Source: a virus
Length of the DNA: 42,384 nt
Virus record (IMG/VR): IMGVR_UViG_3300045988_017255
Reading direction: 5' to 3' (one strand)
Shown here: positions 1-42,384 of the stretch, piece after piece
Layout of the letters: every line of letters begins with the position of its first letter
Numbering within the stretch: position 1 is the stretch's first letter
The notes under the pieces: generated by a model
What the model was told of the DNA's origin: nothing
Databases searched by the model: none
Seen by the model: the letters and a program-made list of their open reading frames with translations, nothing else
Position numbers and translations under genes: made by a program

Positions 1-55
1 TATCTTGTGCAACAGCCCGGGCTCGACAAAAAAGATTTTACCATTCCTATGTAAT
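1..55. repeat. Terminal direct repeat, copy 1 (identical to 42330-42384)
   Basis: tatcttgtgcaacagcccgggctcgacaaaaaagattttaccattcctatgtaat occurs exactly at both window ends. Confidence 0.95.
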
Positions 56-62
56 TCCCCTT

Positions 63-1466
63 TTACTCTGTTTCCGTGTTTGGCTCATCCGTCATGTCCT
101 GCATCTTCGGCAGCGCCGCCTTTGCGGTCGCCTCGTCCTCGTTCATCCAGCGCATACGGAACTCCCAATCGTTCATGATGCCAGCGTTAAGTAGCTGCAC
201 GTCACGGTTAAAGTCCTGGCCCTTGTCCTCAATGATGGAATCGTCAAAGTCAATGGAGATCTGGACGTCCTCATTGAGGGATGCACCCATGTACCGATTT
301 CCCATGCGGAGCAAGCTCCGGCACAACTCTGTGATTGCCCGTTCAAGCACAATTTCATGTTTTTTGACCGTGCGGAACAGGGTGCTGTTCTCGCTGATGA
401 CCTGCGTGGCAGTTGCGATGCTCCCCTGGTTGAATTTGTAATGGTTCTCACCAAAACCGCACTTGCTGGACAGGATGTTCAACATATCTTGCATGCCGGT
501 GTTAAACTCCGCCGTCCGTAGCGACATATCGACCTGCTGCAAGATGTTGCCGTTGCCGCCTCTGTCCTCCGGAAGTACATAATAAACGGTCTCACGCTTA
601 TCAAACACTGGCCGACCGTCAATGCTCCGGGTTGCCTCCGGCTGCACCACAATGCGCTTCTTGCCCAACACAAATTCGTTCACATAGCTATCATAGGTGA
701 TGTCAACGCTCTTAAGCTGGTCGATGGCGTGGGCAAACGCAGCCACGCCAAGCGGGTTGTTTTCGTCAGAGTTTGCAATGTTCAGCCGGTCAATCACAAA
801 CTGCGGCTTGTCGCTGCCGGTATGAATCACCGGAGGAATTGTCTCAAACTCTTTCACGCTGGCCAGCGGTACTTCCTCCGCATCATACAGATGGTTCTCA
901 ATGTCATACTCGCCGTTGCGCAGCCGGTGCACCTGGATGTAAGTATATTCTGTGTCATCGACCTTCCGAGTGGATGCGAACGCACACTCGCGGATAACGC
1001 CGTTATCCCACGTAAGCGGGTAGATGTTCCCGGCACTGACGTAGTTGATGCGAATGCGGCCAGAGTCAATGATTTCTGCCGTATCTGGGTTAATTCCCAT
1101 ACCTTCCATCACCGGCACATACGCAACGGTTCCTACTGCCGCTTTGCGCTCCTGCGATTCGTTAGCCTTGACCTCCCAGTTGTTATCGGCAAAAACAGTA
1201 TCGATAAATTCCTGTTCCTGTTTGCCTTCAAGCGTGATGTTGACTCGCTCGTTCATTAAGAGGTTGGCCCAGTCCTCGCAGACTTTCTTTCCCATTCCCA
1301 CCGAATACCGGTGGCACTCCAGCTCTTCAATTCCATTCCACACCGTATAGCTGTGGAAATCTTCAACATTTCCCTTATACCATGCGTTCCAAAGGTCGAT
1401 CATGGAATAGAATTTATTGTCGACCGTGTCAAACCCAAGATCCTTTAATGCTCTCCGAATATTCAC
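63..1466 (-). CDS. Phage portal protein (SPP1 gp6 / A118-type)
   Basis: 467-aa ORF immediately downstream of terL. Length and N-terminus (YSMIDLWNAWYKG...) are typical of Firmicute siphovirus portals. Synteny is terS-terL-portal-MuF. Confidence 0.85.
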   Translation of the reverse strand: MNIRRALKDLGFDTVDNKFYSMIDLWNAWYKGNVEDFHSYTVWNGIEELECHRYSVGMGKKVCEDWANLLMNERVNITLEGKQEQEFIDTVFADNNWEVKANESQERKAAVGTVAYVPVMEGMGINPDTAEIIDSGRIRINYVSAGNIYPLTWDNGVIRECAFASTRKVDDTEYTYIQVHRLRNGEYDIENHLYDAEEVPLASVKEFETIPPVIHTGSDKPQFVIDRLNIANSDENNPLGVAAFAHAIDQLKSVDITYDSYVNEFVLGKKRIVVQPEATRSIDGRPVFDKRETVYYVLPEDRGGNGNILQQVDMSLRTAEFNTGMQDMLNILSSKCGFGENHYKFNQGSIATATQVISENSTLFRTVKKHEIVLERAITELCRSLLRMGNRYMGASLNEDVQISIDFDDSIIEDKGQDFNRDVQLLNAGIMNDWEFRMRWMNEDEATAKAALPKMQDMTDEPNTETE

Positions 1467-1470
1467 TATT

Positions 1471-2751
1471 TCACCGTCCCATCATGTGCCCGGCACGTTC
1501 CAGGTCTTTGTAATAAGGCTCAATGCTGTACTCAAAAGCATCCAAGCTGTCGATGTCGGACGTGCCGTCATCCAAGCGCTCGTCCTCAAATTTATCAGGA
1601 TCATAAATCGCGGTTTGCAGTGCATCGATCAGATGCGGGCAGTTGCGCGAAACCTTAAAACGACCCTGTTTCATCAGCAGCACCACAAGCCTGATTCTAT
1701 CTGTGATTTGCAGTTTCATTGCATTCTTGACCTGCGTTCCGATGTGCATTTTTTGCGCGGTATGATCTAACCCACGAATTAGCACCGTTTCCGCGCTATC
1801 CGCTCTTGTCTGGCTGTACCCATACTTTGACGTTATCAGCTGGCAGAACGTAGCAAAACGCCGGTTTAATGCATTCGGGTCAATCTCTTCGTTTTTGATG
1901 TATTCTTCTTCCAACGCCACAACACGGAAATCTTTTGTGATCCCGGTGGCTTGAAATTTCGTTGCGGACTTTGTACCACCGAAGTCAACGCCAATTGAAA
2001 TGATTGAAAAGCTGGTGCCGTTTTGCTTGGCCCACTCCAAAGGGTCTCCGATCAAATACTTTTCTGTATCGTTGGCAAAGTCCTTATAAACAATGCCCTC
2101 TGCCGCTACCCACAGGCCGCGCACATACCGGTCATAAAATATACCGGCATACATATTCTCGTACCGTTCGAGGGTGCGCTTGCTCAGGCCGGGGTTGTCC
2201 GTCATTTCAAAGTGTAGATACAGTGCGTTGCGCTCACGGCTTCGCTTGATCCACTCCTGATAGAACCAGTGATGTGGACTGCCGGGGTTACAGGAGAACC
2301 ACAACCGCGCACCGTCAACGGAACAACGTGCAAGCGCCTGTTCCACAAACGAGCGCGGCATCAGCACCACTTCGTCCAGCAGCACACCCGCCAGCGTCCG
2401 GCCTTGGATCAGTGTATAGCTTGCCTCGTCCTTTCCACCGAACACTTCAAAGTAATTCGTCACGGCTCCGCGCCGCACTTCCATCACCTTGTCACCGCGC
2501 CGCCAGCGGATGATATAACGTTCCTTTGCAAGGCTCATCGCTGTGAACGGCACGATGATATTCTTGGTGCAGCTATCCACCGTGCGCCCGCACACGCCGA
2601 AGCGCTGACCGCTGAAATTTTCCATTGCCCAGCGCACAAACGCCCACATCATGATGGAGGTCTTGCCGGAACGCACAGCACCATCGCAGATAAGCGCGTC
2701 GTATTTGGAATACGGAAAGGCCATGATTTTCTGCTGCTTTTCTGAAATCAT
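1471..2751 (-). CDS. terL: Terminase large subunit (PBSX/Terminase_3-like)
   Basis: 426 aa with Walker A-like DGAVRSGKT near the N-terminus. The ATPase plus nuclease length is right, and it lies between terS and portal. Confidence 0.9.
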   Translation of the reverse strand: MISEKQQKIMAFPYSKYDALICDGAVRSGKTSIMMWAFVRWAMENFSGQRFGVCGRTVDSCTKNIIVPFTAMSLAKERYIIRWRRGDKVMEVRRGAVTNYFEVFGGKDEASYTLIQGRTLAGVLLDEVVLMPRSFVEQALARCSVDGARLWFSCNPGSPHHWFYQEWIKRSRERNALYLHFEMTDNPGLSKRTLERYENMYAGIFYDRYVRGLWVAAEGIVYKDFANDTEKYLIGDPLEWAKQNGTSFSIISIGVDFGGTKSATKFQATGITKDFRVVALEEEYIKNEEIDPNALNRRFATFCQLITSKYGYSQTRADSAETVLIRGLDHTAQKMHIGTQVKNAMKLQITDRIRLVVLLMKQGRFKVSRNCPHLIDALQTAIYDPDKFEDERLDDGTSDIDSLDAFEYSIEPYYKDLERAGHMMGR

Positions 2752-3026
2752 AGGACAGCCTCATAACTCACGTGAAAAATCTCGCTCTTACATGGATAAA
2801 TTTCTCCATTTACGCCCCGAATAATATAATCTCCGGCTTTAGCAATCATTGTTCCTTCAAGCGTCTTTATCTCGCACCATGCCGGATTCGGATAATGCTT
2901 GCCAAAGTCATGGGTAACAATTGTATTTTCCGAAACTGCATTCCAAAACCAATCTTCTCCGACAAACCCTCTTGCGTTTAACTGAAATGCTTCAATAACA
3001 ACCGGCTTTTTTCTATATTTACCCAT
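2748..3026 (-). CDS. Small conserved phage protein (KKPVVIEA... / GDY-type beta-barrel), function unknown
   Basis: I place the start at the ATG at 3026 (MGKYRKKPVVIEAFQ...), which overlaps the terS stop by 8 nt. The track ORF extends to a GTG at 3053. The stop overlaps the terL start. Confidence 0.6.
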   Translation of the reverse strand: MGKYRKKPVVIEAFQLNARGFVGEDWFWNAVSENTIVTHDFGKHYPNPAWCEIKTLEGTMIAKAGDYIIRGVNGEIYPCKSEIFHVSYEAVL

Positions 3027-3387
3027 CGCTCTCCAACCCTTCTGCCATTTCACGCAGACTCACACTCAATGCGTCATCCTGCGTGTTGTCAGTCGGCAAA
3101 CCCAGCTCAACAATATCGCGCTGCCCAAGGTACTGTTTCCCCAGCCAAATAGCCATGCTTGCGTTCTTTGCCGCAAGCTGCCACTGGCTCCGACGCAGCG
3201 AAATTTTCCCCGCTCCCCGCTTTTGTTTAAATACCTCGGAAAAACTGGCATGATAGGTGCGTTTACACCAACTATCCAATGTTTTATCAGTCACATCAAA
3301 CCAGCCGCAGATTTCCTCAAGCGTGCATTGCAGGCCGCAGAGGTTCTCGAACTGCTTCTGGTCTATTTCCTTTCTTGGCCTTGCCAT
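3019..3387 (-). CDS. terS: Terminase small subunit (HTH-type)
   Basis: Begins MARPRKEIDQKQFENLCGLQCTLEEICGWF..., a typical N-terminal HTH of a TerS. GGAGG lies 6 nt upstream of the ATG at 3387. It sits directly upstream of terL. Confidence 0.7.
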   Translation of the reverse strand: MARPRKEIDQKQFENLCGLQCTLEEICGWFDVTDKTLDSWCKRTYHASFSEVFKQKRGAGKISLRRSQWQLAAKNASMAIWLGKQYLGQRDIVELGLPTDNTQDDALSVSLREMAEGLESDG

Positions 3388-3482
3388 ACGCACCCTCCTT
3401 TCTCTGCTGGCGTTTAATAAACTTCTCCATGTCCCGCTTTAGGTGCGGGCTGCTTGTTTTTTCGATGATCGCCCGCGCTTCT

Positions 3483-4676
3483 TCAATCGTCATGCAGAAG
3501 CACCGCCTTTTCTCCGGTAAACTTCTCCCACCGGTCAATAATGACATCGGCATACTTCGGATCGTACTCCATGCAGAAAGCGTGTCTGCCATTCTGCTCC
3601 GCTGCCATAATCGTTGTTCCAGATCCAGCGAACAGGTCGAGAACATTCTCACCCGGCTTACTGGAGCACTGCATCTGGTAATCAAACAGCTTAATCGGCT
3701 TCATGGTCGGATGCTCCGCAGACTTGACGGGCTTATCAAAATTCAGCACGGTTGTCTGCCTGCGGTTCTTGAAGAAGTAGTGCTTCTTGCCTTCCGTCCA
3801 TCCGTACAGGCAAGGTTCGTGCGCTTCCTCTTCAATCTCGCTCTCACCATACAGGCAAGGCTCATGTTTCCACTGGAAATCCTGTCTCCCCATAACAAGG
3901 GAGTTTTTCACCCAGATCAGGCACTGCCGGACACGCAGCATCGCATCTCTGCATGCGCCTCGGAAGTTATACCCCTCGCTGTCTGCGTGCCAGATGTAGA
4001 ACGGAGCACCGGGCTTCATGACCATCGCCGCATTGGAGAACGCATCCGTCAGGAAACGCCTGAAGGCCGTATCCTCCATATTGTCGTTCTTAATCTTCCC
4101 GGCGGTGCCCTGATAGTCCACATTGTACGGAGGATCGGTGAGAAGAAGATCGATTTGTGCCCCCCCCACAAGCTTTTGTACATCAGTCAGAGATGTACTG
4201 TCTCCGCACATCAAGCGATGGTCTCCAAGCTGATACACATCGCCCAGCTTGCTCTTCGGCTCTGCCGGTAAAACAGGATCGTAGTTGTCCTCTACCACTG
4301 ACGTGTCGAGTTCATCACGCAGACCCCAATCAAAGTCAAAAGCAGACAAGTCAAGCCCCGGCAGCTCATCAGCCAGCAGGTCAAAGTCCCAGTCGCTCTC
4401 GTTTCTCTTGTTATCCACCAGCCGCAGGGCGTTCACCTGTTCCGGTGTCAGATCGTCCACGCAGACGCAAGGTACTTCTTCCATGCCCAGCTTCTCTGCC
4501 GCCAGAGCGCGGCAGTGGCCGATTACAATCACACCGTCACGGTCAATCACAATCGGCTGCACAAAGCCGTATTGCTTGATGCTCTCCGCAACGTTTTTGA
4601 TTTGCCGTTTATCATGCTTTTTTGCGTTGCTGGCATACGGCACAATATCCGCAAGCCGCCGTTTTGTGATTTCCAT
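3483..4676 (-). CDS. ParB-like nuclease domain fused to a DNA methyltransferase (DPPY motif)
   Basis: The N-terminus (VPYASNAKKHD...QYGFVQPIVID) is ParB/Srx-like. LLLTDPPYNV is catalytic motif IV and DLFAGSGTT is the AdoMet motif I. ATG at 4676 has a GGAGGA SD upstream. Confidence 0.85.
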   Translation of the reverse strand: MEITKRRLADIVPYASNAKKHDKRQIKNVAESIKQYGFVQPIVIDRDGVIVIGHCRALAAEKLGMEEVPCVCVDDLTPEQVNALRLVDNKRNESDWDFDLLADELPGLDLSAFDFDWGLRDELDTSVVEDNYDPVLPAEPKSKLGDVYQLGDHRLMCGDSTSLTDVQKLVGGAQIDLLLTDPPYNVDYQGTAGKIKNDNMEDTAFRRFLTDAFSNAAMVMKPGAPFYIWHADSEGYNFRGACRDAMLRVRQCLIWVKNSLVMGRQDFQWKHEPCLYGESEIEEEAHEPCLYGWTEGKKHYFFKNRRQTTVLNFDKPVKSAEHPTMKPIKLFDYQMQCSSKPGENVLDLFAGSGTTIMAAEQNGRHAFCMEYDPKYADVIIDRWEKFTGEKAVLLHDD

Positions 4677-4796
4677 GCTTTCCTCCTTGTTTGTCACCAG
4701 CCCCCACCCCTTGGCTACAGTAACAGTCTTTACCCTCCCATGCGGGCCTCTTGGACCTCTCAAACATGGGCTACACACTATTTTTGATATTTTCTA

Positions 4797-4825
4797 TTGA
4801 CAGAATGAATCGGATAGTATATGAT
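4797..4825 (+). promoter_or_regulatory. Sigma-70-type promoter (TTGACA-N17-TATGAT) pointing away from the late genes
   Basis: TTGACA at 4797-4802, a 17-nt spacer, TATGAT at 4820-4825. No ORF follows. Confidence 0.55.
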
Positions 4826-4831
4826 TGACTT

Positions 4832-4948
4832 GTCCGATGCAGGAGGCGCTTGCATCGGTGGGAAATTCGATCCTATTTCCCGTGGATTGAAATGCTAAAA
4901 ACAGTATGCTGGGGAAAAAGAGCGGAGTTCCCGCTCTTTTTTCTTTTT
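4832..4948 (+). ncRNA. Candidate ~115-nt small RNA, antisense to the late-operon leader
   Basis: Consensus-like promoter upstream. Two perfect hairpins (CCGATGCA...TGCATCGG at about 4843-4867; GGGAAAT...ATTTCCC at about 4860-4882). Ends at an intrinsic terminator with a T-run at 4938-4948. Confidence 0.4.
4915..4948. terminator. Bidirectional intrinsic terminator
   Basis: Stem AGAGCGG / CCGCTCT (4919-4925 / 4931-4937), extended by A/T pairs. T-run on the plus side and TTTTT on the minus side. Confidence 0.7.
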
Positions 4949-5222
4949 ATTGTGCGGCATATGTCCCCTCTGGGTCACATCGTTGAGAGGTGCGAGGGGT
5001 CCTGTTGGTGCCGTGTGGGAGGTGCGACCTCCCGCCCCAGATCGCGGGGTGCAACGAGCGCACGGCATATAACAACAGCCCATAGGTTTCCCTACAGGCT
5101 GTTTGTGCCGGTACGCCCGTTTCCGAGTCCGCTTGCGCGGTGCGCCCAATACCGGCGGCGCATAGAAGGGAGGAAAAGTGATGATTGGGAAAACACGTGG
5201 ATGCCACTGTCCTATCATCCAC
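4915..5222 (-). ncRNA. Structured leader RNA of the late operon (GNRA-capped helices, ends at the terminator)
   Basis: No credible ORF. Nested helices, with three GNRA tetraloops (GCAA, GAAA, GAAA) only when read on the minus strand. A possible -10 TACAAT lies at 5230-5235. See findings. Confidence 0.45.
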
Positions 5223-5243
5223 TGTACCTATTGTAGCACATCA

Positions 5244-5708
5244 TTAAGTGGAATTTGTGCCATCTTTTGTGTAAAGACCACTGTATTTTGCCACATCCAT
5301 CAAAAATTGCTCCTTCCTCCGACTGAATGTCCTCTCGCTGATCCCCGGGATCACGATCCGATTACGGGCATACTTGTGCTTGCCTTGGCAGTTGCGCATA
5401 ATGCCATATATTAGCTGCCGCCGGATTGTATCGCTGCCGATATCTCTGCCGCAGCGGTCTATAGCGTATTCCACCGCCAGCATCTTCTGCGTCTCCGGCC
5501 ATCGCTCTATGGCGGCCAGCTGCTCCGCCTTGCTCTCGGCGGGTCTGCCAGCACCCGGTCCAGTTGGCATGCCCTCTGTGGCACTATGCGTCCCGTCCAA
5601 GATCTCCGCCCGGGCCTCGCGATACGCCCGCACCCGGCGCGGATACCCACGCACATAAGCAATGCACTCCAACCGCACATCATAAGGCAGTGTCGCCTTT
5701 TTGCTCAT
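5244..5708 (-). CDS. Putative late-gene transcription regulator (sigma-70 region-4-like HTH; RinA/ArpU-type position)
   Basis: 154 aa. It is the last gene before the packaging module. The C-terminal GISERTFSRRKEQFLMDVAKYSG resembles a region-4 HTH. Confidence 0.45.
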   Translation of the reverse strand: MSKKATLPYDVRLECIAYVRGYPRRVRAYREARAEILDGTHSATEGMPTGPGAGRPAESKAEQLAAIERWPETQKMLAVEYAIDRCGRDIGSDTIRRQLIYGIMRNCQGKHKYARNRIVIPGISERTFSRRKEQFLMDVAKYSGLYTKDGTNST

Positions 5709-5718
5709 TTGCCCTCCT

Positions 5719-6012
5719 TTACTCCGCGCTGTTTACCATCTTATATTCGCCCCGCAGGGCCTTTTCGATGTCCGCCATCTTTACATAGCCGTTGTTTTTT
5801 GCCTCCACAAGCTCCACAAGGCATTGCTGGAGGTATTCCAGGCTGCGGGTGTCGTGCTCGTCTGCCGTCTCCTCCCGCACATGGAACCCGCACTTGTCCA
5901 GCAGTACGCAGGAAACATTGTCCATGCATTGTTTGGTGCCATCCAGGCGCCCCAGCTCGTATGCCTTGGCCGGATTATTTGGCACCGGCTTCCCATTAAC
6001 TCTCTTGAGCAT
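5719..6012 (-). CDS. Hypothetical protein
   Basis: ATG at 6012 (MLKRVNGKPVPNN...) with a GAGGTGA SD. Translationally coupled to its neighbours. Confidence 0.6.
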   Translation of the reverse strand: MLKRVNGKPVPNNPAKAYELGRLDGTKQCMDNVSCVLLDKCGFHVREETADEHDTRSLEYLQQCLVELVEAKNNGYVKMADIEKALRGEYKMVNSAE

Positions 6013-6139
6013 CGCAGTCACCTCTATTCTCGAACCGGCACACGCCGGGATAATTGGCCACCGGGCAATAGTCCGCGCACGCTGGGCAATCCGCATTGAC
6101 GCATATTTCGTCCTGCATCCATTTGCAGTCATCAAGCAT
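5996..6139 (-). CDS. Small Cys-rich protein (47 aa)
   Basis: MLDDCKWMQDEICVNADCPACADYCP... ATG at 6139 overlaps the upstream stop by 8 nt. GGTGA SD. Confidence 0.5.
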   Translation of the reverse strand: MLDDCKWMQDEICVNADCPACADYCPVANYPGVCRFENRGDCDAQES

Positions 6140-6407
6140 CGGTTTCACCGTCCTTCCGTTCGCCGTAGGAGCAGAAATCGTCCGGCTTTCGCTTCTGGAA
6201 CCCGCAAATAATGCAGCTCCCGCCAAACTCATGCTTGCAGTCCTTACACCGCACCACGGGGGCGGCGTCCACGGTGGGGAGCTGCTCTGCATACTCCAAC
6301 ACCGTTTCAATGCCGTTTATAAAATGCTTGTTGCCGTTCTTTCTGTCGTAATGATTGCGACGGATGGGAAATTGCATCAATGCGCCTCGCTCGATGTATT
6401 CAGCCAT
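6132..6407 (-). CDS. Hypothetical phage protein (MAEYIERGA... / C-terminal CxxC pairs)
   Basis: 91 aa. VVRCKDCKH...CIICG gives a zinc-ribbon-like C-terminus. Overlapping start/stop with neighbours. Confidence 0.65.
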   Translation of the reverse strand: MAEYIERGALMQFPIRRNHYDRKNGNKHFINGIETVLEYAEQLPTVDAAPVVRCKDCKHEFGGSCIICGFQKRKPDDFCSYGERKDGETDA

Positions 6408-6603
6408 TGTCGTCCTCCTCCTGTTTCAGCTCTCGCACAGTCTGATGGATACGATTAGCGCAGGCAGGGCATATTTCATCCACAGCCAATATGTTCGGGT
6501 CGCTTGCGTAGGGGATGCGTGCGTTGTTCTCCACGCTGACCCTATAAGTTTCCTGGAAATTGTGCATTTCTTTTCCACAAAGATCACAAAAATGCTTCGT
6601 CAT
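6400..6603 (-). CDS. Small zinc-ribbon protein
   Basis: 67 aa with CDLCG ... CPAC pairs. Coupled to its neighbours by 4-8 nt overlaps. Confidence 0.6.
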   Translation of the reverse strand: MTKHFCDLCGKEMHNFQETYRVSVENNARIPYASDPNILAVDEICPACANRIHQTVRELKQEEDDNG

Positions 6604-6803
6604 GTTCTTTCCTCCCTTCCGTAAAATGCCTCTAAGTCATCCTGTGCTTTTTTCACGAAATCAGGGCAAACTACGCACTCCGGCAACGGGTCATCCGTCA
6701 TCGGGTCAACCAGTCCGAGACAGTAGATGCGGTCTTTCTTGCCGTCGTTCCATTCGTGAGACGGGCGTCCTCGCTTGCCCAGCGCACACTTAACCGTTGC
6801 CAT
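6600..6803 (-). CDS. Hypothetical protein (67 aa)
   Basis: ORF in the co-oriented early array. ATGA-type overlap with the downstream gene. Confidence 0.55.
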   Translation of the reverse strand: MATVKCALGKRGRPSHEWNDGKKDRIYCLGLVDPMTDDPLPECVVCPDFVKKAQDDLEAFYGREERT

Positions 6804-6805
6804 TG

Positions 6806-7000
6806 TCAGCCCTCCTCACAGTAAAATCGGGAAATATCATCCATACGCCAGCGAACCGTGTCAGAAATCAAGGAGTATAGATACCCCCCTTCCATGTGTA
6901 CGGTCTTCACACCGTATATCTGCCGCGGATTCGTGAAATGCCCGAATTGCTTTTTCATGTGTTCCTCAATCTCTTCCTTGAAGATAATAGTCAGCTTCAT
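6806..7000 (-). CDS. Hypothetical protein (64 aa)
   Basis: ATG at 7000 (MKLTIIFKEE...) overlaps the stop of the ASCH gene (ATGA). Confidence 0.5.
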   Translation of the reverse strand: MKLTIIFKEEIEEHMKKQFGHFTNPRQIYGVKTVHMEGGYLYSLISDTVRWRMDDISRFYCEEG

Positions 7001-7584
7001 TCCAGCGCCTCCACATAGCACCAGCTTTGGGGCGGGCGCTCTAAAAAGCATCCTGAATTTTTGCAATCAGGGCAGTCTCTTTTTGCAAGCCCAAGATCAG
7101 CATAAAAACAGTCGCGGTTGTTTTTCTTGAACTCTCGTAACTCTCGCGGCTTATCGTAGATTTTAAGGTCGGAGATGTGCCAACCATAGAGAAACGGCGC
7201 TTTTGCCCCATAAGCGTTGAGTTTTTCTTTTGAAACACACGACGCAGATATGGCTTTGATTTCGGTTTCAATATCGTCATTACCCCATTCGTTGAGCGAG
7301 AGGTAACAATAATCGAAATTTTCAGGTATTCCACGCTTACCAATTTCGTAAATCCGGTCACAGGTAAACTCCCCAATTACCTTGCCTCCGCCATAAAACT
7401 GTGGCTTTGGATAATCCGTTGCAATAAAGTCCTCGTGCGGGTACTTCGGCAGTGTACAGTAGATGTACACCTTGAACGGCGTTTCCAGTTTCGGGCGCGT
7501 CTTGCGGACCTCAATAGTCTTTTCCCCGCTGCAAATTTTCTCGCACCACTTCGGGCGGATGCTCAGCATAACAGCCTTACTCAT
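6997..7584 (-). CDS. ASCH (PUA-like) domain protein
   Basis: MSKAVMLSIRPKWCEKICSGEKTIEVRK is the characteristic ASCH N-terminus. Start placed at 7584. Confidence 0.65.
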   Translation of the reverse strand: MSKAVMLSIRPKWCEKICSGEKTIEVRKTRPKLETPFKVYIYCTLPKYPHEDFIATDYPKPQFYGGGKVIGEFTCDRIYEIGKRGIPENFDYCYLSLNEWGNDDIETEIKAISASCVSKEKLNAYGAKAPFLYGWHISDLKIYDKPRELREFKKNNRDCFYADLGLAKRDCPDCKNSGCFLERPPQSWCYVEALE

Positions 7585-7700
7585 TTCTTCATCGCCTCCA
7601 ATGCTTTCTCCGCCTCCTCGTGGGTGAGGAATACGGTCCACACCTCACTCATGGTGCCGCACATTCTGTTCCGCTCCTCAATAAACTTCACAGCATCCAT
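7581..7700 (-). CDS. Small hypothetical protein (39 aa, below the ORF-track cutoff)
   Basis: MDAVKFIEERNRMCGTMSEVWTVFLTHEEAEKALEAMKK. GGAGGG SD 8 nt upstream. The stop overlaps the next start (ATGA). Confidence 0.45.
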   Translation of the reverse strand: MDAVKFIEERNRMCGTMSEVWTVFLTHEEAEKALEAMKK

Positions 7701-7713
7701 ATTGTCAGCCCTC

Positions 7714-7914
7714 CTATCTCATGTGTCGTTTCCCGGCCTTTGCAAACCTCGCGCTCTGCCGCACATAGCGCTCCCGGGCGACGGTATTGGCTTGATCCAC
7801 CCAGGGCTTTTCCTCCAGCCGCTTGGCCTCATACTCCCGGAACGCCTCGCAGCTCTTCCGGCAGGCCCCGCATGGGAGCCTGTCCGGGCAATCTTTTACG
7901 CAGGGGCTTTTCAT
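7714..7914 (-). CDS. Small Cys-rich protein (66 aa)
   Basis: MKSPCVKDCPDRLPCGACRKSC... ATG at 7914 overlaps the upstream stop (ATGA). Confidence 0.55.
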   Translation of the reverse strand: MKSPCVKDCPDRLPCGACRKSCEAFREYEAKRLEEKPWVDQANTVARERYVRQSARFAKAGKRHMR

Positions 7915-8360
7915 CCGGCCCACCTCACGATCTTTTCCCGCACGCCCCATTGGAGTGCATCCTCGTGGCTGTCAAAATACAGATCCAGCCGATTCCCGGC
8001 AATGGCTCCGCCGGTGTCCTGCACGGTGTATGTATGGCCGTCCAGTTCGATTTCCGTACCCATCGGCAGCACATCCGGGTCTGCGGCGATCGTCACGCCC
8101 TGGGTGGCCTTTTCGCCGGTGGCTGTGTAGCCATTTGCATACGCCCCACAGCATTTTTCACAGGGGCAGTACGCAGTGACGGTAAATACGCACGTCCGCG
8201 TCTCCTGGGGTCCCTGCGGCTCATCGCGGGGCAGAACCACCCTCGGCGGCACAACTACAGTCTCCGGCGTTTGTCCGCTGTACTCGGTGGCGGCCGCAAT
8301 GCCCAATGATCCCAAGGTTGCCGCAAGCAGCGCAGTGATTAATAGTGCCTTGCTTTTCAT
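7911..8360 (-). CDS. Secreted 3D-domain (MltA/RlpA-like double-psi beta-barrel) protein
   Basis: N-terminal signal peptide (MKSKALLITALLAATLGSLG). C-terminal TAYCPC..GYTATG..IAADP..LPMGT..YTVQDTGGAI..LDLYF matches the 3D-domain motif pattern. Confidence 0.7.
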   Translation of the reverse strand: MKSKALLITALLAATLGSLGIAAATEYSGQTPETVVVPPRVVLPRDEPQGPQETRTCVFTVTAYCPCEKCCGAYANGYTATGEKATQGVTIAADPDVLPMGTEIELDGHTYTVQDTGGAIAGNRLDLYFDSHEDALQWGVREKIVRWAG

Positions 8361-9166
8361 CTTGCTACCTCCTCCATCGATATTTGCCCATCATCGTAGT
8401 GAGCAAGCATTTTTTCATTTGCAAGGCGGCAGAAATTTCTATCAATTTCAAATCCATATGCCTTTCTTCCCAACTCGCACGCAGCCCGAAGGGTAGCACC
8501 GGAACCAGCACAAGGATCGATCACTACGTCCACCGGATCAGTAAATATTTCGATTAATCTTTTTAAAACCTTCACTGGTTTTTGTGTGGGATGTATTTTT
8601 GGAATATCTTTACCATCCCGCTCCCACTGGAACCAATCGAATACCATTTTCCCGGTGCCGCGAATAGCCTTTCCGTTTTCGTCCATCTCCCGACCGTTGT
8701 TAAATTTGGGGAGCTTGTCACGATAAAGCACAACAGCAAATTCCGTTGCCCCCACAATGCGCATATTGGCTTTGAGCACTTGCGCAGAATAATTCTTGCA
8801 GAAGAAAATCGGATACCAATTTTTGAATCCATACCGAGCCCCGTACTCCGCCACCGTTTGAATTTGATCAAAAGCACAAAATACAATCATTGCCGGGGCT
8901 TTGCCCCGTTGCTTAGGCTCTGGCTTCAGTAGCCGCGAGCAAAAATGCATATATTCTGCGATCTTAAAATATCCATCGGAATTAAAAAAACGACTTTTTG
9001 CAAATTTGCTTTCTCCATTGGCATTGTCGCCACCGTTATACCACACGGGGTTGCTGCCATAGGCATCTGTACCAATGTTGTATGGTATATCCGCAATCAC
9101 AAGCTGTGCCTTTGGAATCCCGTATTTTTTGTAATTTTGAAAATTATCGTGGTAAAGTTTCACCAT
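8357..9166 (-). CDS. DNA methyltransferase (beta-class N6A/N4C type)
   Basis: Motif IV is ADIPYNIG near the N-terminus and the AdoMet motif VIDPCAGSGAT is near the C-terminus. Confidence 0.85.
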   Translation of the reverse strand: MVKLYHDNFQNYKKYGIPKAQLVIADIPYNIGTDAYGSNPVWYNGGDNANGESKFAKSRFFNSDGYFKIAEYMHFCSRLLKPEPKQRGKAPAMIVFCAFDQIQTVAEYGARYGFKNWYPIFFCKNYSAQVLKANMRIVGATEFAVVLYRDKLPKFNNGREMDENGKAIRGTGKMVFDWFQWERDGKDIPKIHPTQKPVKVLKRLIEIFTDPVDVVIDPCAGSGATLRAACELGRKAYGFEIDRNFCRLANEKMLAHYDDGQISMEEVAR

Positions 9167-9720
9167 TCCACCGTCACCTGCCCTTCATCCGGCAGCAATA
9201 CCCGCAGGTTCGCCAGCAAGGCTTCCCGGTCTCCGCTCATCCCCAGCCGGGCATGCAGCAGCTTTGCGCCCATCTGCGGCTTGTCTGCTTTCGACGGTGC
9301 ATCGTTGACAGCGTGCTCCTCGCTCTGCGCATCTGCCGTATGTATGTCCACCGCATCCGCGTTAGCCCACTCTGTAACTTTGCTCTGCCACATTTTTTCG
9401 TTCCGGCCACCGCGCCGGAATGGCGCACCTACTAATTCCGCCTCGCGGCGTATTGTTGCGTCACAAACGTTCATTTCCTCCGCCAGCCATTTGGCCGTAC
9501 CACCGAAAGATTGCATGTTGCGGAAAAACTCGCGCTTCAGATCCTCCGGCATAGGCCGCGTGATGTTATAGCTTTTCACTTCTCCGTTTTTCTCCTTCCT
9601 CTGCTTTTCGGTGAGGGTGTCGCTGGGGAGCGCACACCCGCCGCGTTTTCTGTTGATGTGAGCAAATGCGCCCCTCGCTATGCGTTTTTTCTGCATGCAG
9701 TCGTAATTAAAATCATTCAC
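9160..9720 (-). CDS. Hypothetical protein (186 aa)
   Basis: Co-oriented ORF with overlapping start/stop. Possible HTH around WLAEEMNVCDATIRRE. Confidence 0.6.
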   Translation of the reverse strand: MNDFNYDCMQKKRIARGAFAHINRKRGGCALPSDTLTEKQRKEKNGEVKSYNITRPMPEDLKREFFRNMQSFGGTAKWLAEEMNVCDATIRREAELVGAPFRRGGRNEKMWQSKVTEWANADAVDIHTADAQSEEHAVNDAPSKADKPQMGAKLLHARLGMSGDREALLANLRVLLPDEGQVTVEW

Positions 9721-10097
9721 TCGCCCGGCCTCCTTTCGTCCGTCTCAAACTCCGGGCAGCTTAGCACCAAGTAAGATTCCGACTTGCGGCCTGGTATGCC
9801 GAGCGATTTTACCGCCACCCATCCCGGCACTGGCTCAAAGCGTACCTTTTTGGAGCTATCCAGCCCCGTCCAGGAGCAGCGCCCAACAGCTTTTTTGCAT
9901 TTCCAACAGAGCGTCCCCCTGCTTTCCGTGTTGTTTTGGTTTGTGAGCCTCTTTTCGCTTATCCGGCGCATCTTTCTGGCGATTGCATCACACTGTTTGC
10001 AAGTTGTCCTCCACTTGTTTTCTCCTTTTTTGTTGTAGTTTGTGATTGGCTTTTCCATGCCGCAGCGCTTACATACGCGCATCTCAGGTTGTCCCAT
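9717..10097 (-). CDS. Zinc-ribbon protein, function unknown
   Basis: MGQPEMRVCKRCG...CKQC...CWKCKK. The start is uncertain (10097 or 10082). Confidence 0.55.
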   Translation of the reverse strand: MGQPEMRVCKRCGMEKPITNYNKKGENKWRTTCKQCDAIARKMRRISEKRLTNQNNTESRGTLCWKCKKAVGRCSWTGLDSSKKVRFEPVPGWVAVKSLGIPGRKSESYLVLSCPEFETDERRPGE

Positions 10098-10482
10098 CTG
10101 CGCACTCCATCTCCCGAATAAATACCTCCGTCCGTGGGTTATCCTTGTCGTACAGCACCCGACTCCCGTCGTGGCTAACGATAATTCCGCTGTGGTCGTC
10201 CTTGAGTACACCGGCCTTCACCAGCACATCGTCGATGGATTCCAGCAGATTGGTTAAATCCACTCGCCGCCGGGTAGGCATATAAAACAGGCATTTGACC
10301 TCCACAGGTTCCTCAATGGGGCGCTGCACTCTGGCTCTTTTGCAGTGCCATACAGCTTCCGCCTCGTAGTCCATATACTTCTGAGACGGCATAATAAACG
10401 GCTTCCCCGTTTTGCTGCTGTGCATGATTCGCATAGAGTTTTTCTTTGTGATTGGTGGCAGCGGCACCGTGATCTCAATCAT
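10084..10482 (-). CDS. rusA: RusA-family Holliday junction resolvase
   Basis: 132 aa. PPITKKNSMRI ... RRRVDLTNLLESIDDVLVKAGVLKDD matches the RusA signature. Confidence 0.85.
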   Translation of the reverse strand: MIEITVPLPPITKKNSMRIMHSSKTGKPFIMPSQKYMDYEAEAVWHCKRARVQRPIEEPVEVKCLFYMPTRRRVDLTNLLESIDDVLVKAGVLKDDHSGIIVSHDGSRVLYDKDNPRTEVFIREMECADGTT

Positions 10483-10666
10483 CGTCTCCCTCCCCTATCG
10501 GTACGGCCACATACTTGGGCCGTCCTTTGGTACGCTTGCCACCGTATACGGCCCGGTAGATCGTCCGCCAGCTGACGCCGCAAATGTTGGCCAGCTCGAT
10601 TATAGATTCCGAAACGGCATCCGGAAGCTCGTACTTGTCCCGGCTTACGCGCATGTATACCGTCAT
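10475..10666 (-). CDS. Small HTH protein (63 aa)
   Basis: ELANICGVSWRTIYRAVYGG resembles an HTH. Coupled to rusA. Confidence 0.55.
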   Translation of the reverse strand: MTVYMRVSRDKYELPDAVSESIIELANICGVSWRTIYRAVYGGKRTKGRPKYVAVPIGEGDDD

Positions 10667-10667
10667 C

Positions 10668-11744
10668 TCAATACCTCACTCCGATGTAGTCCAATACTCT
10701 GGCGTAGCCAAGCCCCTTTTCAGTTGGCTTCCACAGGCCGTCCACAGGGTCATACGCCCCACCGCCAATGCAAAATTCGTAGTGCTTCGGGTGCGTATGT
10801 TTCATCCTCTCAAAACGATTCTCGCCTTTTTCCAGGTGGGCTCCAAATGCGCAGAACATACAGCCCGATCGCTGACATCCCGTACAGTGCAGCGGGCATT
10901 CCGTCAGCGTCGCATCGTAGTCGTTCTCGCCATCGCTTGCTACGATTTCGCCGTACACGCTGGCATATGGGATTCGATTGCCCACAATATACCGCAGCAC
11001 ATCCTGCTCCGTCCAAAAGCTCATCGGCTTTCCCATCGGCCTCTTGCCCTCAAAGGCATTGCAGCCTGTGCGTTGCCATTTCAGCATGCGCAGCCGACTT
11101 TCTTCCGCCATCAACGCTGTCATGGGGTGGAGCCCTGTTTTGGCCTCGAACTTGTGCATGGGCCCCTTTTTCATCACCTTGCAGCATGAATCCGACACGA
11201 GAAACGGCGCATGAACTAAACCCCCCCACTTTTCGCAGTTGTACGGGGATTTTTCTCCATTTTTATCGAGGTATTCCCCGCGTAAACGCTGTGCCGATTT
11301 CCCATCTGGATTAATTCGAGCATTTCCTACATACGCGGCCACCTCTTTGCTCACGATGCTGTACCCGTACTTCGTCACCACCTGTCGAATGTTCATCTTT
11401 GGGCGCAGGCGGAAAAGGTTTACGTTCACGCGGTGGAACTCCCTCCGTAGCCAGTCAGCGCACTCATTGACGAACTTCTGTATCTCTGGATATTCCAGCC
11501 CCGTGTTCGCAAACGCCAAGTTCAGCTCCCACGGCGGTGTCCTGAAGCTCGACAGGTACAACGCCGCCAAATACGCCAGCACCGTGCTGTCCTTTCCACC
11601 GGAAAAACTGACGTAACACTGTCCGCCCCACGCGGTGTACCACTCATCCAGTTTCTCAACGCTGGTGATGACCTTGTCATCCAAATCAAGGGATAGCAAT
11701 TTCTTGGCAGCCTCGCTCGTCAACGGAGTGTTAAACCGTTCCAT
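10668..11744 (-). CDS. PAPS reductase / PP-loop ATP-pyrophosphatase family protein with C-terminal Cys cluster (IbrA/DndC-like)
   Basis: The SFSGGKDS PP-loop motif is present. The C-terminus has CTGCQRSGCMFCAF. ATG at 11744 has a GGAGGTGG SD. Confidence 0.75.
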   Translation of the reverse strand: MERFNTPLTSEAAKKLLSLDLDDKVITSVEKLDEWYTAWGGQCYVSFSGGKDSTVLAYLAALYLSSFRTPPWELNLAFANTGLEYPEIQKFVNECADWLRREFHRVNVNLFRLRPKMNIRQVVTKYGYSIVSKEVAAYVGNARINPDGKSAQRLRGEYLDKNGEKSPYNCEKWGGLVHAPFLVSDSCCKVMKKGPMHKFEAKTGLHPMTALMAEESRLRMLKWQRTGCNAFEGKRPMGKPMSFWTEQDVLRYIVGNRIPYASVYGEIVASDGENDYDATLTECPLHCTGCQRSGCMFCAFGAHLEKGENRFERMKHTHPKHYEFCIGGGAYDPVDGLWKPTEKGLGYARVLDYIGVRY

Positions 11745-12027
11745 CTCCCGCCACCTCCATCTGCCCATCCACCTGCATGGCCTTTGCAAGCATGCTGTAT
11801 GTGGACAGCTCGTCCATAGCCCGCTTGCGGTACATGGCAAGGAGCATCTTCTTCTCCTCGTCCGTCTCCGCCAGTTTATACCCGCCATCCGGCAGAGCCA
11901 CAATGGGCACCCCCTGCCGCCGCTGCGCCCGGATCATTCGCCGGTTCTCTCTGTCCGGCATACCGGTCAATGCTTCAAGGTTTTTCCGGGTGTATGTAAT
12001 GCCGGGAATCATGCGTAATGTGGTCAT
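11731..12027 (-). CDS. Hypothetical protein (98 aa)
   Basis: ATG at 12027 overlaps the DnaC-like stop (ATGA) and has a GGAGG SD. Confidence 0.55.
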   Translation of the reverse strand: MTTLRMIPGITYTRKNLEALTGMPDRENRRMIRAQRRQGVPIVALPDGGYKLAETDEEKKMLLAMYRKRAMDELSTYSMLAKAMQVDGQMEVAGDGTV

Positions 12028-12692
12028 TTCAGCCTCCAATTCTGCTTTTTCCCGATGTTCAGCATATAATCCCTCGCCCGCTGGTTGATTCTGCTCCCAA
12101 TGGCTTCATCCCAGCTCAAAATGCGGTCAATGGTCAACTCCGTGGAGATGATCGTGATTGCATCCGGGTCAATGTACCTGGCATTCAGCAGGTCAAAGGC
12201 GATATTTTTGTCGGCATCCGTAACGCTGCCCTTTAGAAAATCGTCGATATACAGCGCACGGACGGTTTTCAGCGGGTGCATGGCTTCGGTGTATGCTTCC
12301 GCATCGTTTACCTTTGCCTTGATTGCCGGAATATCTCCCCGCCATTGCACATACCGGACAGGGATCCCGCCGTCCATCAGCTTGGCGCAAATCGCCGTAC
12401 ACAGGTGGGTTTTCCCAGTTCCAGGAGAGCCGCCGATGAAAAACCACTTGCCCTTCCAGTCGGTCAAATACTTCTCCGCCGCTTGCTTTGCGGCCTGTTG
12501 CCAATACTCACGCGTTTGGAATGCCTCGAATGTACAGTTATCTAGCAGGCCGGCCAGCCCGGAACGCTCCATGCGAATTCTGTTTTGCCGGATGATCTCG
12601 CATTTGCAAGTGCTGCTAACCCGTTCGCCGCTTTCCGTGCGCCGGATGGTGAAGCCCAGCCCGCCGCAGATGTCACAGCCATGTTCCGACAT
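12024..12692 (-). CDS. DnaC/IstB-like AAA+ ATPase (helicase loader)
   Basis: Walker A motif GGSPGTGKTHL, an N-terminal Cys pair and a strong SD. It follows the replisome organizer gene. Confidence 0.8.
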   Translation of the reverse strand: MSEHGCDICGGLGFTIRRTESGERVSSTCKCEIIRQNRIRMERSGLAGLLDNCTFEAFQTREYWQQAAKQAAEKYLTDWKGKWFFIGGSPGTGKTHLCTAICAKLMDGGIPVRYVQWRGDIPAIKAKVNDAEAYTEAMHPLKTVRALYIDDFLKGSVTDADKNIAFDLLNARYIDPDAITIISTELTIDRILSWDEAIGSRINQRARDYMLNIGKKQNWRLK

Positions 12693-13308
12693 GGTACTCC
12701 TCCTTCGTTGGTTGCGCTCCGGCCTCCGTCAGCACATCATCCCATCGGCCTTGATTCAGCCATGTGGCTGGGTTTGGGATGTATTGACCGTTATCCTTGC
12801 GCCACTGTTCGCTGTTTTTCTGACTGTTGACGGCATCGATAAGCGTTTTAACCGGCACAGAAACCTTGGAAAATGCTTTCTTTGCGGCCTGCTTTCCGAC
12901 TTTTCGGGGATATGCCGCCCAAAACGATTCAAACTGCGACGCGCTATCGTCTTTGTCTTTGTCTTTGTCTTTGTCTTTGTCTTTGTCTTTGTCTTTGTCT
13001 TTGCTTGTTTTGCTTGGCAAATCTGACATTTGCTTGTTTTGCTTGGCAAATCTGGCATTTGCTTGTTTTGCTTCTGCGCCCTTTCTTCCGGCTTCGCTTC
13101 GTGCGTCGGATAAACTATCCATTGCAGAGTTGTCTCGATCTATCTGCGCCCGCATCATCGGGAATAAAAACCGTTCGTTCCCGCCGAGCTGCGGGGCTTC
13201 GCCCGTCCTTGCATAAACCAACAAGGAAGTGAAAAGCCGCCCCCTCTCTGCGTCACCGAGCGGCTCTATCGCATCTAAGTAATCGATGAACAGCTTGATG
13301 TATGTCAT
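12673..13308 (-). CDS. Replisome organizer / replication initiator-like protein with (KD)9 linker
   Basis: The C-terminal FESFWAAYPRKVGKQAAKKAF...WRKDNGQYIPNPATWLNQGRWDD motif is common in phage replication proteins. It sits upstream of the DnaC-like gene and contains internal DNA repeats. Confidence 0.65.
   Translation of the reverse strand: MTYIKLFIDYLDAIEPLGDAERGRLFTSLLVYARTGEAPQLGGNERFLFPMMRAQIDRDNSAMDSLSDARSEAGRKGAEAKQANARFAKQNKQMSDLPSKTSKDKDKDKDKDKDKDKDKDDSASQFESFWAAYPRKVGKQAAKKAFSKVSVPVKTLIDAVNSQKNSEQWRKDNGQYIPNPATWLNQGRWDDVLTEAGAQPTKEEYHVGTWL
12949..13002. repeat. Hexanucleotide microsatellite (GTCTTT)x9, encoding (KD)9
   Basis: Nine perfect tandem units, in frame within the organizer gene. 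Confidence 0.95.
13003..13073. repeat. 29-nt direct repeat x about 2.45 (candidate origin iterons)
   Basis: gcttgttttgcttggcaaatctg[a/g]cattt occurs at 13003-13031 and 13032-13060, with a partial copy at 13061-13073. The period is not a multiple of 3. Confidence 0.85.
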
Positions 13309-13321
13309 ATCCGCCCTGCAC

Positions 13322-13495
13322 TTACTCCTTGCGCGGAAGTAGGCAAATACCGATTCCGTGATCCGTAAAAATGCTGGCTAACAGACCTGAATCCTCCTCC
13401 GAAAGATCATCAATTCGTAAGACATTGTTAGTAAGAGAATCGGAAAGTGCGTCTCGGATGCTATCGGCATCGTAGATAATCGCGTCAAATGTCAT
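13322..13495 (-). CDS. Small acidic hypothetical protein (57 aa, below the ORF-track cutoff)
   Basis: MTFDAIIYDADSIRDALSDSLTNNVLRIDDLSEEDSG... GGAGGTGA SD upstream of the ATG at 13495. Confidence 0.45.
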   Translation of the reverse strand: MTFDAIIYDADSIRDALSDSLTNNVLRIDDLSEEDSGLLASIFTDHGIGICLLPRKE

Positions 13496-13511
13496 CCCTC
13501 GTCACCTCCAA

Positions 13512-13889
13512 TTAGAACGGCAAATCGCCGTCGTCCTCGGAAATCTCCGTGAAGGTCTGCGTGGGTTTCTGTACAGCGTCCTTGCTACCGCAGAAATGTA
13601 CCTTGTCGGCGGTAAGCTCAACCACAGTGCGCTTGTTGCCGGTCTTGTCCTCGTATTCTCGGCTGGAAAGCTTGCCCTCCACGATGATCTCCTTGCCTTT
13701 GGTAAAGTGGGTGCAGATCAGCTCTGCAGTTCCCTGCCATGCCACACAGGGGAGGAATAGCTTCGTTTCTCTGTCCTTTACCTTTTCGCTCCACGCCACG
13801 CGGAAGCTGCAGACCGTTGTCCCGTTTTGTGTGGCTCTGCGTTCGGGGTCAGAGCAAAGCCGCCCCTGCAAAATCGTTCTGTTTACCAT
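13512..13889 (-). CDS. ssb: Single-stranded DNA-binding protein
   Basis: OB-fold N-terminus (MVNRTILQGRLCSDPE...) and an acidic C-terminal tail DDGDLPF. Confidence 0.9.
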   Translation of the reverse strand: MVNRTILQGRLCSDPERRATQNGTTVCSFRVAWSEKVKDRETKLFLPCVAWQGTAELICTHFTKGKEIIVEGKLSSREYEDKTGNKRTVVELTADKVHFCGSKDAVQKPTQTFTEISEDDGDLPF

Positions 13890-13900
13890 CGTTGTCCTCC

Positions 13901-14131
13901 TTATTTCTTAGTGGCGTTGGTAACGACAATTTCAGTCAGTTTCCATGCCTGTTCCTCGGTGAAACCAGCCGCGATATAGCTGCAGTACATACTGCGCAGG
14001 TCATCGGCCATTTCATCATACTTTTCAGCCTTGAGGGCTTTATCCCGCTCTTTCTCAAGAGCGCTCATTTCATCGACCTGCTTCTTGTGGAGTTCTATGA
14101 CCCGTTCTGCCAATTCCTTGCTCTTTACCAT
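13901..14131 (-). CDS. Hypothetical protein (76 aa, helical)
   Basis: ORF in the early array with no recognisable motif. Confidence 0.55.
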   Translation of the reverse strand: MVKSKELAERVIELHKKQVDEMSALEKERDKALKAEKYDEMADDLRSMYCSYIAAGFTEEQAWKLTEIVVTNATKK

Positions 14132-14143
14132 GATTTTTCCTCC

Positions 14144-14395
14144 CTACAAATAGCTTTTCCCAAATTCACGGCGGAAGTCATCCTCCGTCCAGCCCTGTTC
14201 CCGCATGGCCTTTAACTGACCATATCGGCGCAGCAGACGCATTTGATTCCCGTTGCGGTGTACAGCGTTCCCACCGTTCCTGTGGCACTTATCGCCGCAG
14301 AGATACACCACAAGGCCGTATTTCTCGCTTTTGTTTCGGTATGCCCCACCGAAGATGTGGCTAATGGTGCCGCTCCAGCGGGTCACTTGCGCCAT
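14144..14395 (-). CDS. Conserved phage protein (HIFGG..NR..SEKYGL motif), function unknown
   Basis: 83 aa. The motif pattern HIFGGAYRNKSEKYGLVVYLC...H..G.AVH...FGKSYL recurs in Firmicute phages, from memory. Confidence 0.55.
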   Translation of the reverse strand: MAQVTRWSGTISHIFGGAYRNKSEKYGLVVYLCGDKCHRNGGNAVHRNGNQMRLLRRYGQLKAMREQGWTEDDFRREFGKSYL

Positions 14396-14424
14396 TTCTG
14401 CCGCACAGGAAACACCGTCTCTCG

Positions 14425-14985
14425 TCAGTCACCTTTATCACCCCCCAGCGGCTGGGCTTCTCCCCAGCGGGATTTCAGCGCATCCAGCTCCTGCGGTGTC
14501 ATAGTCTCGATTTTAGCCTCCCTACAATCGGAAACAATCTGGTCAATCAGTCGTGACATCTGCTCTGTGTCGTAGGTGCTGGAGCCGTACCAGACAGTCA
14601 CATTCACGCAGCCGGGAATTTTGCTCGGCCCTTGCTCGGCCATCCAGCCCGTTCCCTTGGATTCCCATTTTCGGCAGAACTCGTCCGCCGCCTTTGATAC
14701 AATGCACAGAACATCGCTTACGCCACCGATGATCTTGATTTCCTCCCGATACACATCATTCCTCGGAATCCCATAGTGCGCCGCCAGCTTATCCATCAGC
14801 ACCCACGCATACGCATTTGCGTCAAGGCTCCTGCCTTTGCGCTTGATCTGCGCCACATACTGCTTGTCCGGCTGCAACTCGTCGCACACGGCCATTGCCG
14901 CCCGAGGGGACTGCACCCGAAGGCACAGCCACGCCCCATCGCTGTCCTGCTGCCACCGGGCGGCGGTCACATCAGCCTGCAGCAT
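14425..14985 (-). CDS. ninB: NinB/Orf-like recombination mediator
   Basis: RSLDANAYAWVLMDKLA and the C-terminal LKSRWGE parallel lambda NinB (RSLDQNRKLWA...WKARWG). It is adjacent to erf. Confidence 0.55.
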   Translation of the reverse strand: MLQADVTAARWQQDSDGAWLCLRVQSPRAAMAVCDELQPDKQYVAQIKRKGRSLDANAYAWVLMDKLAAHYGIPRNDVYREEIKIIGGVSDVLCIVSKAADEFCRKWESKGTGWMAEQGPSKIPGCVNVTVWYGSSTYDTEQMSRLIDQIVSDCREAKIETMTPQELDALKSRWGEAQPLGGDKGD

Positions 14986-15562
14986 TGTCCTGCTCCTTCT
15001 TTGCTGCCTTCATGCAGTCAGCGCACATCTGCGCTCCGTAACGGCCCTTGGAATACTTAACCATATCCTTTACCGTCCACATTTCGCCGTTGCGCTTCCT
15101 TACAGACACAATGTCCGATCCGCACCGCTCACACACAGGTGCGGCGTTCCGCTCTTTCTCGTCCAGTTCGGCGGAGGAAATCTTGTCCGGGTCTTCTCCG
15201 GTGGGCAGTGCAAAGGTCCGCAACCACATATACTTGAAAGCGTATGTCATGGCCTTGCCGCTGCCCTTGTCCTGCGTGTCCGCGCCATCGCCGCAGGATG
15301 CGATTTCGATGTATTCTTCCGGGTTCTCCACATTCACCATGCGGTACAAAACATCCACATGGGTGATGTTGCCGGTTCTCGTTGCCGTCTGTGCGATGGG
15401 GTATACAACCAGTTTGTGTTTCAGCAGCTCCGCCCGCATGATGGATGTGACTTTCTCCTCACTCAGGGCTTTATACTTGGTGCTGCCGAACTCTACATGA
15501 TCGTCCTTTGCAAGATACTGGACATCCTGCATAATCGCAGCGATTTTCTCGTAGATATTCAA
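14972..15562 (-). CDS. erf: ERF-family single-strand annealing protein
   Basis: The motif GKAMTYAFKYMWLRTFALPTGEDPD is ERF-like. A C-terminal zinc ribbon is present. Confidence 0.8.
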   Translation of the reverse strand: MNIYEKIAAIMQDVQYLAKDDHVEFGSTKYKALSEEKVTSIMRAELLKHKLVVYPIAQTATRTGNITHVDVLYRMVNVENPEEYIEIASCGDGADTQDKGSGKAMTYAFKYMWLRTFALPTGEDPDKISSAELDEKERNAAPVCERCGSDIVSVRKRNGEMWTVKDMVKYSKGRYGAQMCADCMKAAKKEQDNAAG

Positions 15563-15762
15563 AATTCTTCCTCCTCTTCAATGATTTCCAGCGGGCAGTG
15601 CGCACCAATGATTCTTGTGTCTATCAGATACTCGCCCGTTCTCCTGCACTGGTTGCGGGAATATGTTTCCAGCAGAGGGCAGAGGTTACACGCCATATGC
15701 CCCTCCGGGAAGTAAATATCCACGGATGTCTTGATGTACCGCAATACGCCGCCCTCGCTCAT
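15559..15762 (-). CDS. Small Cys-containing protein (67 aa)
   Basis: ATG at 15762 overlaps the upstream stop. GAGGAGG SD. Confidence 0.5.
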   Translation of the reverse strand: MSEGGVLRYIKTSVDIYFPEGHMACNLCPLLETYSRNQCRRTGEYLIDTRIIGAHCPLEIIEEEEEF

Positions 15763-15953
15763 TCCAACGCCTCCTCGTAATACTCCTCGTTGTCGCTGAC
15801 GCACTCTCCACAAAGCCAAATGTCCTTGTAGTGCAGAGCGGGGAAATCTGTAATGCGGCAGCCGCAGCAATCGCACACAGGCATCCTCGCAAGCCTCCTA
15901 TCCTGCTCCTCCGCGTAACACTCCGCGTCCCATACCGGATCAGATGTCCACAT
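15759..15953 (-). CDS. Small Cys-rich protein (64 aa)
   Basis: MWTSDPVWDAECY...CDCCGC...CGEC. GGAGG lies 9 nt upstream of the ATG at 15953. Confidence 0.5.
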   Translation of the reverse strand: MWTSDPVWDAECYAEEQDRRLARMPVCDCCGCRITDFPALHYKDIWLCGECVSDNEEYYEEALE

Positions 15954-16236
15954 CGGATGCATCCTCCTTTTCCGGCTCCAGTTTCCAAATATCCCGGGTG
16001 ACCTTGGAAACCTGGGGGATATCCCCTGCATACAGGGCGTTCAGGAAATCGGCCTCACTGGTTCCGCACAGAACAAAGTGTGGCTCTGTGATGACCTTGT
16101 ACCCGGAATATACGGTTGTCTTATTGCTGCCGCAAACCAGGTCGCCCACCTCGGCCACATTGCTCTCCGACCGCATAGCTACCCGGACGCCGCACCTTTC
16201 AGCCACGATGGCGTAGTAATGTCTTTGCGTCTTCAT
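15940..16236 (-). CDS. Hypothetical protein (98 aa)
   Basis: ATG at 16236 overlaps the upstream stop (ATGA). Confidence 0.55.
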   Translation of the reverse strand: MKTQRHYYAIVAERCGVRVAMRSESNVAEVGDLVCGSNKTTVYSGYKVITEPHFVLCGTSEADFLNALYAGDIPQVSKVTRDIWKLEPEKEDASDVDI

Positions 16237-16952
16237 TCCTCCACCCCCGAAATCTCGCCGTTTTGCAGCGTATACCATGTGTTTTCCTTGACGACTTCTC
16301 CGTCCACCCTTACGATTTTGGCGTCGATGATGTTTCCGTCATCGTCACGCTCCGATACCACAAGCCAGTTGCCCACAGAGCCTCTTGCAAGGCTATCTTG
16401 GCCCCATGCAACGGCGATGCACTGAGCACCATCCGCAGATGCTCTTCCATATGGGCCGGATGCAACAGCCGTGCCACTCTCACCCGATGCGGCGGCGTTG
16501 CCCCTCACACCCGATGCGGCGGCGTTGCCCCTCCAGCCCGATGCGGCGGCGTTGCCACTCCAGCCCGATGCGGCGGCGTTGCCACTCTCACCCGATGCGG
16601 CGGCGTTGCCACTCTCACCCGATGCGTTTTCCTCGGTTGCGCTCTCGCACTTGTCAAACACAAACCGCACACCTGCGTTGATAACGCCTTTCAGCCCGAT
16701 TTCTGCACCGATCTTGATATGTTTGCCGCAAACCTTGCTGTCATAGCCACTACGCTGTCCGTTGTCCTCAATCTCCACCTCGCAGTACCGGCTATCGCCA
16801 GGTCTATAGTAGCGTAGCGTGTCCAGCGGGTTCTCGCAGGCGTGGGGTCCGCGATTGCACAGCTCTGCGGTTTCCTCCGTGTACTCGCCGCCGACCTCAT
16901 ACTGAAAGCCTCGGCACCTCAAATTTTTATCAAATCCCTTGCACGCTTTCAT
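16233..16952 (-). CDS. Early protein with DUF7666-like N-terminus and SG-x-x-GNAAA nonapeptide repeats
   Basis: The N-terminal KACKGFDKNLRCRGFQYEVGGEY pattern recurs in phage proteins, from memory. The central part has 5-6 tandem 9-aa repeats. Confidence 0.6.
   Translation of the reverse strand: MKACKGFDKNLRCRGFQYEVGGEYTEETAELCNRGPHACENPLDTLRYYRPGDSRYCEVEIEDNGQRSGYDSKVCGKHIKIGAEIGLKGVINAGVRFVFDKCESATEENASGESGNAAASGESGNAAASGWSGNAAASGWRGNAAASGVRGNAAASGESGTAVASGPYGRASADGAQCIAVAWGQDSLARGSVGNWLVVSERDDDGNIIDAKIVRVDGEVVKENTWYTLQNGEISGVEE
16471..16626. repeat. 27-nt tandem repeat x about 5.7 (in-frame coding repeat)
   Basis: The core cccgatgcggcggcgttgcc is repeated with variable 7-nt linkers. Units start at 16483, 16510, 16537, 16564 and 16591. 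Confidence 0.9.
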
Positions 16953-16972
16953 CTTGATTTCCTCCCAATTTA

Positions 16973-17071
16973 CTATTTGCCTGGTCTATCCAGCTTGTCC
17001 ACCAGCTTCACGAACATCCACGCCACCGTAGCCGCGCCGATGATAACCAGCGTCAATGTGTAACCGTCCAT
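16973..17071 (-). CDS. Small membrane peptide (32 aa)
   Basis: MDGYTLTLVIIGAATVAWMFVKLVDKLDRPGK has a single TM segment. GGAGGAG SD upstream. Confidence 0.45.
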   Translation of the reverse strand: MDGYTLTLVIIGAATVAWMFVKLVDKLDRPGK

Positions 17072-17073
17072 GT

Positions 17074-17271
17074 TTACTCCTCCCGCTCCGCAATCCACTT
17101 GTCCAGCAGATTGGGGAAAATCTGAAAAACACGCCGTTTCCCTCCGATAACGCACAGGCCAAAAGGATACACACCCTGTTCAATCCCGTTTGACAGCGTG
17201 TCCTGCGAAATGCTCAGTCCATGCGCCCGAAGATGCTCCATGCACTCTTGCAGCGACATCGTCTTAATCAT
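17074..17271 (-). CDS. Excisionase/MerR-like HTH protein
   Basis: 65 aa. It follows cro and the ATG overlaps the cro stop. The small size fits an Xis-like winged-helix protein. Confidence 0.5.
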   Translation of the reverse strand: MIKTMSLQECMEHLRAHGLSISQDTLSNGIEQGVYPFGLCVIGGKRRVFQIFPNLLDKWIAEREE

Positions 17272-17486
17272 CGTTCCTCCTTATTCGCCGCCCGGATAGC
17301 TTCCGCAGCAGCCTTGATCTCCTCCTCCGACACGCCGTACAGCTTCGCCATTTTCTTGTAATACTTCCGTGCCGGTGCCCAGTCTCCGTATTCCCAATGT
17401 CTTACGCAGGACTGGTCAACAAACAGCTTCTTGCCTACCTGTGTGCAGGAAAGATTTGCTCTATCCCGCATCTCTCTCAATGTCAA
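17268..17486 (-). CDS. Cro-like XRE-family HTH regulator
   Basis: MTLREMRDRANLSCTQVGKKLFVDQSCVRHWEYG is an HTH_XRE pattern. TTG start with a GGAGGG SD. It is the first gene of the minus-strand early array, divergent from the lysogeny module. Confidence 0.7.
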   Translation of the reverse strand: MTLREMRDRANLSCTQVGKKLFVDQSCVRHWEYGDWAPARKYYKKMAKLYGVSEEEIKAAAEAIRAANKEER

Positions 17487-17517
17487 ATTGTCTTCCCTCC
17501 TTATATGTGAGATTTCA

Positions 17518-17546
17518 TTGACTGCGGCGGGGGCATATGCTACAAT
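17518..17546 (+). promoter_or_regulatory. Sigma-70-type promoter (TTGACT-N17-TACAAT)
   Basis: TTGACT at 17518-17523 and TACAAT at 17541-17546. It drives the 43-aa peptide gene. Confidence 0.6.
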
Positions 17547-17610
17547 GTTTCTGCAGGGATTGCCGGTTTACCTCCGCTCGTTTGTTGGCTTGACGAAAGG
17601 AGGTGAACCA

Positions 17611-17742
17611 ATGGCCAAAAACTCTGTGCGGACAAGCAAGACCGTTGCGTCCAAGGCGTCAAAAGCTTTGAGCAGCGGAAAGACCAGCAAGACCACCAAA
17701 ACGATTGCAGCGTCTGCCTTGTCCAACCGCCGGTCTAAGTGA
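17611..17742 (+). CDS. 43-aa Ser/Thr/Lys-rich basic peptide, unknown
   Basis: MAKNSVRTSKTVASKASKALSSGKTSKTTKTIAASALSNRRSK. AAGGAGGTGA SD 6 nt upstream. It has its own promoter and terminator. Confidence 0.55.
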   Translation: MAKNSVRTSKTVASKASKALSSGKTSKTTKTIAASALSNRRSK

Positions 17743-17750
17743 CCGGACAG

Positions 17751-17782
17751 CCGCCTCGTGTTACCGCACGGGGCGGTTTTTC
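17751..17782 (+). terminator. Intrinsic terminator
   Basis: 10-bp stem CCGCCTCGTG / CACGGGGCGG, loop TTACCG, then TTTTT. Confidence 0.8.
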
Positions 17783-17811
17783 TATCCCCGCCGCAGTCTG
17801 TGAGTTTTCAC

Positions 17812-17840
17812 TTGACAAATGCAACCGCCGCCGCTATTAT
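17812..17840 (+). promoter_or_regulatory. Sigma-70-type promoter (TTGACA-N17-TATTAT)
   Basis: TTGACA at 17812-17817 and TATTAT at 17835-17840. A ~190-nt leader follows before the 233-aa gene. Confidence 0.6.
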
Positions 17841-18037
17841 GTAAGTGTCAGCCAACAAAATATCGGCTATGGAACCCGCAAAAGAAGAAATTCTATGGGG
17901 GCTTGGTTTTTTGTTGCCTTTATGATTGCTCACAAGATGATTATAGCGTACATATTGTGTGTTGTAAAGTATCAAAACGACCGTTTTGTAAGTTTTGTCA
18001 GATTGCACAAAAAAACTATTCGTTTTTTGAGGGAAAC

Positions 18038-18739
18038 ATGATATTCGATATTGGCTTAATTCTCGCACGGCTTAAAGTCCCAAATAACCCGTATATCTAT
18101 TATCCAGAACAGTATGAGCAAGATTCATCGCAAAGCATTATTGCGGCAAACAATAGGTATGATTTAACTCGTTTTTCACAACACGAAGCGGCTGTTATCA
18201 GAGAAGTGTTATATACCGTTAAAACAAAGTACCCTGCGGAATATCAAGCGCTTGGGCTTGTAAATGAGGCGTATGTAATAACATATAAGCCGCGATATGT
18301 TCTTTTTGAAATTGCCGTAACAAAATATAGAAATTCGGCATCGTGTTTTGACAAGTTTGCGGTTGCTTATGCGTTTGCAAACAAAGGTTCTGATTTTGGG
18401 CTTGCCGCAATCGGTGCGTTTGAGGAAGCAATCGGAGAAATATCATTTACTGTTTTAGATAAATTCGCATCATTAAGTTTTGCAAAAATATGCAACGAGT
18501 TTTCAAAGTTATATGAGCAAGAATGGGAATTTGATAGTGCCATCTTTTGGTTAAAAAAAGCGATTTGCCGTGGCGGATTAAACAACAAATATTTTGCGGA
18601 AAGAATCAGCGAAATAGAGAAAAGAAAAATTGATATAATCAAAAACAATAAGCGCAAGCGCAACAGACGCATATCCGCTGAAAACGAAAAATTCGAATAT
18701 GACTTACACGCTGCCGCCTTGCAATTTATTCAGGAGTAA
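18038..18739 (+). CDS. Unknown 233-aa protein (AT-rich moron upstream of the repressor)
   Basis: ATG at 18038. Visibly AT-richer than its flanks. The stop lies 3 nt before the repressor-like gene. No motif recognised. The C-terminus is basic (KNNKRKRNRR). Confidence 0.65.
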   Translation: MIFDIGLILARLKVPNNPYIYYPEQYEQDSSQSIIAANNRYDLTRFSQHEAAVIREVLYTVKTKYPAEYQALGLVNEAYVITYKPRYVLFEIAVTKYRNSASCFDKFAVAYAFANKGSDFGLAAIGAFEEAIGEISFTVLDKFASLSFAKICNEFSKLYEQEWEFDSAIFWLKKAICRGGLNNKYFAERISEIEKRKIDIIKNNKRKRNRRISAENEKFEYDLHAAALQFIQE

Positions 18740-18742
18740 AAT

Positions 18743-19144
18743 ATGCCAAAAAGAGATACAGTTCGGCCCAACATGAATTCAATAGCAGAGAAGGTTTCGG
18801 CTAAAAGTTGGAGCGAAGCGTCGTTTTCGCAAATGGTTGGTAAACACAGGAGATGGCTAAGTGAGGTTAGGCGCGATAAGAACCTCCCATCCCCCAAGGA
18901 AGCCGCGAAAATGTGCGTCCTGCTGCAGGTTGATCCAGAGGACATATTGCTGGAGCAGGCAGATATCGAGCTGGTGCGGGGCCTGCTGGAAAATGAAAAA
19001 GCCCCCGGCATAAATGCCGAGGGGTTCGTGCCGACTATGAAGGATTGGGAAGAACAGGCCGAAAACTGGACGGATGACCAAATTCTTCAAGCGATGCAGA
19101 AGCTTGTGGAGATTCAGCAGAGGAGGCGCAGCGATGGGCGTTGA
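18743..19144 (+). CDS. CI-like XRE-family HTH repressor
   Basis: SIAEKVSAKSWSEASFSQMVGKHRRWLSEVRRDKNLPSPKEAAKMCVLLQVDPEDIL is an HTH_XRE pattern. Lies in the lysogeny module. Confidence 0.65.
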   Translation: MPKRDTVRPNMNSIAEKVSAKSWSEASFSQMVGKHRRWLSEVRRDKNLPSPKEAAKMCVLLQVDPEDILLEQADIELVRGLLENEKAPGINAEGFVPTMKDWEEQAENWTDDQILQAMQKLVEIQQRRRSDGR

Positions 19145-19240
19145 GCTGACAAGGAGTGCAAAAAAGGCGTTGGCAACTCTCTACACGGATTACTGCCAAT
19201 AAGCGGCGTTCCATTTACAAGGACGAATGTCTTTTCTCCG

Positions 19241-19411
19241 TCAGATGCAATCAGGACTTTTGCGTTTGATAATCCCATTTTCTTCAAGCTCCTTCCATAG
19301 TTCAACTTTTTCTTCTTCCGTCAGTGTGCGCAAGGCAGACATAAAATCCGATTTGGCGTACATGTGATGCTCTTTTCTAATTATGCCGTATTTCTCTTCG
19401 ATTGCAAACAT
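19241..19411 (-). CDS. Small hypothetical protein (56 aa) convergent with the repressor gene
   Basis: MFAIEEKYGIIRKEHH... GGAGGA SD upstream of the ATG at 19411. AT-rich. Confidence 0.4.
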   Translation of the reverse strand: MFAIEEKYGIIRKEHHMYAKSDFMSALRTLTEEEKVELWKELEENGIIKRKSPDCI

Positions 19412-19453
19412 TCGGTCTATTCCTCCACAATAAGTGTTTTCACCTATACCACC

Positions 19454-19487
19454 AAACACGGTGTTTGTTGCACACTTTTGTGCAACA
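19454..19487. promoter_or_regulatory. Two adjacent perfect palindromes (candidate operators)
   Basis: AAACAC-G-GTGTTT at 19454-19466 and TGTTGCACA-CTTT-TGTGCAACA at 19466-19487, in the divergent intergenic region. Confidence 0.45.
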
Positions 19488-19703
19488 AAATCGTAGAAAA
19501 TAGAAATTTTGTTCTACCCTCCCCATCCCCGCACCGGACGGGGAGGGTATTGCCCACGAATCACCTAACGGTTTATCGTTTGCTCTGCCATCATATCAAA
19601 AATAAATCGGGTGGCGCAATCCCGAAAAAGGCAATATCCCCAAATTTGGGGTTTGCAAAATAATGCGGGCTATGCCCGAAAAAGGGGAAGAAGGCAATTA
19701 AAC

Positions 19704-20297
19704 ATGGAGAAATCGTTGCAGGACACTTGCCGGGACGCAAAACTGGAACAGCACATCACGGCGCAGGAGATAGCAGACCAATCCGGTGTGCCTTTGTCCA
19801 GCGTTAACAACTTTTTTGCATCCACATCTAAAGCACCGGGCGTGTATGCGGCTGGTCCCATATGCAGGGTGCTGGGGGTGTCTATGGACCGTTACTTTGG
19901 CATTGTAGAGGTTGTTTTGGCGCAAGACCAAATCAAGCAGCTCCAGCAAGTCCATGACGAGGATGTGCGCCTTGCACGGATAGAGGGCGCATACGATGAG
20001 CTGTCCAAATCAGCAGAGGAGCAGAAGAAAAAAGCAAGGCGGCAGCGCACGATGCTGTATATCACATCGCTGCTGTCCGCTATCCTGCTGGGTATAGTTA
20101 CATGGTATGTGGCGCTTGATTACCGTGTGCAGGACGAAGGCCTAATCCGATCCAGGACAGCCGGTACGATTGCATGGATTGTCATTGCGCTTTTGGCGGT
20201 GGGTATCGGCGTACTTACATCCGTGCTATTGTCCACTCTTACGGCGGGCAAAAAAACCACACAAGGCGAGGAAGCAGAAAATGAGCAACTGCATTAA
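19704..20297 (+). CDS. Membrane-anchored XRE-family HTH regulator
   Basis: N-terminal HTH (ITAQEIADQSGVPLSSVNNFF), a coiled-coil middle, and two C-terminal TM segments (LYITSLLSAILLGIVTWYV; IAWIVIALLAVGIGVLTSVLL). Confidence 0.65.
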   Translation: MEKSLQDTCRDAKLEQHITAQEIADQSGVPLSSVNNFFASTSKAPGVYAAGPICRVLGVSMDRYFGIVEVVLAQDQIKQLQQVHDEDVRLARIEGAYDELSKSAEEQKKKARRQRTMLYITSLLSAILLGIVTWYVALDYRVQDEGLIRSRTAGTIAWIVIALLAVGIGVLTSVLLSTLTAGKKTTQGEEAENEQLH

Positions 20298-21372
20298 ATG
20301 CGGAACAACTCTTGTCCCGGGCGCCGTATATTGCCATCTCTGTGGCAAAAAACAGGTAACAGAGCGGCGCAAGGCATTGAAGCGGGCCAACGGCACCGGA
20401 ACTGTATACAAACTGGCGGGGCGTAGAAAATCGCCTTGGGTGGCCGCAAAAAACAAAGTGATTATCGGGCATTATGAGCGCAAAACGGCCGCGCTGGACG
20501 CTTTGGAGCGATTGAACGGCAAGAGCTTAACGGAGCGGTATAATATGACCTTTGCAGAAGTGTTTGATGCGTGGAAAGCAGAGCATTACAAGGAGATTGG
20601 CAAGCAGGGGATAGAATCATATAACAATGCCTACCGCATATTTACGCCGCTCCACGGGAAAAAGTTTCGTGATCTCCGCACCGCAGACTTTCAGGCCGTA
20701 CTTGACCCACACATGACCAAGAGCCATTCCACCGTGAACAAGTATAAGCAGCTCATAACGCAGATGTCGAACTGGGCAATCCGGGAGGAAATCTGCACGA
20801 CAAATTTTGCAAAGTTTGTCCGGCTGCCAGAAAATGTAAAAAAAGAAAAGGACATCTTCACGGTGGAAGATATCCGTAAATTGGAATCCGACAACAGCGA
20901 TGCGGCGAAAATTGTCTTGATGCTGCTGGCAACGGGTATGCGTATCGGAGAACTGTTTGCCCTACCTCTGGCAGACTGTCACGGCGATTATGTGATCGGC
21001 GGCGAAAAAACCGAAGCCGGCAGAAACCGAATTATCCCCATCCGCCCGGAGGGGAAACAATACTTTGCCTATTTTGCGAAGCAAGCAACGGGGGAGCTGC
21101 TTTTATCCGGCTACGATGGGCAAAAAGTCCCGGCGAACTTCCGCAGGCGAGATTTTTACCCGCTCCTTGACAGGCTGGGAATAGAGCGCAAGACCCCGCA
21201 CGCAACACGCCACACATACGCATCCCGGGCGGTAAAAGAGGGATTGCCCCCGGAAATGCTGCAAAAAATACTCGGACACGCCGATTATTCCACCACCGCA
21301 AACATATATACGCACATCGACGCGCAGACACTTGTGGATGCTGTTACTAACACGTTACTAACAAATAAATAA
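20281..21372 (+). CDS. int: Tyrosine integrase with N-terminal zinc ribbon
   Basis: CIKCG...CHLCG ribbon at the N-terminus. Catalytic pattern ATGMRIGE (R), HATRHTYAS (HxxR), LGHADYSTTANIYTH (H...Y). Adjacent to attP. Confidence 0.9.
   Translation: MSNCIKCGTTLVPGAVYCHLCGKKQVTERRKALKRANGTGTVYKLAGRRKSPWVAAKNKVIIGHYERKTAALDALERLNGKSLTERYNMTFAEVFDAWKAEHYKEIGKQGIESYNNAYRIFTPLHGKKFRDLRTADFQAVLDPHMTKSHSTVNKYKQLITQMSNWAIREEICTTNFAKFVRLPENVKKEKDIFTVEDIRKLESDNSDAAKIVLMLLATGMRIGELFALPLADCHGDYVIGGEKTEAGRNRIIPIRPEGKQYFAYFAKQATGELLLSGYDGQKVPANFRRRDFYPLLDRLGIERKTPHATRHTYASRAVKEGLPPEMLQKILGHADYSTTANIYTHIDAQTLVDAVTNTLLTNK
21343..21363 (+). repeat. Arm-type integrase site candidates: GTTACTAACA x2, 11-nt phasing
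   Basis: Copies at 21343-21352 and 21354-21363, inside the 3' end of int. Confidence 0.5.
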
Positions 21373-21388
21373 TAAGCAAAAGAGAAAA

Positions 21389-21421
21389 AGCCTTGAAACC
21401 GTTGAGTTTCAAGGCTTTTTT
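21389..21421. terminator. Bidirectional intrinsic terminator after int, abutting the tRNA-like core
   Basis: 11-bp stem AGCCTTGAAAC / GTTTCAAGGCT, with T-runs on both strands. Confidence 0.8.
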
Positions 21422-21467
21422 GGTGCCCCGTCGGGGATTCGAACCCCGGACACCCTGCTTAAAAGGC
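21421..21467 (-). other. attP core: 3' part of a tRNA-Lys(UUU) gene (anticodon loop to CCA), not a complete tRNA
   Basis: The minus strand reads gcCTTTTAAgcagg-gtgtc-CGGGGTTCGAATCCCCG-acggggc-a-cca. That is an anticodon loop, variable loop, canonical T-arm, acceptor 3' strand and CCA. No matching 5' acceptor or D-arm lies upstream. Confidence 0.7.
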
Positions 21468-21579
21468 GTAAGCCAGTTCGAAAAGCACAGTATATTGTTG
21501 CGATAAAGCGGTATAGCACGGTATTTATTGGTGTTTTTCTTGCGAAAATGTTACGCTATACTACGCCGTATCGTTTGGG

Positions 21580-21599
21580 TTACTATCAAATTACTATCA
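21580..21599 (+). repeat. Arm-type site candidates: TTACTATCA x2, 11-nt phasing
   Basis: Copies at 21580-21588 and 21591-21599. Related to TTACTAACA at 21344-21363. Confidence 0.45.
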
Positions 21600-21732
21600 C
21601 TACAAGCTCGCCGGATCACAACAGATGCCTTGACGTGCATGGGGTTACAAGTTCAAGTTCTGTACCGCGCACCAAAAAAGTCCAGGAATCTCAATGGTTC
21701 CCGGACTTTTTTATTTTTGCCAAGATTAACTT

Positions 21733-21751
21733 TGTTAGTAGCGTGTTAGTA
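21733..21751 (-). repeat. Arm-type site candidates in inverted orientation: TGTTAGTA x2, 11-nt phasing
   Basis: Copies at 21733-21740 and 21744-21751, the reverse complement of TACTAACA. Confidence 0.45.
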
Positions 21752-21759
21752 GTAGCGAT

Positions 21760-22083
21760 TTAGGTTAGTTTTTTTAGGACGCTATTATAAGCTTTCTCAT
21801 TGACGATTTTAAGGGTGTCCATAAGCTCGTCCATGACTTCCCACGCCCTATCCTGCGCCACATTCCCGACCGCTTTCAAAAATTCACTGCCGGAGGGGTT
21901 TATTGTCTTGGCCGGCGCAGACTCTGCGGAATACAGCATTGGGGGAGCTTTCGCCTGCAGTTGCTCCCCGCCGTGCTCGTTACGGATAATGTAGAGAGCC
22001 GCCAGTTTCTCATAATTGGGCCAGCTTGATTCTTCTGTTTCCAGCCGTGCGATCCATAGTTTCAGCTCGGTTTCATCGATCAT
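21760..22083 (-). CDS. Hypothetical protein (107 aa)
   Basis: ATG at 22083 (MIDETELKLWIARLE...) with a GGGGG SD. Last gene before attP. Confidence 0.55.
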   Translation of the reverse strand: MIDETELKLWIARLETEESSWPNYEKLAALYIIRNEHGGEQLQAKAPPMLYSAESAPAKTINPSGSEFLKAVGNVAQDRAWEVMDELMDTLKIVNEKAYNSVLKKLT

Positions 22084-22096
22084 GGGGAATCCCCCT

Positions 22097-22474
22097 TTAA
22101 TTCTCCATAAGGCTGACAGCGCGGCGCAGGGCCTCCCTGACGCGCTCGTCATCCGTTTCCCGCATCATGTCGTTTAGCTGGGTGCGCAGATGCTCCGCGC
22201 CATCCGCGCGGCTGTAATGTCCGCGCACATAGTGCGATCCGCGCCGCGCGTAGGAGCTGCCCCGGCCATAGGCGCCGCGCATATCCGCTTCCCAATCACC
22301 GCCGCCAGAATAGCCTTCTGATTCCATCATGTCAATTTTATCTATGTTCTTGATGGTTGCTGTCAGTTTGTGGGCAATTTCCAGGTCACCCGCACCCAAT
22401 TCGCCTTTTCGGGCCAGTTCGTCCAGCTCCTTGCAGAGCATATCCCGCAGTTCATACATAGATTTCATACCCAT
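22097..22474 (-). CDS. Hypothetical protein (125 aa; helical ends, Gly/Arg/Tyr-rich centre)
   Basis: MGMKSMYELRDMLCKELDELARKGEL... AAGGAG SD. Confidence 0.6.
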   Translation of the reverse strand: MGMKSMYELRDMLCKELDELARKGELGAGDLEIAHKLTATIKNIDKIDMMESEGYSGGGDWEADMRGAYGRGSSYARRGSHYVRGHYSRADGAEHLRTQLNDMMRETDDERVREALRRAVSLMEN

Positions 22475-22488
22475 TGTGTTCTCCTTTC

Positions 22489-22911
22489 TCAGCTCACACG
22501 GTCGATGGTCAGGTTGCTATTGGCAAAGCTGACCGCCTCCGCGCTGGTGTTCTTCGCTGCCACAGTCACGCAGCAGCCGCGCGGCACTTCCACGATGGCG
22601 CTGACGTAGATGTTAAAATAGTTTTCCACCGCAGCCGGGGTGACGGTCGCCGTTGCTCCGTTGAGTGCTTCGCCGTTGACGGCAAGCGCCGTGGTGATCG
22701 CGCCTACCGTTCCACCCGTGGGGACAGCGATGTTTGCGCCAAAGCTCACCTTAAAACGCGCCTTACACTGCTGCGTCAGCCCACGCAGGGTAACAAGGCC
22801 GCTGCCCTCACGGTGGACGATGCAGGGCTTGCCGCAAGCCGCCGTTGCAATCAGCGGTACATTCTGCCCAGCGGGGACGGTCGCGATTCCGGGATTCACA
22901 TATTCAGCCAT
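22489..22911 (-). CDS. BclA C-terminal-domain-like (C1q/TNF jelly-roll-like) protein
   Basis: 140 aa, with the beta-rich pattern ...ALAVNGEALNGATATV...NSNLTIDRVS. This resembles BclA/BxpB-type exosporium domains. The call is by eye only. Confidence 0.35.
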   Translation of the reverse strand: MAEYVNPGIATVPAGQNVPLIATAACGKPCIVHREGSGLVTLRGLTQQCKARFKVSFGANIAVPTGGTVGAITTALAVNGEALNGATATVTPAAVENYFNIYVSAIVEVPRGCCVTVAAKNTSAEAVSFANSNLTIDRVS

Positions 22912-22927
22912 ATATTTCAGTCCTTTC

Positions 22928-22961
22928 TAAAAATACAGCGGCGAGGCAATAGCCCCGCCGC
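22928..22961 (-). terminator. Intrinsic terminator
   Basis: On the minus strand: a 10-bp stem GCGGCGGGGC / GCCTCGCCGC (one G-U pair), loop TATT, then TGTATTTTT. Confidence 0.65.
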
Positions 22962-23041
22962 GTTGTCGTAGTATCGGCACGGGGCCGACCATCTCGGTAA
23001 CGTCACCGATATGGTGACCGAGAAGCTATGCTATGCAGTTG

Positions 23042-23776
23042 TCAGCAGCCGCAGCCCTGATTGCAGCCGCAGCCGCCGTAACCGCTGCCCGCCCACGGGT
23101 TACAAGTAATGTAGGCAGGCGAAGGGCACGGACGCAGCTGCGAGATCAGATAGTTGTTCTGCGCGGCCTGAGATGCCGCCAGTTTCAGATTCTGATTCTC
23201 GGTCTGGAGGTCGGACAGCTTGCTCTGCGTCAGGAAGTCGAGGATGGCGCGGCTGTTCTGGTTGTTCGCGTCAATGATGTCGCGTGTGGCGTTCTGCACG
23301 GTGTTGCGCGTGTCGCACGCCTGCGTCGCCATGTCGTAGCGCACCTGCGCGATAGCTGCACGGTTTTCGCAGCAACAATTAGCGGCCTGCATCTGCATGG
23401 CGTTGAGCTGCTGCATGAGCGCCGCCTGCTGGTTGCTGCGGGAAAGCTCGGCCTGTGCAAAGCCGTTTGCCATCGCCATGTTAGTGCCGTTGACAAGCTG
23501 CGCCTGCTGGTAAAAACCGTCGCAAAGGCCCTGATTTACACTGTCGATCTTGCGCTCGACATTGGCAAAATCAGAGGTCAGCACGTAGCCGTCGACCACG
23601 CCGCTGGAATTGCCAGCGTTGTTGCCCCAGCCGTTGCCGCCCCAGCCCATTAGCACGATAAAAAACAGGATGATCCACCAGCCATTACCGCCGCCGAAAC
23701 CATCATAGCCGCCGCCCATCATGCCGGTAGGCGCAACGGGCATAATAGTGGAGGTACCACCATCAGAGAGAGCCAT
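23042..23776 (-). CDS. Membrane-anchored Gly-rich / Gln-Asn-rich protein with CCC motif and Cys-Gly C-terminus, unknown
   Basis: Contains GGGYDGFGGGNGWWIILFFIVLMGWGGNGWG (TM segment). A long Q/N-rich helical region follows, with ANCCCENR, and the protein ends GYGGCGCNQGCGC. AAGGAG SD. Confidence 0.7.
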   Translation of the reverse strand: MALSDGGTSTIMPVAPTGMMGGGYDGFGGGNGWWIILFFIVLMGWGGNGWGNNAGNSSGVVDGYVLTSDFANVERKIDSVNQGLCDGFYQQAQLVNGTNMAMANGFAQAELSRSNQQAALMQQLNAMQMQAANCCCENRAAIAQVRYDMATQACDTRNTVQNATRDIIDANNQNSRAILDFLTQSKLSDLQTENQNLKLAASQAAQNNYLISQLRPCPSPAYITCNPWAGSGYGGCGCNQGCGC

Positions 23777-23829
23777 AAAATCACTCCTTTGTTTTAAAAA
23801 ATTTTATCTAATTCGTGGCCACGAAAAGA

Positions 23830-24051
23830 TTACCGGAACAAATTCCCAAATTGGGCCGCCATGCCCTGGAGTTGGTTTAACTGATCCTGCGAGATTTGAC
23901 CGCTTTGCACAAGCCGCTCAATCTCCGCCTTGGGATCGCCTTTAAATGTCGATTTAAACTGATTAAACTGCTGTATCATCTGCGCAAAGCCGCCCATCGG
24001 GCCGGACATCCGCCCGCCGCCCAGCGCACCATAAAACGGATTACCCATCAT
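23830..24051 (-). CDS. Small Gly/Gln-rich protein (73 aa)
   Basis: MMGNPFYGALGGGRMSGPMGGFAQMIQQFNQFKSTFKGDP... Overlaps the upstream stop. Confidence 0.55.
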   Translation of the reverse strand: MMGNPFYGALGGGRMSGPMGGFAQMIQQFNQFKSTFKGDPKAEIERLVQSGQISQDQLNQLQGMAAQFGNLFR

Positions 24052-24478
24052 TATCGGTCTCCTTTACTTTTTTCGGATTTTCTGCGCCTTTTATCTCCTC
24101 CACGATTGCCGTCAGGCGGTCAAACTCTTCTCGCGTGACAAATTCAGCGCCCGGCTTTTTAGGTGTTACAGGCCCTATTTCTGCCCGCTCCTTGAGATCG
24201 TAAATCTTAAGAGATGGTTTTCCGCTGGCATCTGCCTGCTTGAGATAGACGGTAGGTGCGGTACTATCCCATAACGCAACCGCCGCGTTAGGTGCTATTA
24301 TCCAATTCCAAGCCTCCTGCTCGCCGCTTACCCATTGCACCCCGCCCTGTGCGATTGGATTTTGCGGGGCCTGTGGCGTCTGCATCATAGGCATCTGCTG
24401 CTGCCGCATCTGCATGAGTGTGTCCGGCATAGGCTGCGGGTAATAAGGGTTTTGGTAGCCGTAAGGTGTAAAAGCCAT
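24041..24478 (-). CDS. Pro/Gln-rich N-terminus protein (145 aa), unknown
   Basis: MAFTPYGYQNPYYPQPMPDTLMQMRQQQMPMMQ... then a globular part ...VYLKQADASGKPSLKIYDLKER. Confidence 0.6.
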   Translation of the reverse strand: MAFTPYGYQNPYYPQPMPDTLMQMRQQQMPMMQTPQAPQNPIAQGGVQWVSGEQEAWNWIIAPNAAVALWDSTAPTVYLKQADASGKPSLKIYDLKERAEIGPVTPKKPGAEFVTREEFDRLTAIVEEIKGAENPKKVKETDNDG

Positions 24479-24480
24479 AA

Positions 24481-24864
24481 TTATTCCATCCTTTCCGTTG
24501 TCCAGTAATATAAGGGCACTTCGCCGCCCGAATCCCAGGAATCAAAAATTACGCCATCCTGTACGCAGACCACATGCCCGGATAAAGCAAGGATATAAGT
24601 CCCTTTTGGGTGCTCCTCCGCAAACCGCGCCACCGTGTAGCAATCGGGGCATGTGTCCGGGATAATATGCCGCCGGTATCCGATACTGCGCAAGTAGGCC
24701 CCCCAACAGGCGTTAGCGTTTGGCAAATCTCCGTCCAAGTAGCCTTGCATGCACAGCCGGAGGTAAACCTCGCCCCAATCCTTTCCCGTGGCCTTACAGA
24801 TCGCACGGACAGTGCAATCTGACACGTTTTTCCCGCAGGGATTTGGATTAAAATATTTATACAT
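24481..24864 (-). CDS. Papain-like cysteine peptidase-fold protein (putative)
   Basis: MYKYFNPNPCGKNVSDCTVRAICKA (candidate Cys nucleophile) ... LSGHVVCVQDG (candidate His) ... DSWDSG. The pattern recurs in gut Firmicute phages, from memory. Confidence 0.5.
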   Translation of the reverse strand: MYKYFNPNPCGKNVSDCTVRAICKATGKDWGEVYLRLCMQGYLDGDLPNANACWGAYLRSIGYRRHIIPDTCPDCYTVARFAEEHPKGTYILALSGHVVCVQDGVIFDSWDSGGEVPLYYWTTERME

Positions 24865-24997
24865 GATCGCAATCCCTATATAGGCTTTCAGCGATTTCCA
24901 CATACGCTAAAAGCCCCCGGGGATCGTCTGCGTACAGAATGCAAATATCCTGCGCCATTTGCGCGGTAAACCCGCATTTGATTAATCGCTCGTACAT
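24857..24997 (-). CDS. Small hypothetical protein (46 aa, below the ORF-track cutoff)
   Basis: MYERLIKCGFTAQMAQDICILYADDPRGLLAYVEIAESLYRDCDHV. AAGGAGG SD. The stop overlaps the next start by 8 nt. Confidence 0.45.
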   Translation of the reverse strand: MYERLIKCGFTAQMAQDICILYADDPRGLLAYVEIAESLYRDCDHV

Positions 24998-25022
24998 ATT
25001 CCAGCCTCCTTGCCTCTATAAT

Positions 25023-25054
25023 AAAAAAAATCCGGGCAGATAAACTGCCCGGAT
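25023..25054 (-). terminator. Strong intrinsic terminator
   Basis: On the minus strand: a 10-bp stem ATCCGGGCAG / CTGCCCGGAT, loop TTTAT, then TTTTTTTT. Confidence 0.85.
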
Positions 25055-25075
25055 TCTGCCTGGATTCTGCAATGA

Positions 25076-25216
25076 TTAATTTTCTGTTTTTATTGCCTCT
25101 TTAATTAGTTTCTCGATGTAGTTCGAGACGCTGCGCCCATCCGCTTCGGCGGCGGCCTGCAGTTGGGATTTAAGCTCCGGCGTGATCCGGATTACGAGAC
25201 GGTCTGTTTTTGCCAC
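25076..25216 (-). CDS. Ribbon-helix-helix (CopG/Arc/ParD-like) DNA-binding protein, 46 aa
   Basis: GTG start at 25216 with a GGAGGT SD. (M)AKTDRLVIRITPELKSQLQAAAEADGRSVSNYIEKLIKEAIKTEN shows the beta-strand plus two-helix RHH pattern. Not in the ORF track. Confidence 0.6.
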   Translation of the reverse strand: MAKTDRLVIRITPELKSQLQAAAEADGRSVSNYIEKLIKEAIKTEN

Positions 25217-25232
25217 TTGCTACCTCCAAAAT

Positions 25233-25637
25233 TTAATCCCACATATGCGCTACGCAATATGCGCTCCATTTTTCCTCCATCTCGGATATGGCTACGTTAT
25301 AATCCTCACCCGCCAAAATTTTATGCGCAGCGGATTGACCGGCTGTGCGTTTGGCGTAATTTTCGGCCTTGCTCCACTCATCCGCCTTGAGATATGCAAC
25401 AGCTTTTGGATATTGCTTGCGCAGCGCATCAAGATCGTGAGTCGGCTTAGGGCGGACACCCATACCGCCACACGCTGCATCACCATCAAAGGACGCATTT
25501 AGTTCCCGATGCCACGCGCGTAAATCGGCCTGCGCGTTTCTGATTTCCAATAGCCCCGGAATGGCGTTTATCTTGGCCGCCAAGTCCTGCGCCTCTTGTT
25601 TTTCGGATCGCTCTTTTTCCAGTAAGTAATCCATCAT
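25233..25637 (-). CDS. Unknown 134-aa protein
   Basis: ATG at 25637 (MMDYLLEKERSEKQ...) with a GGAGGTGA SD 8 nt upstream. It starts 1 nt after the upstream stop. Confidence 0.6.
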   Translation of the reverse strand: MMDYLLEKERSEKQEAQDLAAKINAIPGLLEIRNAQADLRAWHRELNASFDGDAACGGMGVRPKPTHDLDALRKQYPKAVAYLKADEWSKAENYAKRTAGQSAAHKILAGEDYNVAISEMEEKWSAYCVAHMWD

Positions 25638-25638
25638 T

Positions 25639-25986
25639 TTAGTGCTCACCTCCATACTCTCCTGTGACATCCTCAACGTCAAAATTCCAGGAGTCCCCAT
25701 TATTAATCTCGTCCTCGGTAAGCCCCTGCAATCCATCACCGTCTTCGCCCCTGTTAGCGTTTTCGCACTCGTGCTCCCACCAAGAGATCAGTTCATCGGC
25801 ATCCTTATCTGTATAGGTATAGGCTTTGTCGCAACCACAATCGTCAAGATCAATGACATCATGGCCATCGCGCGCATCGTAACCGCCTATATCGTCAAAG
25901 CAATCGGGTTCATACCCGGCATTCCATCCGCCGCGCCAAAGGCGGAGGGTAATCTCCAGCAATCGAGTTTCGGTTTTGATAAACAT
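25639..25986 (-). CDS. Highly acidic 115-aa protein, unknown
   Basis: ATG at 25986 with an AAGGAG SD. By hand count it has about 32 Asp/Glu versus 8 Lys/Arg. Confidence 0.6.
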   Translation of the reverse strand: MFIKTETRLLEITLRLWRGGWNAGYEPDCFDDIGGYDARDGHDVIDLDDCGCDKAYTYTDKDADELISWWEHECENANRGEDGDGLQGLTEDEINNGDSWNFDVEDVTGEYGGEH

Positions 25987-26037
25987 TTGATTTGCTCCTT
26001 TCTGAATTGGCCTGTCCGTTATCTTTACTGCGGTTAC

Positions 26038-26066
26038 AATGTACGCCATTTGTACGCACAATACAA
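26038..26066 (-). promoter_or_regulatory. Candidate promoter (TTGTAT-N17-TACATT) with TGTACGC direct repeats in the spacer/-10
   Basis: On the minus strand, -35 is at 26061-26066 and -10 at 26038-26043. The plus-strand repeats TGTACGC lie at 26040-26046 and 26051-26057, 11 nt apart. Confidence 0.45.
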
Positions 26067-26075
26067 GGGGGAAAG

Positions 26076-26104
26076 TGCACAAATTTTTATTATTTTTTTG
26101 TGCA
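26076..26104. promoter_or_regulatory. Inverted repeat TGCACAAA-N13-TTTGTGCA in an AT-rich tract
   Basis: Arms at 26076-26083 and 26097-26104, upstream of the cassette promoter. Confidence 0.45.
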
Positions 26105-26142
26105 AAAACGAAAAATAGCCGCGCCCAAAAAGGGCACGGCTA
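26103..26142 (-). terminator. Strong intrinsic terminator
   Basis: On the minus strand: an 11-bp stem TAGCCGTGCCC / GGGCGCGGCTA (one G-U pair), loop TTTTT, then TTTTTCGTTTTT. Confidence 0.85.
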
Positions 26143-26145
26143 CTT

Positions 26146-26421
26146 TTAGGAATTGAATGCATCCGCCAGTTTTTGGTATGCTCGGCGGCGCAATTTGTAA
26201 AATCCATCTACGCTGATATGCAGTTTTGCCGCCGTCTGTACGCAGGTGCGGCCAAAAACGTCCACGTCAATTACACAGGTTTCCTCGTCTTCCGGTAGCC
26301 CTACCGCGCGGATCGTTTCTTTGGCGCGGCATGGCGCCATAGTGGATAGTTTTTTGCGGATCCTTTTGTGCTGATCTATCATTTCCCACGGTGTGCCGTG
26401 GAGGTGCGGATGCTTATGCAC
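26146..26421 (-). CDS. Sigma-70 region-4-like HTH protein
   Basis: The C-terminal AAKLHISVDGFYKLRRRAYQKLADAF resembles a region-4 HTH. The start is uncertain (GTG at 26421 or ATG at 26382). Confidence 0.5.
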   Translation of the reverse strand: MHKHPHLHGTPWEMIDQHKRIRKKLSTMAPCRAKETIRAVGLPEDEETCVIDVDVFGRTCVQTAAKLHISVDGFYKLRRRAYQKLADAFNS

Positions 26422-26472
26422 GGGCGTGAGGCCGGCGTAGCGATGTCCTCTGCGCCCTCCAGGTGTTTACCG

Positions 26473-27126
26473 TTACCGGATATACCCCTCAAAGCCGGCT
26501 GCCTTGAGCTTGGCCAGCATCCTCTCCGCGTTGGCGCGGACGGCAAATGCACCCACCTGCACCCGGTAGAGTTTGTCGGTGGCGGCGGGCTTAGGCTGCT
26601 CCTTCTCCTTATAGGTCACGCCGAAGTAGTCGCAGATACCCCGGGCAATGGCCTCTCCGATGTCAACCGTATGCTCCACGATCCACTTGGCGGTGGTGGC
26701 GTTGTCGTGGAACTCGCACTCGATATAGGTCGTAGGGGCGCTGGGCACCCGCACCTCGTACAGGGAGGCATCCACCCGGATATTCTCGCTGGTGCCGGGG
26801 GTCACCGGGGCCAGCCGGGAAAAGATAGCCTTGCAGGCCTTCATGCCCTCGCCGCTGCTGTTAAAGCAGAACATGCGAGTACCGCTGACCTTGCCGTTAA
26901 AGGCGTTGGTGTGGATGGGCACATGGAGATCCGCGCCGAAGGCGTTGGATTCCTTGCACTTATCCTGCATGGAGGGCATATGCCCTACCTTCACGGTCAC
27001 GCCGCTGCGCTCCAGGGCGGCGCGGCAGGCATCGGCAATTTTACCGCACTGGACGGCCTCGGTGGTGTTGCCGTAGGCATAGCGGTTGTCGGTCTGATTG
27101 CTGGGAGACAGATATACTTTAGCCAT
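26473..27126 (-). CDS. Endolysin: N-acetylmuramoyl-L-alanine amidase (Amidase_3-like) with C-terminal SPOR-like domain
   Basis: MAKVYLSPSNQ...HVPIHTNA...ECEFHDN carries amidase motifs. The C-terminal YRVQVGAFAVRANAERMLAKLKAAGFEGYI is SPOR-like. Follows the holin. Confidence 0.85.
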   Translation of the reverse strand: MAKVYLSPSNQTDNRYAYGNTTEAVQCGKIADACRAALERSGVTVKVGHMPSMQDKCKESNAFGADLHVPIHTNAFNGKVSGTRMFCFNSSGEGMKACKAIFSRLAPVTPGTSENIRVDASLYEVRVPSAPTTYIECEFHDNATTAKWIVEHTVDIGEAIARGICDYFGVTYKEKEQPKPAATDKLYRVQVGAFAVRANAERMLAKLKAAGFEGYIR

Positions 27127-27334
27127 TTTCATTTTCCTCCTTGTTATAGGTGGCGGTGGAGATGCACAGCACCGCGCCGAAAAAGGTGTCCACGGCGGTG
27201 ATGGTGGTGACGATCTCCTCCGAGTAGGGCCAGGCCCACACGGCGGACAGGGCCGCGTACAACGTGGCGATGGCCGGCAGGACGATGATGACCACCCACT
27301 TGAGAATGTCATACAGCTTGTCAGGGATTTTCAT
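27119..27334 (-). CDS. Holin (Dp-1-type)
   Basis: MKIPDKLYDILKWVVIIVLPAIATLYAALSAVWAWPY...TFFGAVLCIS. It has two TM segments and lies directly upstream of the amidase. Confidence 0.75.
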   Translation of the reverse strand: MKIPDKLYDILKWVVIIVLPAIATLYAALSAVWAWPYSEEIVTTITAVDTFFGAVLCISTATYNKEENENG

Positions 27335-27374
27335 GGTTTGCTCCTTTCTGTGCCCGATTCGGGCACCACAAAAA

Positions 27375-27626
27375 TTAATTCTTGTTTTCCAAGTCCGCGA
27401 TGCGGTGGTTGGCAACCTTGATCTGCTCCTCCAGCACCGGGACGCGCCGCGCGAAATTGTTGTGCTCCCGGACTTCGCGGGTCAGCTCCTCCAGCTTGGT
27501 ATCGGTGACGGCCTGCTGCTTGTCCAGCTTGGCTGCCACGTCTCGAGCGGTTTTGCTGCTGGTGATAAGTACCCCCAACAGCGACAGGCCGCCGGTAATC
27601 AGAGCCACGATGATTGCTTCTGTCAT
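27375..27626 (-). CDS. Membrane-anchored coiled-coil protein (XhlA-like lysis accessory?)
   Basis: N-terminal TM segment (AIIVALITGGLSLLGVLI), then a coiled coil. Confidence 0.55.
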   Translation of the reverse strand: MTEAIIVALITGGLSLLGVLITSSKTARDVAAKLDKQQAVTDTKLEELTREVREHNNFARRVPVLEEQIKVANHRIADLENKN

Positions 27627-27718
27627 TTGCTATCCTTTCCTGCCGCCAGCAGAGCGGCAATCACAAATCCTATACACGATGATGCAGGGACAATTATTAG
27701 CAGCCACAGAGGATCCAT
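27623..27718 (-). CDS. Small membrane peptide (31 aa)
   Basis: MDPLWLLIIVPASSCIGFVIAALLAAGKDSK. AAGGAGG SD. The stop overlaps the next ATG (ATGA). Confidence 0.45.
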   Translation of the reverse strand: MDPLWLLIIVPASSCIGFVIAALLAAGKDSK

Positions 27719-27731
27719 ACAGCGCACCTCC

Positions 27732-29681
27732 TTAGCTTGCAATCCATATTCCGGCGATGTAGATGTAGTACCCGGCGGCTATAGACTCTTTGGGCCGTAT
27801 CTGTATGATGCCGGAGGTGGTCAGCCTCGCATCTAATGACTTTTGGCAGTACACGCTCATAGGGTAAGTGGCCGTTGGATTGTGGTCGGTAATACTGGCA
27901 ATGTCGTATGTCGTATCCGCCGTTAGCGCAACATTGGTCTCTCCAGACACCCTCAGGATTCCGAGGCCCATCATAGCGGAGTATTTTGCCATACCGCTAA
28001 AGCCCTTCAAGTTTGATCCGGACGCGCCAATTGTCAGATTGGCAGGCCCAAGGCCCAGCAGCGTCAGGGTACCCGCCACATCGTCGTAACGAATCACGCT
28101 GCGGCTGTTTTGGGCGTCGTAAACGCCCCAAGCTGCTGTGGATTCCCCGTTGCCGCCGTATACGCCCACATTGTGCGGATTTGCGGCTCCGTCCGTGGTT
28201 TGAAAATAGATGTCTTTTTCCGTGTCTGATTTTTTGTATCCGCCCATGTAGACAAACCGATCCGCATAGATTGACTTGTCAAAGTAGGCATCCAGCCCCA
28301 CCTGGAATGCCTTGGTTTTATCGTCATCGCACAGTCGGCCAATCCCAACGGATGATTTTGATTTTGCTAAGTGCTGCAGCACAAAGGACGCTGAAATGTC
28401 CCGCATGCTGGAATTGCTGGTGCTAAAAGCATCCGTTGCCACCACACGCACTGTGTAGCGCTTATTTGTATCGGCTGGGAAAATAGTGGTGATGTTTTTG
28501 GGGGCATACTTATCGGCCTCCGGTATCGTCGGCGTTACCTCCGTCCATAATCCCGTGCCACCATATTCCAGATACTGCACCGTGTAAGCCGCCGTGTTTT
28601 TGTTAGATAGCGGGGTAATGGCGGCGGTAAAGGTGACTTTACCGTACTCCCCCGTTCGGCTCGCTGTGCCATTTTGCGTGCAGCGGGTGGCCGAGATATC
28701 CGAGATGGTGGGAACGCTGTAGGGCTTAACGGTATAATCAATTGATGTTGTAGCCGTGCGCCCCCGACTATCTGTTACCGTGCATGTGACATACACAGTG
28801 CCGTGGTAAGGTAAAAGCCCCGTTGTGCCGGTCGCCGCAGATGCGGTATACAGTGTGCCGGAGCCAGCCGACCAGCCCACCTTAATGCTGTAAGATTTGA
28901 TGGTGCTGCCCTGCGCGCCCGTGCCAGTGATTTCAACTTTGATTTTACTGAGCCGCTGCAGGAAATACCCGGTATATTTTGTTTTGTTGCCCGTTGGGTC
29001 AGTTACGGACACTGACAGCGTTGGCGCCACGCTTGCCGGGATTGATAGCGTCACCGCACACTCCGACCGCCCCACATAAGCGGTGCCGTTGTAAGTCTCA
29101 CAGATGATCGTTGCCGCCAGTTTTGTGCTGTTGGGCGCATTAGCAGCCAGGCTAACAGGAGGAGTCCAGGAGTAAGTTCCCGCTGTGCCATCATATCCCG
29201 TGAGCCGCACAGCGCTTTTGCTGCCAATCTTGTAATAGAGCTTGTCGCTAAAGCTTGTGCTCTTGCGGTCGATTGTGATTTTAAGGGCCGTGCCGAGTGT
29301 GCCTGTGCTGGGCGCTGATACAGCGGATGCGCGTGGGATGGTGTCCAGCGTCAGCGTCTTGGTCTGCGTAATCACACCGGCGCTAATCTCCGTGTCCATC
29401 CACGTCTCCACCTTGATGCTGCCGGTACCGTCCGCTTTGTGGTTAACGGTGATGGTGGTGTCCAAGATGGTCTTGGTGGTATTTTGCGGCAGCGTAAACG
29501 CCACTGTATGCTCGGTCCTTGTGCCGCCATTAATGGTGATGTAGTAATACGCCTTATCACCGGGGGCGTTGTTATAGCTGGATCCGGTCTGTTGTGATGT
29601 CCATTTGACGCGGACTTTGGAGGTGTTGTTGGCTATGGATTGGCCAACTTGCTCCAATGTTAAACTTTGATTTACGCTCAT
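27732..29681 (-). CDS. Tail fibre / receptor-binding protein (DUF859-like N-terminus)
   Basis: 649 aa, the last tail gene before the lysis cassette. The N-terminal pattern VRVKWTSQQTGSSYNN...YYYITINGG... is typical of this siphovirus family. Confidence 0.7.
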   Translation of the reverse strand: MSVNQSLTLEQVGQSIANNTSKVRVKWTSQQTGSSYNNAPGDKAYYYITINGGTRTEHTVAFTLPQNTTKTILDTTITVNHKADGTGSIKVETWMDTEISAGVITQTKTLTLDTIPRASAVSAPSTGTLGTALKITIDRKSTSFSDKLYYKIGSKSAVRLTGYDGTAGTYSWTPPVSLAANAPNSTKLAATIICETYNGTAYVGRSECAVTLSIPASVAPTLSVSVTDPTGNKTKYTGYFLQRLSKIKVEITGTGAQGSTIKSYSIKVGWSAGSGTLYTASAATGTTGLLPYHGTVYVTCTVTDSRGRTATTSIDYTVKPYSVPTISDISATRCTQNGTASRTGEYGKVTFTAAITPLSNKNTAAYTVQYLEYGGTGLWTEVTPTIPEADKYAPKNITTIFPADTNKRYTVRVVATDAFSTSNSSMRDISASFVLQHLAKSKSSVGIGRLCDDDKTKAFQVGLDAYFDKSIYADRFVYMGGYKKSDTEKDIYFQTTDGAANPHNVGVYGGNGESTAAWGVYDAQNSRSVIRYDDVAGTLTLLGLGPANLTIGASGSNLKGFSGMAKYSAMMGLGILRVSGETNVALTADTTYDIASITDHNPTATYPMSVYCQKSLDARLTTSGIIQIRPKESIAAGYYIYIAGIWIAS

Positions 29682-29694
29682 CGTAACAATCCCC

Positions 29695-31365
29695 TTATGC
29701 TATAATTACATCGCCGTCATCGTCCGCTTGGATGAGTACCTTGCCGATCACGATAGTGGATGTGGTAAGGCGTTTAGCTATCACGCCTTCCGAGGTGATT
29801 TCCATCTCCGCTATGTTGTCCCGAAGAAACTGGAGTGTGTTATTGGCAAGGAGTAGGCTTATTGGGCTGTCAGATTTGCCAATAACAATGCCGTCATCGC
29901 CGACCGTAAACGATGTTGTGACCTTTTCCAGCTTTGTCCCAAAGCTGCTTATTTCAGTGCGAATTCCATCCGCGCTCTGAGAAATCATGCTTGCGGCGGT
30001 ATCGCTGCTGATTTTAGATTCAAACTTTCCGTCGATAGCCTCCAGCACTGCGGAAAGCCCCATGTCATTATCGCCATACTTTACCACAAGCGCAGACCCA
30101 AGAATCTTCCCGTCATCCGTTAAGGCAATATCCGTGATGGTTTTGCCGCCGTCCGATGAATAGCCCAGACCCCCGGCAGACATGATCCACATCTTGGTAT
30201 CATCTTCCACAGAGGACGTATTGCGGAGCTGCCAACCGGTGGGATAGCCGTCCTCGTCATAGGTGATCTCAAAATATCCGCCTTTGGCCCCGATGATCCG
30301 CGATGTGGCGTCCTGAAACGCTTTGCGCACGTCATCGTATTGCCGCTGCACCTTTTTTTGAGTGGGCGATTCCACGGCGTAGTCCGCGTCCTCGGTGCCG
30401 TAGCAGGTGATGTCAGCGGACATGCCGCCCTTGATGGTCATGCGCTGCTCCATGACGTAGACCGTCAGCGCCTTGCCGTCTCGCCCGGTCACGACCACAC
30501 TGTCCCCGGCCTCCACGGCGGGATTGCCGCGCCACTTGAGCTTGCAGGGCATAAGAGACTTGCCAGAAATTTGCGCCAGCACTACTGTCGCCTGCTCGGC
30601 GGTCATATAGGGATTGGTGGATGTGATGCCCAGCCCCGTACCGACGCTGATGGGGTTTTCCTCCGTGCCGGTCAGTAGGCTGTTAATGGTAAATGCGCCG
30701 TCGGCGGTCAGCTCCAGGCCGTCCATATATTGGACGTCCCATCCGAGCGTAAGACCGCCATCGGTATACCAGCAAAAGACAAGGTTTCCTGTTGCGTCAA
30801 ACTTCGCGTTGCAGCCGATCAACCCGGCCAGCCATCCCAGCTGCTGCCGCAGAGACCCGGAATAGGGTGTGGCGATCTGCATATCCGGCATAGTCACGCT
30901 GGGCGCGGTCACATGAGCCTGAGCGCAAACGTCTACCAGAATCTGCGTCGGCGTGGCGGGGAATGGGACGGTAGGCACATACTCCGCCGTCAGCCCTGCC
31001 ATGCGGTCATAGCCCGTGATGGTCAGCCACAAATCCCCCGTCTTTTCCACGCCGTCTGATGGGATGTAAAACTTGCCCTTCGGAACAAACTGCGCCGCGC
31101 CGTCCACCATAATCCCGGCATAGGGGGTAAAGTTTCCGCCGGAGAGCGGCAAAGCAGGCGTTTGCTTGTAAATGACCACCTTGCACTGGCTGGAAAACGC
31201 CGCGCCGATGGTCACTCCGTCTGAGGAGCCGAACTGCTCTATTATGCTGATTTCCTGCACCTCGGAGGCGGCCAGCTCTGTTGTGCCGTTAAACAGTATC
31301 TTGCTTGTAATCTCCCGCCCGGGCGCTGCACAAGCGGCGTTAAATGCGTCTGTTACAGAGTACAT
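29695..31365 (-). CDS. Tail-associated protein (Tal / prophage tail endopeptidase family)
   Basis: 556 aa, following the Dit-like gene. Position and size fit a siphovirus Tal. Confidence 0.7.
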   Translation of the reverse strand: MYSVTDAFNAACAAPGREITSKILFNGTTELAASEVQEISIIEQFGSSDGVTIGAAFSSQCKVVIYKQTPALPLSGGNFTPYAGIMVDGAAQFVPKGKFYIPSDGVEKTGDLWLTITGYDRMAGLTAEYVPTVPFPATPTQILVDVCAQAHVTAPSVTMPDMQIATPYSGSLRQQLGWLAGLIGCNAKFDATGNLVFCWYTDGGLTLGWDVQYMDGLELTADGAFTINSLLTGTEENPISVGTGLGITSTNPYMTAEQATVVLAQISGKSLMPCKLKWRGNPAVEAGDSVVVTGRDGKALTVYVMEQRMTIKGGMSADITCYGTEDADYAVESPTQKKVQRQYDDVRKAFQDATSRIIGAKGGYFEITYDEDGYPTGWQLRNTSSVEDDTKMWIMSAGGLGYSSDGGKTITDIALTDDGKILGSALVVKYGDNDMGLSAVLEAIDGKFESKISSDTAASMISQSADGIRTEISSFGTKLEKVTTSFTVGDDGIVIGKSDSPISLLLANNTLQFLRDNIAEMEITSEGVIAKRLTTSTIVIGKVLIQADDDGDVIIA

Positions 31366-31368
31366 ATG

Positions 31369-31743
31369 TCACCTCTCGATGAAGTTCATGGACATTTCGC
31401 CCCATAGCCACGTTCCATCCGCCTCCGGGCGCAAAATGGGCGCAGAACGATCACCCACATAGCAGGTGATCGTTCTATTAGTCCCCGTAAGCGCATCCGG
31501 GTATGTAAGCTTGAAAAACGGACCGCTGACGGCTGCCAAAAGCGCTGCCATTTTTGCGGCACTCATTGGGAGCCAGGAGCACTCGATTTTTCTCTTGACC
31601 GCCACGCGGTCCCGGAACAGGTCGCCGTTTTGGTTCCGCCCGCTGCCGTCGCCGTCCAAGTCAGAAATGCTCCATTTTATCTCAGCGGGAGCAGGCAGAT
31701 CAACGACCGTCCCGTCATTCTTGGTAACTTTTAACACGTCCAT
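31369..31743 (-). CDS. Short distal-tail-protein-like component
   Basis: 124 aa, immediately after the tape measure gene. Confidence 0.55.
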   Translation of the reverse strand: MDVLKVTKNDGTVVDLPAPAEIKWSISDLDGDGSGRNQNGDLFRDRVAVKRKIECSWLPMSAAKMAALLAAVSGPFFKLTYPDALTGTNRTITCYVGDRSAPILRPEADGTWLWGEMSMNFIER

Positions 31744-31752
31744 TTCTGCTCC

Positions 31753-34041
31753 TTACACCACCAGCGGGCTTGCGCCGGTGGCACGCACCACGGCGTTGTT
31801 TTCCTTTACAATAGCGTCAAATAGTTTCTTGCCGTTAACGCTGTCCAGCACGATTGTAATATGATTTCCTCCGCCGCCGCTGTTTTTGACTTCCTCCCGG
31901 ACGATTTGGCGGATCAGATCGGCGGGTGCCTCGATGTTCGTGCCGCGCTTCTGGTCGCCCAAAACGGCCAAAAATTCCCGGTTTGCTGGGATCACCGCGC
32001 CCTGGGCCAGGCGAGGAATGTGGACATTTCCCCAATTGACCCGTCCAATGTTCACGCCAGGAATCTTGTTTAAGATGCCCGTGATGCCATTCACCATATC
32101 GCTTACGCCGCCCAGCACCCAGTTGATGCCCCGTTCAATACCCGAGATCAAGCCGTTCATAATGGTTTTCCCGAGGTTCAGCCACCATGCCGAAGTGAAT
32201 ACGGGAGCGATATAGGAATTCCAGAATTCTTTGATTTTTTGCCAAACGTTCTTAATTTTGTCCCGGATGAAATCCCAATTTGGTGCAATGGCCGCCGCCA
32301 AACTAACGCCACCGGCAAGCAACATCCCAATGCCCAAGGGTATTCCTACGCCCGTAAAAATAAGAATAATTCCGAGGACAACAAGAAAACCGCCGATCAT
32401 AGCAAGAGTTTTGCCAAGAGGGCCCCGAAGCGCCTGCGTAATGCTACCCCAATTTGGAACAATCGCCGTCGCAAGCCCAACCGCTCCAGCAACTATTAGC
32501 CCAATTCCCAATGGGATATTTGCACCGGTAAATAGCAGCACTGCTCCAAGTGCGAGCAAAGCGCCACCGACAATCGCTGTTACTGCGCCAATAGGCCCTT
32601 TCATTGCGTTTTGGATTGCTTCCCAATTAATGGCTGCAGATGCCGCCAAAGATGCAGCGCCAACCAAAAGCAATCCTAATCCGAGCGGAATATTTGCGCC
32701 TGAAAGAGCAAGTATGGCGCCAAGTACAAGGAAGGCGGCTCCAACAATACCGGCAATTACATCTATGTTGTCACTTATAAACCCTATTATGGTATCCCAG
32801 TTGACGGCAACAACGGCGGCCAAAGATGCAGCGCCAGCTATAATCATTCCAATTCCAAGCGGGATGTTTGCGCTTGTCATAACAAGGATTATGCCAAGAG
32901 CAAGCAAAGCGCTGGCGACAATAGTCACTATAACCGCAAGTGATCCTTGCAAAGTTTCTGCAATAAGGCCCCAATTTTCGGAGGCGGCGCCATATACCGC
33001 CAACGCACCAGCAACCATCAGAGCAATGCCGATCGGTATATTTGCGCCAGAAAAAGTCAACACTGCGCCCAATGCAAGAAGGGCAATTCCGGTAAACAAG
33101 GTTGCAACGGCAGTCAATCCGCTGCTGACTGTGCTTGTGAAATCCGGTGCGATTCCACCGCTTGCACTTGACCCTCCCGAGCTATCGGAATCTCCGTTCA
33201 TTGTGTTCAGCTCATCGAAAGGTGCCAGATATTTACTGGCTTTCTTCGCGGCAGAACCAACACCATCAATCGCTTTTTGCTGGTCATAAAGGCTTTTAGC
33301 CGCTTTCTGAGAAGATGCAAGAGTTGTTCCAAACAGTGCAGATAGCAGCCGAGCAGCTGTATTTACCACCGTTGTAAGCACATTTGCGAGTAGCGTAAAC
33401 GCCGGGATAACGATGTTTACAATCGGCTGGGCCAGTGTGCGCAGCGCACCTTTAAGCTTGGCAACCGCCGCCATTGCATCGGTGTTTGTCTGGATCGCCG
33501 ACCACATATACTCCCTGATTTTGCGCAGTGCAGCTGTAATGAGCGTAAAAACAAACACGCGCCTTGCAAGCCCCTTGATTCGGTTTCCAAGCTTTGTGAA
33601 TCGCTTCCCGGCTTCCTCTGCAGCGGGGGACAACTCTCTTGTGCCATTTTTTGCTCCAGCAAGCTGCCCACTGAGTTCTCCCGCCTTTCTCTTTGCATTG
33701 TCAAAAGACGCAGCGGTTTTGTTGATTTTTGCATTGATCGTTTCCACCTTTAACGCCGCCGAATCAAACTCTTTCTGCATGGCGTTCACTTGTGCTTGCT
33801 GGTTTGCAATCGAGTCGGATGTAAAAAATTCCGCTCCGCTTTTCATATGTTCAAGAGTTGCTTTTGCCGCATCGAGATTTGCGCCGAGCTGTGCCGACTG
33901 CTCTACCAGCGGGAGCTTTTCTCTTTCCAGATCATTTAGTTTTTCAGATAAACCAGAGATTTTCCTTGCAAGTGCATTGAGCTCTTTTCGCGCCTGCTTG
34001 TCGTCAACGTTTACTTCCACCACGACAGACCCATCCGCCAT
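31753..34041 (-). CDS. Tape measure protein
   Basis: 762 aa. Coiled-coil N-terminus, then many Gly/Ala-rich hydrophobic repeats (SGANIPLGIGL...). Position fits a TMP. Confidence 0.9.
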   Translation of the reverse strand: MADGSVVVEVNVDDKQARKELNALARKISGLSEKLNDLEREKLPLVEQSAQLGANLDAAKATLEHMKSGAEFFTSDSIANQQAQVNAMQKEFDSAALKVETINAKINKTAASFDNAKRKAGELSGQLAGAKNGTRELSPAAEEAGKRFTKLGNRIKGLARRVFVFTLITAALRKIREYMWSAIQTNTDAMAAVAKLKGALRTLAQPIVNIVIPAFTLLANVLTTVVNTAARLLSALFGTTLASSQKAAKSLYDQQKAIDGVGSAAKKASKYLAPFDELNTMNGDSDSSGGSSASGGIAPDFTSTVSSGLTAVATLFTGIALLALGAVLTFSGANIPIGIALMVAGALAVYGAASENWGLIAETLQGSLAVIVTIVASALLALGIILVMTSANIPLGIGMIIAGAASLAAVVAVNWDTIIGFISDNIDVIAGIVGAAFLVLGAILALSGANIPLGLGLLLVGAASLAASAAINWEAIQNAMKGPIGAVTAIVGGALLALGAVLLFTGANIPLGIGLIVAGAVGLATAIVPNWGSITQALRGPLGKTLAMIGGFLVVLGIILIFTGVGIPLGIGMLLAGGVSLAAAIAPNWDFIRDKIKNVWQKIKEFWNSYIAPVFTSAWWLNLGKTIMNGLISGIERGINWVLGGVSDMVNGITGILNKIPGVNIGRVNWGNVHIPRLAQGAVIPANREFLAVLGDQKRGTNIEAPADLIRQIVREEVKNSGGGGNHITIVLDSVNGKKLFDAIVKENNAVVRATGASPLVV

Positions 34042-34059
34042 TGAATCACCTCATTTCGC

Positions 34060-34098
34060 TTGACTTTTTGCATTTTTTAGTCATAATAAAGATATAAT
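34060..34098 (+). promoter_or_regulatory. Candidate promoter(s) for the antisense moron
   Basis: TTGACT at 34060-34065, 16 nt, then CATAAT at 34082-34087. There is also a TATAAT at 34093-34098. Confidence 0.5.
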
Positions 34099-34118
34099 TG
34101 TTTATAGGAGGAGAAAAT

Positions 34119-34826
34119 ATGGATGCTGTTATCGGAGTATTGAGTGTTATAGGCTTTATTGTTTCTCTTGTTTTGATTGTTGTATTTGCAATCAAAAAAA
34201 AGAAAGTTCTTCCGCCATTAATTTCGCTTGTGTGTTGTTTTACGATATTTGTGGTTTGCGTCGCATTGCCGGATAGTTCTTCGCCTTCGCCTGAGCCGAA
34301 TACAGATAACGAGCAGAGCGAACAGACCGATGAGGAAAAGGCCAAAGAAATGCTAACAAAGGCCAGCAATTCCTTTGAAAAAGGCGATTACATTGATGGC
34401 ATTTCTACTTGCAAAAGTATTCAGGAATCTTATCCTGATACCAATGTTGCTGCCGGTGTGCAAGATTTTCTTGCGGACAAATTTGCCCAATACCAAAATT
34501 TTTCGGCAGAAGACCTAATGAACGAGTATATTAATAATGTCGTAAACGCAGATAAAAACATCACGGGAAATCCTGTAATTGTTTCAGGCGTTATTAGCAA
34601 AATAGATAAAACAGATTCAACCCTTGCGGTTTTACTGAGTTGCGATCAGGTCTTTTATGCAATACAGCTTAATTTTAGGGGCTCTGATGAATCCGCTGTT
34701 GCCGCATTAAACCCGGGAGATGTGATCAAGGTCATCGGCAAATGTGACGGATTAAGCGGAAAGATTCTGCTTGTATTTGATAATAAAACAAATGTAATTT
34801 TATCAAAATGCTACATAATTGATTGA
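34119..34826 (+). CDS. Membrane protein with two TM helices and an extracytoplasmic tRNA_anti-like OB-fold domain (moron)
   Basis: AGGAGGAG SD. MDAVIGVLSVIGFIVSLVLIVVFAI...LISLVCCFTIFVVCVAL. The C-terminal ...NVVNADKNITGNPVIVSGVISKI...PGDVIKVIGKC... is OB-like. AT-rich and on the opposite strand. Confidence 0.7.
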   Translation: MDAVIGVLSVIGFIVSLVLIVVFAIKKKKVLPPLISLVCCFTIFVVCVALPDSSSPSPEPNTDNEQSEQTDEEKAKEMLTKASNSFEKGDYIDGISTCKSIQESYPDTNVAAGVQDFLADKFAQYQNFSAEDLMNEYINNVVNADKNITGNPVIVSGVISKIDKTDSTLAVLLSCDQVFYAIQLNFRGSDESAVAALNPGDVIKVIGKCDGLSGKILLVFDNKTNVILSKCYIID

Positions 34827-34831
34827 TTTGC

Positions 34832-34858
34832 AGCCGCCCCCCCAAAGGGGCGGCTTTT
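34832..34858 (+). terminator. Intrinsic terminator of the moron
   Basis: Stem AGCCGCCCC / GGGGCGGCT followed by TTTT. Confidence 0.7.
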
Positions 34859-34859
34859 A

Positions 34860-35408
34860 TCATGTCCACTTGATGATAATGTCCTCGTCCCGCTTGGTAT
34901 ATTGCCGCTTGAAATCCACAAGATGCTTATTCTGCTTGTAAAATTCCTGATCGGATTTATCCAGCTTTTGATTTTTGGATTTCTTTTTGCGGATGCTTAC
35001 CACTTGGGCAAAGGTGCAATCACCTATTTCTTGGTATGCGGCTATAAATGTCCACCAGTGCAGATATTCAAGGGAGCGGATTTCCGTGCCAAGCACGCGA
35101 TTTATGGGGCTTGCAATCATTGGGAAATCCTGCTGCCAATCCATGAGCTTAGGGCGCTTTTCATCCCGGCATTCTTCCTCGCCGCAATTTATAAAGGATA
35201 TGCATTGCCGCACCGCGTTCTCATATTCCATGTATGGGATATCCTCGTAATCCGGGTAAAACATTTCCATCACTGCCTCTGCCTTATCGGCGCTGTCCAG
35301 CTCCGGATCAGAAAGCATTTCCAAAATGTCCAAAATGTCCCGGTAATCAGACCGAATGGCGTATTCCTTCCCGCCCAGATCCACGGATTTTGGCAGGCTG
35401 TATCTCAT
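34860..35408 (-). CDS. Gp15-family tail assembly protein (A118 gp15-like)
   Basis: MRYSLPKSVDLGGKEYAIRSDYRDILDILEMLSDPEL... is typical of the Phage_Gp15 family. It lies between the chaperone and the TMP. Confidence 0.7.
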   Translation of the reverse strand: MRYSLPKSVDLGGKEYAIRSDYRDILDILEMLSDPELDSADKAEAVMEMFYPDYEDIPYMEYENAVRQCISFINCGEEECRDEKRPKLMDWQQDFPMIASPINRVLGTEIRSLEYLHWWTFIAAYQEIGDCTFAQVVSIRKKKSKNQKLDKSDQEFYKQNKHLVDFKRQYTKRDEDIIIKWT

Positions 35409-35845
35409 TTGTGGTACTTCTTGGTGTACTTGCTAATGCGCGGGTTGGTAAGCTTCTGTTCCCGGGCATACGCAGTATCCATTTCGTCCACCAGCGCAAA
35501 AAGCAAATTTGCCCAAATAGGGAATCCGTTGGCCAGCGCGTAAAGATTCAGCTCACCAAAAAGCGGGGTGCAAATATCAAATCCGAAGACTTCTCCGTTG
35601 ATGATCTCCCGCATTTCCCGGTCCATCTTTTGGCCGATGTCAAAAATTTCCTTTTTATCGGCGTTTTTTTGCACTTCGTCCTTATAACCCTCGTTCATTT
35701 TGTCGAGTTTTTCAAACGCGGAAAAAAGCCGGCGAGACAGGCCCATATCCAGCGGGTTAAACGCAAATTCACATTCTTTCCCGTCGGTAGTCACAAAAGT
35801 TTTAGTGACTACGCCGGTATCAATTTTGATAATATTTTCGCTCAT
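35405..35845 (-). CDS. Tail assembly chaperone
   Basis: 146 aa, between the major tail protein and the gp15-like gene. Confidence 0.65.
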   Translation of the reverse strand: MSENIIKIDTGVVTKTFVTTDGKECEFAFNPLDMGLSRRLFSAFEKLDKMNEGYKDEVQKNADKKEIFDIGQKMDREMREIINGEVFGFDICTPLFGELNLYALANGFPIWANLLFALVDEMDTAYAREQKLTNPRISKYTKKYHK

Positions 35846-35907
35846 GGTGTCCTCCGATTTATTTGTATATTGCGTGATAATGGGGCGGGAAATCCCGCCC
35901 CTATTTT

Positions 35908-36432
35908 TTACTTTGCAGCAGTAAACTCGATCTTGCCGGTAGTGCCCTTCGCCACGGTCCCCAGGGTGCGAGTCCCGCCGTAGGTAATCTCACTGGCGAT
36001 GTTTAGTGTACCGCCGCCCTCGCCGCCGATGGAGGTTACGGCAATGGCGCAGGAATCATAACGCTCGGCGAACTTTGCGTCGCCGCTGGCAGCGTAGAAG
36101 TGGCCGATCATCATATCCTGGTTGGCCAGCGCCTGCGCATCGTGGTCTTTTACGGCCAAATTCCACATCTTCACGGCTGCTGCATCACCAGCATCCAACG
36201 GGATGGGGTCAAAGGTCTGTGTAATAACGGGCTTTTTCATGGTTGTGAATGTGTTCCCCAGCACATCCTGCTTGCTCTCCTGGCTCCAGTCCATTTCCTC
36301 GCTGGCGTCCTCCACCCGCTTTCCGATTGCACTCCACACAGGGGACTCGGCGGAACCAGTATTTAGGTATGCGATCAAAAGTTCGCGGTCAATGGTCTGA
36401 CCTTCCGGTGTTGTAAAAGTCAAATCTGGCAT
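35908..36432 (-). CDS. Major tail protein
   Basis: 174 aa. Position after the head-tail joining genes. The beta-rich sequence is typical of a siphovirus MTP. Confidence 0.75.
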   Translation of the reverse strand: MPDLTFTTPEGQTIDRELLIAYLNTGSAESPVWSAIGKRVEDASEEMDWSQESKQDVLGNTFTTMKKPVITQTFDPIPLDAGDAAAVKMWNLAVKDHDAQALANQDMMIGHFYAASGDAKFAERYDSCAIAVTSIGGEGGGTLNIASEITYGGTRTLGTVAKGTTGKIEFTAAK

Positions 36433-36878
36433 TATGTATTCACCTCGTAATTCATTTTCATTAAGATTTGATGATCTTCGTCGCCGTTTTCATACACAGC
36501 GAACAAAGAGGATCGTGTAGTAGGCTCCAGGCTTACAACGCGCTTTCCGGTACCAATGTCGGGGCGCTTGCCGGTCGCCCAATCTCCGATAGCGTTTAAC
36601 GTTTCATCCGCTGACAGCCGTTTGTCCATGCTGTTGCCCGGCTTAACCCGGTAAATGATTTTGAATTGGTATTCCGCTTGGTAGCCCCCTAAAACATATC
36701 GTTTAACGATATAGGCCGCCTGGATGGTAGAAATGGCCATTGCAGAGGTGTCGGCGGGCAGGAACTCAAATCGTATCAAATCCACCGGCAAATCCGGATA
36801 TGTGTTCAGCCAAACCAGCAGCTTGCGAGATACCTTGTCTTCTTCCGCTGCCGATACGGTTTTTTTAACTTTGTCCAA
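36432..36878 (-). CDS. Head-tail joining / tail terminator protein (Minor_capsid_3-like)
   Basis: 148 aa. Synteny with A118-like head-tail joining genes. Confidence 0.6.
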   Translation of the reverse strand: MDKVKKTVSAAEEDKVSRKLLVWLNTYPDLPVDLIRFEFLPADTSAMAISTIQAAYIVKRYVLGGYQAEYQFKIIYRVKPGNSMDKRLSADETLNAIGDWATGKRPDIGTGKRVVSLEPTTRSSLFAVYENGDEDHQILMKMNYEVNT

Positions 36879-37284
36879 ATTTTTTCACCGCCTTTTCTGC
36901 AATGCGTATCCATTTATCCAGGTTCTGCGCTTTGGACGCCTCAAACCAATGGCTCTGTGCTTGCGGGTGCATCGCCCTGGAAAATACAAGGTCTCGGTTT
37001 GTCAAAACCTTCGTCCCGCCCTTTGGCGCAAAGGTGCTGCCGGTTTGCGGATCAACCATGACTTTGCCGTAGTACAAAAACCGCGCATAAGGCCCTGGGT
37101 AAATAATTTTGCTGCCGTCTAACCTCGTGCGTATTGTTAATGATCCTGTAAGCGCAGGGACAAACGGCGCGGTGTCTTTTATGACCTGCTGCCCCACAAT
37201 GCTTTCCGCCCGGGTGCAGCTCTCAGCCAGTTTGTCCTTGATGGCCTCCATACCGCCAAAATGCATCGAAAAGGTAACGCCCAC
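36865..37284 (-). CDS. Head-tail joining protein (Minor_capsid_2-like)
   Basis: 139 aa. GTG start directly after the upstream stop. ...ARFLYYGKVMVDP... pattern. Confidence 0.6.
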   Translation of the reverse strand: MGVTFSMHFGGMEAIKDKLAESCTRAESIVGQQVIKDTAPFVPALTGSLTIRTRLDGSKIIYPGPYARFLYYGKVMVDPQTGSTFAPKGGTKVLTNRDLVFSRAMHPQAQSHWFEASKAQNLDKWIRIAEKAVKKFGQS

Positions 37285-37734
37285 TTATTTTCCACCCACT
37301 TCCCAATGCTGCATATCCGCGCTGCCAAAGTCTTTTGCGTCAACCTTAGTCACATTCCAGCAATTATCGTGTGCCAATGCCACGCCCTCGTTGTCCGTTA
37401 CAAATTCGCCTTTGACGAAAAATGTATCGCCACCATTGCCGGTGGTGGATAACGTCCATAGGCCCGCCCTGTCGCTTGAGGCAAAAAATGCTTGCGGCTC
37501 TGTATATGTCTTGGGCTTTCCGCTAAATCCATCCACAGCTTTTACCGTAAATGGGATATACAGGTTTACTGCGTCGGCGCCTTCAAGCCCGCTTTTGCGC
37601 ACGTTAACTCCCTTTGCCGCCTCGCAGAACACGCCATCAAGCACGGTTACATATAGGTTTGTGACATCTTTTAGCGTGGCAGGGTCCGGTTCACGCACGA
37701 CGTTGTAAACCGTTACAGTGTGGGGAGTGTACAT
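37285..37734 (-). CDS. Head-tail joining protein (Minor_capsid_1-like)
   Basis: ATG at 37734 (MYTPHTVTVYNVV...). Called from synteny. Confidence 0.6.
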   Translation of the reverse strand: MYTPHTVTVYNVVREPDPATLKDVTNLYVTVLDGVFCEAAKGVNVRKSGLEGADAVNLYIPFTVKAVDGFSGKPKTYTEPQAFFASSDRAGLWTLSTTGNGGDTFFVKGEFVTDNEGVALAHDNCWNVTKVDAKDFGSADMQHWEVGGK

Positions 37735-38147
37735 CTGCAACCACCTCCGCGATACAGCAACCCTGTATGGGCAAGGTATTCCATGCACGTTTCCGCCAGC
37801 AATTTTCTTGCGCCGTCCGTGGCACTCAATGCAGCAGCGGCGCTTTCCCCGCCGCTGGCCAGTGTGCGAGAATACCCGCCTACCGTTTCACTTTTCACGT
37901 CACCGCCGGTAAGCGCATCCGTCAGCCTGGTTGCGGCAAGTTGCTGCGCGGTCTCGATCAACTGATACTTGTCCACCAATGCGCAGCAACACATCTTTAC
38001 AGCGTCCATATCAGCGTTGTCTTTCGCCCGGTTTTTGGTGTAGTAATCGAGGAAGGAGCTGGCCCGAACAGCCAGACGCGGAAAATCTTCCTCGCTCACA
38101 GAACCCATATAGATTCCGGCGTAGTATGTATAATCAGCGTATGTCAT
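37713..38147 (-). CDS. gp6-like head-tail connector protein
   Basis: MTYADYTYYAGIYMGSVSEEDFPRLAVRASSFLDYYT... is typical of the connector (DNA-packaging) family. Confidence 0.7.
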   Translation of the reverse strand: MTYADYTYYAGIYMGSVSEEDFPRLAVRASSFLDYYTKNRAKDNADMDAVKMCCCALVDKYQLIETAQQLAATRLTDALTGGDVKSETVGGYSRTLASGGESAAAALSATDGARKLLAETCMEYLAHTGLLYRGGGCRCTLPTL

Positions 38148-38152
38148 ACGGG

Positions 38153-38257
38153 TCAGCTCCCTTCCAATACTGCGATTATGTCAGCCTTGCGCATTGAACT
38201 GCTGACCCCGTCCACCCCGTTTCCCCTGGCATAATCAAGCAGTTGGGCTTTTGTCAT
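38153..38257 (-). CDS. Small Rho-N/SAP-like (HeH) protein, 34 aa
   Basis: MTKAQLLDYARGNGVDGVSSSMRKADIIAVLEGS. This motif often follows capsid genes. The SD is weak. Confidence 0.4.
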   Translation of the reverse strand: MTKAQLLDYARGNGVDGVSSSMRKADIIAVLEGS

Positions 38258-38304
38258 GTTGGAGAAAGAAGAAGTTTCAGGGTCAGGCTCACTCAGCAGT
38301 TCGC

Positions 38305-39177
38305 TTAGCCCCCCACTGCCGGAGTGATGGAGCCGACAACCACGCCGTCAATGCGCTCGGCGAACAACACCATGCCGTTGATAACGGTATCGGATGCGGT
38401 CATGTTGGTGTAATCGGGTTCCTCATGGATACCGATATAACCGGTGGCGTCGGTGGTGAAGTTGAACACCTCGCCCAGATCTGCGCCGTTCACAGGGATG
38501 TAGTACAGGACGATGTTGTCCTTGGCGGTGGCGTAAATCTTTCCCTTGGGGACGCTGGAGTTCAGAATCACGGTGCCCAGGCCGAGAAAGTTCTCGACAT
38601 AGGTCATGCCGAAAGCGGTCTGCAGGGTGATGTTGGCAGTTGCGAGATAGTCCGCAACATCCAGCGGGTTCATGAAATACACTGCGCCGATCTCGTCATC
38701 CTCGAACAGCACCTGCAGCTGGCCCCATGCCTGAGCCAAGGTCGCCTGGAAGGTAGCACCGCTGGCCGTGCCAGTACCGGTTGCGAGGAAGCCAAAGAAA
38801 TCCTTGCGGATACCTTTCTGCACGTCCTTCAGCATTTCATCGGTGGTCATTTCGACGGCCTGATCGTAGCCGCGATCAGTGATTGCCTCGGCAGAAGTGG
38901 CCTTACGCCACTTCTTCAAGGTGATCTCCTTGTAGTTCACAGCCTCGGTCTTGTACTTGCTCAGAGGGATGGTCTCGCCCTCGGCCACAGCACCGTCTTC
39001 CAGAGTGCCGGTAGCCTTGTAGCTCTTGAGCACAGTACCGGCCTGCTTGGCGATCTTGCGGGTAACGCCCAGAGCCTCCATCAACTTCTTGATGGAATAG
39101 CCGAACATTTCGGTAAACTCGATCTCGCGAACACGGGCAAGATCTTCCTTCTTAATCAGCTTAGGATCAACAGCCAT
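38305..39177 (-). CDS. Major capsid protein
   Basis: 290 aa, directly after the scaffold gene. Size and position fit A118-like capsids. Confidence 0.85.
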   Translation of the reverse strand: MAVDPKLIKKEDLARVREIEFTEMFGYSIKKLMEALGVTRKIAKQAGTVLKSYKATGTLEDGAVAEGETIPLSKYKTEAVNYKEITLKKWRKATSAEAITDRGYDQAVEMTTDEMLKDVQKGIRKDFFGFLATGTGTASGATFQATLAQAWGQLQVLFEDDEIGAVYFMNPLDVADYLATANITLQTAFGMTYVENFLGLGTVILNSSVPKGKIYATAKDNIVLYYIPVNGADLGEVFNFTTDATGYIGIHEEPDYTNMTASDTVINGMVLFAERIDGVVVGSITPAVGG

Positions 39178-39179
39178 TT

Positions 39180-39773
39180 TTATTCTTCCTTTCTAAACAA
39201 ATCCATATTTGCGGCGATTGCAGCGCGCCGCTCCGTTCTGTCGGTGATTTTCATAATCTCGTCCTTGGTCATAGGCTTGCCGCCCTCGTTGAGCCGTGCG
39301 CCCATGTCCAGCCGGACAGCAGGCTTAGAAACAAGGCTCTTATAGGTGCCGTCTACGAGAGCGTCAAGGCTCTTGGTGTCCTTGATCTTCTCGCCGTCCA
39401 GCTCCAAGGCAGACATTTCCTCGCCGCATCCGCGCATGGCAAGGTCGAGATTTGCGCCGGTGATGTTTTTGCTCTCAAAGTAAGCCCGGACGGCTTTTTC
39501 CTTTGCCGCCTTGCTCTCCTTTGCCGTGATGTCGGTCTTAAAGGCTTCAAAGGCCGAGTGTTCCTTCTCGTACTTCTCCTTATAACCGCCGTCACCTGCC
39601 GCCTTGAGGTCGTCCAACTGCTTCTGAACGCCGGGCAGCTTCTCCGCATCGTCCTTGTAGCGGGTCACATCCGCCTTTAGGCCGTCCACAGTGTCGGTAT
39701 GCGCTTCGATGATGGTATCTACCTGCTCATCGGTGAGACCCATACCCTTCAAAAGTTTGCGTGTAAGTGCCAT
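39180..39773 (-). CDS. Scaffolding protein (GP20-like)
   Basis: 197 aa, helical and charged. MALTRKLLKGMGLTDEQVDTIIEAHTDTVDGLK... is a GP20-type N-terminus. Confidence 0.8.
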   Translation of the reverse strand: MALTRKLLKGMGLTDEQVDTIIEAHTDTVDGLKADVTRYKDDAEKLPGVQKQLDDLKAAGDGGYKEKYEKEHSAFEAFKTDITAKESKAAKEKAVRAYFESKNITGANLDLAMRGCGEEMSALELDGEKIKDTKSLDALVDGTYKSLVSKPAVRLDMGARLNEGGKPMTKDEIMKITDRTERRAAIAANMDLFRKEE

Positions 39774-39854
39774 GACACTATCTCCTTTTCTTTGGCCGCG
39801 TTTCTTCGCGGACGATAGTTTTTATAAAAACCGCTGTGCTTCGCGGGTTTTACT

Positions 39855-39899
39855 TAAAACAAAAGAGCCAACCACCGAGAATTCCTCAGCAGTTGGCTC
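39855..39899 (-). terminator. Intrinsic terminator inside the head module
   Basis: On the minus strand: stem GAGCCAAC...GTTGGCTC with an inner CTGAG/CTCGG helix, then TTTTGTTTT. Confidence 0.65.
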
Positions 39900-39940
39900 C
39901 TATTGCCCTTTCCCGCGCCCTATTGCGCGGAAGATGTTAT

Positions 39941-40117
39941 TTACTTATCGTTGATGTGCGGCATTACCGCCGCAAGAATAAACTCTTTCACACTTACGCC
40001 TTGCCGTTCTGCGGCATCGCGTATTTTTTTGCCAATTTCTTTATCCATCCTCACCGTTATGGTGTCCTGTTTTCGGTTGTACTTCGTGCTTGCCCTTATC
40101 TGCGCCTCTGTTGCCAT
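39941..40117 (-). CDS. Ribbon-helix-helix (Arc/Mnt/CopG-like) DNA-binding protein, 58 aa
   Basis: ATG at 40117 with an AAGGAGG SD. ...QDTITVRMDKEIGKKIRDAAERQGVSVKEFILAAV shows the RHH pattern. Confidence 0.6.
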   Translation of the reverse strand: MATEAQIRASTKYNRKQDTITVRMDKEIGKKIRDAAERQGVSVKEFILAAVMPHINDK

Positions 40118-40139
40118 ACTGCAAACCTCCTTTTGCAAC

Positions 40140-40168
40140 ATGGTATCACATTCCTTGCAATAAGTCAA
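40140..40168 (-). promoter_or_regulatory. Candidate promoter of the RHH gene (TTGACT-N17-TACCAT)
   Basis: On the minus strand, -35 is at 40163-40168 and -10 at 40140-40145. Confidence 0.45.
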
Positions 40169-40178
40169 CTTATACATT

Positions 40179-40210
40179 TTCAACAATCCAATCTGCAATT
40201 TATTGTTGAA
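40179..40210. promoter_or_regulatory. 9-bp inverted repeat TTCAACAAT-N14-ATTGTTGAA between divergent promoters (candidate operator)
   Basis: Perfect arms at 40179-40187 and 40202-40210. Confidence 0.55.
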
Positions 40211-40219
40211 TATCCCATC

Positions 40220-40248
40220 TTGAAATATAAGTAAACTTATATTATCAT
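40220..40248 (+). promoter_or_regulatory. Candidate promoter (TTGAAA-N17-TATCAT)
   Basis: -35 at 40220-40225 and -10 at 40243-40248. It drives two small plus-strand genes. Confidence 0.5.
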
Positions 40249-40265
40249 ATACTCACAAGGAACAA

Positions 40266-40496
40266 ATGAGACAGGCAAAAGCCGGAAAGGAAATTGACAT
40301 GAACGCCATTGAAATAAAAGCTTATGAAATTGGCATCAAGGAGGCGCACGAGCAAAGGAAAATTGTTCCCGCTTGCAAAAGTAACGCGATGTACGGTCTC
40401 ATGGAAGAAGTAAAAAACGGACTTTTGCCACTTATTAAGGCTTATGATGCAGGAGTTGCTTACGAGATCAATCGTCAAACGAAACTCGGGTTTTAA
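40266..40496 (+). CDS. Unknown 76-aa protein (moron, plus strand)
   Basis: ORF with an AAGGA SD. An alternative ATG lies at 40299. AT-rich. Confidence 0.5.
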   Translation: MRQAKAGKEIDMNAIEIKAYEIGIKEAHEQRKIVPACKSNAMYGLMEEVKNGLLPLIKAYDAGVAYEINRQTKLGF

Positions 40497-40545
40497 CTCA
40501 AACTCCCAACCAGTAAGTTACGATGGTAGAAAGGAAAACAAAGCA

Positions 40546-40719
40546 ATGAATATTAACTTGAAAACAAGGACGATTAAACTGTCCCGCCGTGAAGTAATCG
40601 ACTTACTCCTTATGCTTGATACCAACTATGAAAGCGGAAAGTGGAACGCGTTACACGACAAAATCAAGGAACAGTTGGACATTCAAGACAGTAAAGATAA
40701 CGATTTCCCCGCCCCTTAA
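40546..40719 (+). CDS. Unknown 57-aa protein (moron, plus strand)
   Basis: MNINLKTRTIKLSRREVIDLLLMLDTNYESGKW... The stop lies inside the terminator loop. Confidence 0.5.
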   Translation: MNINLKTRTIKLSRREVIDLLLMLDTNYESGKWNALHDKIKEQLDIQDSKDNDFPAP

Positions 40720-40736
40720 CCGGGGCGGTTTCTTTT
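40709..40736 (+). terminator. Intrinsic terminator
   Basis: Stem CCGCCCC / GGGGCGG, then TTTCTTTT. Confidence 0.7.
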
Positions 40737-40869
40737 ATGTTTGAGTGCTGTATTTGATTGTTTTCTTAACCTCTAAGACAATGTACCCATCGCCCTTGCG
40801 GCGGATTTCAGCATCGTTTCCGCGCTTCAAAATTGCATCGATTGCCTTTTTGACTTCTTCCCAGTTCAA
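40735..40869 (-). CDS. Small protein (44 aa) coupled to the MuF-like gene
   Basis: TTG start overlapping the upstream TGA. (M)NWEEVKKAIDAILKRGNDAEIRRKGDGYIVLEVKKTIKYSTQT. Not in the ORF track. Confidence 0.35.
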   Translation of the reverse strand: MNWEEVKKAIDAILKRGNDAEIRRKGDGYIVLEVKKTIKYSTQT

Positions 40870-42041
40870 TACAGCACCTTCATTCTTTCCCGCTGCTCCG
40901 GCAGTCCTGCCGCCACGCTGAACGCTTTGTATTTCGCGTTTAACCGCCGTAGCCTTATGTTTACCGCAGTCTCATCTTCATGCAATCCTGCTGCCTTGTA
41001 GGCGGCTTTTTCGCGCTTTAGCTTTCTAACCGTTCGTTCAATACGGCGCTGCATCTGGGTTGCCTCGTATGCCGTGTAATCCTTGCCATCAAACGTGCAT
41101 CCGTGGTCATCATCGATGTGCTCCAACTGTTCATTCGTGTAAGTGCGCTCGGACACGCCCTCAACCCACGGAAACCGCCTGTGGCGGCAGTTGGCCCCTT
41201 CCAGACCGTCAACAGCGCCCAGGCCGCAAACATCATAAATGCTCGGGTAAATGTCCCCTACACGGACGCTGTAAACACGTCCTTGCCAATCCTTATGCGA
41301 TGACCACGGTGACGGTCCCGGCTTATCTCGCGCGCCAACATGGGCCGATACTTCAAAATAGGGCGTATCCAGATATTCTGAGGATTGCTCCGTATACTTG
41401 GCGCAGATTTGAGATACGCCGGTCATTACGGCTCTTCGCACGGCAACATCGACATGATCCCGATGGCCGCTCTCGTAGTCAACCACTTTCAGACCGCTGT
41501 CCGCGAGTTCCTTTACCGCCGTTTTAATTGCCTGATTGTAGTTAATTGCACCGCTCTGCACCTGCAACGCTGCGCTGTCAAGTGCCCATTGGTACGCTTT
41601 GGCAGGTGGGAGCATCGTACGACCTGCGTCCACCAAAAAGCCAATCGAAGCGGTGATGTTTCGGAACACGTCTTGCGTTTGCCGTTTGATGGCGTCAATG
41701 GTGGTTGCATCCACCAGCACGTCAGGCTGTGTTACACGGGCAAGGTCTATGACCTCGGTGTAATACTTTTGGTTGCGCTCCACCACATCGTCTATCAGCT
41801 CGTTTAGTTTTTTCTCGCTGATGCCGGTAGTCTGGCGTATGGCCTTTTCAATCTCTTTCAGATCGATGGCGTGTGACCGCAGCGCCTTGATGTCCTGCAC
41901 CGTAACCTCGTTCAGCTCGTCCCGCAGCTTCAGCCGGGAACATATCTCCATCAGCAGGGTGTCCTCAAGGCCTCGGTATAACTCCGCCAGCTCTTCTGGA
42001 AGGGCATCCAGCAGTTGAGGGGTGAATGGATACTGGCTCAT
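40866..42041 (-). CDS. Minor head protein (SPP1 gp7 / Mu F-like)
   Basis: About 391 aa, downstream of portal across the contig junction. Pattern ...AINYNQAIKTAVKELADSGL...HVGARD...CRHR... I place the start at the ATG at 42041; the track ORF uses a TTG at 42065. Confidence 0.8.
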   Translation of the reverse strand: MSQYPFTPQLLDALPEELAELYRGLEDTLLMEICSRLKLRDELNEVTVQDIKALRSHAIDLKEIEKAIRQTTGISEKKLNELIDDVVERNQKYYTEVIDLARVTQPDVLVDATTIDAIKRQTQDVFRNITASIGFLVDAGRTMLPPAKAYQWALDSAALQVQSGAINYNQAIKTAVKELADSGLKVVDYESGHRDHVDVAVRRAVMTGVSQICAKYTEQSSEYLDTPYFEVSAHVGARDKPGPSPWSSHKDWQGRVYSVRVGDIYPSIYDVCGLGAVDGLEGANCRHRRFPWVEGVSERTYTNEQLEHIDDDHGCTFDGKDYTAYEATQMQRRIERTVRKLKREKAAYKAAGLHEDETAVNIRLRRLNAKYKAFSVAAGLPEQRERMKVLY

Positions 42042-42127
42042 TTTCCATAGCCTAAAAATACCCAATTTGGGCTTTCATCTGTACCAGTGTTTACCCAAAA
42101 AGTCCCAGTTTTTTCTCCATAACCCAT
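42038..42127 (-). CDS. Mini-ORF (29 aa)
   Basis: MGYGEKTGTFWVNTGTDESPNWVFLGYGK. GGGGAGG SD 8 nt upstream. Start and stop overlap the neighbouring genes (TAATG, ATGA). Confidence 0.35.
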   Translation of the reverse strand: MGYGEKTGTFWVNTGTDESPNWVFLGYGK

Positions 42128-42306
42128 TACTCTACCTCCCCAATGTCAAAAATATCTTCTATGTTTACATTAGATTTTGCAATAATTCTCCCTTTGCCGC
42201 CTGCATAAAAATCGAGCATGTGTCCGTTCAGAAATCCAACAAAAAAGCCATTCGGCCAAATAGGTGGATTGTCGCAAAGTACAGACAAATTCGATATTTT
42301 GTGCAT
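42127..42306 (-). CDS. Small hypothetical protein (59 aa)
   Basis: MHKISNLSVLCDNPPIWPNGFFVGFLNGHMLDFYAGGKGRIIAKSNVNIEDIFDIGEVE. AT-rich, with a weak SD. Lies between portal and the MuF-like gene. Confidence 0.35.
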   Translation of the reverse strand: MHKISNLSVLCDNPPIWPNGFFVGFLNGHMLDFYAGGKGRIIAKSNVNIEDIFDIGEVE

Positions 42307-42329
42307 GTGAATGAAAAGAGAATATTCCT

Positions 42330-42384
42330 TATCTTGTGCAACAGCCCGGGCTCGACAAAAAAGATTTTACCATTCCTATGTAAT
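42330..42384. repeat. Terminal direct repeat, copy 2 (identical to 1-55)
   Basis: Exact 55-nt match to the window start. Confidence 0.95.

Follow-up and report, generated by a model that had tools for sequence, protein, structure and literature searches.

An abiF-motif RNA without its toxin gene in a non-coding array of a gut phage, a candidate antitoxin mimic

AbiF/Abi_2 toxins are among the commonest abortive-infection genes of gut Firmicutes, and AbiF is a proposed ancestor of Cas13. To our knowledge, the means by which phages cope with AbiF are largely unknown, the known ones being escape mutations and one lactococcal cos-region hairpin. For CRISPR systems, Camara-Wilpert et al. are said to have described in 2023 RNA anti-CRISPRs (Racrs), which are solitary phage repeat units that mimic crRNA repeats. 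In bacteria, the abiF motif lies just upstream of the abiF gene, which encodes an Abi_2 protein with HEPN RNase activity, and the two form a type III toxin-antitoxin pair. The AbiF antitoxin RNA blocks the HEPN active site (PMC12737573, PMC13064643). RCd22 from C. difficile, which consists of two abiF motifs and a terminator, neutralises AbiF in trans by direct binding and also acts in cis, there through premature termination; neutralisation is lost when the stem is broken and is preserved under compensatory changes in the stem (PMC12373285). There are two precedents for phage RNAs that counter such toxins: phage PhiTE escapes ToxIN with a pseudo-ToxI RNA (PMC3475682), and a hairpin in the cos region of the lactococcal phage sk1 is reported to inhibit AbiF (PMC13064643, citing Rince 2000 and Zilberzwige-Tal 2025).

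Here, we analysed a viral stretch of DNA of 42,384 nt (IMG/VR record IMGVR_UViG_3300045988_017255), which we call the window and to which all coordinates refer. We are confident, short of certainty, that the minus strand from 5238 to 4915 is a promoter-driven non-coding array and that its last module is an orphan abiF-motif RNA. We tentatively propose that this hairpin is a phage-borne antitoxin mimic that would keep host- or prophage-encoded AbiF-type toxins inactive, a serious possibility that falls somewhat short of probable. Like Racrs, the hairpin is a phage-borne orphan copy of the RNA partner of a defence nuclease; since AbiF may be ancestral to Cas13, it would be a Racr-like trick against the ancestral system, although Racrs subvert the assembly of the CRISPR effector and an abiF mimic would only hold the toxin off. 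Like pseudo-ToxI of PhiTE, it is a type III antitoxin RNA that a phage carries without the toxin, and the proposed logic of neutralisation in trans is the same. In contrast, ToxI consists of 36-nt repeats in tandem, which ToxN processes, whereas the window has a single, unrelated hairpin with a HEPN toxin as its candidate target, and the mimicry of PhiTE was shown experimentally in escape mutants, whereas the window hairpin is natural, widespread and known from sequence alone. Like the sk1 hairpin, it is phage-encoded and lies just upstream of the packaging genes; however, the sk1 hairpin reportedly has no resemblance to the AbiF ncRNA (PMC13064643), and that of the window is a near-exact copy of the motif.

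The window has the appearance of a temperate, siphovirus-type genome of human-gut origin. Downward from 5708, the minus strand has, in this order, a 154-aa protein (5244-5708), the non-coding stretch, a ParB_N plus N6_N4 methylase gene (the first gene 3' of the non-coding stretch, start 4676), small terminase, large terminase and portal; the plus strand has an integrase and HTH genes near 18-21 kb. Among GenBank phage records, the nearest ones are uncultured contigs from faeces. Because the RNA region is shared with only one GenBank phage record, which is itself uncultured (MT835513), and because the closest cultured terminase is 44 % identical to that of the window, no host was assigned. The 154-aa protein has a single, weak match, to phrog_248 'transcriptional activator' (E 7e-5), which is the basis for the label 'late regulator'. 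In Pfam and NCBIfam, the protein matched no family; it belongs to no antiterminator family that we searched and is not a Q homologue.

Between this regulator and the packaging genes, the original prediction had placed one structured leader RNA of about 300 nt that ends in an intrinsic terminator. Reading the sequence, we found that all of its helices, its TACAAT box and its terminator are present at the coordinates given. On the minus strand, a 336-nt stretch folds with an MFE of -141.8 kcal/mol as compared to -109.9 ± 5.4 kcal/mol in shuffles (z -5.9; 0 of 100 shuffles), and on the plus strand the same stretch has a z of -3.7 against dinucleotide shuffles. The 5' 150 nt alone have a z of -3.7 (minus strand) as compared to -1.2 (plus strand), a strand asymmetry that supports a minus-strand RNA. 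Together with the finding that GNRA loops are kept on the minus strand only among relatives, this supports the earlier view of the region as a feature at the level of RNA on that strand. The region does contain mechanical open reading frames of 107 and 91 aa (minus strand) and 128 aa (plus strand). We rejected these as genes because they run through the terminator and through variable cassette junctions, and because relatives such as L244 and L292 have 1-nt indels, so the view that the stretch holds no credible ORF stands.

To see what is constant in this region, we fetched relatives via the 154-aa protein (80 viral loci, 77-99 % identity) and compared the stretch after the stop codon. An extended -10 promoter, TGCTACAAT, is located at 5230-5238 on the minus strand. 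The TACAAT at 5230-5235, predicted earlier as a -10-like box without a -35, is confirmed as such, and it is preceded by a TG at 5237-5238. The pattern TGnTAnAAT is kept in 56 of 56 distinct relatives in one of three versions (TGCTACAAT, TGGTAAAAT or TGCTAAAAT). The promoter overlaps the regulator gene at its 3' end (stop codon 5244-5246), and transcription is predicted to start near 5223.

The promoter is followed by a constant 5' leader of about 150 nt (5072-5222, minus strand), which is present in all regulator-linked relatives, whichever cassettes come after it. Besides the strand asymmetry of its folding, the leader is outlined by an RNAalifold consensus; covariation in it is weak. The leader contains a GUGGAUG/CAUCCAC hairpin (5197-5222), a U-rich stretch with CCUCC (5165-5177), a helix GCCGGUAU/GUACCGGC (5105-5156) that encloses swappable GNRA mini-hairpins and, as its 3' part, a 12-bp GAAA-capped hairpin (5075-5102). 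The first long-range helix, GCCGGU/ACCGGC, is missing from the single-sequence MFE, but the RNAalifold consensus of 17 relatives has it in a longer version of 8 bp; the changes in these relatives are one-sided and wobble-compatible, with one break, and we regard the helix as plausible but not proven. In the segment of the two small tetraloop hairpins, relatives carry a different GNRA-capped mini-hairpin instead, and the mini-hairpin loops vary yet remain GNRA (GAAA, GGAA, GAGA, GCAA). The 12-bp hairpin is intact in all relatives, with one pair changed on both sides and with GAAA, GGAA, GAGA, UGAA or GUUAU as its loop.

Behind the leader, constancy ends. Relatives with a 77-99 % identical regulator (68 phages) have the same promoter and leader, followed by a changing set of cassettes, and the idea of a single leader of about 300 nt or a riboswitch had to be given up for this reason. 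The window array is one of a family of such small-RNA arrays in phages, and in this phage it is minimal. The cassettes seen include tRNAs, a CCA-ending element of about 90 nt, a module that we call domain C and the abiF hairpin, among others, and each cassette begins after an AUAU|GC junction. The hairpin at 4958-5005 in its version with the canonical loop is found in 13 of the 56 distinct arrays behind the same regulator.

Domain C (5006-5067, minus strand; the 59-nt module proper is 5009-5067) is a four-helix, cloverleaf-like module with a closing helix of 7 bp, UGCCGUG/CACGGCA, which encloses CCCC/GGGG, GGGAGG/CCUCCC and a short fourth helix. Covariation is strong: in 22 distinct homologues, 97 % of cells are paired and 9 of 20 pairs are changed on both sides; 0 of 500 shuffles reach the observed value and slid controls pair 35-50 %. 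Domain C comes in five sequence types and, as an independent cassette, occurs both with and without an abiF-like hairpin. Its start follows AUAU|GC as do the tRNA cassettes of relatives, and the window copy ends ...CACGGC-A-CCA; its likeness to a tRNA is limited to this start, the A-CCA end, the four-helix layout and the 7-bp closing helix. We rejected domain C as a tRNA, since ARAGORN returned nothing in standard, intron or mitochondrial modes and Rfam gave no tRNA match in 4600-5400 at E<=10. ARAGORN found no tRNA anywhere in the window, and no Rfam family matched domain C. We also considered that domain C could be a degenerate second abiF motif, as in RCd22, because it shares UCGCACCUC with the hairpin; however, the unfiltered hairpin model finds one copy in the window, and its next match has 11 bits.

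Optional cassettes of this kind speak against a reading at the level of DNA, in which the region would be a cos, pac or recombination site of the packaging module and its RNA structures would be incidental. The region is just upstream of the packaging genes, and the AbiF-counteracting region of sk1 is reported to be its cos site (PMC13064643), both of which fit such a site. In contrast, folding is strand-asymmetric, GNRA loops are kept on one strand, domain C and the hairpin covary in a G-U-compatible manner, phages with near-identical packaging genes may have or lack the modules, and a stronger candidate for a conserved site in the DNA is found further downstream (4691-4778). We consider a DNA-level element highly improbable. 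A cos site was also sought by way of contig ends, and the ends of IMG/VR contigs fall neither in the region nor in the conserved downstream element.

The last RNA module before the terminator is a 48-nt hairpin, ACAGGAC-CCCCUC-G-CAC-CUCUCAACGAU-GUG-ACCCA-GAGGGG-ACAU (4958-5005, minus strand), which was identified with Rfam and with our own covariance model. At gathering level, no curated Rfam model matched in the window, those of known riboswitches and cis-regulatory RNAs included. In a permissive scan of 4600-5400 (E<=10), only abiF and terminator-like sRNA matches were returned. The abiF match (RF03085) covers 4964-4999 with all 37 model positions aligned and has 27.1 bits (E 0.016), which is below the gathering cut-off of this family (37 bits). 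Two AbiF-linked copies that we tested also miss the cut-off: L035 has no gathering-level match and L067 has 27.8 bits. Failure at the cut-off therefore does not separate the window hairpin from true antitoxin RNAs. The layout is that of Rfam abiF (6 bp, 1 nt, 3 bp, an 11-nt loop, 3 bp, a 5-6-nt 3' bulge, 6 bp), and over 13 nt its loop, CCUCUCAACGAUG, does not differ from the Rfam consensus. With our own covariance model, built from 38 hairpin variants, the hairpin scores 69.2 bits (E 4e-20) and is present as a single copy in the window. In the outer stem CCCCUC/GAGGGG (4994-4999 with 4965-4970), 6 of 6 pairs are changed on both sides among 61 distinct sequences, a result reached by 0 of 500 shuffles. 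The original prediction had allowed for another ncRNA that it could not name, and for one module, the CCCCUC/GAGGGG hairpin, it was right: this is the abiF motif.

We found no toxin to go with the hairpin. With an HMM from 120 Abi_2 proteins (E<=10), no Abi_2 was found among the six-frame ORFs of the window, and Pfam found none in any window ORF that is 250 aa or longer. Pfam and PADLOC runs on candidates, among them an unannotated 306-aa ORF of the lysogeny module, gave no Abi_2 either, and we rejected the presence of such a gene elsewhere in the phage. The window carries an antitoxin-type RNA without its toxin, a feature of phage type III antitoxin mimics of the pseudo-ToxI kind. When we compared the window hairpin to abiF RNAs (RF03085; AbiFr, RCd22), we found the same arrangement of helices, bulge and loop, the same 13-nt loop core, the ACAGGA flank, the NCCCA bulge and the ACAU tail, and both the window and RCd22 have an intrinsic terminator after the motif. 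In contrast to abiF RNAs, the window phage has no abiF gene nearby or elsewhere, and its hairpin lacks a U-run directly after the stem: the tail is ACAUAUGCCGCAC, and a separate terminator stem follows about 17 nt further on. RCd22 differs further in having two motifs as compared to one, and in the window the hairpin is found within a tRNA/ncRNA array behind a long structured leader.

The hairpin is not peculiar to the window. The 16-mer ACCTCTCAACGATGTG is shared by at least 120 IMG/VR contigs, at least 120 species genomes have it too, and we called the Abi_2 context of such copies with an HMM built from 120 homologues. Among the matches listed, the hairpin variant of the window lies directly upstream of Abi_2 in 4 viral loci and in 39 of about 88 genome loci. 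The AbiF-linked loci include gut Clostridia (Lachnospiraceae, Ruminococcaceae), which are possible targets. At least 112-118 viral copies are without Abi_2. These orphans have 32 distinct versions of the stem, and 102 of 118 pair fully (among the matches listed); orphans and AbiF-linked copies have a 5' flank ACAG(G/A)A and a 3' bulge NCCCA in common. In contrast, a U-run follows the hairpin in 40 of 43 AbiF-linked copies (genome and viral) as compared to 6 of 112 viral orphans, among the matches listed. In at least 27 orphans, a tRNA called by ARAGORN (Thr, Gln, Trp, Gly, Ser and others) begins within a few nt after the hairpin, and most of the remaining orphans are followed by tRNA-like, CCA-ending elements that are not called as tRNA. 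Because of the number of copies, the variety of stems, the six covarying pairs, the loss of the U-run and the adjacency to tRNAs, the orphan state appears to be a conserved phage feature and not a relic.

We weighed this against the possibility that the hairpin is a neutral remnant, that is, debris of recombination with an AbiF locus or of a lost phage abiF gene that rides in the tRNA array as a functionless passenger. Complete systems of hairpin plus abiF do exist in viral contigs (L035, L067, L079 and L087 among the matches listed; the L035 protein matches Pfam Abi_2 with E 6e-57), the array is highly mosaic with a fresh deletion in the window, and close relatives do without the hairpin. The presence of the hairpin in 13 of 56 arrays implies that it is dispensable for the phage cycle, which fits an accessory anti-defence function but also a neutral passenger. 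However, orphan copies are found in at least four different upstream contexts, their stems are compensated in 32 versions with conserved bulge and flanks, and the U-run is consistently replaced by the AUAU|GC junction, a swap that looks like domestication and not like decay. A functionless remnant is improbable on this evidence, and we give it only a small chance.

Another reading is that the hairpin has a different partner: it would be a processing, stability or protein-binding signal of the array, which may recruit a host or phage RNase or a chaperone, and AbiF antitoxins would derive from or mimic such a phage element. The hairpin is placed tightly and consistently, mostly 4-5 nt before tRNA 5' ends, and unrelated structured modules share the array, as expected for such a signal. 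Loop variation points the same way. In a search blind to the loop, 42 of 121 viral hairpins with the same stem and bulge have altered loop centres (e.g., CUCUUAAAAAU, CUCUUUGUAAU), with CUCU...AU kept, and phage copies therefore cannot all bind alike and some may act otherwise; the loop-variant copies may have an altered specificity or another function. On the other side, the hairpin is missing from many arrays that have the same tRNAs, which implies that tRNA maturation does not need it, and AbiF is the only documented partner of the motif. A different partner strikes us as rather unlikely. In the loop-variant subfamily, we also looked at complementarity between the loop and downstream sequence; it is seen in L327 and L372 and not in L322 or L358, and we judged it to be due to chance.

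In the window, the hairpin is followed by an intrinsic terminator, as predicted, which proved to be bidirectional (4915-4948, stem 4915-4941; an A-tract, GAGCGG-GAACU-CCGCUC and a U-tract). It was identified by pattern scan and folding: its minus-strand stem has a z of -4.2, and on the plus strand the pattern scan finds it with 15 pairs. In 20 relatives, the stem is constant and the loop is variable. A near-consensus promoter on the plus strand accompanies the terminator block and faces the terminator. Between hairpin and terminator, we found a junction UAUGC|CGCACAAU (4949-4961, minus strand) with ATGC repeats at both ends, which a comparison with the closest relatives marks as a deletion scar. 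In these relatives (L247/L064, L242), the hairpin is followed by a tRNA-like cassette of about 90 nt, GCGGCAUAGG...GCAAUGCCGCACAA, and then by the terminator. A tRNA-like end followed by the terminator is found in 21 loci, and among the loci fetched, the window alone joins the hairpin directly to ...CGCACAAU and the terminator, at an ATGC repeat. The window is thus a deletion derivative that has lost the tRNA-like cassette, so that its hairpin now abuts the terminator. By accident or not, this layout recreates the RCd22 order of abiF motif and intrinsic terminator.

In phage lambda, the late leader PR'-6S RNA-tR' works through antitermination by Q, and the original prediction had likened the region to it. 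The likeness lies in a promoter, a short non-coding transcript and a terminator before late/packaging genes and beside a putative late regulator. In the corresponding cis-acting reading, the array would be a late-operon leader with an attenuator or antitermination site (of the lambda PR'-6S-tR' or HK022 put kind), and polymerase modified by the regulator would read through to the packaging genes. The conserved promoter at the end of the regulator gene, the structured leader constant in all relatives, the strong terminator before the first late ORF in the window and the cis activity of RCd22 through premature termination all agree with such a leader. However, outside the window only 20 loci have the terminator block, which relatives such as L014 lack; domain C and the hairpin are likewise optional cassettes, and phage hairpins no longer have the U-run to which the bacterial motif owes its terminator-like character. 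The regulator, moreover, matches no antiterminator family. Unlike the lambda leader, then, the window has no Q homologue, its terminator and most of its transcript are dispensable among relatives, and its content is a series of independent small-RNA modules, and the analogy finds no comparative support for the array as a whole. We consider the late-leader model unlikely, with a somewhat better standing than the other alternatives; for the constant leader (5072-5222) alone, it could still hold.

We return to the antitoxin mimic, which is our preferred reading because the motif is active in trans and depends on its stem, because the orphans show a pattern of selection and have lost the U-run, because gut Clostridia have AbiF with the same type of hairpin, and because of the two precedents from PhiTE and sk1. 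The stem dependence of RCd22 (PMC12373285) matches the stem covariation that we see in phage copies. In the mechanism that we propose, the array RNA would be made during infection or induction, and loss of the U-run would let transcription continue into downstream cassettes. In relatives, the hairpin would then be released from the array by tRNA-processing enzymes, its adjacency to tRNAs suggesting RNase P and RNase Z; in the window phage, termination would yield it as a small RNA. The freed hairpin would act in trans, AbiF toxins would stay off and abortive infection would fail. Placement behind a presumed late activator suggests late expression, which is late for an anti-defence factor.

Both the abiF motif and antitoxin mimicry by phages are known; the orphan abiF motif as a cassette of tRNA arrays, common in gut phages, is something that we did not find described. 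A literature search, which did not cover Zilberzwige-Tal et al. 2025, returned no paper on phage-borne orphan abiF motifs. If the mimic reading is true, the hairpin would be a natural and widespread countermeasure made of RNA only, an RNA decoy that joins pseudo-ToxI and the RNA anti-CRISPRs, and it would explain odd non-tRNA modules in phage tRNA clusters. A wider reading, possible but held with more doubt than the mimic itself, is that the AbiF antitoxin RNA has become a mobile tRNA-array cassette that tRNA-processing enzymes free as an anti-defence RNA acting in trans, with domain C and altered tRNA scaffolds as perhaps further decoys against RNA-targeting toxins, and that the locus is an 'anti-defence RNA island'. 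Such altered scaffolds are among the further cassettes of the family, with an anticodon arm that is absent or swapped for inserts of 30-40 nt. Even if the mimic reading fails, several covarying RNA modules that belong to no Rfam family would remain, in hundreds of uncultured gut phages. A skipping-rope RNA is also present elsewhere in the array family.

On the minus strand, we found an ~85-nt element (4691–4778) that lies directly 5' of the ParB-methylase gene (ATG at 4676), the first late gene in the window, and that is very strongly conserved. The element comprises GUGUAGCCC, a variable hairpin and GGGAGGGUAAAGACUGUUACUGUAGCCAAGGGGUGGGGGCUGGUGACAAAC, in that order; two of its helices, UGCUAU/GUAGCA and UGUUAC/GUGACA, covary. 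Its core is present in 147 fetched loci (112 variants), some of them from phages in which both the regulator and the first late gene are of another kind. When we compared the element with Rfam there was no match, and no contig ends inside it. The element could be the true late leader or operator, it could be a cos or pac site, or it could be another RNA.

On the plus strand, a near-consensus promoter (TTGACA-17-TATGAT, 4797–4825; 11 of 12 positions) points toward the array, that is, the minus-strand promoter with its leader and interchangeable small-RNA cassettes. This plus-strand promoter is followed by two hairpins and then by the bidirectional terminator common to both strands, which yields a candidate small RNA of ~117 nt (4832–4948, plus strand; z = –4.6). 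The entire block from 4797 to 4948 is kept in 20 relatives and is missing from others.

The abiF-like hairpin of the array, a 48-nt module that resembles the Rfam abiF family, also occurs in altered and in tandem forms. In a loop-variant subfamily (L322, L327, L330, L334, L358, L372 and some 35 further viral loci), the stem, bulge and flanks are as in the abiF-like hairpin; however, the loop centers differ (CUCUUAAAAAU, CUCUUUGUAAU, CUCUUGGCAAU and CUCUCGACGAU). In the six named loci, which we examined for context, the loop-variant hairpin is the final element ahead of a distinct, conserved leader of the late genes, ACAGGYGAGGCGAAAGCCGGG...GGCCAGUGGUGGGAGGCC. Locus L088 carries two tandem abiF-like hairpins (3341–3441; 29.6 and 68.7 bits) and in this respect resembles RCd22, the C. 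difficile AbiF antitoxin RNA with two abiF motifs and a terminator; no Abi_2 gene was detected in the 11.6-kb L088 locus. In L018, which represents another group of these phages, the abiF-like hairpin is followed, at a distance of ~100 nt, by a skipping-rope RNA (RF02924; 11637–11731; 45.7 bits, above the family cut-off).

Odd tRNA-like cassettes are found 3' of the array's leader in L243, L256, L281, L242, L302 and many more relatives. In one kind, a tRNA scaffold keeps normal acceptor, D and T arms, and the anticodon arm is either missing, as in L243, or replaced by inserts of 30–40 nt, as in L256. Other cassettes have anticodon loops of 8–9 nt. Relatives also carry a covarying cassette of ~90 nt, GCGGCAUAGGUGCCCCGUAAGGGG...GCAAUGCCGCACCA, which neither ARAGORN nor Rfam recognized.

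Within the leader, a CCUCC pyrimidine stretch (5165–5180, minus strand) is retained in three otherwise divergent leader versions. On the plus strand, CCUCC reads as a GGAGG ribosome-binding site 6–8 nt ahead of a start codon; the antisense ORF in question (5178–5414, plus strand), which in the window is 78 aa long, overlaps with the regulator gene. The stretch may be an RNA motif, or it may be the start of an antisense gene. Elsewhere in the window, a 306-aa ORF (17819–18739, plus strand) heads the lysogeny module; it has no match in Pfam, PADLOC or NCBIfam, and it could be an uncharacterized moron or defense gene.

Follow-up and report, generated by a model that had tools for sequence, protein, structure and literature searches.

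Here, we present an analysis of ORF233, a 233-codon gene in the lysogeny module of a temperate phage with a human-gut Clostridia-type host. The sequence is that of virus record IMGVR_UViG_3300045988_017255, and the whole stretch of 42,384 nucleotides is referred to as the window. We found that ORF233 is an accessory, moron-type gene in a variable slot of the repressor operon. This conclusion is well supported, as ORF233 is present in some and absent from other near-identical phages, is replaced by unrelated genes, and has a deviant composition. The promoter and terminator that a moron usually has of its own were not found for ORF233, which appears to be driven by the promoter of the repressor. 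As to function, we favor, with a probability of about 0.45, the reading that ORF233 is a moron gene co-transcribed with the repressor gene and that its product is a TPR-like sensor or adaptor in phage-phage conflict. The case for a defense or exclusion role is circumstantial, i.e., it is guilt by association with the genes that occupy the same slot and with the fusion partners of relatives, and we consider ORF233 a credible new candidate for prophage-encoded phage defense.

The cassette and its cargo slot

The cassette, its promoter, and its two genes are as follows:
17799-18995, plus strand: swappable immunity cassette, comprising the promoter, the switch/leader, ORF233, and the N-terminal HTH domain of the repressor
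17812-17840, plus strand: rightward promoter P1, TTGACA-N17-TATTAT, present upstream of all five cargo types
18038-18739, plus strand: ORF233, 233 aa, with a GAGGG ribosome-binding site at 18029-18033 and a TAA stop codon at 18737-18739
18743-19144, plus strand: modular repressor, 133 aa, with an HTH N-domain to ~18995, a KAPGINAEG linker, and a helical C-domain

ORF233 is a real gene and is under purifying selection (median dN/dS 0.12). The borders of the cassette are defined by three sibling phages (L078, L071, and L058), which match the window at 95-100% identity as far as 17798 and then from 18996 onward and differ in between. Conversely, the cassette block is ~80-99% identical in 27 other phages, the backbones of which differ. 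Siblings with 97-100% identical Cro and integrase, and a near-identical HTH-TM protein, lack the cassette, and ORF233 was absent from all 80 phages picked by integrase similarity (74-98% identity), many of which have a Cro that is 98-100% and an HTH-TM gene that is 96% identical to that of the window. The GC content is 0.373 in ORF233 and 0.365 in the leader compared with 0.518 in the whole 42-kb contig; the 702-bp window spanning ORF233 falls in the lowest 0.5% of contig windows by GC, and the global GC minimum of the contig is at 17949-18650. Similarly, genes of the ORF233 family have a GC content 4-17 points below that of their own surroundings at all 17 loci tested.

Five unrelated cargo genes are preceded by P1 and the 5′ leader (17812-17923), at 82-97% identity, and downstream of each, at a distance of 3-12 nt, comes a repressor gene of one and the same type:
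Cargo 1: ORF233
Cargo 2: FtsK-gamma plus Mrr_cat protein (L063)
Cargo 3: coiled-coil plus Mrr_cat protein (L082, L084, and L089)
Cargo 4: 272/195-aa protein of no known function (L093, L102, and L120)
Cargo 5: 221-aa protein of no known function (L094 and L101)

The Mrr-type cargo proteins match the PADLOC nuclease-effector models ZorD, LmuA, and PDC-S02. Homology of ORF233 to the other four cargo genes was rejected based on negative hmmsearch scores. The initial annotation had described ORF233 as visibly AT-richer, had suspected horizontal acquisition, and had left open whether related prophages carry different cargo. All of this is borne out by the siblings that lack ORF233, the four other unrelated genes at the exact same position, and the low GC content at 17 of 17 loci, and sequence comparison supports ORF233 as horizontally mobile cargo within the repressor operon.

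The ATG of the repressor gene at 18743 lies 3 nt past the ORF233 stop codon, and its AGGAG (18732-18736) is embedded in the final codons of ORF233, as had been noted initially. The public gene call (P0192) starts at M11 and gives 123 aa; however, M1 at 18743 is conserved in all homologues. In a Foldseek search, the AF2 model of this protein (pLDDT 82) matched SinR, the lambda cI NTD, HigA, C.AhdI, and 434 Cro with a probability of 1.0. The Pfam HTH_3 match of the window repressor is sub-threshold (18.3 bits versus a cut-off of 23), and PF01381 is found in many of its homologues, which are labelled XRE regulators in their source records. Sibling phages show swaps of the N- and C-domains, and their repressors at the locus are different ones in which linker and C-domains are retained. 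Thus, the 133-aa protein is a true modular XRE/lambda-repressor/SinR-like HTH repressor, in agreement with the initial annotation; that it is the phage repressor follows because linker and C-domain are common to the single repressor of the siblings at this locus. The C-domain is part of the phage backbone. These observations also bear on the idea that ORF233 and the XRE protein are the toxin and the autoregulatory antitoxin of a toxin-antitoxin-like pair that stabilizes the prophage. The tightly coupled two-gene layout, the resemblance of the XRE fold to HigA-type antitoxins, and the potentially toxic nucleases at the same position in other phages would all fit this idea. We consider it highly improbable, however, given the linker and C-domain just described, the family members without an adjoining short XRE gene (L007-9, L010, and L055), and a TPR-like fold without known toxin activity.

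A more serious alternative is that ORF233 is a regulatory partner of its own switch, i.e., a sensor, co-repressor, or anti-repressor that tunes lysogeny in a SinI/SinR- or ImmA/ImmR-like manner. Consistently, ORF233 is tightly coupled to the repressor gene by the 3-nt gap and the shared SD region, ORF233 and the operator region are inherited as a single block, and the same repressor HTH type follows ORF233 at 27 of 27 loci of its own subfamily, a linkage that is compatible with a regulatory role too. Moreover, the repressor resembles SinR and is without a self-cleaving S24 domain, so induction needs another input, and a short XRE gene directly adjoins the family gene in four other contexts (L004-6, L013, and L053). 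On the other hand, the same promoter, leader, and repressor type work with four unrelated cargo genes, two of them nucleases, and siblings with other HTH types have no gene at the ORF233 position. In addition, the C-domain of the repressor varies freely from one ORF233-bearing phage to the next, and family members are also found after self-cleaving S24-type CI repressors (L007-9, L049, and L054), at the end of a prophage, and as an isolated gene in a chromosome. Altogether, we regard a regulatory role as unlikely but worth keeping in mind; if ORF233 were a switch regulator, S24-less SinR-like phage repressors would have a partner of a novel kind.

The leader and the genetic switch

Between P1 and ORF233, we distinguish the following elements:
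17841-17874, plus strand: near-invariant 5′ leader (GTAAGTGTCAGCCAACAAAATATCGG...), with invariant columns in the phage alignment
17875-17916, plus strand: stem-loop (17875-17901) followed by a T-run (17907-17912), with seven variants of one shape
17940-17968, minus strand: leftward promoter, TTTACA-N17-TATAAT, matching 11 of 12 consensus positions
17973-17988: palindrome CAAAACG-AC-CGTTTTG, perfect in the window
17994-17999 and 18008-18013: inverted repeat TTTTGT-N8-ACAAAA

P1 is likely the promoter of the cargo-repressor operon. As proposed in the initial annotation, it is present at 17812-17840 and matches the consensus at 11 of 12 positions; however, a match alone is not above chance (7 sites versus 5.8 ± 2.6 in shuffled sequences). 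Rather, we accept P1 because its hexamers are invariant or nearly so, while the spacer is variable, across 14-15 diverged phages. The leader that follows is ~190 nt long. Its near-invariant 5′ part contains the left arm (17850-17860) of an 11-nt inverted repeat that pairs with 17909-17919 and that could be either an operator or an RNA element. Immediately downstream, the inner stem of the stem-loop shows compensatory changes among the seven variants (AGAA/UUCU, CGGA/UCCG, CGAA/UUCG, and ACGG/CCGU), and we suggest that the hairpin and the T-run are a candidate attenuator or a candidate terminator of a short P1 RNA. The folding energies are modest (−10 to −16 kcal/mol), hairpin and T-run were not called in a terminator scan, and single-sequence folding of the leader was no better than that of shuffled sequences (z = −0.6 and −0.8). 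RNAalifold returned only an invariant long-range stem, without covariation, and therefore the support for the inner hairpin comes from the separate folds of the seven variants. An Rfam scan of 17400-19700 gave just two chance-level matches, both at a hairpin at 19510-19557. Because the terminator-like leader hairpin with its T-run is positioned between P1 and ORF233, P1 transcripts may largely end upstream of the gene; a second promoter for ORF233 was not recognized.

In the leftward promoter, the −10 and −35 hexamers are conserved and the spacer is variable; in L063 and L082, the −35 hexamer is TTGACA. It likely is the early lytic promoter toward cro (17486-17268); upstream of cro, no further promoter was recognized on the minus strand. 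In three other phages (L030, L032, and L034), the cro-like gene begins ~25 nt to the left of P1. In the switch of coliphage 186 and P2, the promoters pR and pL lie face to face. Based on sequence conservation alone, the ORF233 locus similarly has two conserved convergent promoters, with start sites ~85-90 bp apart; by contrast, a hairpin with a T-run lies between them here, and the repressor is XRE/SinR-like.

Both palindromes reported for the leader in the initial annotation are present, but the CAAAACG palindrome is at 17973-17988 and not at 17983-17998, and its palindromy is lost in relatives. The TTTTGT...ACAAAA repeat, placed near 18000, is conserved in relatives, as is the motif TTGCACAA. 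Palindrome and inverted repeat (17973-18013) are possible operator sites; the operator-like 8-mer CAACAAAA is not enriched contig-wide (66 matches versus 54 ± 7 expected). The conserved minus-strand promoter and the hairpin with its T-run had both been overlooked initially. From this antisense promoter and the covarying hairpin with the T-run, we conclude that the "leader" most probably is the genetic switch of the phage.

The ORF233 protein and its family

ORF233 is predicted to be a soluble, cytoplasmic, all-alpha, TPR-like protein of an unannotated family. In the AF2 model (pLDDT 91.8), it folds into about four to five helical hairpins, with helices paired over residues 48 to 202, and its profile matches designed CTPR proteins (7obi; E = 4.3e-9) over residues 149-188. 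ORF233 can thus be assigned to the TPR/helical-repeat proteins at the level of the fold, the other TPR-type fold matches being weak: in PDB and BFVD, Foldseek found nothing beyond generic TPR and Sel1 matches with E ≥ 0.08 and a TM-score of at most 0.44, and no specific relative. The most conserved part of the protein, residues 20-97, is not canonical TPR. Invariant residues are Y21, Q28, S33, Y41, D42, S47, E50, N76, E77, K84, R86, E129, Y159, and E160. The basic stretch KNNKRKRNRR, which the initial annotation had taken for a very basic C-terminus, is internal; it comprises residues 203-212, which form an interhelical loop in the model, and a conserved terminal helix of 21 residues comes after it.

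The initial annotation had recognized no motif in ORF233; accordingly, searches against Pfam, PHROGs, NCBIfam, and PADLOC gave no family match. Of the defense-model searches that it had recommended, the one with PADLOC-DB v2 gave no match for ORF233, P0021, P0105, P0116, or P0126. By tblastn, ORF233 had no counterpart among 50,697 deposited phage genomes, and megablast of the lysogeny module against deposited phage genomes returned 50-nt matches only. In the literature, neither a TPR protein of the prophage immunity region nor the Pfam name Mad3_BUB1_I_2 led to an account of such a family. Homology to a protease or an anti-repressor, which according to the initial annotation would have spoken against an exclusion function, was not detected: ORF233 has no HEXXH motif and no match to a protease or, in Pfam and PHROG, to an antirepressor family. 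ORF233 was specifically rejected as an ImmA/IrrE protease partner, as there is no Peptidase_M78 match and the near-invariant H49-E50 is without a second histidine; a true M78 gene is present in another phage, L123.

A first search identified 44 close relatives of ORF233 and a profile search 228 representative clusters, and we put the family at no fewer than 228 clusters (50% identity). It is not described by any model in Pfam, PHROG, NCBIfam, or PADLOC, and some members have sub-threshold matches to the Pfam TPR and Mad3_BUB1_I_2 models. In a scan of genome contigs for the exact peptide pattern, the family was found in three Clostridium sp. genomes only. In 8 of 10 distinct contexts, the gene is in the lysogeny module and shares its strand with the repressor and integrase genes, and these modules have S24-type CI or short XRE repressors and tyrosine or serine integrases. 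A second or downstream partner gene that is conserved across the contexts was not found. In L055, the family member is a lone chromosomal gene without phage context.

The majority of the 137 proteins with the core domain (111) are stand-alone and without a recognizable effector. Two distant members carry a nuclease: P0081, which is in the same slot and adjoins an HTH gene, consists of a Zn-ribbon, FtsK-gamma, the family domain, and Mrr_cat, while P0085 consists of a TM segment, the family domain, and Mrr_cat. In PADLOC, only the fused Mrr_cat domains of these two proteins match (nuclease parts of ZorD, LmuA, and PDC-S02). About 12 members are membrane-anchored, three have a MuF-like N-domain, and one has a bPH_2 domain.

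Possible functions and likeness to known systems

We propose that ORF233 would be transcribed together with the repressor gene in lysogens by read-through of the leader hairpin and that it may act in phage-phage conflict, by superinfection exclusion or abortive infection. In this model, ORF233 would be a protein-binding sensor or adaptor, the TPR-like surface of which binds a protein of the incoming phage or a phage-required host factor. In the fused relatives, binding could switch on the attached Mrr-type nuclease, membrane anchor, or MuF-like domain, whereas the stand-alone form could act by sequestration or with a partner supplied in trans. Against a defense reading, no known defense model matches ORF233 or its close relatives, and a fold as generic as the TPR-like one gives little indication of the target. 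For the family as a whole, we more tentatively suggest, and ourselves doubt, that it could be an unrecognized sensor module of gut-Firmicutes prophage immunity, a compact domain that would recognize a phage protein and function alone by sequestration or with interchangeable effectors (Mrr nuclease, membrane segments, or MuF-like domain) in a new repressor-operon hotspot.

The fusion proteins also allow the reverse interpretation, in which ORF233 is an anti-defense or self-immunity factor that binds and restrains a nuclease, of the Mrr type or another, belonging to the host or a co-resident element, and so protects the prophage or the progeny released on its induction. In P0081, the family domain lies between the DNA-binding part and Mrr_cat, while the cargo of L063 is a version without this insert, which suggests a functional link between the family domain and Mrr-type nucleases. 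In addition, the phage encodes a ParB-methyltransferase fusion, which marks it as engaged with restriction. However, the Mrr link concerns only 2 of 137 family members, anti-defense genes are usually early lytic genes and not placed with the repressor gene, and ORF233 has no likeness to known anti-restriction proteins in PHROG or Foldseek searches. Hence, we hold this interpretation to be quite improbable.

Lysogenic conversion would place ORF233 outside of defense altogether, as a TPR-like adaptor on a host protein that alters host physiology (e.g., stress tolerance, envelope, or colonization). Position and composition are those of a moron, TPR scaffolds serve many kinds of interactions with host proteins, and the ~12 membrane-anchored relatives and the plain chromosomal gene would fit such a role, as would a DUF3862/BLIP-like membrane protein that is encoded directly upstream of the family gene in two unrelated contexts (L001 and L010/L052). 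However, the genes that share the slot and the fusion partners are nuclease effectors of the defense type and not host-physiology genes, and no metabolic or virulence-type domain is linked to the family. These data make a conversion function distinctly unlikely in our view.

Genes under the control of a prophage-repressor promoter are an established site of defense functions, as exemplified by lambda rexAB and by BstA in a mosaic hotspot (PMC8585504). Like rexAB, which is co-transcribed with cI from PRM, ORF233 is accessory cargo of a repressor operon in a mosaic position, with presumed expression in lysogens. However, the two have no sequence or fold kinship; rexAB is a pair of a sensor and a membrane channel located downstream of the repressor gene, whereas ORF233 is predicted to be a single soluble TPR-like protein and is located upstream of the repressor gene, between it and the promoter. 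The resemblance to BstA, a family of prophage abortive-infection proteins (PMC8585504), is that of a single-gene family that is tied to the repressor locus of prophages, in a hotspot of mosaicism, and that has a minority of homologues outside of prophages. By contrast, BstA occurs in Gram-negative hosts and downstream of the repressor gene, its DNA-binding domain is KilA-N-like, and it has a cognate aba DNA element for self-immunity, while ORF233 is from gut Firmicutes-type phages. ORF233 was rejected as a BstA protein, as Pfam and PHROG gave no match to KilA-N or a related domain.

The ORF233 family also resembles Avs/STAND NTPases, defense proteins which have TPR-like sensor arms and N-terminal Mrr/REase effectors, in combining a putative helical-repeat sensor with interchangeable effectors (Mrr-type nuclease and membrane-spanning segments) in some members; in contrast to these, the family proteins have ~230 aa, no NTPase domain, mostly no effector, and no PADLOC Avs match. 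RRNPP receptors have an N-terminal HTH or 3-helix effector domain, five to nine TPRs, and an adjoining gene for a secreted signalling peptide. Arbitrium AimR and phage Rap are, similarly to ORF233, TPR-type proteins of the lysogeny module of Firmicutes phages that adjoin lysis-lysogeny regulators. ORF233 was nevertheless rejected as an RRNPP receptor (AimR, Rap, or PlcR), as it has only 233 aa, fewer hairpins, neither an HTH nor a Rap-type N-terminal bundle, and no adjoining gene for a secreted peptide; moreover, its slot also takes unrelated genes. The sole small ORF nearby (17611-17742) lies outside the cassette and encodes a basic protein without a signal sequence and without an NCBIfam match.

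Temperate phages of gut anaerobes are abundant, while their lysogeny-expressed cargo is almost unexplored. If our reading is correct, it would add a new, unannotated family of the size given above for anti-phage testing. It would also define a compact modular immunity cassette in which promoter, operators, cargo, and the DNA-binding domain of the repressor are swapped together at a conserved linker, and this would help to understand heteroimmunity and recombination among gut phages. Because the hotspot is flanked by the repressor promoter on one side and the repressor gene on the other, homologous immunity and heterologous defense would then derive from one regulated transcript. Finally, the slot resembles the hotspots of P2-like phages and P4-like satellites (PMC9122126) in being a fixed position in the backbone with many unrelated cargo genes, including nuclease systems, and ORF233 is nominated by the same guilt-by-position logic; however, it belongs to another phage group and host, is inside the repressor operon, and its cargo genes are candidates. 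With five alternative genes already in this precisely bounded slot of a widespread phage group, it could be mined for defense candidates as the P2/P4 hotspots were.

ORF233 and its putative transcription unit

ORF233 is a conserved protein-coding gene, and its product is TPR-like without belonging to a known family. The protein has no match in Pfam, PHROGs, NCBIfam or PADLOC, nor among deposited phage genomes; a search of 5.8 billion proteins found 44 relatives, and a profile search recovered 228 representative clusters (representatives at 50% identity; E <= 1e-3), 81 of them with E <= 1e-30. The orthologues are under purifying selection (median dN/dS 0.12, 81 pairs). The AF2 model is confident (pLDDT 91.8, pTM 0.88) and consists of an ordered, extended N-terminal segment, helical hairpins (residues 48-202), a basic loop and a terminal helix (214-232). 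Foldseek returned only generic TPR and Sel1 proteins (E about 0.1), and residues 149-188 match consensus TPR proteins with E = 4e-9. The basic stretch KNNKRKRNRR, which the initial annotation took for the C-terminus, exists at residues 203-212 but forms the loop before the conserved terminal helix rather than the C-terminal end. Conservation peaks at residues 20-97 (YYPE..Q.DSSQSI...YDLTRFS.HE...KYP..Y..LGL.NE.Y.I.YKPRYVLFEI), which are not a canonical TPR. Because several residues of this region vary in distant family members, we suggest a structural role or a role in binding for this core, not catalysis.

The initial annotation had placed ORF233 behind a consensus-like promoter and a leader of ~190 nt, directly upstream of the repressor gene, and these elements are all present.

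Features of the putative ORF233 transcription unit
17486..17268 (-): cro
17812-17840 (+): promoter P1, TTGACA-N17-TATTAT, 11 of 12 consensus positions
17841-17874 (+): 5' leader, almost invariant in the alignment of relatives
17875-17901 (+): stem-loop, followed by a T-run (17907-17912); seven variants, one shape
17968..17940 (-): promoter, TTTACA-N17-TATAAT (TTGACA in relatives L063 and L082)
17973-17988: perfect palindrome
18029-18033 (+): GAGGG ribosome-binding site of ORF233
18038-18739 (+): ORF233, stop codon TAA at 18737-18739
18732-18736 (+): AGGAG inside the final ORF233 codons
18743-19144 (+): 133-aa repressor gene, ATG at 18743

The leader palindrome reported earlier is real, with its position corrected as listed. 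The AT-richness is likewise evident, with a GC content of 0.373 for ORF233 and 0.365 for the leader versus 0.518 for the contig; a 702-bp window over ORF233 falls in the lowest 0.5% of the contig by GC, and the global GC minimum lies at 17949-18650.

The consensus match of P1 alone is not significant (7 sites versus 5.8 +/- 2.6 in shuffles); rather, P1 is supported by an alignment of 14-15 diverged phages, in which both hexamers are conserved and the spacer is variable. The hexamers of the minus-strand promoter are also conserved across relatives, with a varying spacer. No other minus-strand promoter was found upstream of cro, and in some relatives a cro-like gene starts ~25 nt left of P1. Coliphage 186 has a face-to-face promoter pair, and the best reading of the leader is that it would form a genetic switch of this kind, in which the leftward promoter would drive the early lytic genes. 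The seven variants of the stem-loop fold alike and have compensatory changes in the inner stem; its folding energy is modest, the terminator scan made no call for it, and in alifold the outer stem showed no covariation. This hairpin could attenuate transcription from P1 or delimit a short antisense RNA against the lytic leader. Because it lies between P1 and the genes, P1 could drive ORF233 and the repressor only by read-through; a search for a second promoter for these genes found no convincing one. We infer that ORF233 is expressed in lysogens.

ORF233 as an exchangeable gene in an immunity cassette

ORF233 is an accessory, exchangeable gene inside a repressor operon scaffold. A search by integrase similarity recovered 80 phages (74-98% identity), all of which lack ORF233, and an orthologue is present in 27 phages (79-99% identity), always with a repressor of the same HTH type 5-6 nt downstream. 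The backbones of these 27 phages differ, with Cro at 40-98% identity and integrases that are different or undetectable. Related phages do carry different cargo at this position: P1 and the initial leader segment (17812-17923) reappear, with 82-97% identity, ahead of four further genes, each directly followed by a repressor of the same HTH type. These genes are mutually unrelated, save for an Mrr_cat domain common to two of them.

Other cargo found between the repressor gene and its promoter
FtsK-gamma + Mrr_cat protein: L063 (98% identical to window 17025-17945)
Coiled-coil + Mrr_cat protein: L082, L084, L089
272/195-aa protein: L093, L102, L120
221-aa protein: L094, L101

A shared promoter, leader and repressor around differing genes identify this slot as a cargo hotspot, of which ORF233 is one among at least five alternative occupants.

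The 133-aa protein is an XRE-type phage repressor, as initially annotated, and is modular. Its own match to Pfam HTH_3 is sub-threshold; its homologues carry PF01381 and are named XRE regulators by their sources, and in Foldseek the N-terminal domain of its AF2 model (pLDDT 82) matches SinR, the lambda cI NTD, HigA, C.AhdI and 434 Cro with probability 1.0. An S24 self-cleavage domain is absent. Sibling phages (Cro 98-100%, HTH-TM gene 96% and integrase 97% identical to the window) have a single repressor of 112-135 aa at the same place, with an HTH domain of another type, the same KAPGINAEG-type linker and a helical C-domain of one of several kinds. At the DNA level, homology with these siblings extends up to 17798 and resumes from 18996. 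Based on this break and the make-up of the sibling repressors, 17799-18995 is a heteroimmune cassette that runs from the promoter through the switch region and ORF233 to the repressor DNA-binding domain; the repressor C-terminal domain is part of the phage backbone. The small repressors of the phage group (18996-19144; L014-L048, L056-L090) draw on at least four types of HTH N-domain and at least five of helical C-domain, joined by recombination at a conserved linker (TDDP.IKKAPGINAEG or a similar sequence).

Family contexts and candidate function

In eight of 10 distinct genomic contexts, the family gene lies in a lysogeny module, co-oriented with the repressor and integrase; the last two entries below are the exceptions.

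Genomic contexts of the ORF233 family
After an S24-type CI repressor: L007-9, L049, L054 (serine recombinase follows in L054)
Beside a short XRE repressor: window group, L004-6, L013, L053
Three genes downstream of the repressor: L001
At a prophage end, following the tape-measure gene: L010-12, L051-52
Lone chromosomal gene: L055

No conserved second gene was found across these contexts, and the family gene is 4-17 GC points below its own locus in 17 of 17 loci tested. A DUF3862/BLIP-like membrane protein (210-217 aa; L001 2203-2835 and L010/L052 7344-7997) lies directly 5' of the family gene in two otherwise unrelated contexts, i.e., a lysogeny module (L001) and a prophage end beside the tape-measure gene (L010/L052; Clostridium sp. 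isolates).

Of 137 core-domain proteins, 111 stand alone and the remainder are fusions, two of them to Mrr_cat. One of these, P0081, combines a Zn-ribbon, FtsK-gamma, the ORF233-family domain and Mrr_cat, occupies the same slot and adjoins an XRE gene; in effect, it is an L063-type nuclease with an ORF233 domain inserted. Among the fusions, membrane segments at the N- or C-terminus occur in approximately 12 proteins, a MuF-like CxxC N-domain in three and a bPH_2 domain in one. Two shuffled pieces, a MuF/SPP1-gp7-like CxxC...R.Y(S/C).SG...FP.(F/L)P domain and a C-terminal PKSLSG(Y/F)SRM motif, are shared by lysogeny-module cargo (L086 3344-4354; L094 2202-2867; P0126, P0133, P0145, P0172) and occur with or without the ORF233-family domain; this looks like a domain-shuffling network.

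We tentatively favor a defense or exclusion function for ORF233 (probability about 0.45), in which it may serve as a binding sensor or an adaptor in conflicts between phages. Three observations argue for this reading: the placement matches the precedents rexAB and BstA (PMC8585504), the slot-mates are Mrr-type nucleases that match defense-effector models (ZorD, LmuA and PDC-S02 of PADLOC), and the fusion partners of the family are effector-like. However, ORF233 itself matches no known defense model in PADLOC, and most family members lack any effector. Moreover, the subfamily is strictly tied to a single HTH type of repressor, a pattern in keeping with a regulatory function as well; a switch regulator is nevertheless unlikely in our estimate. 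Next in rank and also unlikely is another lysogenic conversion factor, followed by an anti-nuclease or self-immunity factor, which we consider improbable, and a toxin-antitoxin-like component, which is very improbable; the remainder falls to something else. Accessory or defense cargo riding on a prophage repressor transcript in a mosaic hotspot is already well known, and ORF233, although a good and testable candidate, would not surprise specialists. New are the large, phage-associated, unannotated protein family, the slot upstream of the repressor gene, and the clearly delimited cassette, whose exchange point in this abundant gut phage group is a conserved linker of the repressor.

The surrounding phage genome

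The window represents all or nearly all of the genome of an uncultured, siphovirus-type temperate phage of the human gut. The minus strand encodes the portal, large terminase, minor head protein, Erf, NinB and a ParB-methyltransferase fusion; the terminase is only 35-49% identical to those of the nearest deposited phages (hosts Eggerthella and Clostridium), and no tRNA genes were found in the 42,384 bases. The short, plus-strand lysogeny module (17.6-21.4 kb) ends with a tyrosine integrase (20281-21372). The stop of the preceding gene (19611-20297, probable start ATG 19701; XRE-type HTH and two predicted membrane segments) overlaps the integrase start by 17 nt. Homologues of this HTH-TM gene lie directly 5' of the integrase in most related phages (e.g., L004, 191 aa, 29% identity), and such an integrase-coupled, membrane-anchored HTH protein is an unusual arrangement.

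Between cro and the cassette, antisense to the presumed lytic leader, lies a 43-aa basic ORF (17611-17742; MAKNSVRTSKTVASKASK...) that is rich in Lys/Ser/Thr. It has an extended -10 promoter of its own (17518-17546), a GGAGG ribosome-binding site and, at 17749-17778, a strong terminator. It has no match in NCBIfam and is kept in several siblings; L062, L069, L072 and L088 have an 81-aa ORF instead. The segment 19134-19305 is a deletion scar, in which only the 5' remnants of two convergent cargo genes persist (114-aa, start MGVELTRSAKKAL...; 74-aa, start MELSNAKVLIASDGEKTF...; intact in L066, L071 and L073); ~335 bp are absent versus L071, and the deletion in L078 is identical. A strong GC-rich hairpin (19510-19557; CCCTCCCC...GGGGAGGG) between a minus-strand 72-aa gene and the HTH-TM gene gave two chance-level Rfam matches and has no clear T-run on either strand.

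In the early region, 16233-16952 (-) encodes a 239-aa protein that matches PHROG 4433 (function unknown) and carries SGESGNAAA / SGWSGNAAA tandem repeats; the DNA here is GC-rich (GC 0.65). An AT-rich island at 33.7-35.2 kb contains 34098-34826 (+), which codes for a 242-aa protein that has membrane segments at its N-terminus. The gene runs opposite to the tail genes and is inserted between the tape-measure gene (31753-34041) and the genes for tail assembly; its orientation and composition point to another moron. A third AT-rich island between head genes (39800-40900) has several small ORFs, including 39941-40198 (-) for an 85-aa protein that is ribbon-helix-helix-like by eye, and is possibly a small accessory or toxin-antitoxin-like module.

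What the first reader, a model, noticed from the sequence alone, without database searches (positions are those of the whole stretch)
21760..24997. Eight-gene accessory cluster between the lysis cassette and attP with surface/exosporium-like, low-complexity and peptidase-like proteins
None of the genes between terminator 25023-25054 and attP has a standard phage role. They are:
- a 46-aa peptide;
- a papain-like Cys-peptidase-fold protein (DCTVRA...GHVVCV);
- a protein with a Pro/Gln-rich YQNPYYPQP N-terminus;
- a Gly/Gln-rich 73-aa protein;
- a membrane-anchored Gly- and Q/N-rich protein with a CCC motif and a CGCNQGCGC tail;
- after an internal terminator (22928-22961), a 140-aa beta-rich protein resembling BclA/BxpB C-terminal (C1q/TNF-like) domains;
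- two helical proteins.
Genes next to attP are the usual lysogenic-conversion position. The Cys-rich, Gly-rich and jelly-roll-like set is reminiscent of spore-surface or appendage building blocks in Firmicutes. The genes are tightly coupled (overlapping starts and stops), which suggests a functional unit rather than random morons.
Basis: inference. Interest (0 to 1): 0.65.

Follow-up and report, generated by a model that had tools for sequence, protein, structure and literature searches.

The report
Conserved phage accessory operon beside attP
The eight small genes are real and form a self-regulated gene cassette shared by thousands of otherwise unrelated gut and rumen phages; its function is unknown, but it looks like a membrane-anchored protein assembly built around a spore-coat-like fold, and it is not tied to spores.

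Summary
All eight minus-strand ORFs exist as described. Two starts need correcting: g2 at 24864 and g8 at 22083. The lysis cassette, both terminators and attP are also real. attP carries the 3' half of tRNA-Val; a closely related prophage sits at that tRNA in the cultured gut bacterium Vescimonas fastidiosa MM35.

The genes are strongly co-conserved. g2-g8 are colinear in about 30 of 55 related loci and in the cultured Butyrivibrio phage Ceridwen, while tail, lysis and most other genes differ.

Two fold guesses hold:
- g6 matches BclA-CTD/BxpB/ExsF (TNF/C1q fold), from a low-confidence model.
- g2 is a confident papain-like fold with an invariant Cys-His-Asp.

No Pfam, NCBIfam, PADLOC or PDB sequence match names any of the eight.

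- A small sigma-70-region-4/GerE-type regulator gene lies upstream (26146-26421).
- The "internal terminator" is the third hairpin of a conserved, covarying three-hairpin RNA (22909-23029) with no Rfam family.

The spore-surface idea is weakened, because cultured hosts are non-spore-formers and Ceridwen has no integrase. My best reading (about 0.35) is a separately regulated, membrane-associated assembly in the phage-carrying cell. The function remains untested.

The parts
26146..26421 (-). g0: small sigma-70-region-4/GerE-type HTH protein (91 aa). It is the conserved upstream partner of the cassette.
   Evidence: Pfam Sigma70_r4_2 E 0.013 for the window copy, which is below the curated cut-off. 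Orthologues directly upstream of g1/g2 in other loci pass the cut-off: L006 36.9 bits, L051 29.2 bits, L020 GerE 26.5 bits. It is 47-49% identical to the L006/L011/L014 copies and 36% to the V. fastidiosa copy.
26111..26147 (-). Terminator-like hairpin after g0.
   Evidence: sequence read.
25076..26082 (-). Insertion between g0 and g1 that is specific to this phage: two unknown ORFs plus an RHH/Arc-like 46-aa protein at 25076-25216. It is not part of the conserved cassette.
   Evidence: Absent from the V. fastidiosa prophage and from all other loci. RHH_5 E 8.8e-08.
25045..25069 (-). Two 14-nt direct repeats (CAGAATCCrGGCAG, period 11) overlapping the 5' arm of the terminator. Possibly a regulator binding site.
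   Evidence: 0 of 200 shuffles do as well. Comparable tandem 10-11-nt repeats occur in several other loci, with different sequences.
25027..25057 (-). Intrinsic-terminator-like hairpin plus T tract that insulates the cassette from upstream transcription.
   Evidence: 13 pairs; sequence.
25018..25023 (-). -10-like hexamer TATTAT directly after the T tract. The SD AAGGAGG follows at 25005-25011.
   Evidence: Read from the sequence. Other loci carry TGCGAAAAT, TGCTTATAT or TATAAT at the same place. This is consensus-level evidence only.
24857..24997 (-). g1: 46-aa helical peptide, translationally coupled to g2.
   Evidence: tblastn homologues in L006, L009, L011, L014 and L066. Similar small ORFs are visible upstream of g2 in L008, L017, L023, L026, L028 and L060.
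24481..24864 (-). g2: 127-aa papain-like Cys-His-Asp enzyme.
   Evidence: phrog_3754 E 1.7e-34. AF2 pLDDT 92.4. C17, H97 and D108 are invariant across the wide family, including Bacillus, Geobacillus and Butyrivibrio phage members. Weak Foldseek hits to Josephin, Tae4, TssM and AvrRpt2.
24041..24478 (-). g3: Y/P/Q-rich N-terminus, a conserved beta domain of about 55 aa, and a C-terminal helix.
   Evidence: phrog_21718 E 2.3e-30; alignment A8.
23830..24051 (-). g4: 73-aa Gly/Gln-rich protein.
   Evidence: phrog_22984 E 9.7e-23; composition.
23042..23776 (-). g5: single hydrophobic anchor, Q/N-rich helical region with invariant CCC, conserved PxPxPAY motif and a CxC-rich tail.
   Evidence: phrog_16490 E 7.2e-38. 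More than 7,900 homologous clusters. Alignment A4 with invariant C134-C136.
22909..23029 (-). Conserved three-hairpin RNA between g5 and g6. H1 lies at about 22992-23023 and H2 at 22974-22988. H3, the terminator, lies at 22938-22961 and is followed by a U tract. The RBS is at 22921-22927.
   Evidence: Covariation: 82.8% of cells paired against 44-61% in slid controls; 17 of 22 pairs change on both sides; 0 of 500 shuffles reach this. The covariance model hits once per locus in about 40 loci, always at this junction; the window scores 105.9 bits. MFE -53.1 kcal/mol, z -3.9. No Rfam family.
22489..22911 (-). g6: stand-alone 140-aa TNF/C1q-fold protein of the BclA-CTD/BxpB/ExsF type.
   Evidence: phrog_20016 E 4.5e-57. 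Foldseek top hits 3tyj, 2r6q, 8d02, 9h3d and 1wck at E about 3e-4 and TM about 0.53, from a model with pLDDT 60.6. 650 representative clusters; the 150 best listed are all short stand-alone proteins.
22097..22474 (-). g7: acidic helical ends with an R/G/Y/S-rich centre.
   Evidence: phrog_28802 E 1.6e-11. Colinear homologues in 32 loci.
21760..22083 (-). g8: 107-aa acidic protein, probably helical.
   Evidence: Homologues in 17 loci plus Ceridwen and V. fastidiosa.
21674..21712 (.). Bidirectional terminator hairpin (A6-GTCCAGGAA...TTCCCGGAC-T6) closing the cassette.
   Evidence: The same hairpin lies between g8 and tRNA-Val in L066.
21627..21674 (+). attP core: the 3' half of tRNA-Val(GAC).
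   Evidence: Homology to the integrated V. fastidiosa prophage ends at about 21629. ARAGORN finds tRNA-Val(GAC) at the junction in L066. Sequences compared.

Best explanation
The eight genes, the regulator gene g0 (26146-26421) and the three-hairpin RNA before g6 form one horizontally mobile accessory operon. It sits at the far end of the late/lysis region in many siphophage-like genomes of gut and rumen Clostridia.

I think it most likely builds a protein complex on the cytoplasmic membrane of the phage-carrying cell:
- g5 is held in the membrane by its single N-terminal hydrophobic helix. No positive charges flank that helix, so the short Gly-rich N-tail is probably outside and the rest inside.
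- g5 then extends a Q/N-rich helical stalk that ends in a proline-rich PxPxPAY motif and a CxC-rich tail.
- g6, a stand-alone TNF/C1q-fold trimer like BxpB/ExsF, caps or bundles these tails. This is the way ExsF clamps the proline-rich leader of BclA.
- The low-complexity proteins g3, g4, g7 and g8 act as adaptors or chaperones.
- The papain-like Cys-His-Asp enzyme g2, with g1, trims or cross-links a component.

Transcription is insulated from late read-through by a terminator. It restarts at an extended -10 promoter, probably under g0, which is itself co-transcribed with the lysis genes. Transcription into g6-g8 is metered by the leader RNA.

The purpose would be an envelope-level function in infected or lysogenic cells, such as release or exclusion. 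It would not be spore building.

**Shown:** gene reality, co-conservation, folds of g2 and g6, the RNA structure, g0 linkage, the attP position.
**Inferred:** topology, the g5-g6 contact, the roles of g2, g3, g4, g7 and g8, the timing, the purpose.
For: **Co-conservation**
- g2-g8 are colinear in about 30 loci and g5-g6 in 49 of 55, while the tail, holin, amidase and RHH genes of the window are not shared.
- Against Dulem virus 33 and Ceridwen, only TerL (49% and 23% identity), the capsid region, the integrase and the cassette (31-58%) match.
- The whole cassette is 86% identical in DNA in a V. fastidiosa prophage.

**Independence from lysogeny and spores**
- Ceridwen has the full cassette and no integrase (PMC7372960).
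- Vescimonas is described as non-spore-forming (PMC11334427).

**Proteins**
- g5 has a single hydrophobic segment, an invariant CCC and a conserved Pro-rich, Cys-rich end.
- g6 has the BclA/BxpB/ExsF fold.
- g6 is stand-alone in all 150 best of 650 representative clusters.
- ExsF binds a proline-rich leader at its trimer clefts, and BclA is proteolytically trimmed (PMC12357932).
- g2 gives a confident model with an invariant Cys-His-Asp.
- Low-GC variants lack g2 but carry a small HExxH protein after g7.

**Regulation**
- g0 lies directly upstream in most loci.
- A terminator is followed by an extended -10-like element.
- The RNA element covaries.
Against: - There is no direct evidence for any protein-protein contact, for the topology or for the timing.
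- The g6 model is low confidence (pLDDT 60.6) and profile searches do not reach BclA, BxpB or ExsF in the PDB.
- Structural matches of g2 to known peptidases are weak (E 0.09-0.11).
- g2 also occurs alone in early or accessory regions of Bacillus, Geobacillus and Lak phages, so it may act independently of the rest.
- The promoter and operator elements are consensus-level only.
- High conservation of g6 and the absence of signal peptides would fit a virion protein equally well.
- The envelope-level purpose is a guess.
Confidence: 0.35

Rival explanations
1. Virion-associated accessory structure. g6 is a trimeric knob or decoration protein and g5 a coiled-coil fibre or an ejected membrane-inserting protein. 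g7 and g8 are assembly chaperones and g2 a maturation protease. All are made late and added to particles.
For: - The genes have the same orientation as the structural and lysis genes and lie at their end.
- The cassette is kept in a phage seen only in lytic growth.
- None of the proteins has a signal peptide.
- TNF-like knobs are common fibre tips. The phi812 central spike knob and the A-1(L) fibre domain are among the Foldseek hits.
- In L036 the cassette lies between fibre-like genes.
Against: - The cassette travels among phages with unrelated tail genes, so a docking partner would have to be universal.
- It lies after the lysis genes, behind a terminator, with its own regulator and an attenuator-like RNA. 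That is unusual for structural genes.
- g6 is highly conserved, unlike receptor-binding proteins.
- All its PHROG families are labelled 'unknown function'.
- The listed g6 relatives are not fused to fibres.
Confidence: 0.2
2. The cassette is a lysogenic-conversion cassette expressed from the prophage. It supplies spore-coat, exosporium or appendage-like building blocks (BxpB-like, Cys-rich, Gly/Gln/Tyr-rich proteins plus a processing enzyme) to the host spore or cell surface.
For: - The cassette sits next to attP and is terminator-insulated like a moron.
- g6 has the BclA/BxpB/ExsF fold.
- The parts form a coherent set of analogies to coat components: a GerE-like regulator, a Cys-rich protein, a Q-rich protein and a cysteine enzyme.
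- The lack of signal peptides fits assembly in a mother cell.
Against: - Vescimonas is described as non-spore-forming (PMC11334427), and to my knowledge Butyrivibrio fibrisolvens is too.
- Distant copies lie in Selenomonadaceae bins.
- The cassette is present in phages without an integrase.
- No sigma-E or sigma-K type promoter is visible; the conserved element looks like a housekeeping extended -10.
- There are no exosporium-leader or collagen-like repeats, and no Pfam or NCBIfam membership.
Confidence: 0.1
3. The cassette is not one machine. It is a syntenic string of independent accessory genes inherited and exchanged together. For example, g1-g2 could be a stand-alone host- or defence-directed cysteine peptidase or deconjugase, g5-g6(-g7) a separate pair, and the rest fillers.
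For: - g2 occurs without the others in Tsamsa-like Bacillus phages (next to an Ocr-like gene), in Geobacillus GBK2 and in Lak megaphages. Its fold is widespread in unrelated phages.
- Some loci have only g5-g6 or g5-g6-g7.
- Insertions are tolerated inside the cassette: an endonuclease in Dulem virus 33, extra ORFs before g6, and an extra gene in Ceridwen.
- An internal terminator splits the cassette into two units.
Against: - Order and content g2-g3-g4-g5-g6-g7-g8 are kept from Oscillospiraceae phages to a Butyrivibrio phage whose terminase is only 23% identical.
- g1 to g4 are translationally coupled.
- One regulator gene and one leader RNA serve the set.
Confidence: 0.25

Closest known systems
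BclA C-terminal domain, BxpB (ExsFA) and ExsF of the Bacillus cereus-group exosporium (PDB 1WCK, 8D02, 7R5I, 9H3D)
   Same: g6 has the same size (about 140 aa) and the same predicted TNF/C1q jelly-roll. These structures are its best Foldseek matches. Like BxpB/ExsF it is stand-alone, lacks a signal peptide, and is encoded beside a Cys-rich protein with a proline-rich motif. ExsF docks a proline-rich leader at its trimer interface (PMC12357932).
   Different: - Identity is about 15%.
- The window protein gives no Pfam BclA_C hit; only 1 of 31 relatives does, at E 0.0024.
- A profile search of the PDB finds nothing.
- There are no collagen repeats and no exosporium leader (TIGR03720) in any partner.
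- It is encoded by phages whose cultured hosts do not sporulate.
Phage morons and lysogenic-conversion cassettes between the lysis genes and attP (for example the lambda b region, the S. aureus immune-evasion cluster, the SPbeta sublancin operon). This comparison rests on general knowledge.
   Same: Position at the prophage end next to attR. Flanked by terminators. Apparently has its own promoter and regulator. No role in the core phage cycle is recognisable.
   Different: - Seven to nine genes are kept en bloc across phages with unrelated backbones, including ones without an integrase.
- It is far more conserved than typical morons.
- None of its domains is a known fitness or virulence factor.
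Papain-like (clan CA-type) cysteine peptidases such as Josephin, C39-type leader peptidases and AvrRpt2
   Same: In g2 the Cys sits at the N-terminus of a helix, followed by His and Asp on successive strands. All three are invariant. Weak structural hits to Josephin-2, Tae4, TssM and AvrRpt2-like proteins.
   Different: No sequence-family membership. Structural E-values are only 0.05-0.8. The chemistry (peptidase, deconjugase, amidase or transglutaminase) is undetermined.
Single-domain sigma-70 region 4 / GerE-LuxR HTH regulators and small phage late-gene activators
   Same: g0 is 73-91 aa, essentially one HTH of this type, and sits immediately upstream of the genes it presumably controls.
   Different: The window copy scores below the Pfam cut-off. 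No target site has been demonstrated. It is unknown whether it activates or represses.
Terminator/antiterminator leader RNAs (attenuators) and phage nut/put-type antitermination sites
   Same: The RNA has two small conserved hairpins followed by a GC-rich terminator directly before the RBS of g6, with covariation.
   Different: No Rfam family matches. The loops do not fit the ANTAR or boxB patterns as I recall them. No alternative pairing has been demonstrated.

Membership tests
BclA_C / TNF-C1q-fold exosporium proteins (PF18573) | Match to the family HMM above the curated cut-off | tested here: not met
   No Pfam hit for g6 at E<=1. Only 1 of 31 relatives gives BclA_C, at E 0.0024. A profile against PDB sequences gives nothing.
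BclA_C / TNF-C1q-fold exosporium proteins (PF18573) | TNF/C1q-like jelly-roll fold | tested here: met
   Foldseek top hits are BclA-CTD, BxpB, ExsF, 4-1BBL and C1q, with probability 1.0, E about 3e-4 and TM about 0.53. Caveat: the model has pLDDT 60.6 and pTM 0.52.
BclA_C / TNF-C1q-fold exosporium proteins (PF18573) | Collagen-like stalk and/or exosporium leader peptide in the protein or its partner | tested here: not met
   No GXY repeats in g3-g8 (sequences). No NCBIfam hit, including TIGR03720.
BclA_C / TNF-C1q-fold exosporium proteins (PF18573) | Trimer located in the spore outer layer | not testable with these tools
   This needs biochemistry or EM. The cultured hosts are reported as non-spore-forming (PMC11334427).
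Lysogenic-conversion moron | Lies between the late/lysis genes and attP | tested here: met
   Holin and amidase lie upstream. The attP/tRNA-Val junction lies downstream.
Lysogenic-conversion moron | Own promoter and terminators | tested here: inconclusive
   Terminators are clear on both sides. The promoter is only a conserved extended -10-like element.
Lysogenic-conversion moron | Sporadic distribution, restricted to temperate phages | tested here: not met
   The cassette is conserved en bloc in very different phages. It is present in Ceridwen and in low-GC phages without an integrase.
Lysogenic-conversion moron | Expressed from the repressed prophage | not testable with these tools
   This needs RNA-seq of a lysogen such as V. 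fastidiosa MM35.
Papain-like cysteine peptidase | Cys at a helix N-terminus with His and Asp/Asn on following strands, all conserved | tested here: met
   C17 lies at the start of helix 17-26, H97 just before strand 98-102 and D108 at the end of strand 105-108. All three are invariant in 18 diverse members.
Papain-like cysteine peptidase | Significant structural or sequence similarity to a characterised member | tested here: inconclusive
   Josephin-2 E 0.11 (probability 0.66), Tae4 E 0.76, TssM E 0.92. A viral Josephin E 0.05 and an AvrRpt2-like protein E 0.14. No Pfam or PDB sequence hit.
Known anti-phage defence systems (PADLOC) | Any component matching a defence-system model | tested here: not met
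   Only one spurious hit, at E 0.041.
Virion structural module | Membership of a family annotated as head, tail or connector | tested here: not met
   All matched PHROGs are in the 'unknown function' category. There is no Pfam structural domain. Virion proteomics are not available.
Sigma70_r4 / GerE HTH regulators (for g0) | HMM match above the curated cut-off | tested here: inconclusive
   The window copy scores 15.5 bits against a cut-off of 25.7. Positional orthologues pass: L006 36.9 bits, L051 29.2 bits, L020 GerE 26.5 bits.
Any Rfam RNA family (for the g5|g6 element) | Covariance-model match at or near the gathering score | tested here: not met
   The best overlapping hit is the rpsL_pseudo leader at 16 bits against a gathering score of 70, E 9.8.

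The most novel reading that the evidence does not exclude
Phages of gut and rumen Clostridia carry a portable kit that makes the infected or lysogenic cell, or the released particles, assemble an exosporium-like proteinaceous structure outside any sporulation programme. The kit would comprise a membrane-anchored Cys-rich stalk, a BxpB/ExsF-like trimer, low-complexity matrix proteins and a cysteine enzyme that processes or cross-links them. It would be switched by its own GerE-like regulator and a new attenuator RNA. That would be a new class of phage-directed surface or envelope architecture, and a phage origin or reservoir for exosporium-type building blocks.
Probability: 0.12. Interest if true: 0.85.

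Novelty: new variant of a known kind. Interest (0 to 1): 0.6.

Why it matters
**Scale.** The cassette is one of the most widespread uncharacterised gene sets in gut Firmicutes phages.
- Searches with g5 and g6 each saturated at about 8,000 protein clusters (90% identity).
- g6 alone has 650 clusters at 50% identity.
- None of its families has a name.

**Why it is probably important to the phage.** It is better conserved than the terminase or capsid genes between distant carriers. That argues for a strongly selected function in phage-host biology in the human gut and the rumen.

**It can be tested now.** Two cultured systems exist:
- Vescimonas fastidiosa MM35, which carries an 86%-identical prophage.
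- Butyrivibrio phage Ceridwen on B. fibrisolvens DSM 3071.

**Extra products of this work.**
- A new covarying cis-regulatory RNA motif.
- A large family of small phage papain-like enzymes with an invariant catalytic triad.
- A TNF/C1q-fold family related in shape to exosporium proteins but used outside sporulation.

Tried and rejected
**Database scans of the eight proteins**
- Pfam, NCBIfam and PADLOC gave no meaningful hit.
- Single-sequence searches of PDB sequences with g2, g5 and g6 found nothing useful.
- Profile searches of PDB sequences with g6, g2 and g3 also found nothing useful.
- Scanning every member of the g6, g5 and g2 alignments against Pfam gave only one weak BclA_C hit.

**Other checks**
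- ARAGORN on the window found no complete tRNA. The attP tRNA half was identified only through the V. fastidiosa junction.
- Rfam found no family for the RNA or the terminators.
- PHROG scan of the L036 neighbours, to test a tail-fibre context, was uninformative.
- Literature searches for a description of this cassette, for virion proteomes of Oscillospiraceae phages and for YopQ/8BRF found nothing relevant.

**Ideas considered and set aside**
- A defence system: no PADLOC hit and no nuclease or ATPase.
- R-body, gas-vesicle or Ena (DUF3992) subunits: no Pfam hit.
- A bacteriocin operon with a C39 peptidase processing a double-glycine-like leader of g5. The leader-like motif (LSDIAAxTG) is also present in loci that lack g2, so g2 is not required for it.
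- g1 as a UBA-like domain paired with a Josephin-like g2 acting as an anti-ubiquitin-like-defence deconjugase. This rests only on a remembered motif and is untested.
- A sporulation-sigma promoter upstream of g1 or g6: none is seen by eye.
- Tandem direct repeats upstream of the cassette as a general operator. They are significant in the window and a few loci only.

Full report
**1. What is in the window**

The window is a circularly permuted temperate siphophage genome.
- Minus-strand structural genes run from about 42 kb down to 27.7 kb.
- They are followed by an XhlA-like gene, a Dp-1-type holin (27119-27415) and an Amidase_3+SPOR endolysin (26473-27312).
- A tyrosine integrase (20170-21372) points the other way.
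- The eight minus-strand ORFs of the finding lie between them.

Two starts should be moved:
- g2 begins at 24864. The ATG overlaps the g1 stop as ATGTATAA, and homologues and the PHROG alignment start there.
- g8 most likely begins at 22083.

Terminator-like hairpins lie at 25027-25057 and 22938-22961. A bidirectional hairpin at 21674-21712 closes the region.

**2. attP**

ARAGORN finds no whole tRNA in the window. A search of plasmid and secondary-replicon records found an integrated prophage in the cultured gut bacterium Vescimonas fastidiosa MM35 (NZ_AP023416.1). It is 86% identical in DNA over the whole cassette.
- In that lysogen, g8 is followed by the same bidirectional hairpin, then by tRNA-Val(GAC) and host genes (ldh, miaB, mutL, mutS).
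- Homology with the window ends at about 21629.
- The window carries the 3' half of tRNA-Val at about 21627-21674.

**3. The genes are real and travel together**

- Six of the eight match PHROG families of unknown function (E 1.6e-11 to 4.5e-57).
- Searches with g5 and g6 each saturated at about 8,000 protein clusters, mostly on contigs of 40-45 kb.
- In 54 genome loci found through g6, plus Dulem virus 33, tblastn shows g2-g3-g4-g5-g6-g7(-g8) in the same order in about 30 loci, and the g5-g6 pair in 49.
- The window's tail genes, RHH gene and neighbouring unknown genes are not shared at all. Its holin, amidase and XhlA-like gene are found in only a few loci.
- Whole-genome comparison with Dulem virus 33 and Butyrivibrio phage Ceridwen finds only the terminase (49% and 23% identity), the capsid region, the integrase and the cassette (31-58%).
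- Ceridwen is a cultured phage that has only been seen to grow lytically and has no integrase. It has g2-g8 after its endolysin (PMC7372960).
- A group of low-GC phages has g3'-g4'-g5-g6-g7' at the end of the late operon, facing RuvC/dUTPase genes, with no integrase nearby.

However, it is not bound to attP or to lysogeny.

**4. The individual proteins**

*g6*
- AlphaFold gave a low-confidence all-beta model (pLDDT 60.6, pTM 0.52).
- Its best PDB matches are nevertheless coherent: BclA C-terminal domain (3tyj, 2r6q, 1wck), BxpB (8d02), ExsF (9h3d, 7r5i), 4-1BBL, C1q, a phage spike knob and the BC2L-C lectin. E is about 3e-4 and TM about 0.53.
- One of 31 relatives gives a weak Pfam BclA_C hit. 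Profile searches of PDB sequences find nothing.
- An exhaustive profile search finds 650 representative clusters. The 150 best listed are all short stand-alone proteins, never the tip of a long fibre.

*g2*
- The model is confident (pLDDT 92.4).
- Cys17 sits at the start of a helix, and His97 and Asp108 sit on successive strands. All three are invariant in a wide family that includes proteins of Bacillus Tsamsa-like phages, Geobacillus GBK2 and Ceridwen.
- Matches to known structures are weak but all papain-like: Josephin-2, Tae4, TssM, and a viral Josephin and AvrRpt2-like protein.
- In Bacillus and Geobacillus phages, g2 stands alone among early or accessory genes.

*g5*
- It has one hydrophobic segment flanked by Gly/Trp-rich stretches.
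- It has a Q/N-rich, probably helical region with an invariant CCC.
- It has a conserved PxPxP(A/S)(Y/F) motif and a CxC-rich end.

*g3, g4 and g7* combine low-complexity segments (Y/P/Q, G/Q and R/G/Y/S respectively) with short conserved domains.

No protein matches a defence system.

**5.

(a) *An upstream regulator gene.* In most loci a 73-91-aa protein that is essentially one sigma-70-region-4/GerE-type HTH lies directly upstream of g1/g2.
- In the window this is 26146-26421, right after the amidase.
- Here three unrelated genes (25076-26082, including an RHH protein) have been inserted between it and g1. They are absent from the V. fastidiosa prophage.

(b) *A recurring promoter-region layout.* Between the regulator gene and the cassette, many loci show a hairpin plus T tract, followed immediately by an extended -10-like element (TGCGAAAAT, TGCTTATAT, TATAAT; TATTAT in the window). 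This is often preceded by tandem 10-11-nt repeats. In the window these repeats are two 14-nt copies at 25045-25069, and 0 of 200 shuffles do as well. This is consensus-level evidence for a dedicated, insulated promoter.

(c) *The 'internal terminator' is hairpin 3 of a conserved element of about 120 nt between g5 and g6.*
- Hairpin 1 keeps its stem while its sequence changes.
- An AUG(U/G)UC linker follows.
- Hairpin 2 shows GC/AU/CG swaps.
- Then come the GC-rich terminator, a U tract and the g6 ribosome-binding site.
- On 24 sequences, 82.8% of cells pair against 44-61% in slid controls. 17 of 22 pairs change on both sides, and no shuffle reaches this.
- A covariance model finds exactly one strong copy per locus in about 40 loci, including many not used to build it, always at this junction.
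- The window copy folds at -53.1 kcal/mol (z -3.9).
- No Rfam family matches.

**6. Interpretation**

The cassette is an autonomous, horizontally exchanged operon with its own control layer. Its products carry no hallmark of virion, lysis, replication or defence functions.

The combination points to one membrane-associated assembly. The combination is a membrane-anchored, Cys-rich stalk with a proline-rich end, a BxpB/ExsF-like trimer, low-complexity partners and a cysteine enzyme. The ExsF-BclA/F-Anchor complex is a structural precedent: there a trimer clamps a proline-rich, proteolytically trimmed leader (PMC12357932). I take that as the working mechanism, with a probability of about 0.35.

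The regulator gene follows the endolysin with no terminator between them. So expression late in the lytic cycle is at least as likely as expression from the prophage.

The spore-surface reading is attractive as an analogy but is weakened:
- The cultured hosts are non-spore-formers. The Vescimonas type strain is described so in PMC11334427. For Butyrivibrio this rests on my knowledge.
- No sporulation-type promoter is seen.
- No sequence-level family membership is found.

A virion-accessory role and a 'not a single machine' reading remain serious rivals. What the assembly is for (release, exclusion or surface change) is not shown by anything here.

**7. Verdict**

- The thing itself is an uncharacterised, very widespread phage operon with a new regulatory RNA, and it can be tested in two cultured systems.
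- I rate it a new variant of a known kind (an accessory or moron-like operon), with a minority chance of being something categorically new.

Noticed in passing
window 22909-23029 (- strand): A conserved, covarying three-hairpin RNA lies between g5 and g6. It has no Rfam family and occurs once per locus in about 40 related loci. It is probably an attenuator or leader controlling g6-g8.
   Followed up: yes
window 26146-26421 (- strand): A small sigma-70-region-4/GerE-like HTH gene sits immediately after the endolysin. Its positional orthologues lie directly upstream of the cassette in most loci.
   Followed up: yes
window 25076-26082 (- strand): Three genes (two unknown ORFs plus an RHH/Arc/antitoxin-like 46-aa protein) are inserted between the regulator gene and g1. 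They are absent from the 86%-identical V. fastidiosa prophage and from all other loci. They may be a recently acquired moron or a toxin-antitoxin-like unit.
   Followed up: partly
window 21420-21467 (- strand): A second tRNA-like 3' fragment (T arm plus acceptor-CCA) lies between the integrase terminator and the tRNA-Val att core. It is 96-100% identical to the ends of other faecal phage contigs (MT836296, MT839728). It may be a relic or an alternative attachment core.
   Followed up: partly
window 25990-26110 (- strand): Downstream of the regulator's terminator there is an inverted repeat TTGCACAAA...TTTGTGCA and a tandem GCGTACAAATG/GCGTACATTGT. This resembles the CACATAA-type repeats seen upstream of the cassette in other loci, and may be the regulator's original target site.
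   Followed up: no
L057-L059 1-8104: In 43-kb phage contigs the cassette directly follows a protein of about 3,760 aa with LPD23/LPD3 'polyvalent protein' domains. No lysis genes lie in between.
   Followed up: no
L031, L039, L041, L045 (g6 homologues): There are in-frame stop codons inside otherwise well-conserved g6 genes of low-GC phages, and ORFs are fragmented nearby. This suggests stop-codon reassignment in those phages.
   Followed up: no
L034, L037, L039, L044 (about 11000-11390): Low-GC variants lack the papain-like g2. Instead they have a small HExxH protein (sub-threshold hits to DUF6782, SprT-like and M78) right after g7'. This may be a non-orthologous protease replacement.
   Followed up: partly
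L001/L063 (Dulem virus 33, record 20861-21412): An oppositely oriented endonuclease gene is inserted between g4 and g5. It looks like a homing-endonuclease-type insertion inside the cassette.
   Followed up: no
L005, L013, L015, L020, L025 (between the RNA element and g6); L060 9518-10312: An extra ORF of about 70 aa is inserted after the leader RNA in five loci. Ceridwen has an extra 264-aa gene with a weak HTH_17 hit between g6 and g7. The cassette therefore tolerates insertions at fixed points.
   Followed up: no
L056 8933-10818: A chromosomal remnant sits among ordinary metabolic genes of an Oscillospiraceae MAG. It consists of an ISL3 transposase fragment, a truncated g5, the leader RNA, g6 and g7. 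Its g6 protein is identical to that of circulating phages.
   Followed up: partly
L066 (V. fastidiosa MM35, NZ_AP023416.1 about 244-255 kb): A cultured human gut isolate carries a close relative of this phage integrated at tRNA-Val on an 861-kb secondary replicon. It is a ready experimental system.
   Followed up: yes

Follow-up and report, generated by a model that had tools for sequence, protein, structure and literature searches.

The phage analysed here (the window, a stretch of 42,384 nt of viral DNA, IMG/VR record IMGVR_UViG_3300045988_017255) is a temperate siphovirus of the human gut, and it carries a portable, terminator-insulated accessory operon. The operon consists of three minus-strand genes between two strong terminators, encoding proteins of 115 aa (g1), 134 aa (g2) and 46 aa (g3). 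On balance we favour the view that it follows acr-aca logic, i.e. that a ribbon-helix-helix (RHH) protein represses its own operon and that the preceding genes supply anti-defence cargo. The regulatory logic is very probably of this type; for an anti-defence function of the cargo we put the chances at even or slightly better. The elements of the cassette are:

26101..26147, minus strand: upstream intrinsic terminator, stem 26147-26111 with 16 pairs (8 GC), then a T-run
26076..26104, minus strand: inverted repeat TGCACAAA/TTTGTGCA, arms 26104-26097 and 26083-26076
26038..26066, minus strand: predicted sigma-70-type promoter, TTGTAT at 26066-26061, 17-nt spacer, TACATT at 26043-26038
26050..26061, minus strand: predicted operator site 1, 12-bp palindrome TTGT-GCGT-ACAA in the promoter spacer
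26038..26048, minus strand: predicted operator site 2, GGCGTACATT, overlapping the -10
26009..26028, minus strand: conserved leader GTAAAGATAACGGACAGGCC, starting 9 nt after the -10
25639..25986, minus strand: g1, 115 aa, 32 D/E versus 8 K/R, pI 4.05, net charge -24
25233..25637, minus strand: g2, 134-aa helical cargo protein
25076..25216, minus strand: g3, 46-aa Arc-like RHH protein with a GTG start, predicted autorepressor
25017..25057, minus strand: downstream intrinsic terminator, stem 25057-25027 with 13 pairs (7 GC), then a T-run

The initial annotation had described a unit flanked by two strong minus-strand terminators, with genes of these sizes at 25639-25986, 25233-25637 and 25076-25216 (GTG start), and this anatomy was borne out. 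Both terminators were found by the scanner and were by far the strongest of its 8 sites in 24000-27500. The upstream one insulates the cassette from the lysis operon and a 91-aa gene, and equivalent terminators also lie 5' of related cassettes. The three genes are co-oriented, are separated by gaps of only 1 and 16 nt and share one promoter and one terminator. The order of cargo followed by regulator is kept in at least 10 loci, and g1, g2 and g3 are all under purifying selection. A foreign origin of the cassette on compositional grounds was considered and dropped, its G+C content of 48.7% not being distinctive against 51.8% for the window.

That g3 is an RHH protein, as had been noticed from its sequence, is confirmed by profile searches. 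It matched Pfam RHH_5 (8.8e-8, 32.2 bits, cut-off 26), Pfam Arc (22.4 bits, cut-off 20.4) and the PHROG of Arc-like repressors (1.5e-6), so that profiles above their curated thresholds place it in the Ribbon-helix-helix (Arc/MetJ) superfamily. The family to which it belongs comprises 27 clusters of 45-48 aa, and its members invariably occupy the final position in a short cassette.

The promoter proposed for the cassette stood in part. Its hexamers and spacer lie as placed before and relatives align with them, but it is weak by consensus, matching 7 of 12 positions, and was not called by the scanner. We count 26038..26066 as a promoter because it aligns with homologous promoters bearing better hexamers, namely those of L006, L032 (TTGACT/TACAAT) and L033. 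Two TGTACGC repeats had been reported in the spacer and -10, and they are indeed present at 26040-26046 and 26051-26057. The GTAC cores of the two predicted operator sites are spaced by 11 bp, and the composite GYGTACANNTGGYGTACA has a chance expectation of 0.05 per window. Ten RHH cassettes have a pair of GTAC-type sites at these positions, one in the spacer and one over the -10; in L032 and L034 the centre of site 1 is inverted (ACGC) with its arms unchanged. A second double-GTAC site at 7452-7470 was rejected as a further operator, since it falls within a coding sequence, where it probably arose by chance.

The inverted repeat just upstream of the promoter, TGCACAAA/TTTGTGCA, was likewise recovered as first described. 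It amounts to two extra TTGTGC half-sites (plus strand, 26098-26103 and 26077-26082) and is a possible auxiliary operator. The densest cluster of TTGTRC half-sites in the 42-kb window is found here (4 in 55 bp), a clustering matched by 14 of 5000 random placements. Nine of the ten aligned RHH-type cassettes retain the promoter-proximal arm TTTGTGCA, in L031, L033 and L032 as the variants TTTGTGTA or TTTGGCTA; L034 is without it. The distal arm is confined to the lineage of the window.

The combination of RHH protein, operator and leader is also seen in other gut phages, and it accompanies at least five unrelated cargoes, all of them acidic. These cargoes are g1 with g2, a long g1, or unrelated proteins of 70, 99+130 and 165 aa, the pI of the other RHH-cassette cargoes being 4.05-4.5. 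L037 and L043, which belong to the same phage lineage as the window, match it in locus, promoter and RHH protein but carry a 70-aa cargo. Where g1 has a helix-turn-helix (HTH) partner, the promoter is TTGACA-N17-TATAAT and carries a CCAC-N7-GTGG palindrome. Each operator type is confined to its own kind of cassette, and in 358 kb of loci the two were never crossed. Three marks of an acr-aca operon are found together: the regulator is downstream in the operon, the predicted operator lies over the promoter and co-varies with the regulator, and the cargo is varied and unrelated. Because regulator, operator and leader keep together across unrelated cargoes, and because the operator changes with the HTH partner, the acr-aca-type layout suggested by the initial annotation now rests on comparison. 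Its description of the cassette as a single three-gene system has to be given up: g1 and g2 occur independently of each other and the RHH protein also serves other cargoes, so the three genes form no obligate system. Nor are g1 and g2 an obligate pair, since the 192-aa gene following g1 in L001-L005 encodes a Cys-rich zinc-ribbon-like protein and not g2.

The 20-nt leader is common to nine of the ten aligned RHH-type cassettes and was also found on cassettes whose operators differ. It is kept in at least four types of promoter region, three of them with unrelated spacer repeats and two with different identified regulators. As a structured RNA the leader was rejected, since neither a consensus structure nor covariation was seen and Rfam had no family for it. 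Tentatively, and with a low chance of being right, one might go further and suppose that gut Firmicutes phages share a cassette-exchange system for counter-defence cargo, marked by the leader GTWAAGRTAACGGACAGGCC, which is always 9 nt past the -10 and would itself be functional; g1 would then be a DNA mimic of new fold, directed against a defence system without a matched inhibitor. In such an exchange system the leader may serve, for example, as a handle for recombination, as an RNA signal at the 5' end or as the site of a second, shared regulator.

We infer the following sequence of events. The host sigma-70 RNA polymerase would start at 26066-26038 and transcribe g1, g2 and g3 on one mRNA of about 1 kb, ending at 25057-25027. 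The last product, the 46-aa Arc-like RHH protein, would dimerise and bind the two GTAC-centred sites, which at 11 bp apart lie on one face of the helix, thereby covering the spacer and the -10; the TTGTGC half-sites upstream may be auxiliary to this binding. With the promoter shut by the RHH protein, cargo would be made in a burst and then kept at a low level. The proteins g1 and g2 would act as independent, interchangeable cargo.

In the known acr-aca operons (Aca1/Aca2), as here, small cargo comes first and the gene of a small DNA-binding repressor last, with operator repeats over the promoter. Both combine a conserved regulator with variable, unrelated cargo, include fusions of cargo and regulator (here P0154, see below) and are found in prophages and conjugative-type elements. 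The present cassettes differ in that the regulator is an RHH rather than an HTH protein, that none of the cargoes is an Acr or other anti-defence protein already known, that the hosts are uncultured gut Gram-positives and that repression and anti-defence activity are predicted. Another precedent is Aca14, an RHH-type Aca published in July 2026, for which an operator over the -10 was demonstrated experimentally (bioRxiv 10.64898/2026.07.27.740549). Aca14, from Proteobacteria, has 67 aa including a helical extension at the N terminus, and its binding site is the inverted repeat TGTATATG..CATATACA (bioRxiv 10.64898/2026.07.27.740549). The two systems share an RHH protein in the aca position, a repeat overlapping the -10 and a possible reach to other promoters. 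However, g3 has only 46 aa, and two GTAC-centred sites 11 bp apart take the place of the inverted repeat. We do not assign g3 to the Aca14 family, since the identity of 32% over 37 aa covers the RHH core only and the N-terminal helical extension is missing. With Aca14 published, the regulatory principle of an RHH-type Aca is no longer undescribed, and in that respect the cassette is not the candidate for an undescribed system that the initial annotation saw in it.

Small acidic proteins are frequent in phages, which counts against reading an anti-defence role from the acidity of the cargo. Ocr, ArdA, AcrIIA4 and AcrIF2 are acidic DNA-mimic inhibitors. To these g1 is similar in size and extreme negative charge, and in one locus ArdA is its neighbour; it has no sequence or fold similarity to them in PDB profile, Foldseek and BFVD searches. 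Acidity is a property of the whole g1 family, for which there are 118 cluster representatives: the pI is below 5 in 147 of 149 members and the median net charge is -17. The dN/dS ratio is 0.03-0.14 for g1 and 0.17 for g2, the latter on 56 differences. In the window both genes are short alleles and in-frame deletion derivatives, g1 being without its C-terminal extension and g2 without the N-terminal domain of a family of 175-188 aa. In the structure searches proposed for the two proteins g1 gave a confident model (pLDDT 85.7) with a beta-sheet-plus-helix fold, but neither protein found a relative in the PDB: Foldseek returned no PDB match with E below 1 for g1 or g2, and PDB profile searches gave noise only. 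In BFVD g1 matched solely uncharacterised gut-phage proteins. Searches of g1, g2 and the other cargoes against Pfam, PHROGs, NCBIfam and PADLOC gave no matches, and no homology to known anti-defence proteins was seen in these libraries. By blastn and tblastn against 50,697 phage genomes and PLSDB, g2 was found in one unannotated record only and g1 was not found; an exact-sequence look-up for the protein P0001 also found nothing. Elsewhere g1 has HTH partners one gene away, and P0154 is a fusion of g1 with an HTH_3 domain. Fusions of cargo and regulator are typical of Acr-Aca (bioRxiv 10.64898/2026.07.27.740549). Most likely g1 inhibits a nucleic-acid-binding defence protein of the host, perhaps by charge mimicry of DNA.

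The genomic neighbourhoods are varied. The integrase of the window is encoded at 20170-21372, and in prophages the g1 cassette lies between the lysis genes and the integrase. The same g1 cassette also adjoins an ArdA-YodL-DUF4316 gene in an ICE-like context, the cassette of L034 abuts a PF21825 Sequestin gene and the g2 cassette of L015 is 2.5 kb from a Tad2-like gene. These few loci link the cargoes to defence only circumstantially. Other cassettes are in the packaging regions of phages, with no integrase in the stretches fetched, and cargoes are also present in one 218-kb phage-like contig. The PF21825 Sequestin proteins are a verified family of anti-Thoeris sponges. Bacteroidaceae were not accepted as hosts, as only a single MAG in the genome contig scan was so labelled and the label is not trusted.

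RHH-controlled insulated cassettes serve other ends too. In immI of P22, Arc and Mnt control the antirepressor gene ant, with arc first and ant second. It might be thought that the present cassette serves a similar purpose in antirepression or competition between phages, the acidic cargo binding the DNA-binding domain of a CI-type repressor, whether one of the phage itself or one from a prophage or ICE in the same host, and the Arc-like RHH protein limiting its expression. We consider this unlikely. The Arc-like matches of g3 in both Pfam and PHROGs fit such a role, as do the temperate nature of the phage with its integrase (20170-21372) and the insulated position outside the early and late operons, and a variable acidic cargo would suit diversification against different repressors. 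Like immI, the cassette is a small insulated operon among temperate-phage late genes with an Arc-like RHH protein predicted to autoregulate it, and in both a tetramer-style occupation of two sites spaced by one turn of the helix is plausible. However, the regulator gene stands at the end of the operon, in reverse of the arc-ant order and in agreement with acr-aca operons, the cassette lacks a divergent Mnt-like gene and its cargo bears no relation to Ant. The positions of the g1 cassette beside ArdA in an ICE-like context, of other cassettes beside sponge genes and of still others in packaging regions, where the stretches fetched hold no integrase, also argue against an antirepressor.

A role in lysogenic conversion or superinfection exclusion, in which cargo expressed from the prophage protects or benefits the host and the RHH protein sets a low steady level, appears slightly less likely still. 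The insulation, the separate promoter and the position between lysis and lysogeny genes are those of a classical moron, and autorepression yields constant low expression. Against this, PADLOC gave no matches, no enzymatic domain is predicted in the cargoes and the libraries hold no match to them, and by eye they show no transmembrane-like hydrophobic stretch, unlike typical exclusion or defence proteins; moreover, they occur in phages without an integrase in the fetched stretch and in the 218-kb phage-like contig, and the one g1-HTH fusion is typical of Acr-Aca fusions. The least probable reading is a type II toxin-antitoxin module with the RHH protein as antitoxin, an alternative offered by the initial annotation. 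The weak matches of g3 to the RHH antitoxin families TacA1, ParD and RelB, the predicted autoregulation of the operon and the shuffling of partner genes could be cited for it. Yet the ParD and RelB matches are under their curated cut-offs, and g1 is also found fused to a regulator or with an HTH partner one gene away. Moreover, g3 is a bare 46-aa RHH domain without a toxin-neutralising extension, the partners are all acidic (pI 4-4.5) and none has a toxin-like domain, which makes a toxin-antitoxin system very improbable.

The acr-aca reading, which we prefer, would be of use for a group of phages in which anti-defence genes are, to our knowledge, almost unknown. Gut-anaerobe hosts are seldom cultured and most of the Aca markers known are those of Proteobacteria, Listeria and Streptococcus, and the scarcity of known anti-defence genes follows from both. 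Should even one cargo turn out to be an inhibitor, the remaining cargoes would become prioritised candidates. The RHH-operator pair could double as a compact autoregulated expression module. For gut-anaerobe phages the 46-aa RHH family with its operator, the HTH family with its own operator and the 20-nt leader can serve as search handles, and these three have recovered about eight unrelated families of small, mostly acidic cargo proteins.

The window represents a temperate human-gut siphovirus that encodes an SPP1-type portal and a large terminase as well as two DNA methyltransferases, a PAPS-reductase-domain protein and a tyrosine integrase. Its terminase was 99% identical to that of an unannotated human faecal phage contig and only 35-44% identical to those of Eggerthella and Clostridium phages. 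On the minus strand the tail genes are followed by a holin, an Amidase_3-SPOR endolysin, a 91-aa sigma-r4-like protein and then the cassette. The region is organised as follows.

20170-21372: tyrosine integrase
24041-24997, minus: block downstream of the cassette, coding for a 46-aa protein, a 140-aa protein (phrog_3754) and a 145-aa protein (phrog_21718)
25057-25027, minus: long terminator downstream of the cassette
25076-25216, minus: g3, ribbon-helix-helix (RHH) protein of 46 aa, GTG start
25233-25637, minus: g2, protein of 134 aa
25639-25986, minus: g1, acidic protein of 115 aa (32 D/E versus 8 K/R, pI 4.05)
26009-26028, minus: 20-nt leader
26066-26038, minus: promoter TTGTAT-N17-TACATT
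26147-26111, minus: long terminator upstream of the cassette
26473-27312, minus: Amidase_3-SPOR endolysin

All cassette features listed in the initial annotation were found where it had placed them. The product of g3 is an Arc-like RHH protein (RHH_5, 8.8e-8; Arc above cut-off; PHROG Arc-like repressor). The downstream block also lies 3' of g1 cassettes at four other loci (L021, L028, L030 and L037), and because of this recurrence it appears to mark a shared insertion hot spot. Its phrog_3754 protein has conserved Cys and His residues which suggest a cysteine peptidase-like fold. Elsewhere in the window are a ParB-N-fused N6/N4 DNA methylase (3483-4778, minus), a second DNA methylase (8357-9166, minus) and the PAPS-reductase-domain protein (10668-11903, minus), types of gene that are often associated with escape from restriction or other defences.

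The cassette promoter agrees with the consensus at only 7 of 12 positions and a promoter scanner made no call there. We consider it credible because the homologous promoters of relatives carry better hexamers. Its two TGTACGC repeats are 11 bp apart, a composite double repeat with a chance expectation of 0.05 per window, and an inverted repeat (TGCACAAA/TTTGTGCA) is also present. Since the densest cluster of TTGTRC half-sites in the whole window coincides with this promoter, the sequence suggests that the upstream inverted repeat may supply auxiliary half-sites. At 7452-7470 a palindrome (GTGTACAGTAGATGTACA) that nearly matches the double GTAC operator falls within the 6997-7582 gene, in coding sequence, and is probably due to chance. 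When the promoters of ten RHH-type cassettes were aligned, most showed the order TTTGTGCA, -35, the palindrome TTGTrCGyACAA, GGyGTACAAT and the leader GTAACCACAGTAAAGATAACGGACAGGCC. The palindrome centre flips between loci and GGyGTACAAT doubles as the -10, and the two operator-type sites are kept in all ten. L034 lacks both the upstream TTTGTGCA element and the leader; L022 has the element and a different leader.

Neither g1 nor g2 had a sequence match in Pfam, PHROGs, NCBIfam, PADLOC or PDB. There were 36 close cluster representatives of g1, and when 1.84 billion representatives were searched exhaustively with a profile the number rose to 118, almost all about 100 aa long. The family as a whole is acidic, with a median net charge of -17 and a pI below 5 in 147 of 149 members. 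g1 was not found in 50,697 deposited phage genomes or in PLSDB. Its confident AlphaFold model (pLDDT 85.7, pTM 0.77), a beta-sheet packed on a long helix, had no PDB match with E below 1 and matched only uncharacterised gut-phage proteins in BFVD. The g2 family is helical with members of 175-188 aa; the model of a full-length homologue, P0037 (pLDDT 90.1), had no relative in PDB. Alignment with the related locus L031 (797-1925) identified the g1 and g2 of the window as clean in-frame deletion derivatives of longer genes, lacking about 243 bp for a C-terminal extension and about 144 bp for an N-terminal domain, respectively. Several phage contigs carry these short alleles, and the purifying selection acting on them (dN/dS 0.03-0.14 for g1; 0.17 on 56 differences for g2) argues that they are functional genes rather than debris. 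Against L031, identity is roughly 75-80% for the g1 segment and roughly 97% for g2 and g3, a pattern that points to mosaic recombination within the cassette.

The initial annotation had treated the three genes as one system. This was not borne out by a co-occurrence survey of 35 loci, in which g1, g2 and the RHH gene were separable modules. The full combination was confined to close relatives of the window phage. Long g1 occurred with an RHH gene in L006, an unrelated phage with a P22-type portal, and in L021; many phages carried g1 without g2, and seven loci, including a 218-kb phage-like contig, had g2 without g1. Divergent g3-family members were always the final gene of a short cassette, each with different cargo (the genes ahead of the regulator): a 70-aa protein in L033, whose cassette is antisense and inserted between head-morphogenesis and portal genes, 99-aa and 130-aa proteins in L032, and a 165-aa protein in L034/L035. 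None of these cargoes is related to g1 or g2, and none had a match in Pfam or PHROGs. The pI is acidic (4.05-4.5) for the 70-, 130- and 165-aa proteins; the 99-aa protein is basic (pI 9.56) and has a double HTH. When the leader alone was used to scan IMG/VR, it recovered L037 and L043, which belong to the window phage lineage and have the same locus, promoter and RHH gene, but the 70-aa cargo in place of g1 and g2. At the sequence level this comparison is direct evidence of cargo swapping.

In other phages g1 precedes a protein ending in an XRE-type HTH (HTH_3 at 4.1e-5 in L029 and 1.1e-9 in L028; weak HTH matches only in L001), often with a Cys-rich zinc-ribbon-like protein in between. These loci have a consensus promoter, TTGACA-N17-TATAAT, with a terminator ahead of it and a CCAC-N7-GTGG-type palindrome in the spacer extending to the -10. 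Across the 358 kb of loci retrieved, neither operator type was found outside its own kind of cassette, where it was present once and in the correct orientation. Judged from these sequences, the putative operator changes when the regulator changes. An identical HTH-type g1 cassette was found in prophages, between lysis genes and integrase, and next to an ArdA-YodL-DUF4316 gene typical of conjugative elements.

The leader (GTWAAGRTAACGGACAGGCC; L036-L052) always begins 9 nt after the -10. It is common to at least four types of promoter region, three of which have unrelated spacer repeats and two different identified regulators.

Type 1: the 46-aa RHH type
Type 2: TTGACT-N17-TATACT with a TTTATATAAA palindrome; the last gene codes for a 119-152-aa protein ending in an RHH-like segment
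Type 3: TTGAAT-N17-TATAAT with AATATAT-N7-ATATATT
Type 4: L036 (~10700-10900, minus) and L045, with an RHH-like operator, 81-83-aa cargo and no regulator gene in the fetched stretch

One type 2 cassette carries full-length g2. On type 4 cassettes an RHH protein encoded at another site may act in trans, as has been reported for Aca14. The leader of HTH-type cassettes begins in a related way (ACAGTTAAGA...). The leader showed no conserved RNA structure, covariation or Rfam match.

The cassette belongs to a known class, the autoregulated accessory or anti-defence operons. The regulation of the RHH cassette has the hallmarks of acr-aca operons, and repression by its own regulator is likely; this part of the initial interpretation was supported by the comparative loci. 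An RHH protein in the Aca role, Aca14, has been demonstrated experimentally only recently (bioRxiv 10.64898/2026.07.27.740549). With 32% identity over 37 residues and no counterpart of the N-terminal extension of Aca14, g3 is ruled out as a member of that family at the sequence level. For the cargo, an anti-defence function is about an even call that we lean towards, on circumstantial grounds: the operon architecture, the extreme and conserved acidity, the rapid turnover of cargo, and known anti-defence genes adjoining the cassettes (ArdA and the PF21825 Sequestin sponge, with a Tad2-like gene near a g2 cassette).

The toxin-antitoxin module also proposed initially is very improbable: g3 is a bare RHH domain, and the partners are acidic apart from the 99-aa protein of L032 and have no toxin-like domain. 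An immI-like antirepressor cassette is an unlikely reading, and a lysogenic-conversion or exclusion moron slightly less likely still. What is new is an RHH regulator family together with families of candidate inhibitors, from a range of hosts that has been little explored; their value lies in the search handles gained rather than in a new principle.

Several minor observations concern the relatives. The Cys-rich protein usually found between g1 and the HTH gene (L001:8305-8883; L023:4305-4880; L022:4316-5464; L025:4290-4982; L026:4355-5047) belongs to no Pfam family. It has repeated GxRFGRWxVLG...CxCDCG...SCGC modules, a zinc-ribbon look and possibly an AP2-like C-terminus, and the L022 protein has an HTH-like tail fused to it. 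At the divergent g1 locus L027 (3820-3990) the palindrome ACATTGCGCAATGT occurs twice, 40 bp apart, upstream of g1, and the 138-aa gene downstream has no recognisable DNA-binding domain. Full-length g2 has an N-terminal domain similar to the C-terminal end of a 157-178-aa acidic protein encoded directly upstream (L015:5449-5985 and 6001-6567; L049). The latter matches the g2 profile weakly (2.7e-4), suggesting that the two have a small domain in common. Natural fusions of the g1 domain also exist: in P0183, the sole basic member of the g1 family, the partner is an HNH endonuclease domain, and in P0154 it is HTH_3. The P0154 arrangement is reminiscent of the HTH-bearing Acr proteins of dual function that the Aca14 preprint mentions (bioRxiv 10.64898/2026.07.27.740549).

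Follow-up and report, generated by a model that had tools for sequence, protein, structure and literature searches.

An RHH-anchored cassette with exchangeable cargo genes among the head genes of a temperate gut phage resembles anti-CRISPR-type loci

The immI region of phage P22 is set among late genes and has operators inside divergent promoters; it works by an early burst that is then shut off. Mnt is encoded divergently, Arc is the first gene of the ant operon, and the region has one large dedicated antirepressor, Ant. The lambdoid morons of HK97 and HK022 are autonomous units of promoter, gene and terminator between two late genes. Mu-like Pseudomonas phages carry an acr region flanked by the gene G homologue on one side and by the protease/scaffold gene on the other, in which a conserved promoter and a regulator with more than 90% identity accompany variable gene combinations (PMC3993853). 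The region is low in GC (PMC4378225). Inverted repeats bound by Aca proteins sit inside core promoters (PMC9410906). Aca14 is an Aca of the ribbon-helix-helix (RHH) type for which the function was shown experimentally: it recognises an AT-rich inverted repeat of 20 bp and acts as the repressor of two operons (Feussner et al. 2026, NAR; PMC13551039). ArdC-type polyvalent proteins were proposed as early establishment/anti-restriction effectors (Iyer et al. 2017; PMC5512222).

The window, a stretch of 42,384 nucleotides from a virus (IMG/VR record IMGVR_UViG_3300045988_017255), contains a cassette that combines traits of these systems (Table 1). Profile searches identified the flanking genes as a MuF-type gene and a scaffold gene. 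The GC content of 39934-40748 is 0.407 against 0.53 on either flank, in line with the AT-richer insert in the head module that an earlier, sequence-only reading had described. In the close relative MT837048.1, window position 39933 abuts 40749 directly, an exact presence/absence polymorphism with flank identities of 98-99% on the left and 77% on the right. Another 58 loci have this RHH gene, with at least 91% identity, and this control region at the same junction. Different cargo at this junction in related phages, a check proposed with the sequence-only reading, was seen in this survey. The backbones of these 58 loci vary: the minor head protein belongs to PF04233 or PF06152, and the scaffold and capsid genes differ as well. 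The junction is always located between a 43/44-aa ORF and the scaffold gene, and the last few codons of this ORF are replaced by the insert. Scans with Pfam, PHROGs, NCBIfam and PADLOC gave nothing usable for the 44-aa ORF. A promoter and a terminator of its own, the position between late genes, a deviant base composition and the absence from a close relative are moron features. The cassette is best explained as a horizontally mobile accessory ('moron'-type) unit amid the head genes of a temperate phage from the gut.

Table 1. Features of the cassette and its flanks, in window coordinates.
Feature	Position	Strand	Remark
Whole cassette	39934-40748		815-bp insert, GC 0.407, missing in the relative MT837048.1
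Backbone flank: gut-2-RNA-like motif (39889-39935) and strong terminator-like hairpin (39863-39901)	39863-39935	-	upstream of the scaffold gene
RHH58, 58-aa ribbon-helix-helix protein, constant 'anchor' regulator, proposed repressor of both promoters	39941-40117	-	RHH family matches
RHH gene promoter TTGACT-17-TACCAT, with TGTG extended -10 at 40147-40150	40140-40168	-	promoter scan
O1, palindrome ATAAGT-CA-ACTTAT, proposed autoregulatory operator	40160-40173		centred on the -35 of the RHH promoter
Inverted repeat TTCAACAAT-N14-ATTGTTGAA of the sequence-only reading, role doubtful	40179-40210		between the two -35 hexamers
Cargo promoter TTGAAA-17-TATCAT (TTGACA in some variants)	40220-40248	+	promoter scan
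O2, palindrome ATAAGT-AA-ACTTAT, proposed operator	40227-40240		fills the spacer of the cargo promoter
Common leader/5'UTR with RBS	40249-40298	+	constant ahead of every cargo type
Cargo slot 1: p65, 65-aa three-helix protein	40299-40496	+	homologues 65-68 aa
Cargo slot 2 (optional): p57, 57-aa two-helix protein	40546-40719	+	dN/dS 0.05
Intrinsic terminator of the cargo unit	40709-40736	+	constant part of the cassette; unidirectional, U-tract missing on the minus strand
Backbone flank: conserved 43/44-aa ORF 3' of the MuF-type gene	40735-40869	-	present in cassette-free MT837048.1 and beside every cassette

The gene of the regulator RHH58 has a strong Shine-Dalgarno sequence, AAGGAGG, 8 nt upstream of the ATG. 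Residues 15-55 (approximately) of the protein match the profiles of HicB (PF05534, 23.7 bits) and TacA1 (23.3 bits) above the gathering score of 21. The same residues match NikA-like proteins with 23.2 bits and Arc with 16.9 bits. Further matches were to PHROG 582 'Arc-like repressor', to the CopG_antitoxin, RHH_1 and ParD profiles and, in NCBIfam, to the RHH parts of MobA and RelB. These family profiles place RHH58 in the ribbon-helix-helix (MetJ/Arc/CopG) superfamily and confirm the RHH gene on the minus strand that had been noted from the sequence. Membership of the Arc family (PF03869) failed, with the Arc score below the gathering score of 20.4, and phmmer against Arc in the PDB gave an E-value of 0.94. 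BLASTP with Aca14 of P. multocida (WP_005725436.1) yielded 35% identity over 31 aa only, with a single-pair E-value of 2e-4. Both proteins have the segment 'YN.K..TITVR' in common. This weak similarity could stem merely from the common RHH fold. A relation of RHH58 to the RHH protein beside a p65 homologue in locus L006 was looked for and was undetectable.

The RHH58 gene is monocistronic, alone between its own promoter and the backbone hairpin. The hairpin is strong (dG -29.4, z -7.3), and the sequence-only reading was right to see a terminator after the RHH gene. It serves the RHH transcript, yet it is phage backbone: it lies outside the insert and is kept in the cassette-free relative. Rfam matched gut-2 RNA (RF02990) at this flank with 31.5 bits, under the gathering score of 39.8. 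In Dulem virus 33, the match to this family at the same junction exceeds the threshold. Within the cassette, Rfam found zero RNA families.

The constant bidirectional control region comprises 148 bp. Its variability was scored across 28 distinct variants, in which 38% of the columns vary overall. The promoter scan recovered both sigma-70-type promoters at the positions noted before. The number of promoters alone is at chance level (2 found vs 2.1 expected), so the case for them rests on the pattern of conservation. The -35 of the RHH promoter is invariant, and its spacer at 40146-40159 is hypervariable (11/14 columns), as expected of a spacer without other constraint. Outside the promoters, the leader ahead of the cargo is common to all cassettes, and divergence among them begins only at the cargo start codon, the exact swap point.

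A 14-bp palindrome, ATAAGTnnACTTAT, was overlooked by the sequence-only reading. It is present at 40160-40173 and 40227-40240, and these are exactly the two matches in the 42-kb window, even with two mismatches allowed. Two such palindromes with identical arms occurred in 2 of 20,000 shuffles. O1 and O2 are found in every cassette locus at a fixed spacing of 67 bp. None of the 14 columns of O1 is variable among the 28 distinct control regions. O2 has just three singleton changes in these variants, though promoter spacers need no sequence conservation, and it extends into a 9+2+9 repeat at 40224-40243. A search of the GTDB species genomes with the twin-palindrome pattern gave zero matches.

The sequence-only reading had proposed another operator, a perfect 9-bp inverted repeat with arms at 40179-40187 and 40202-40210. 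The repeat is present, and equally perfect repeats were obtained in 2.5% of the shuffles of the 148-bp intergenic region. It overlaps neither core promoter. As an operator it is not preferentially conserved: 7 of 18 arm columns vary, and compensatory changes are absent among the 28 variants. The ATAAGTnnACTTAT pair is the better operator candidate. The TGCA/TTGCAA repeats in the RHH promoter were considered as operators and rejected; they are unconserved in locus L005 and the L025 group. Further copies of either motif were not found in the window, for example in the main immunity region, so nothing points to control of the cassette by the main repressor. Promoters of the constitutive type with conserved inverted repeats in the core promoter (O1, O2) are a trait of acr-type loci. 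Divergent promoters with palindromes inside them in a late region are also the layout of immI.

The plus-strand unit had been described as two small genes for proteins of 76 and 57 aa. The second ORF stands. The first encodes 65 aa with a start at 40299, because its homologues have 65-68 aa and the upstream ATG at 40266, within the leader, is followed directly by TGA in 27 of the 28 distinct cassette variants. The terminator that had been seen to close the unit has, at 40709-40728, a stem of 7 G-C pairs and a U-tract (dG -16 kcal/mol). The gene p57 is missing in many cassettes, which lack window positions 40503-40706 or 40503-40675, and the terminator then lies directly 3' of p65. The insert is as discrete as the sequence-only reading held: it brings a terminator of its own, divergent promoters with operator-like palindromes, and an RHH regulator. 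Purifying selection acts on all three genes, with dN/dS of 0.05-0.23 (0.11 for RHH58 and 0.23 for p65).

AlphaFold2 predicted p65 as an all-helical protein (pLDDT 92.9) and gave a pLDDT of 78.3 for p57. Searches with these models in the PDB (p65 and p57) and in BFVD (p65) had no match with an E-value below 1. Likewise, tblastn against GenBank phages (p65, p57) and plasmids (p65) gave zero matches. Scans of p65, p57 and six other cargo proteins with Pfam, PHROGs, NCBIfam and PADLOC yielded nothing usable and no known anti-defence, Acr or other family. A weak PADLOC match to Cas5_IIId for the 121-aa cargo (E 1.2e-3) is a lead, not a finding. ANT, KilAC or Bro domains were absent from all eight cargo families in profile searches, which agrees with the earlier remark that the plus-strand proteins are unlike any antirepressor. 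The cargo proteins have 57-121 aa and no transmembrane segment or enzymatic domain. Their pI values range from 5.6 to 9.3; they are therefore not acidic DNA mimics.

Slot 1 of the cassette is occupied by one of six unrelated families, p65 or proteins of 82, 63, 121, 73 and 77 aa. Slot 2 contains p57, another 65-aa protein or nothing. A conserved DNA-binding regulator thus accompanies variable small genes at a fixed position, as in acr-aca loci. Beyond the cassette, the cargo families belong to arrays of early or accessory genes. For p65, an exhaustive search with profiles retrieved only 18 representative clusters, all of them small proteins except one polyvalent protein. Homologues of p65 are located 3' of phage primases, together with a YopX-like partner. 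This linkage to primases could equally mean a role in replication. A p65-like domain is part of a polyvalent protein with ArdC-N, M78, primase and YodL domains (hhalign probability 94.5%). The 73-aa and 121-aa families adjoin each other and an orphan N6 DNA methylase, and the 82-aa family is located near an LPD18 polyvalent-protein domain. Such methylase and polyvalent-domain neighbours are circumstantial guilt by association. Homologues of p57 have YopX, DUF932 and an SNF2 helicase as companions in early arrays. A 65-aa gene upstream of the p57 homologue in locus L012 was considered as p65 and rejected on comparison. The hosts are probably gut Oscillospirales (Firmicutes), judging only from two Oscillospirales MAGs with p65 homologues.

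In layout, the cassette is much closer to the anti-defence loci of phages (anti-CRISPR type) than to a second lysogeny switch. Like the acr-aca (Aca1) loci of the JBD30 group, the cassette is placed in the head module after small head genes of the MuF/G type and before the scaffold gene. Both have a low GC content, a constant regulator and promoter, varied small genes and some relatives without the region, and both have inverted repeats in the core promoter, here O1 and O2. The comparison shows that this phage and Mu-like Pseudomonas phages have converged on one junction of the head module as a site for such genes. The regulators differ: RHH here and HTH there, divergent here and the last gene of the operon in the canonical loci. 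Here the cargo unit runs antisense to the late genes, the probable hosts belong to the gut Oscillospirales, and no cargo protein matched a known Acr in the libraries searched.

Aca14 is, like RHH58, a small RHH protein with an N-terminal extension. Its site lies in core promoters, as O1 and O2 do, and the operons that it represses, more than one, carry putative anti-defence genes. The extended O2 is a 20-bp AT-rich palindrome, as is the Aca14 site, and 13 of the 20 positions are identical (manual count). In contrast, the sequence similarity of the regulators is marginal, and Aca14 is encoded in Proteobacteria within an operon under its control. The Aca14 repeat overlaps the -10, whereas the repeats here cover a -35 and a spacer. 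Similarities to P22 immI are the RHH repressor, the divergent promoters with operators (candidates here) and the late-gene location; there, two RHH repressors are present, here one RHH protein and a tiny, swappable cargo. With the lambdoid morons the cassette shares deviant base composition and absence from close relatives, but it has in addition a dedicated repressor and a standardised 'socket' of leader and terminator for gene exchange. Polyvalent proteins are connected by the p65-like domain inside one of them and by the LPD18 neighbour of another cargo family. There the modules belong to a delivered polyprotein as domains, whereas the cargo here consists of free-standing small proteins under transcriptional control.

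On balance, the cassette is probably an Aca-like, RHH-repressed set of counter-defence or establishment effectors, at a map position that corresponds to that of the acr locus in Mu-like Pseudomonas phages. From the arrangement we infer RHH binding, repression, timing and cargo function. The constant RHH gene, the 148-bp control region and the terminator would frame one or two interchangeable effector slots. When the genome enters a cell free of RHH58, host RNA polymerase would fire the near-consensus cargo promoter and cause an early burst of small proteins, which most likely are effectors of counter-defence or of the establishment of infection. RHH58 would come from its own, weaker promoter, joined later by read-through from the late operon, because its gene is on the late strand. 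Binding to O1 at its own -35 and to O2 within the cargo-promoter spacer would then turn off both promoters. Repression and the plus-strand terminator would prevent antisense transcription from meeting the portal/MuF late transcript head-on. Repression would also keep expression in the lysogen low.

Alternatively, as a prophage-expressed moron, the cassette would provide the lysogen with proteins at a steady level set by RHH58. These would protect the host or the prophage, through superinfection exclusion or defence against competing phages, or would alter host physiology, and would not act against host defences. The anatomy is classic for a moron, with own promoter and terminator, low GC and a place amid late genes that is empty in a relative; a homologue of p65 and that of the 121-aa protein also occur near an integrase or immunity-proximal islets. 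Variable-cargo prophage hotspots can hold defence genes (PMC9122126). Yet this explanation is unlikely: PADLOC had no matches save the weak one to Cas5_IIId, the proteins are small and free of transmembrane segments and enzymatic domains, several homologues are part of lytic early operons co-directional with replication genes, and the methylase and polyvalent-domain neighbours point to the invader's side. It is very improbable that the cassette is a secondary immunity switch similar to P22 immI, as the sequence-only reading had suggested, with the plus-strand proteins as small antirepressors held off by the RHH protein. The layout part of that suggestion remains, an RHH gene and a divergent promoter with core-promoter palindromes amid late genes, and small antirepressors occur in other temperate phages. 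The rest is not supported. There is a single RHH gene, not two, and its Arc match is below threshold. No cargo has an antirepressor-type domain, and the first gene of the plus-strand unit, in the place that Arc has in P22, encodes p65, an all-helical three-helix protein. Eight unrelated cargo families are combined with one regulator, the same p65 is found on very different backbones, and the homologues elsewhere are ordinary early-array genes without RHH58. A conventional HTH switch is already in place beside the integrase of the phage (17268-17486 on the minus strand and 18743-19144 on the plus strand; integrase 20170-21372). At least eight unrelated small-protein families behind one regulator are the signature of an arms-race accessory locus of the acr-aca kind and not of a dedicated immunity switch.

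The cargo may be taken for accessories of replication or early metabolism, e.g., a helper of primase or of helicase loading, that play no part in conflict, with the cassette as no more than a regulated extra copy. For p65 this is prompted by homologues directly 3' of primase genes at four loci and by the fusion of a p65-like domain to a primase in P0116. It is improbable for the cassette, which has no such primase nearby, in a phage that uses an IstB/DnaC-like loader; p57 and the other cargo families lack any replication linkage. In sister phages the slot holds unrelated proteins or can be empty, so the function of the cargo is dispensable and interchangeable. Hardly credible is a type II toxin-antitoxin module with RHH58 as the antitoxin. 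The best RHH matches do include antitoxin families (the C-terminal part of HicB, TacA1 and RelB-like proteins), but the gene order already contradicts a co-transcribed gene pair: the RHH gene stands alone, and its partners are divergent, variable and without a toxin domain.

If the cargo served defence or antirepression instead, the cassette would still be a clean, modular and repressor-buffered expression socket in an essential late operon. Under the Aca-like reading, it would present an RHH regulator in a role that was so far shown for one family only, Aca14. To our knowledge, anti-defence genes of phages on strict gut anaerobes are almost unknown, because they encode small proteins without detectable homologues. 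The RHH gene or the ATAAGTnnACTTAT pair is a search handle for such loci and yields eight candidate effector families. We tentatively consider it possible, short of probable, that the RHH gene is the anchor of anti-defence islands that form a hitherto unrecognised family in the temperate phages of gut Oscillospirales, and that the socket has sampled at least eight new counter-defence families. If this is true, p65 would also circulate both as an early gene linked to primases and as a domain within polyvalent proteins of the conjugative kind, and the RHH gene would offer a guilt-by-association handle on the anti-defence biology of a clade in which almost none is known.

The insert between the MuF-type gene and the scaffold gene is very probably a mobile, self-regulated accessory cassette whose ribbon-helix-helix (RHH) protein acts at two palindromes, O1 and O2. 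The window is the complete, circularly permuted genome of a temperate phage, and the integrase and two HTH proteins are a conventional lysogeny region. All elements that a sequence-only reading had listed for the insert are present at or near the places proposed. Several family profiles cover the same residues of the 58-aa minus-strand ORF and agree with its earlier assignment as an RHH protein; the ORF carries a strong Shine-Dalgarno sequence. The dN/dS values of 0.11 (RHH), 0.23 (p65) and 0.05 (p57) indicate purifying selection on all three genes.

Positions of phage genes and cassette elements
Feature	Position	Strand	Remark
SPP1-type portal	63-1466	-	
Terminase	1471-2751	-	
HTH protein	17268-17486	-	
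HTH protein	18743-19144	+	
Tyrosine integrase	20170-21372		
Amidase	26473-27312	-	
Major head protein	38305-39177	-	tail genes come after
PF06810 scaffold protein	39180-39773	-	
RHH protein	39941-40117	-	
RHH promoter	40140-40168	-	
Palindrome O1	40160-40173		
Cargo promoter	40220-40248	+	
Palindrome O2	40227-40240		
Cargo p65	40299-40496	+	
Cargo p57	40546-40719	+	
PF06152 MuF-type minor head protein	40866-42065	-	head-gene run spans window ends

The closest GenBank relative, MT837048.1, shares 98-99% identity over the genes for capsid and scaffold, but 77% over the MuF-type gene. Window position 39933 directly abuts 40749 in this phage, so the insert comprises 815 bp (39934-40748). Its GC content is 0.407, compared with 0.53 on either side. 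The left end lies 7 nt beyond the RHH stop codon, the right end in the final codons of a conserved ORF of 43/44 aa after the MuF-type gene. Further relatives also have an empty junction. Apart from the insert, the major head gene contains an in-frame stretch of 171 bp (57 codons, 38644-38814) that is missing from MT837048.1, which is otherwise 98-99% identical. A second AT-rich gap (GC about 0.38-0.40) between portal and MuF-type gene (42066-42384 and 1-62) may be another accessory slot; it includes a 59-aa ORF (42127-42306(-)) with no family match. Genes for two DNA methylases, of which one has a ParB-N domain, and for a protein with a PAPS-reductase domain lie in the early region (3483-4778, 8357-9166 and 10668-11903). 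Such gene types are often tied to DNA modification or anti-restriction.

A U-tract hairpin at 39863-39901(-) (dG -29.4 kcal/mol, z -7.3) had been read as a second terminator, following the RHH gene. The RHH transcript uses it, but it is backbone sequence, present also in the cassette-less MT837048.1. On the late strand, this very stable terminator-like structure separates the MuF-side genes from the scaffold and capsid genes. Its position just before the most-needed head genes is odd; attenuation or antitermination, RNA processing or a downstream promoter might explain it. Beside the hairpin, at the left junction upstream of the scaffold gene, the Rfam gut-2 RNA (RF02990) gave a full-length match (39889-39935(-)) with 31.5 bits against a threshold of 39.8. 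Dulem virus 33 (locus L002, 5074-5121 and 428-475) has two gut-2 matches above threshold, one of them at the same junction. GP20-b RNA (RF03003, 55.8 bits) is located upstream of the scaffold gene in another phage locus, L025 (3369-3428). It appears that both of these orphan RNA motifs belong to the head operons of phages.

We found 58 further cassette loci through protein searches, look-ups of the contigs that encode the hits, a scan of IMG/VR and a pattern scan of metagenomes; this total includes a few contigs present in two collections. The RHH protein of all 58 shows at least 91% identity, their 148-bp control regions can be aligned over the full length, and each cassette has the 43/44-aa ORF on one side and, on the other, the gut-2-like motif that precedes a scaffold gene. 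The host phages vary: the minor head protein belongs to PF04233 or PF06152, and scaffold and capsid genes differ as well. Locus L021 encodes, just upstream of the cassette, a MuF protein fused to an ADP-ribosyltransferase toxin domain (MuF polymorphic toxin, 138-1844). In locus L037, an additional 121-aa HExxH protein (phrog_1233, 2775-3140) separates the RHH gene from the scaffold gene.

Only two promoter-like sites, one for the RHH gene and one for the cargo, were detected in 39500-41100. This number equals chance expectation, and support must therefore come from comparison with relatives. Conservation was measured on an alignment of 28 distinct control regions. The 9-bp inverted repeat at 40179-40210, formerly proposed as operator, varies without compensation at 7 of 18 arm positions. 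This is the background rate (38% of columns), and the repeat overlaps neither core promoter. The 14-bp palindrome ATAAGTnnACTTAT has only two matches in the whole window, O1 and O2, even with two mismatches allowed; O2 extends to a perfect 9+2+9 repeat (40224-40243). A palindrome pair with identical arms occurred in 2 of 20,000 shuffles. Every cassette locus has the pair, with a fixed spacing of 67 bp, and none of the other fetched loci does. O1, which lies over the -35 element of the RHH promoter, does not vary at all; O2 occupies the cargo-promoter spacer and has just three singleton changes. The RHH-promoter spacer (40146-40159), beside the invariant O1, is the most variable stretch, with changes in 11 of 14 columns and 5.7 non-reference cells per column. 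The conserved spacer of the cargo promoter implies an additional constraint, the simplest being that a protein binds there. This moves the proposed operator to the palindrome pair. We infer that the RHH protein binds O1 and O2 as candidate operators.

The sequence-only reading had suggested looking for different cargo at the MuF/scaffold junction, and several unrelated families occupy the two slots in related phages. Slot 1, directly after the common leader, holds p65 in 44 loci and unrelated proteins of 82, 63, 121, 73 or 77 aa in the others. Slot 2 is empty or encodes p57 or another 65-aa protein. It is followed by a constant plus-strand terminator with a 7-bp all-GC stem and a U-tract, which the opposite strand lacks. 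Cassettes diverge exactly at the cargo start codon. In 27 of 28 distinct variants, TGA comes right after the upstream ATG at 40266, and p65 homologues are 65-68 aa long; what was read as a 76-aa gene is therefore p65, starting at 40299. With its RBS, the ATG-TGA of these variants is a minimal start-stop ORF (40266-40271) in the leader, which may be a translational control element or chance. In the window, T has changed to A and the frame stays open, giving the in-frame reading of 76 aa.

The p65 model has three helices and is confident (pLDDT 92.9); the p57 model has two (pLDDT 78.3). Neither gave a significant fold match, and the family libraries scanned recognised none of p65, p57 and the other cargo. 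An exhaustive profile search related only 18 clusters to p65. One of these clusters is a polyvalent protein of 1435 aa that combines ArdC-N, M78 peptidase, primase modules and YodL; p65 aligns with its residues 1213-1274 (39% identity, hhalign probability 94.5%). Non-cassette p65 homologues are about 71-74% identical and always have a YopX-like protein of 163-180 aa after them; in four such loci they are directly behind a primase. Homologues of p57 are members of early arrays that also include YopX, DUF932 and an SNF2 helicase. In 7 of 11 loci of the 73-aa family, the very next gene encodes a relative of the 121-aa family (48% identity), and in 10 of 11 an orphan N6 DNA methylase is at most three genes away. 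A protein with LPD18, a 'large polyvalent protein-associated domain', is two to three genes from the 82-aa family in 5 of 13 loci. The 121-aa family is also present in Dulem virus 34, in a small islet between lysis and immunity genes. The 121-aa cargo family (locus L031, 1955-2320) gave a weak, nearly full-length match to the C-terminal portion of Cas5_IIId, a PADLOC profile (E 1.2e-3, 16.1 bits); PDB sequences gave no support for this match. If genuine, it would point to mimicry of a Cas fragment.

Polyvalent proteins and their domains have been proposed as early effectors of establishment and anti-restriction (PMC5512222). All these links of the cargo families are associations, not demonstrations. 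With some reserve, we lean towards the whole reading that the cargo consists of counter-defence or establishment effectors, delivered in an early burst and then repressed. A protective moron, expressed in the lysogen, is unlikely, and cargo acting as a replication accessory, with primases among its neighbours, is improbable. The P22 immI analogy of the sequence-only reading holds for the layout, but it breaks down over the number of RHH genes, Arc family membership, the kind of cargo and, most of all, cargo interchangeability; an immI-like antirepressor switch has a slightly poorer chance still. An RHH protein and cargo forming a toxin-antitoxin pair are scarcely credible.

The anti-CRISPR region of Mu-like Pseudomonas phages follows the same logic at an equivalent map position. 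Its neighbours are the gene G homologue on one side and the protease/scaffold gene on the other, and it has a conserved promoter, a regulator of >90% identity and many combinations of small genes, and some relatives have no such region (PMC3993853). Its GC content is low (PMC4378225). Aca regulators bind inverted repeats within strong core promoters (PMC9410906). For the RHH-type Aca14, binding of a 20-bp AT-rich repeat and repression of two operons were recently demonstrated; its alignment with the cassette RHH protein is weak. The main value of the cassette, which is of moderate reach, would be as a handle in searching for effectors of phages from gut Firmicutes.
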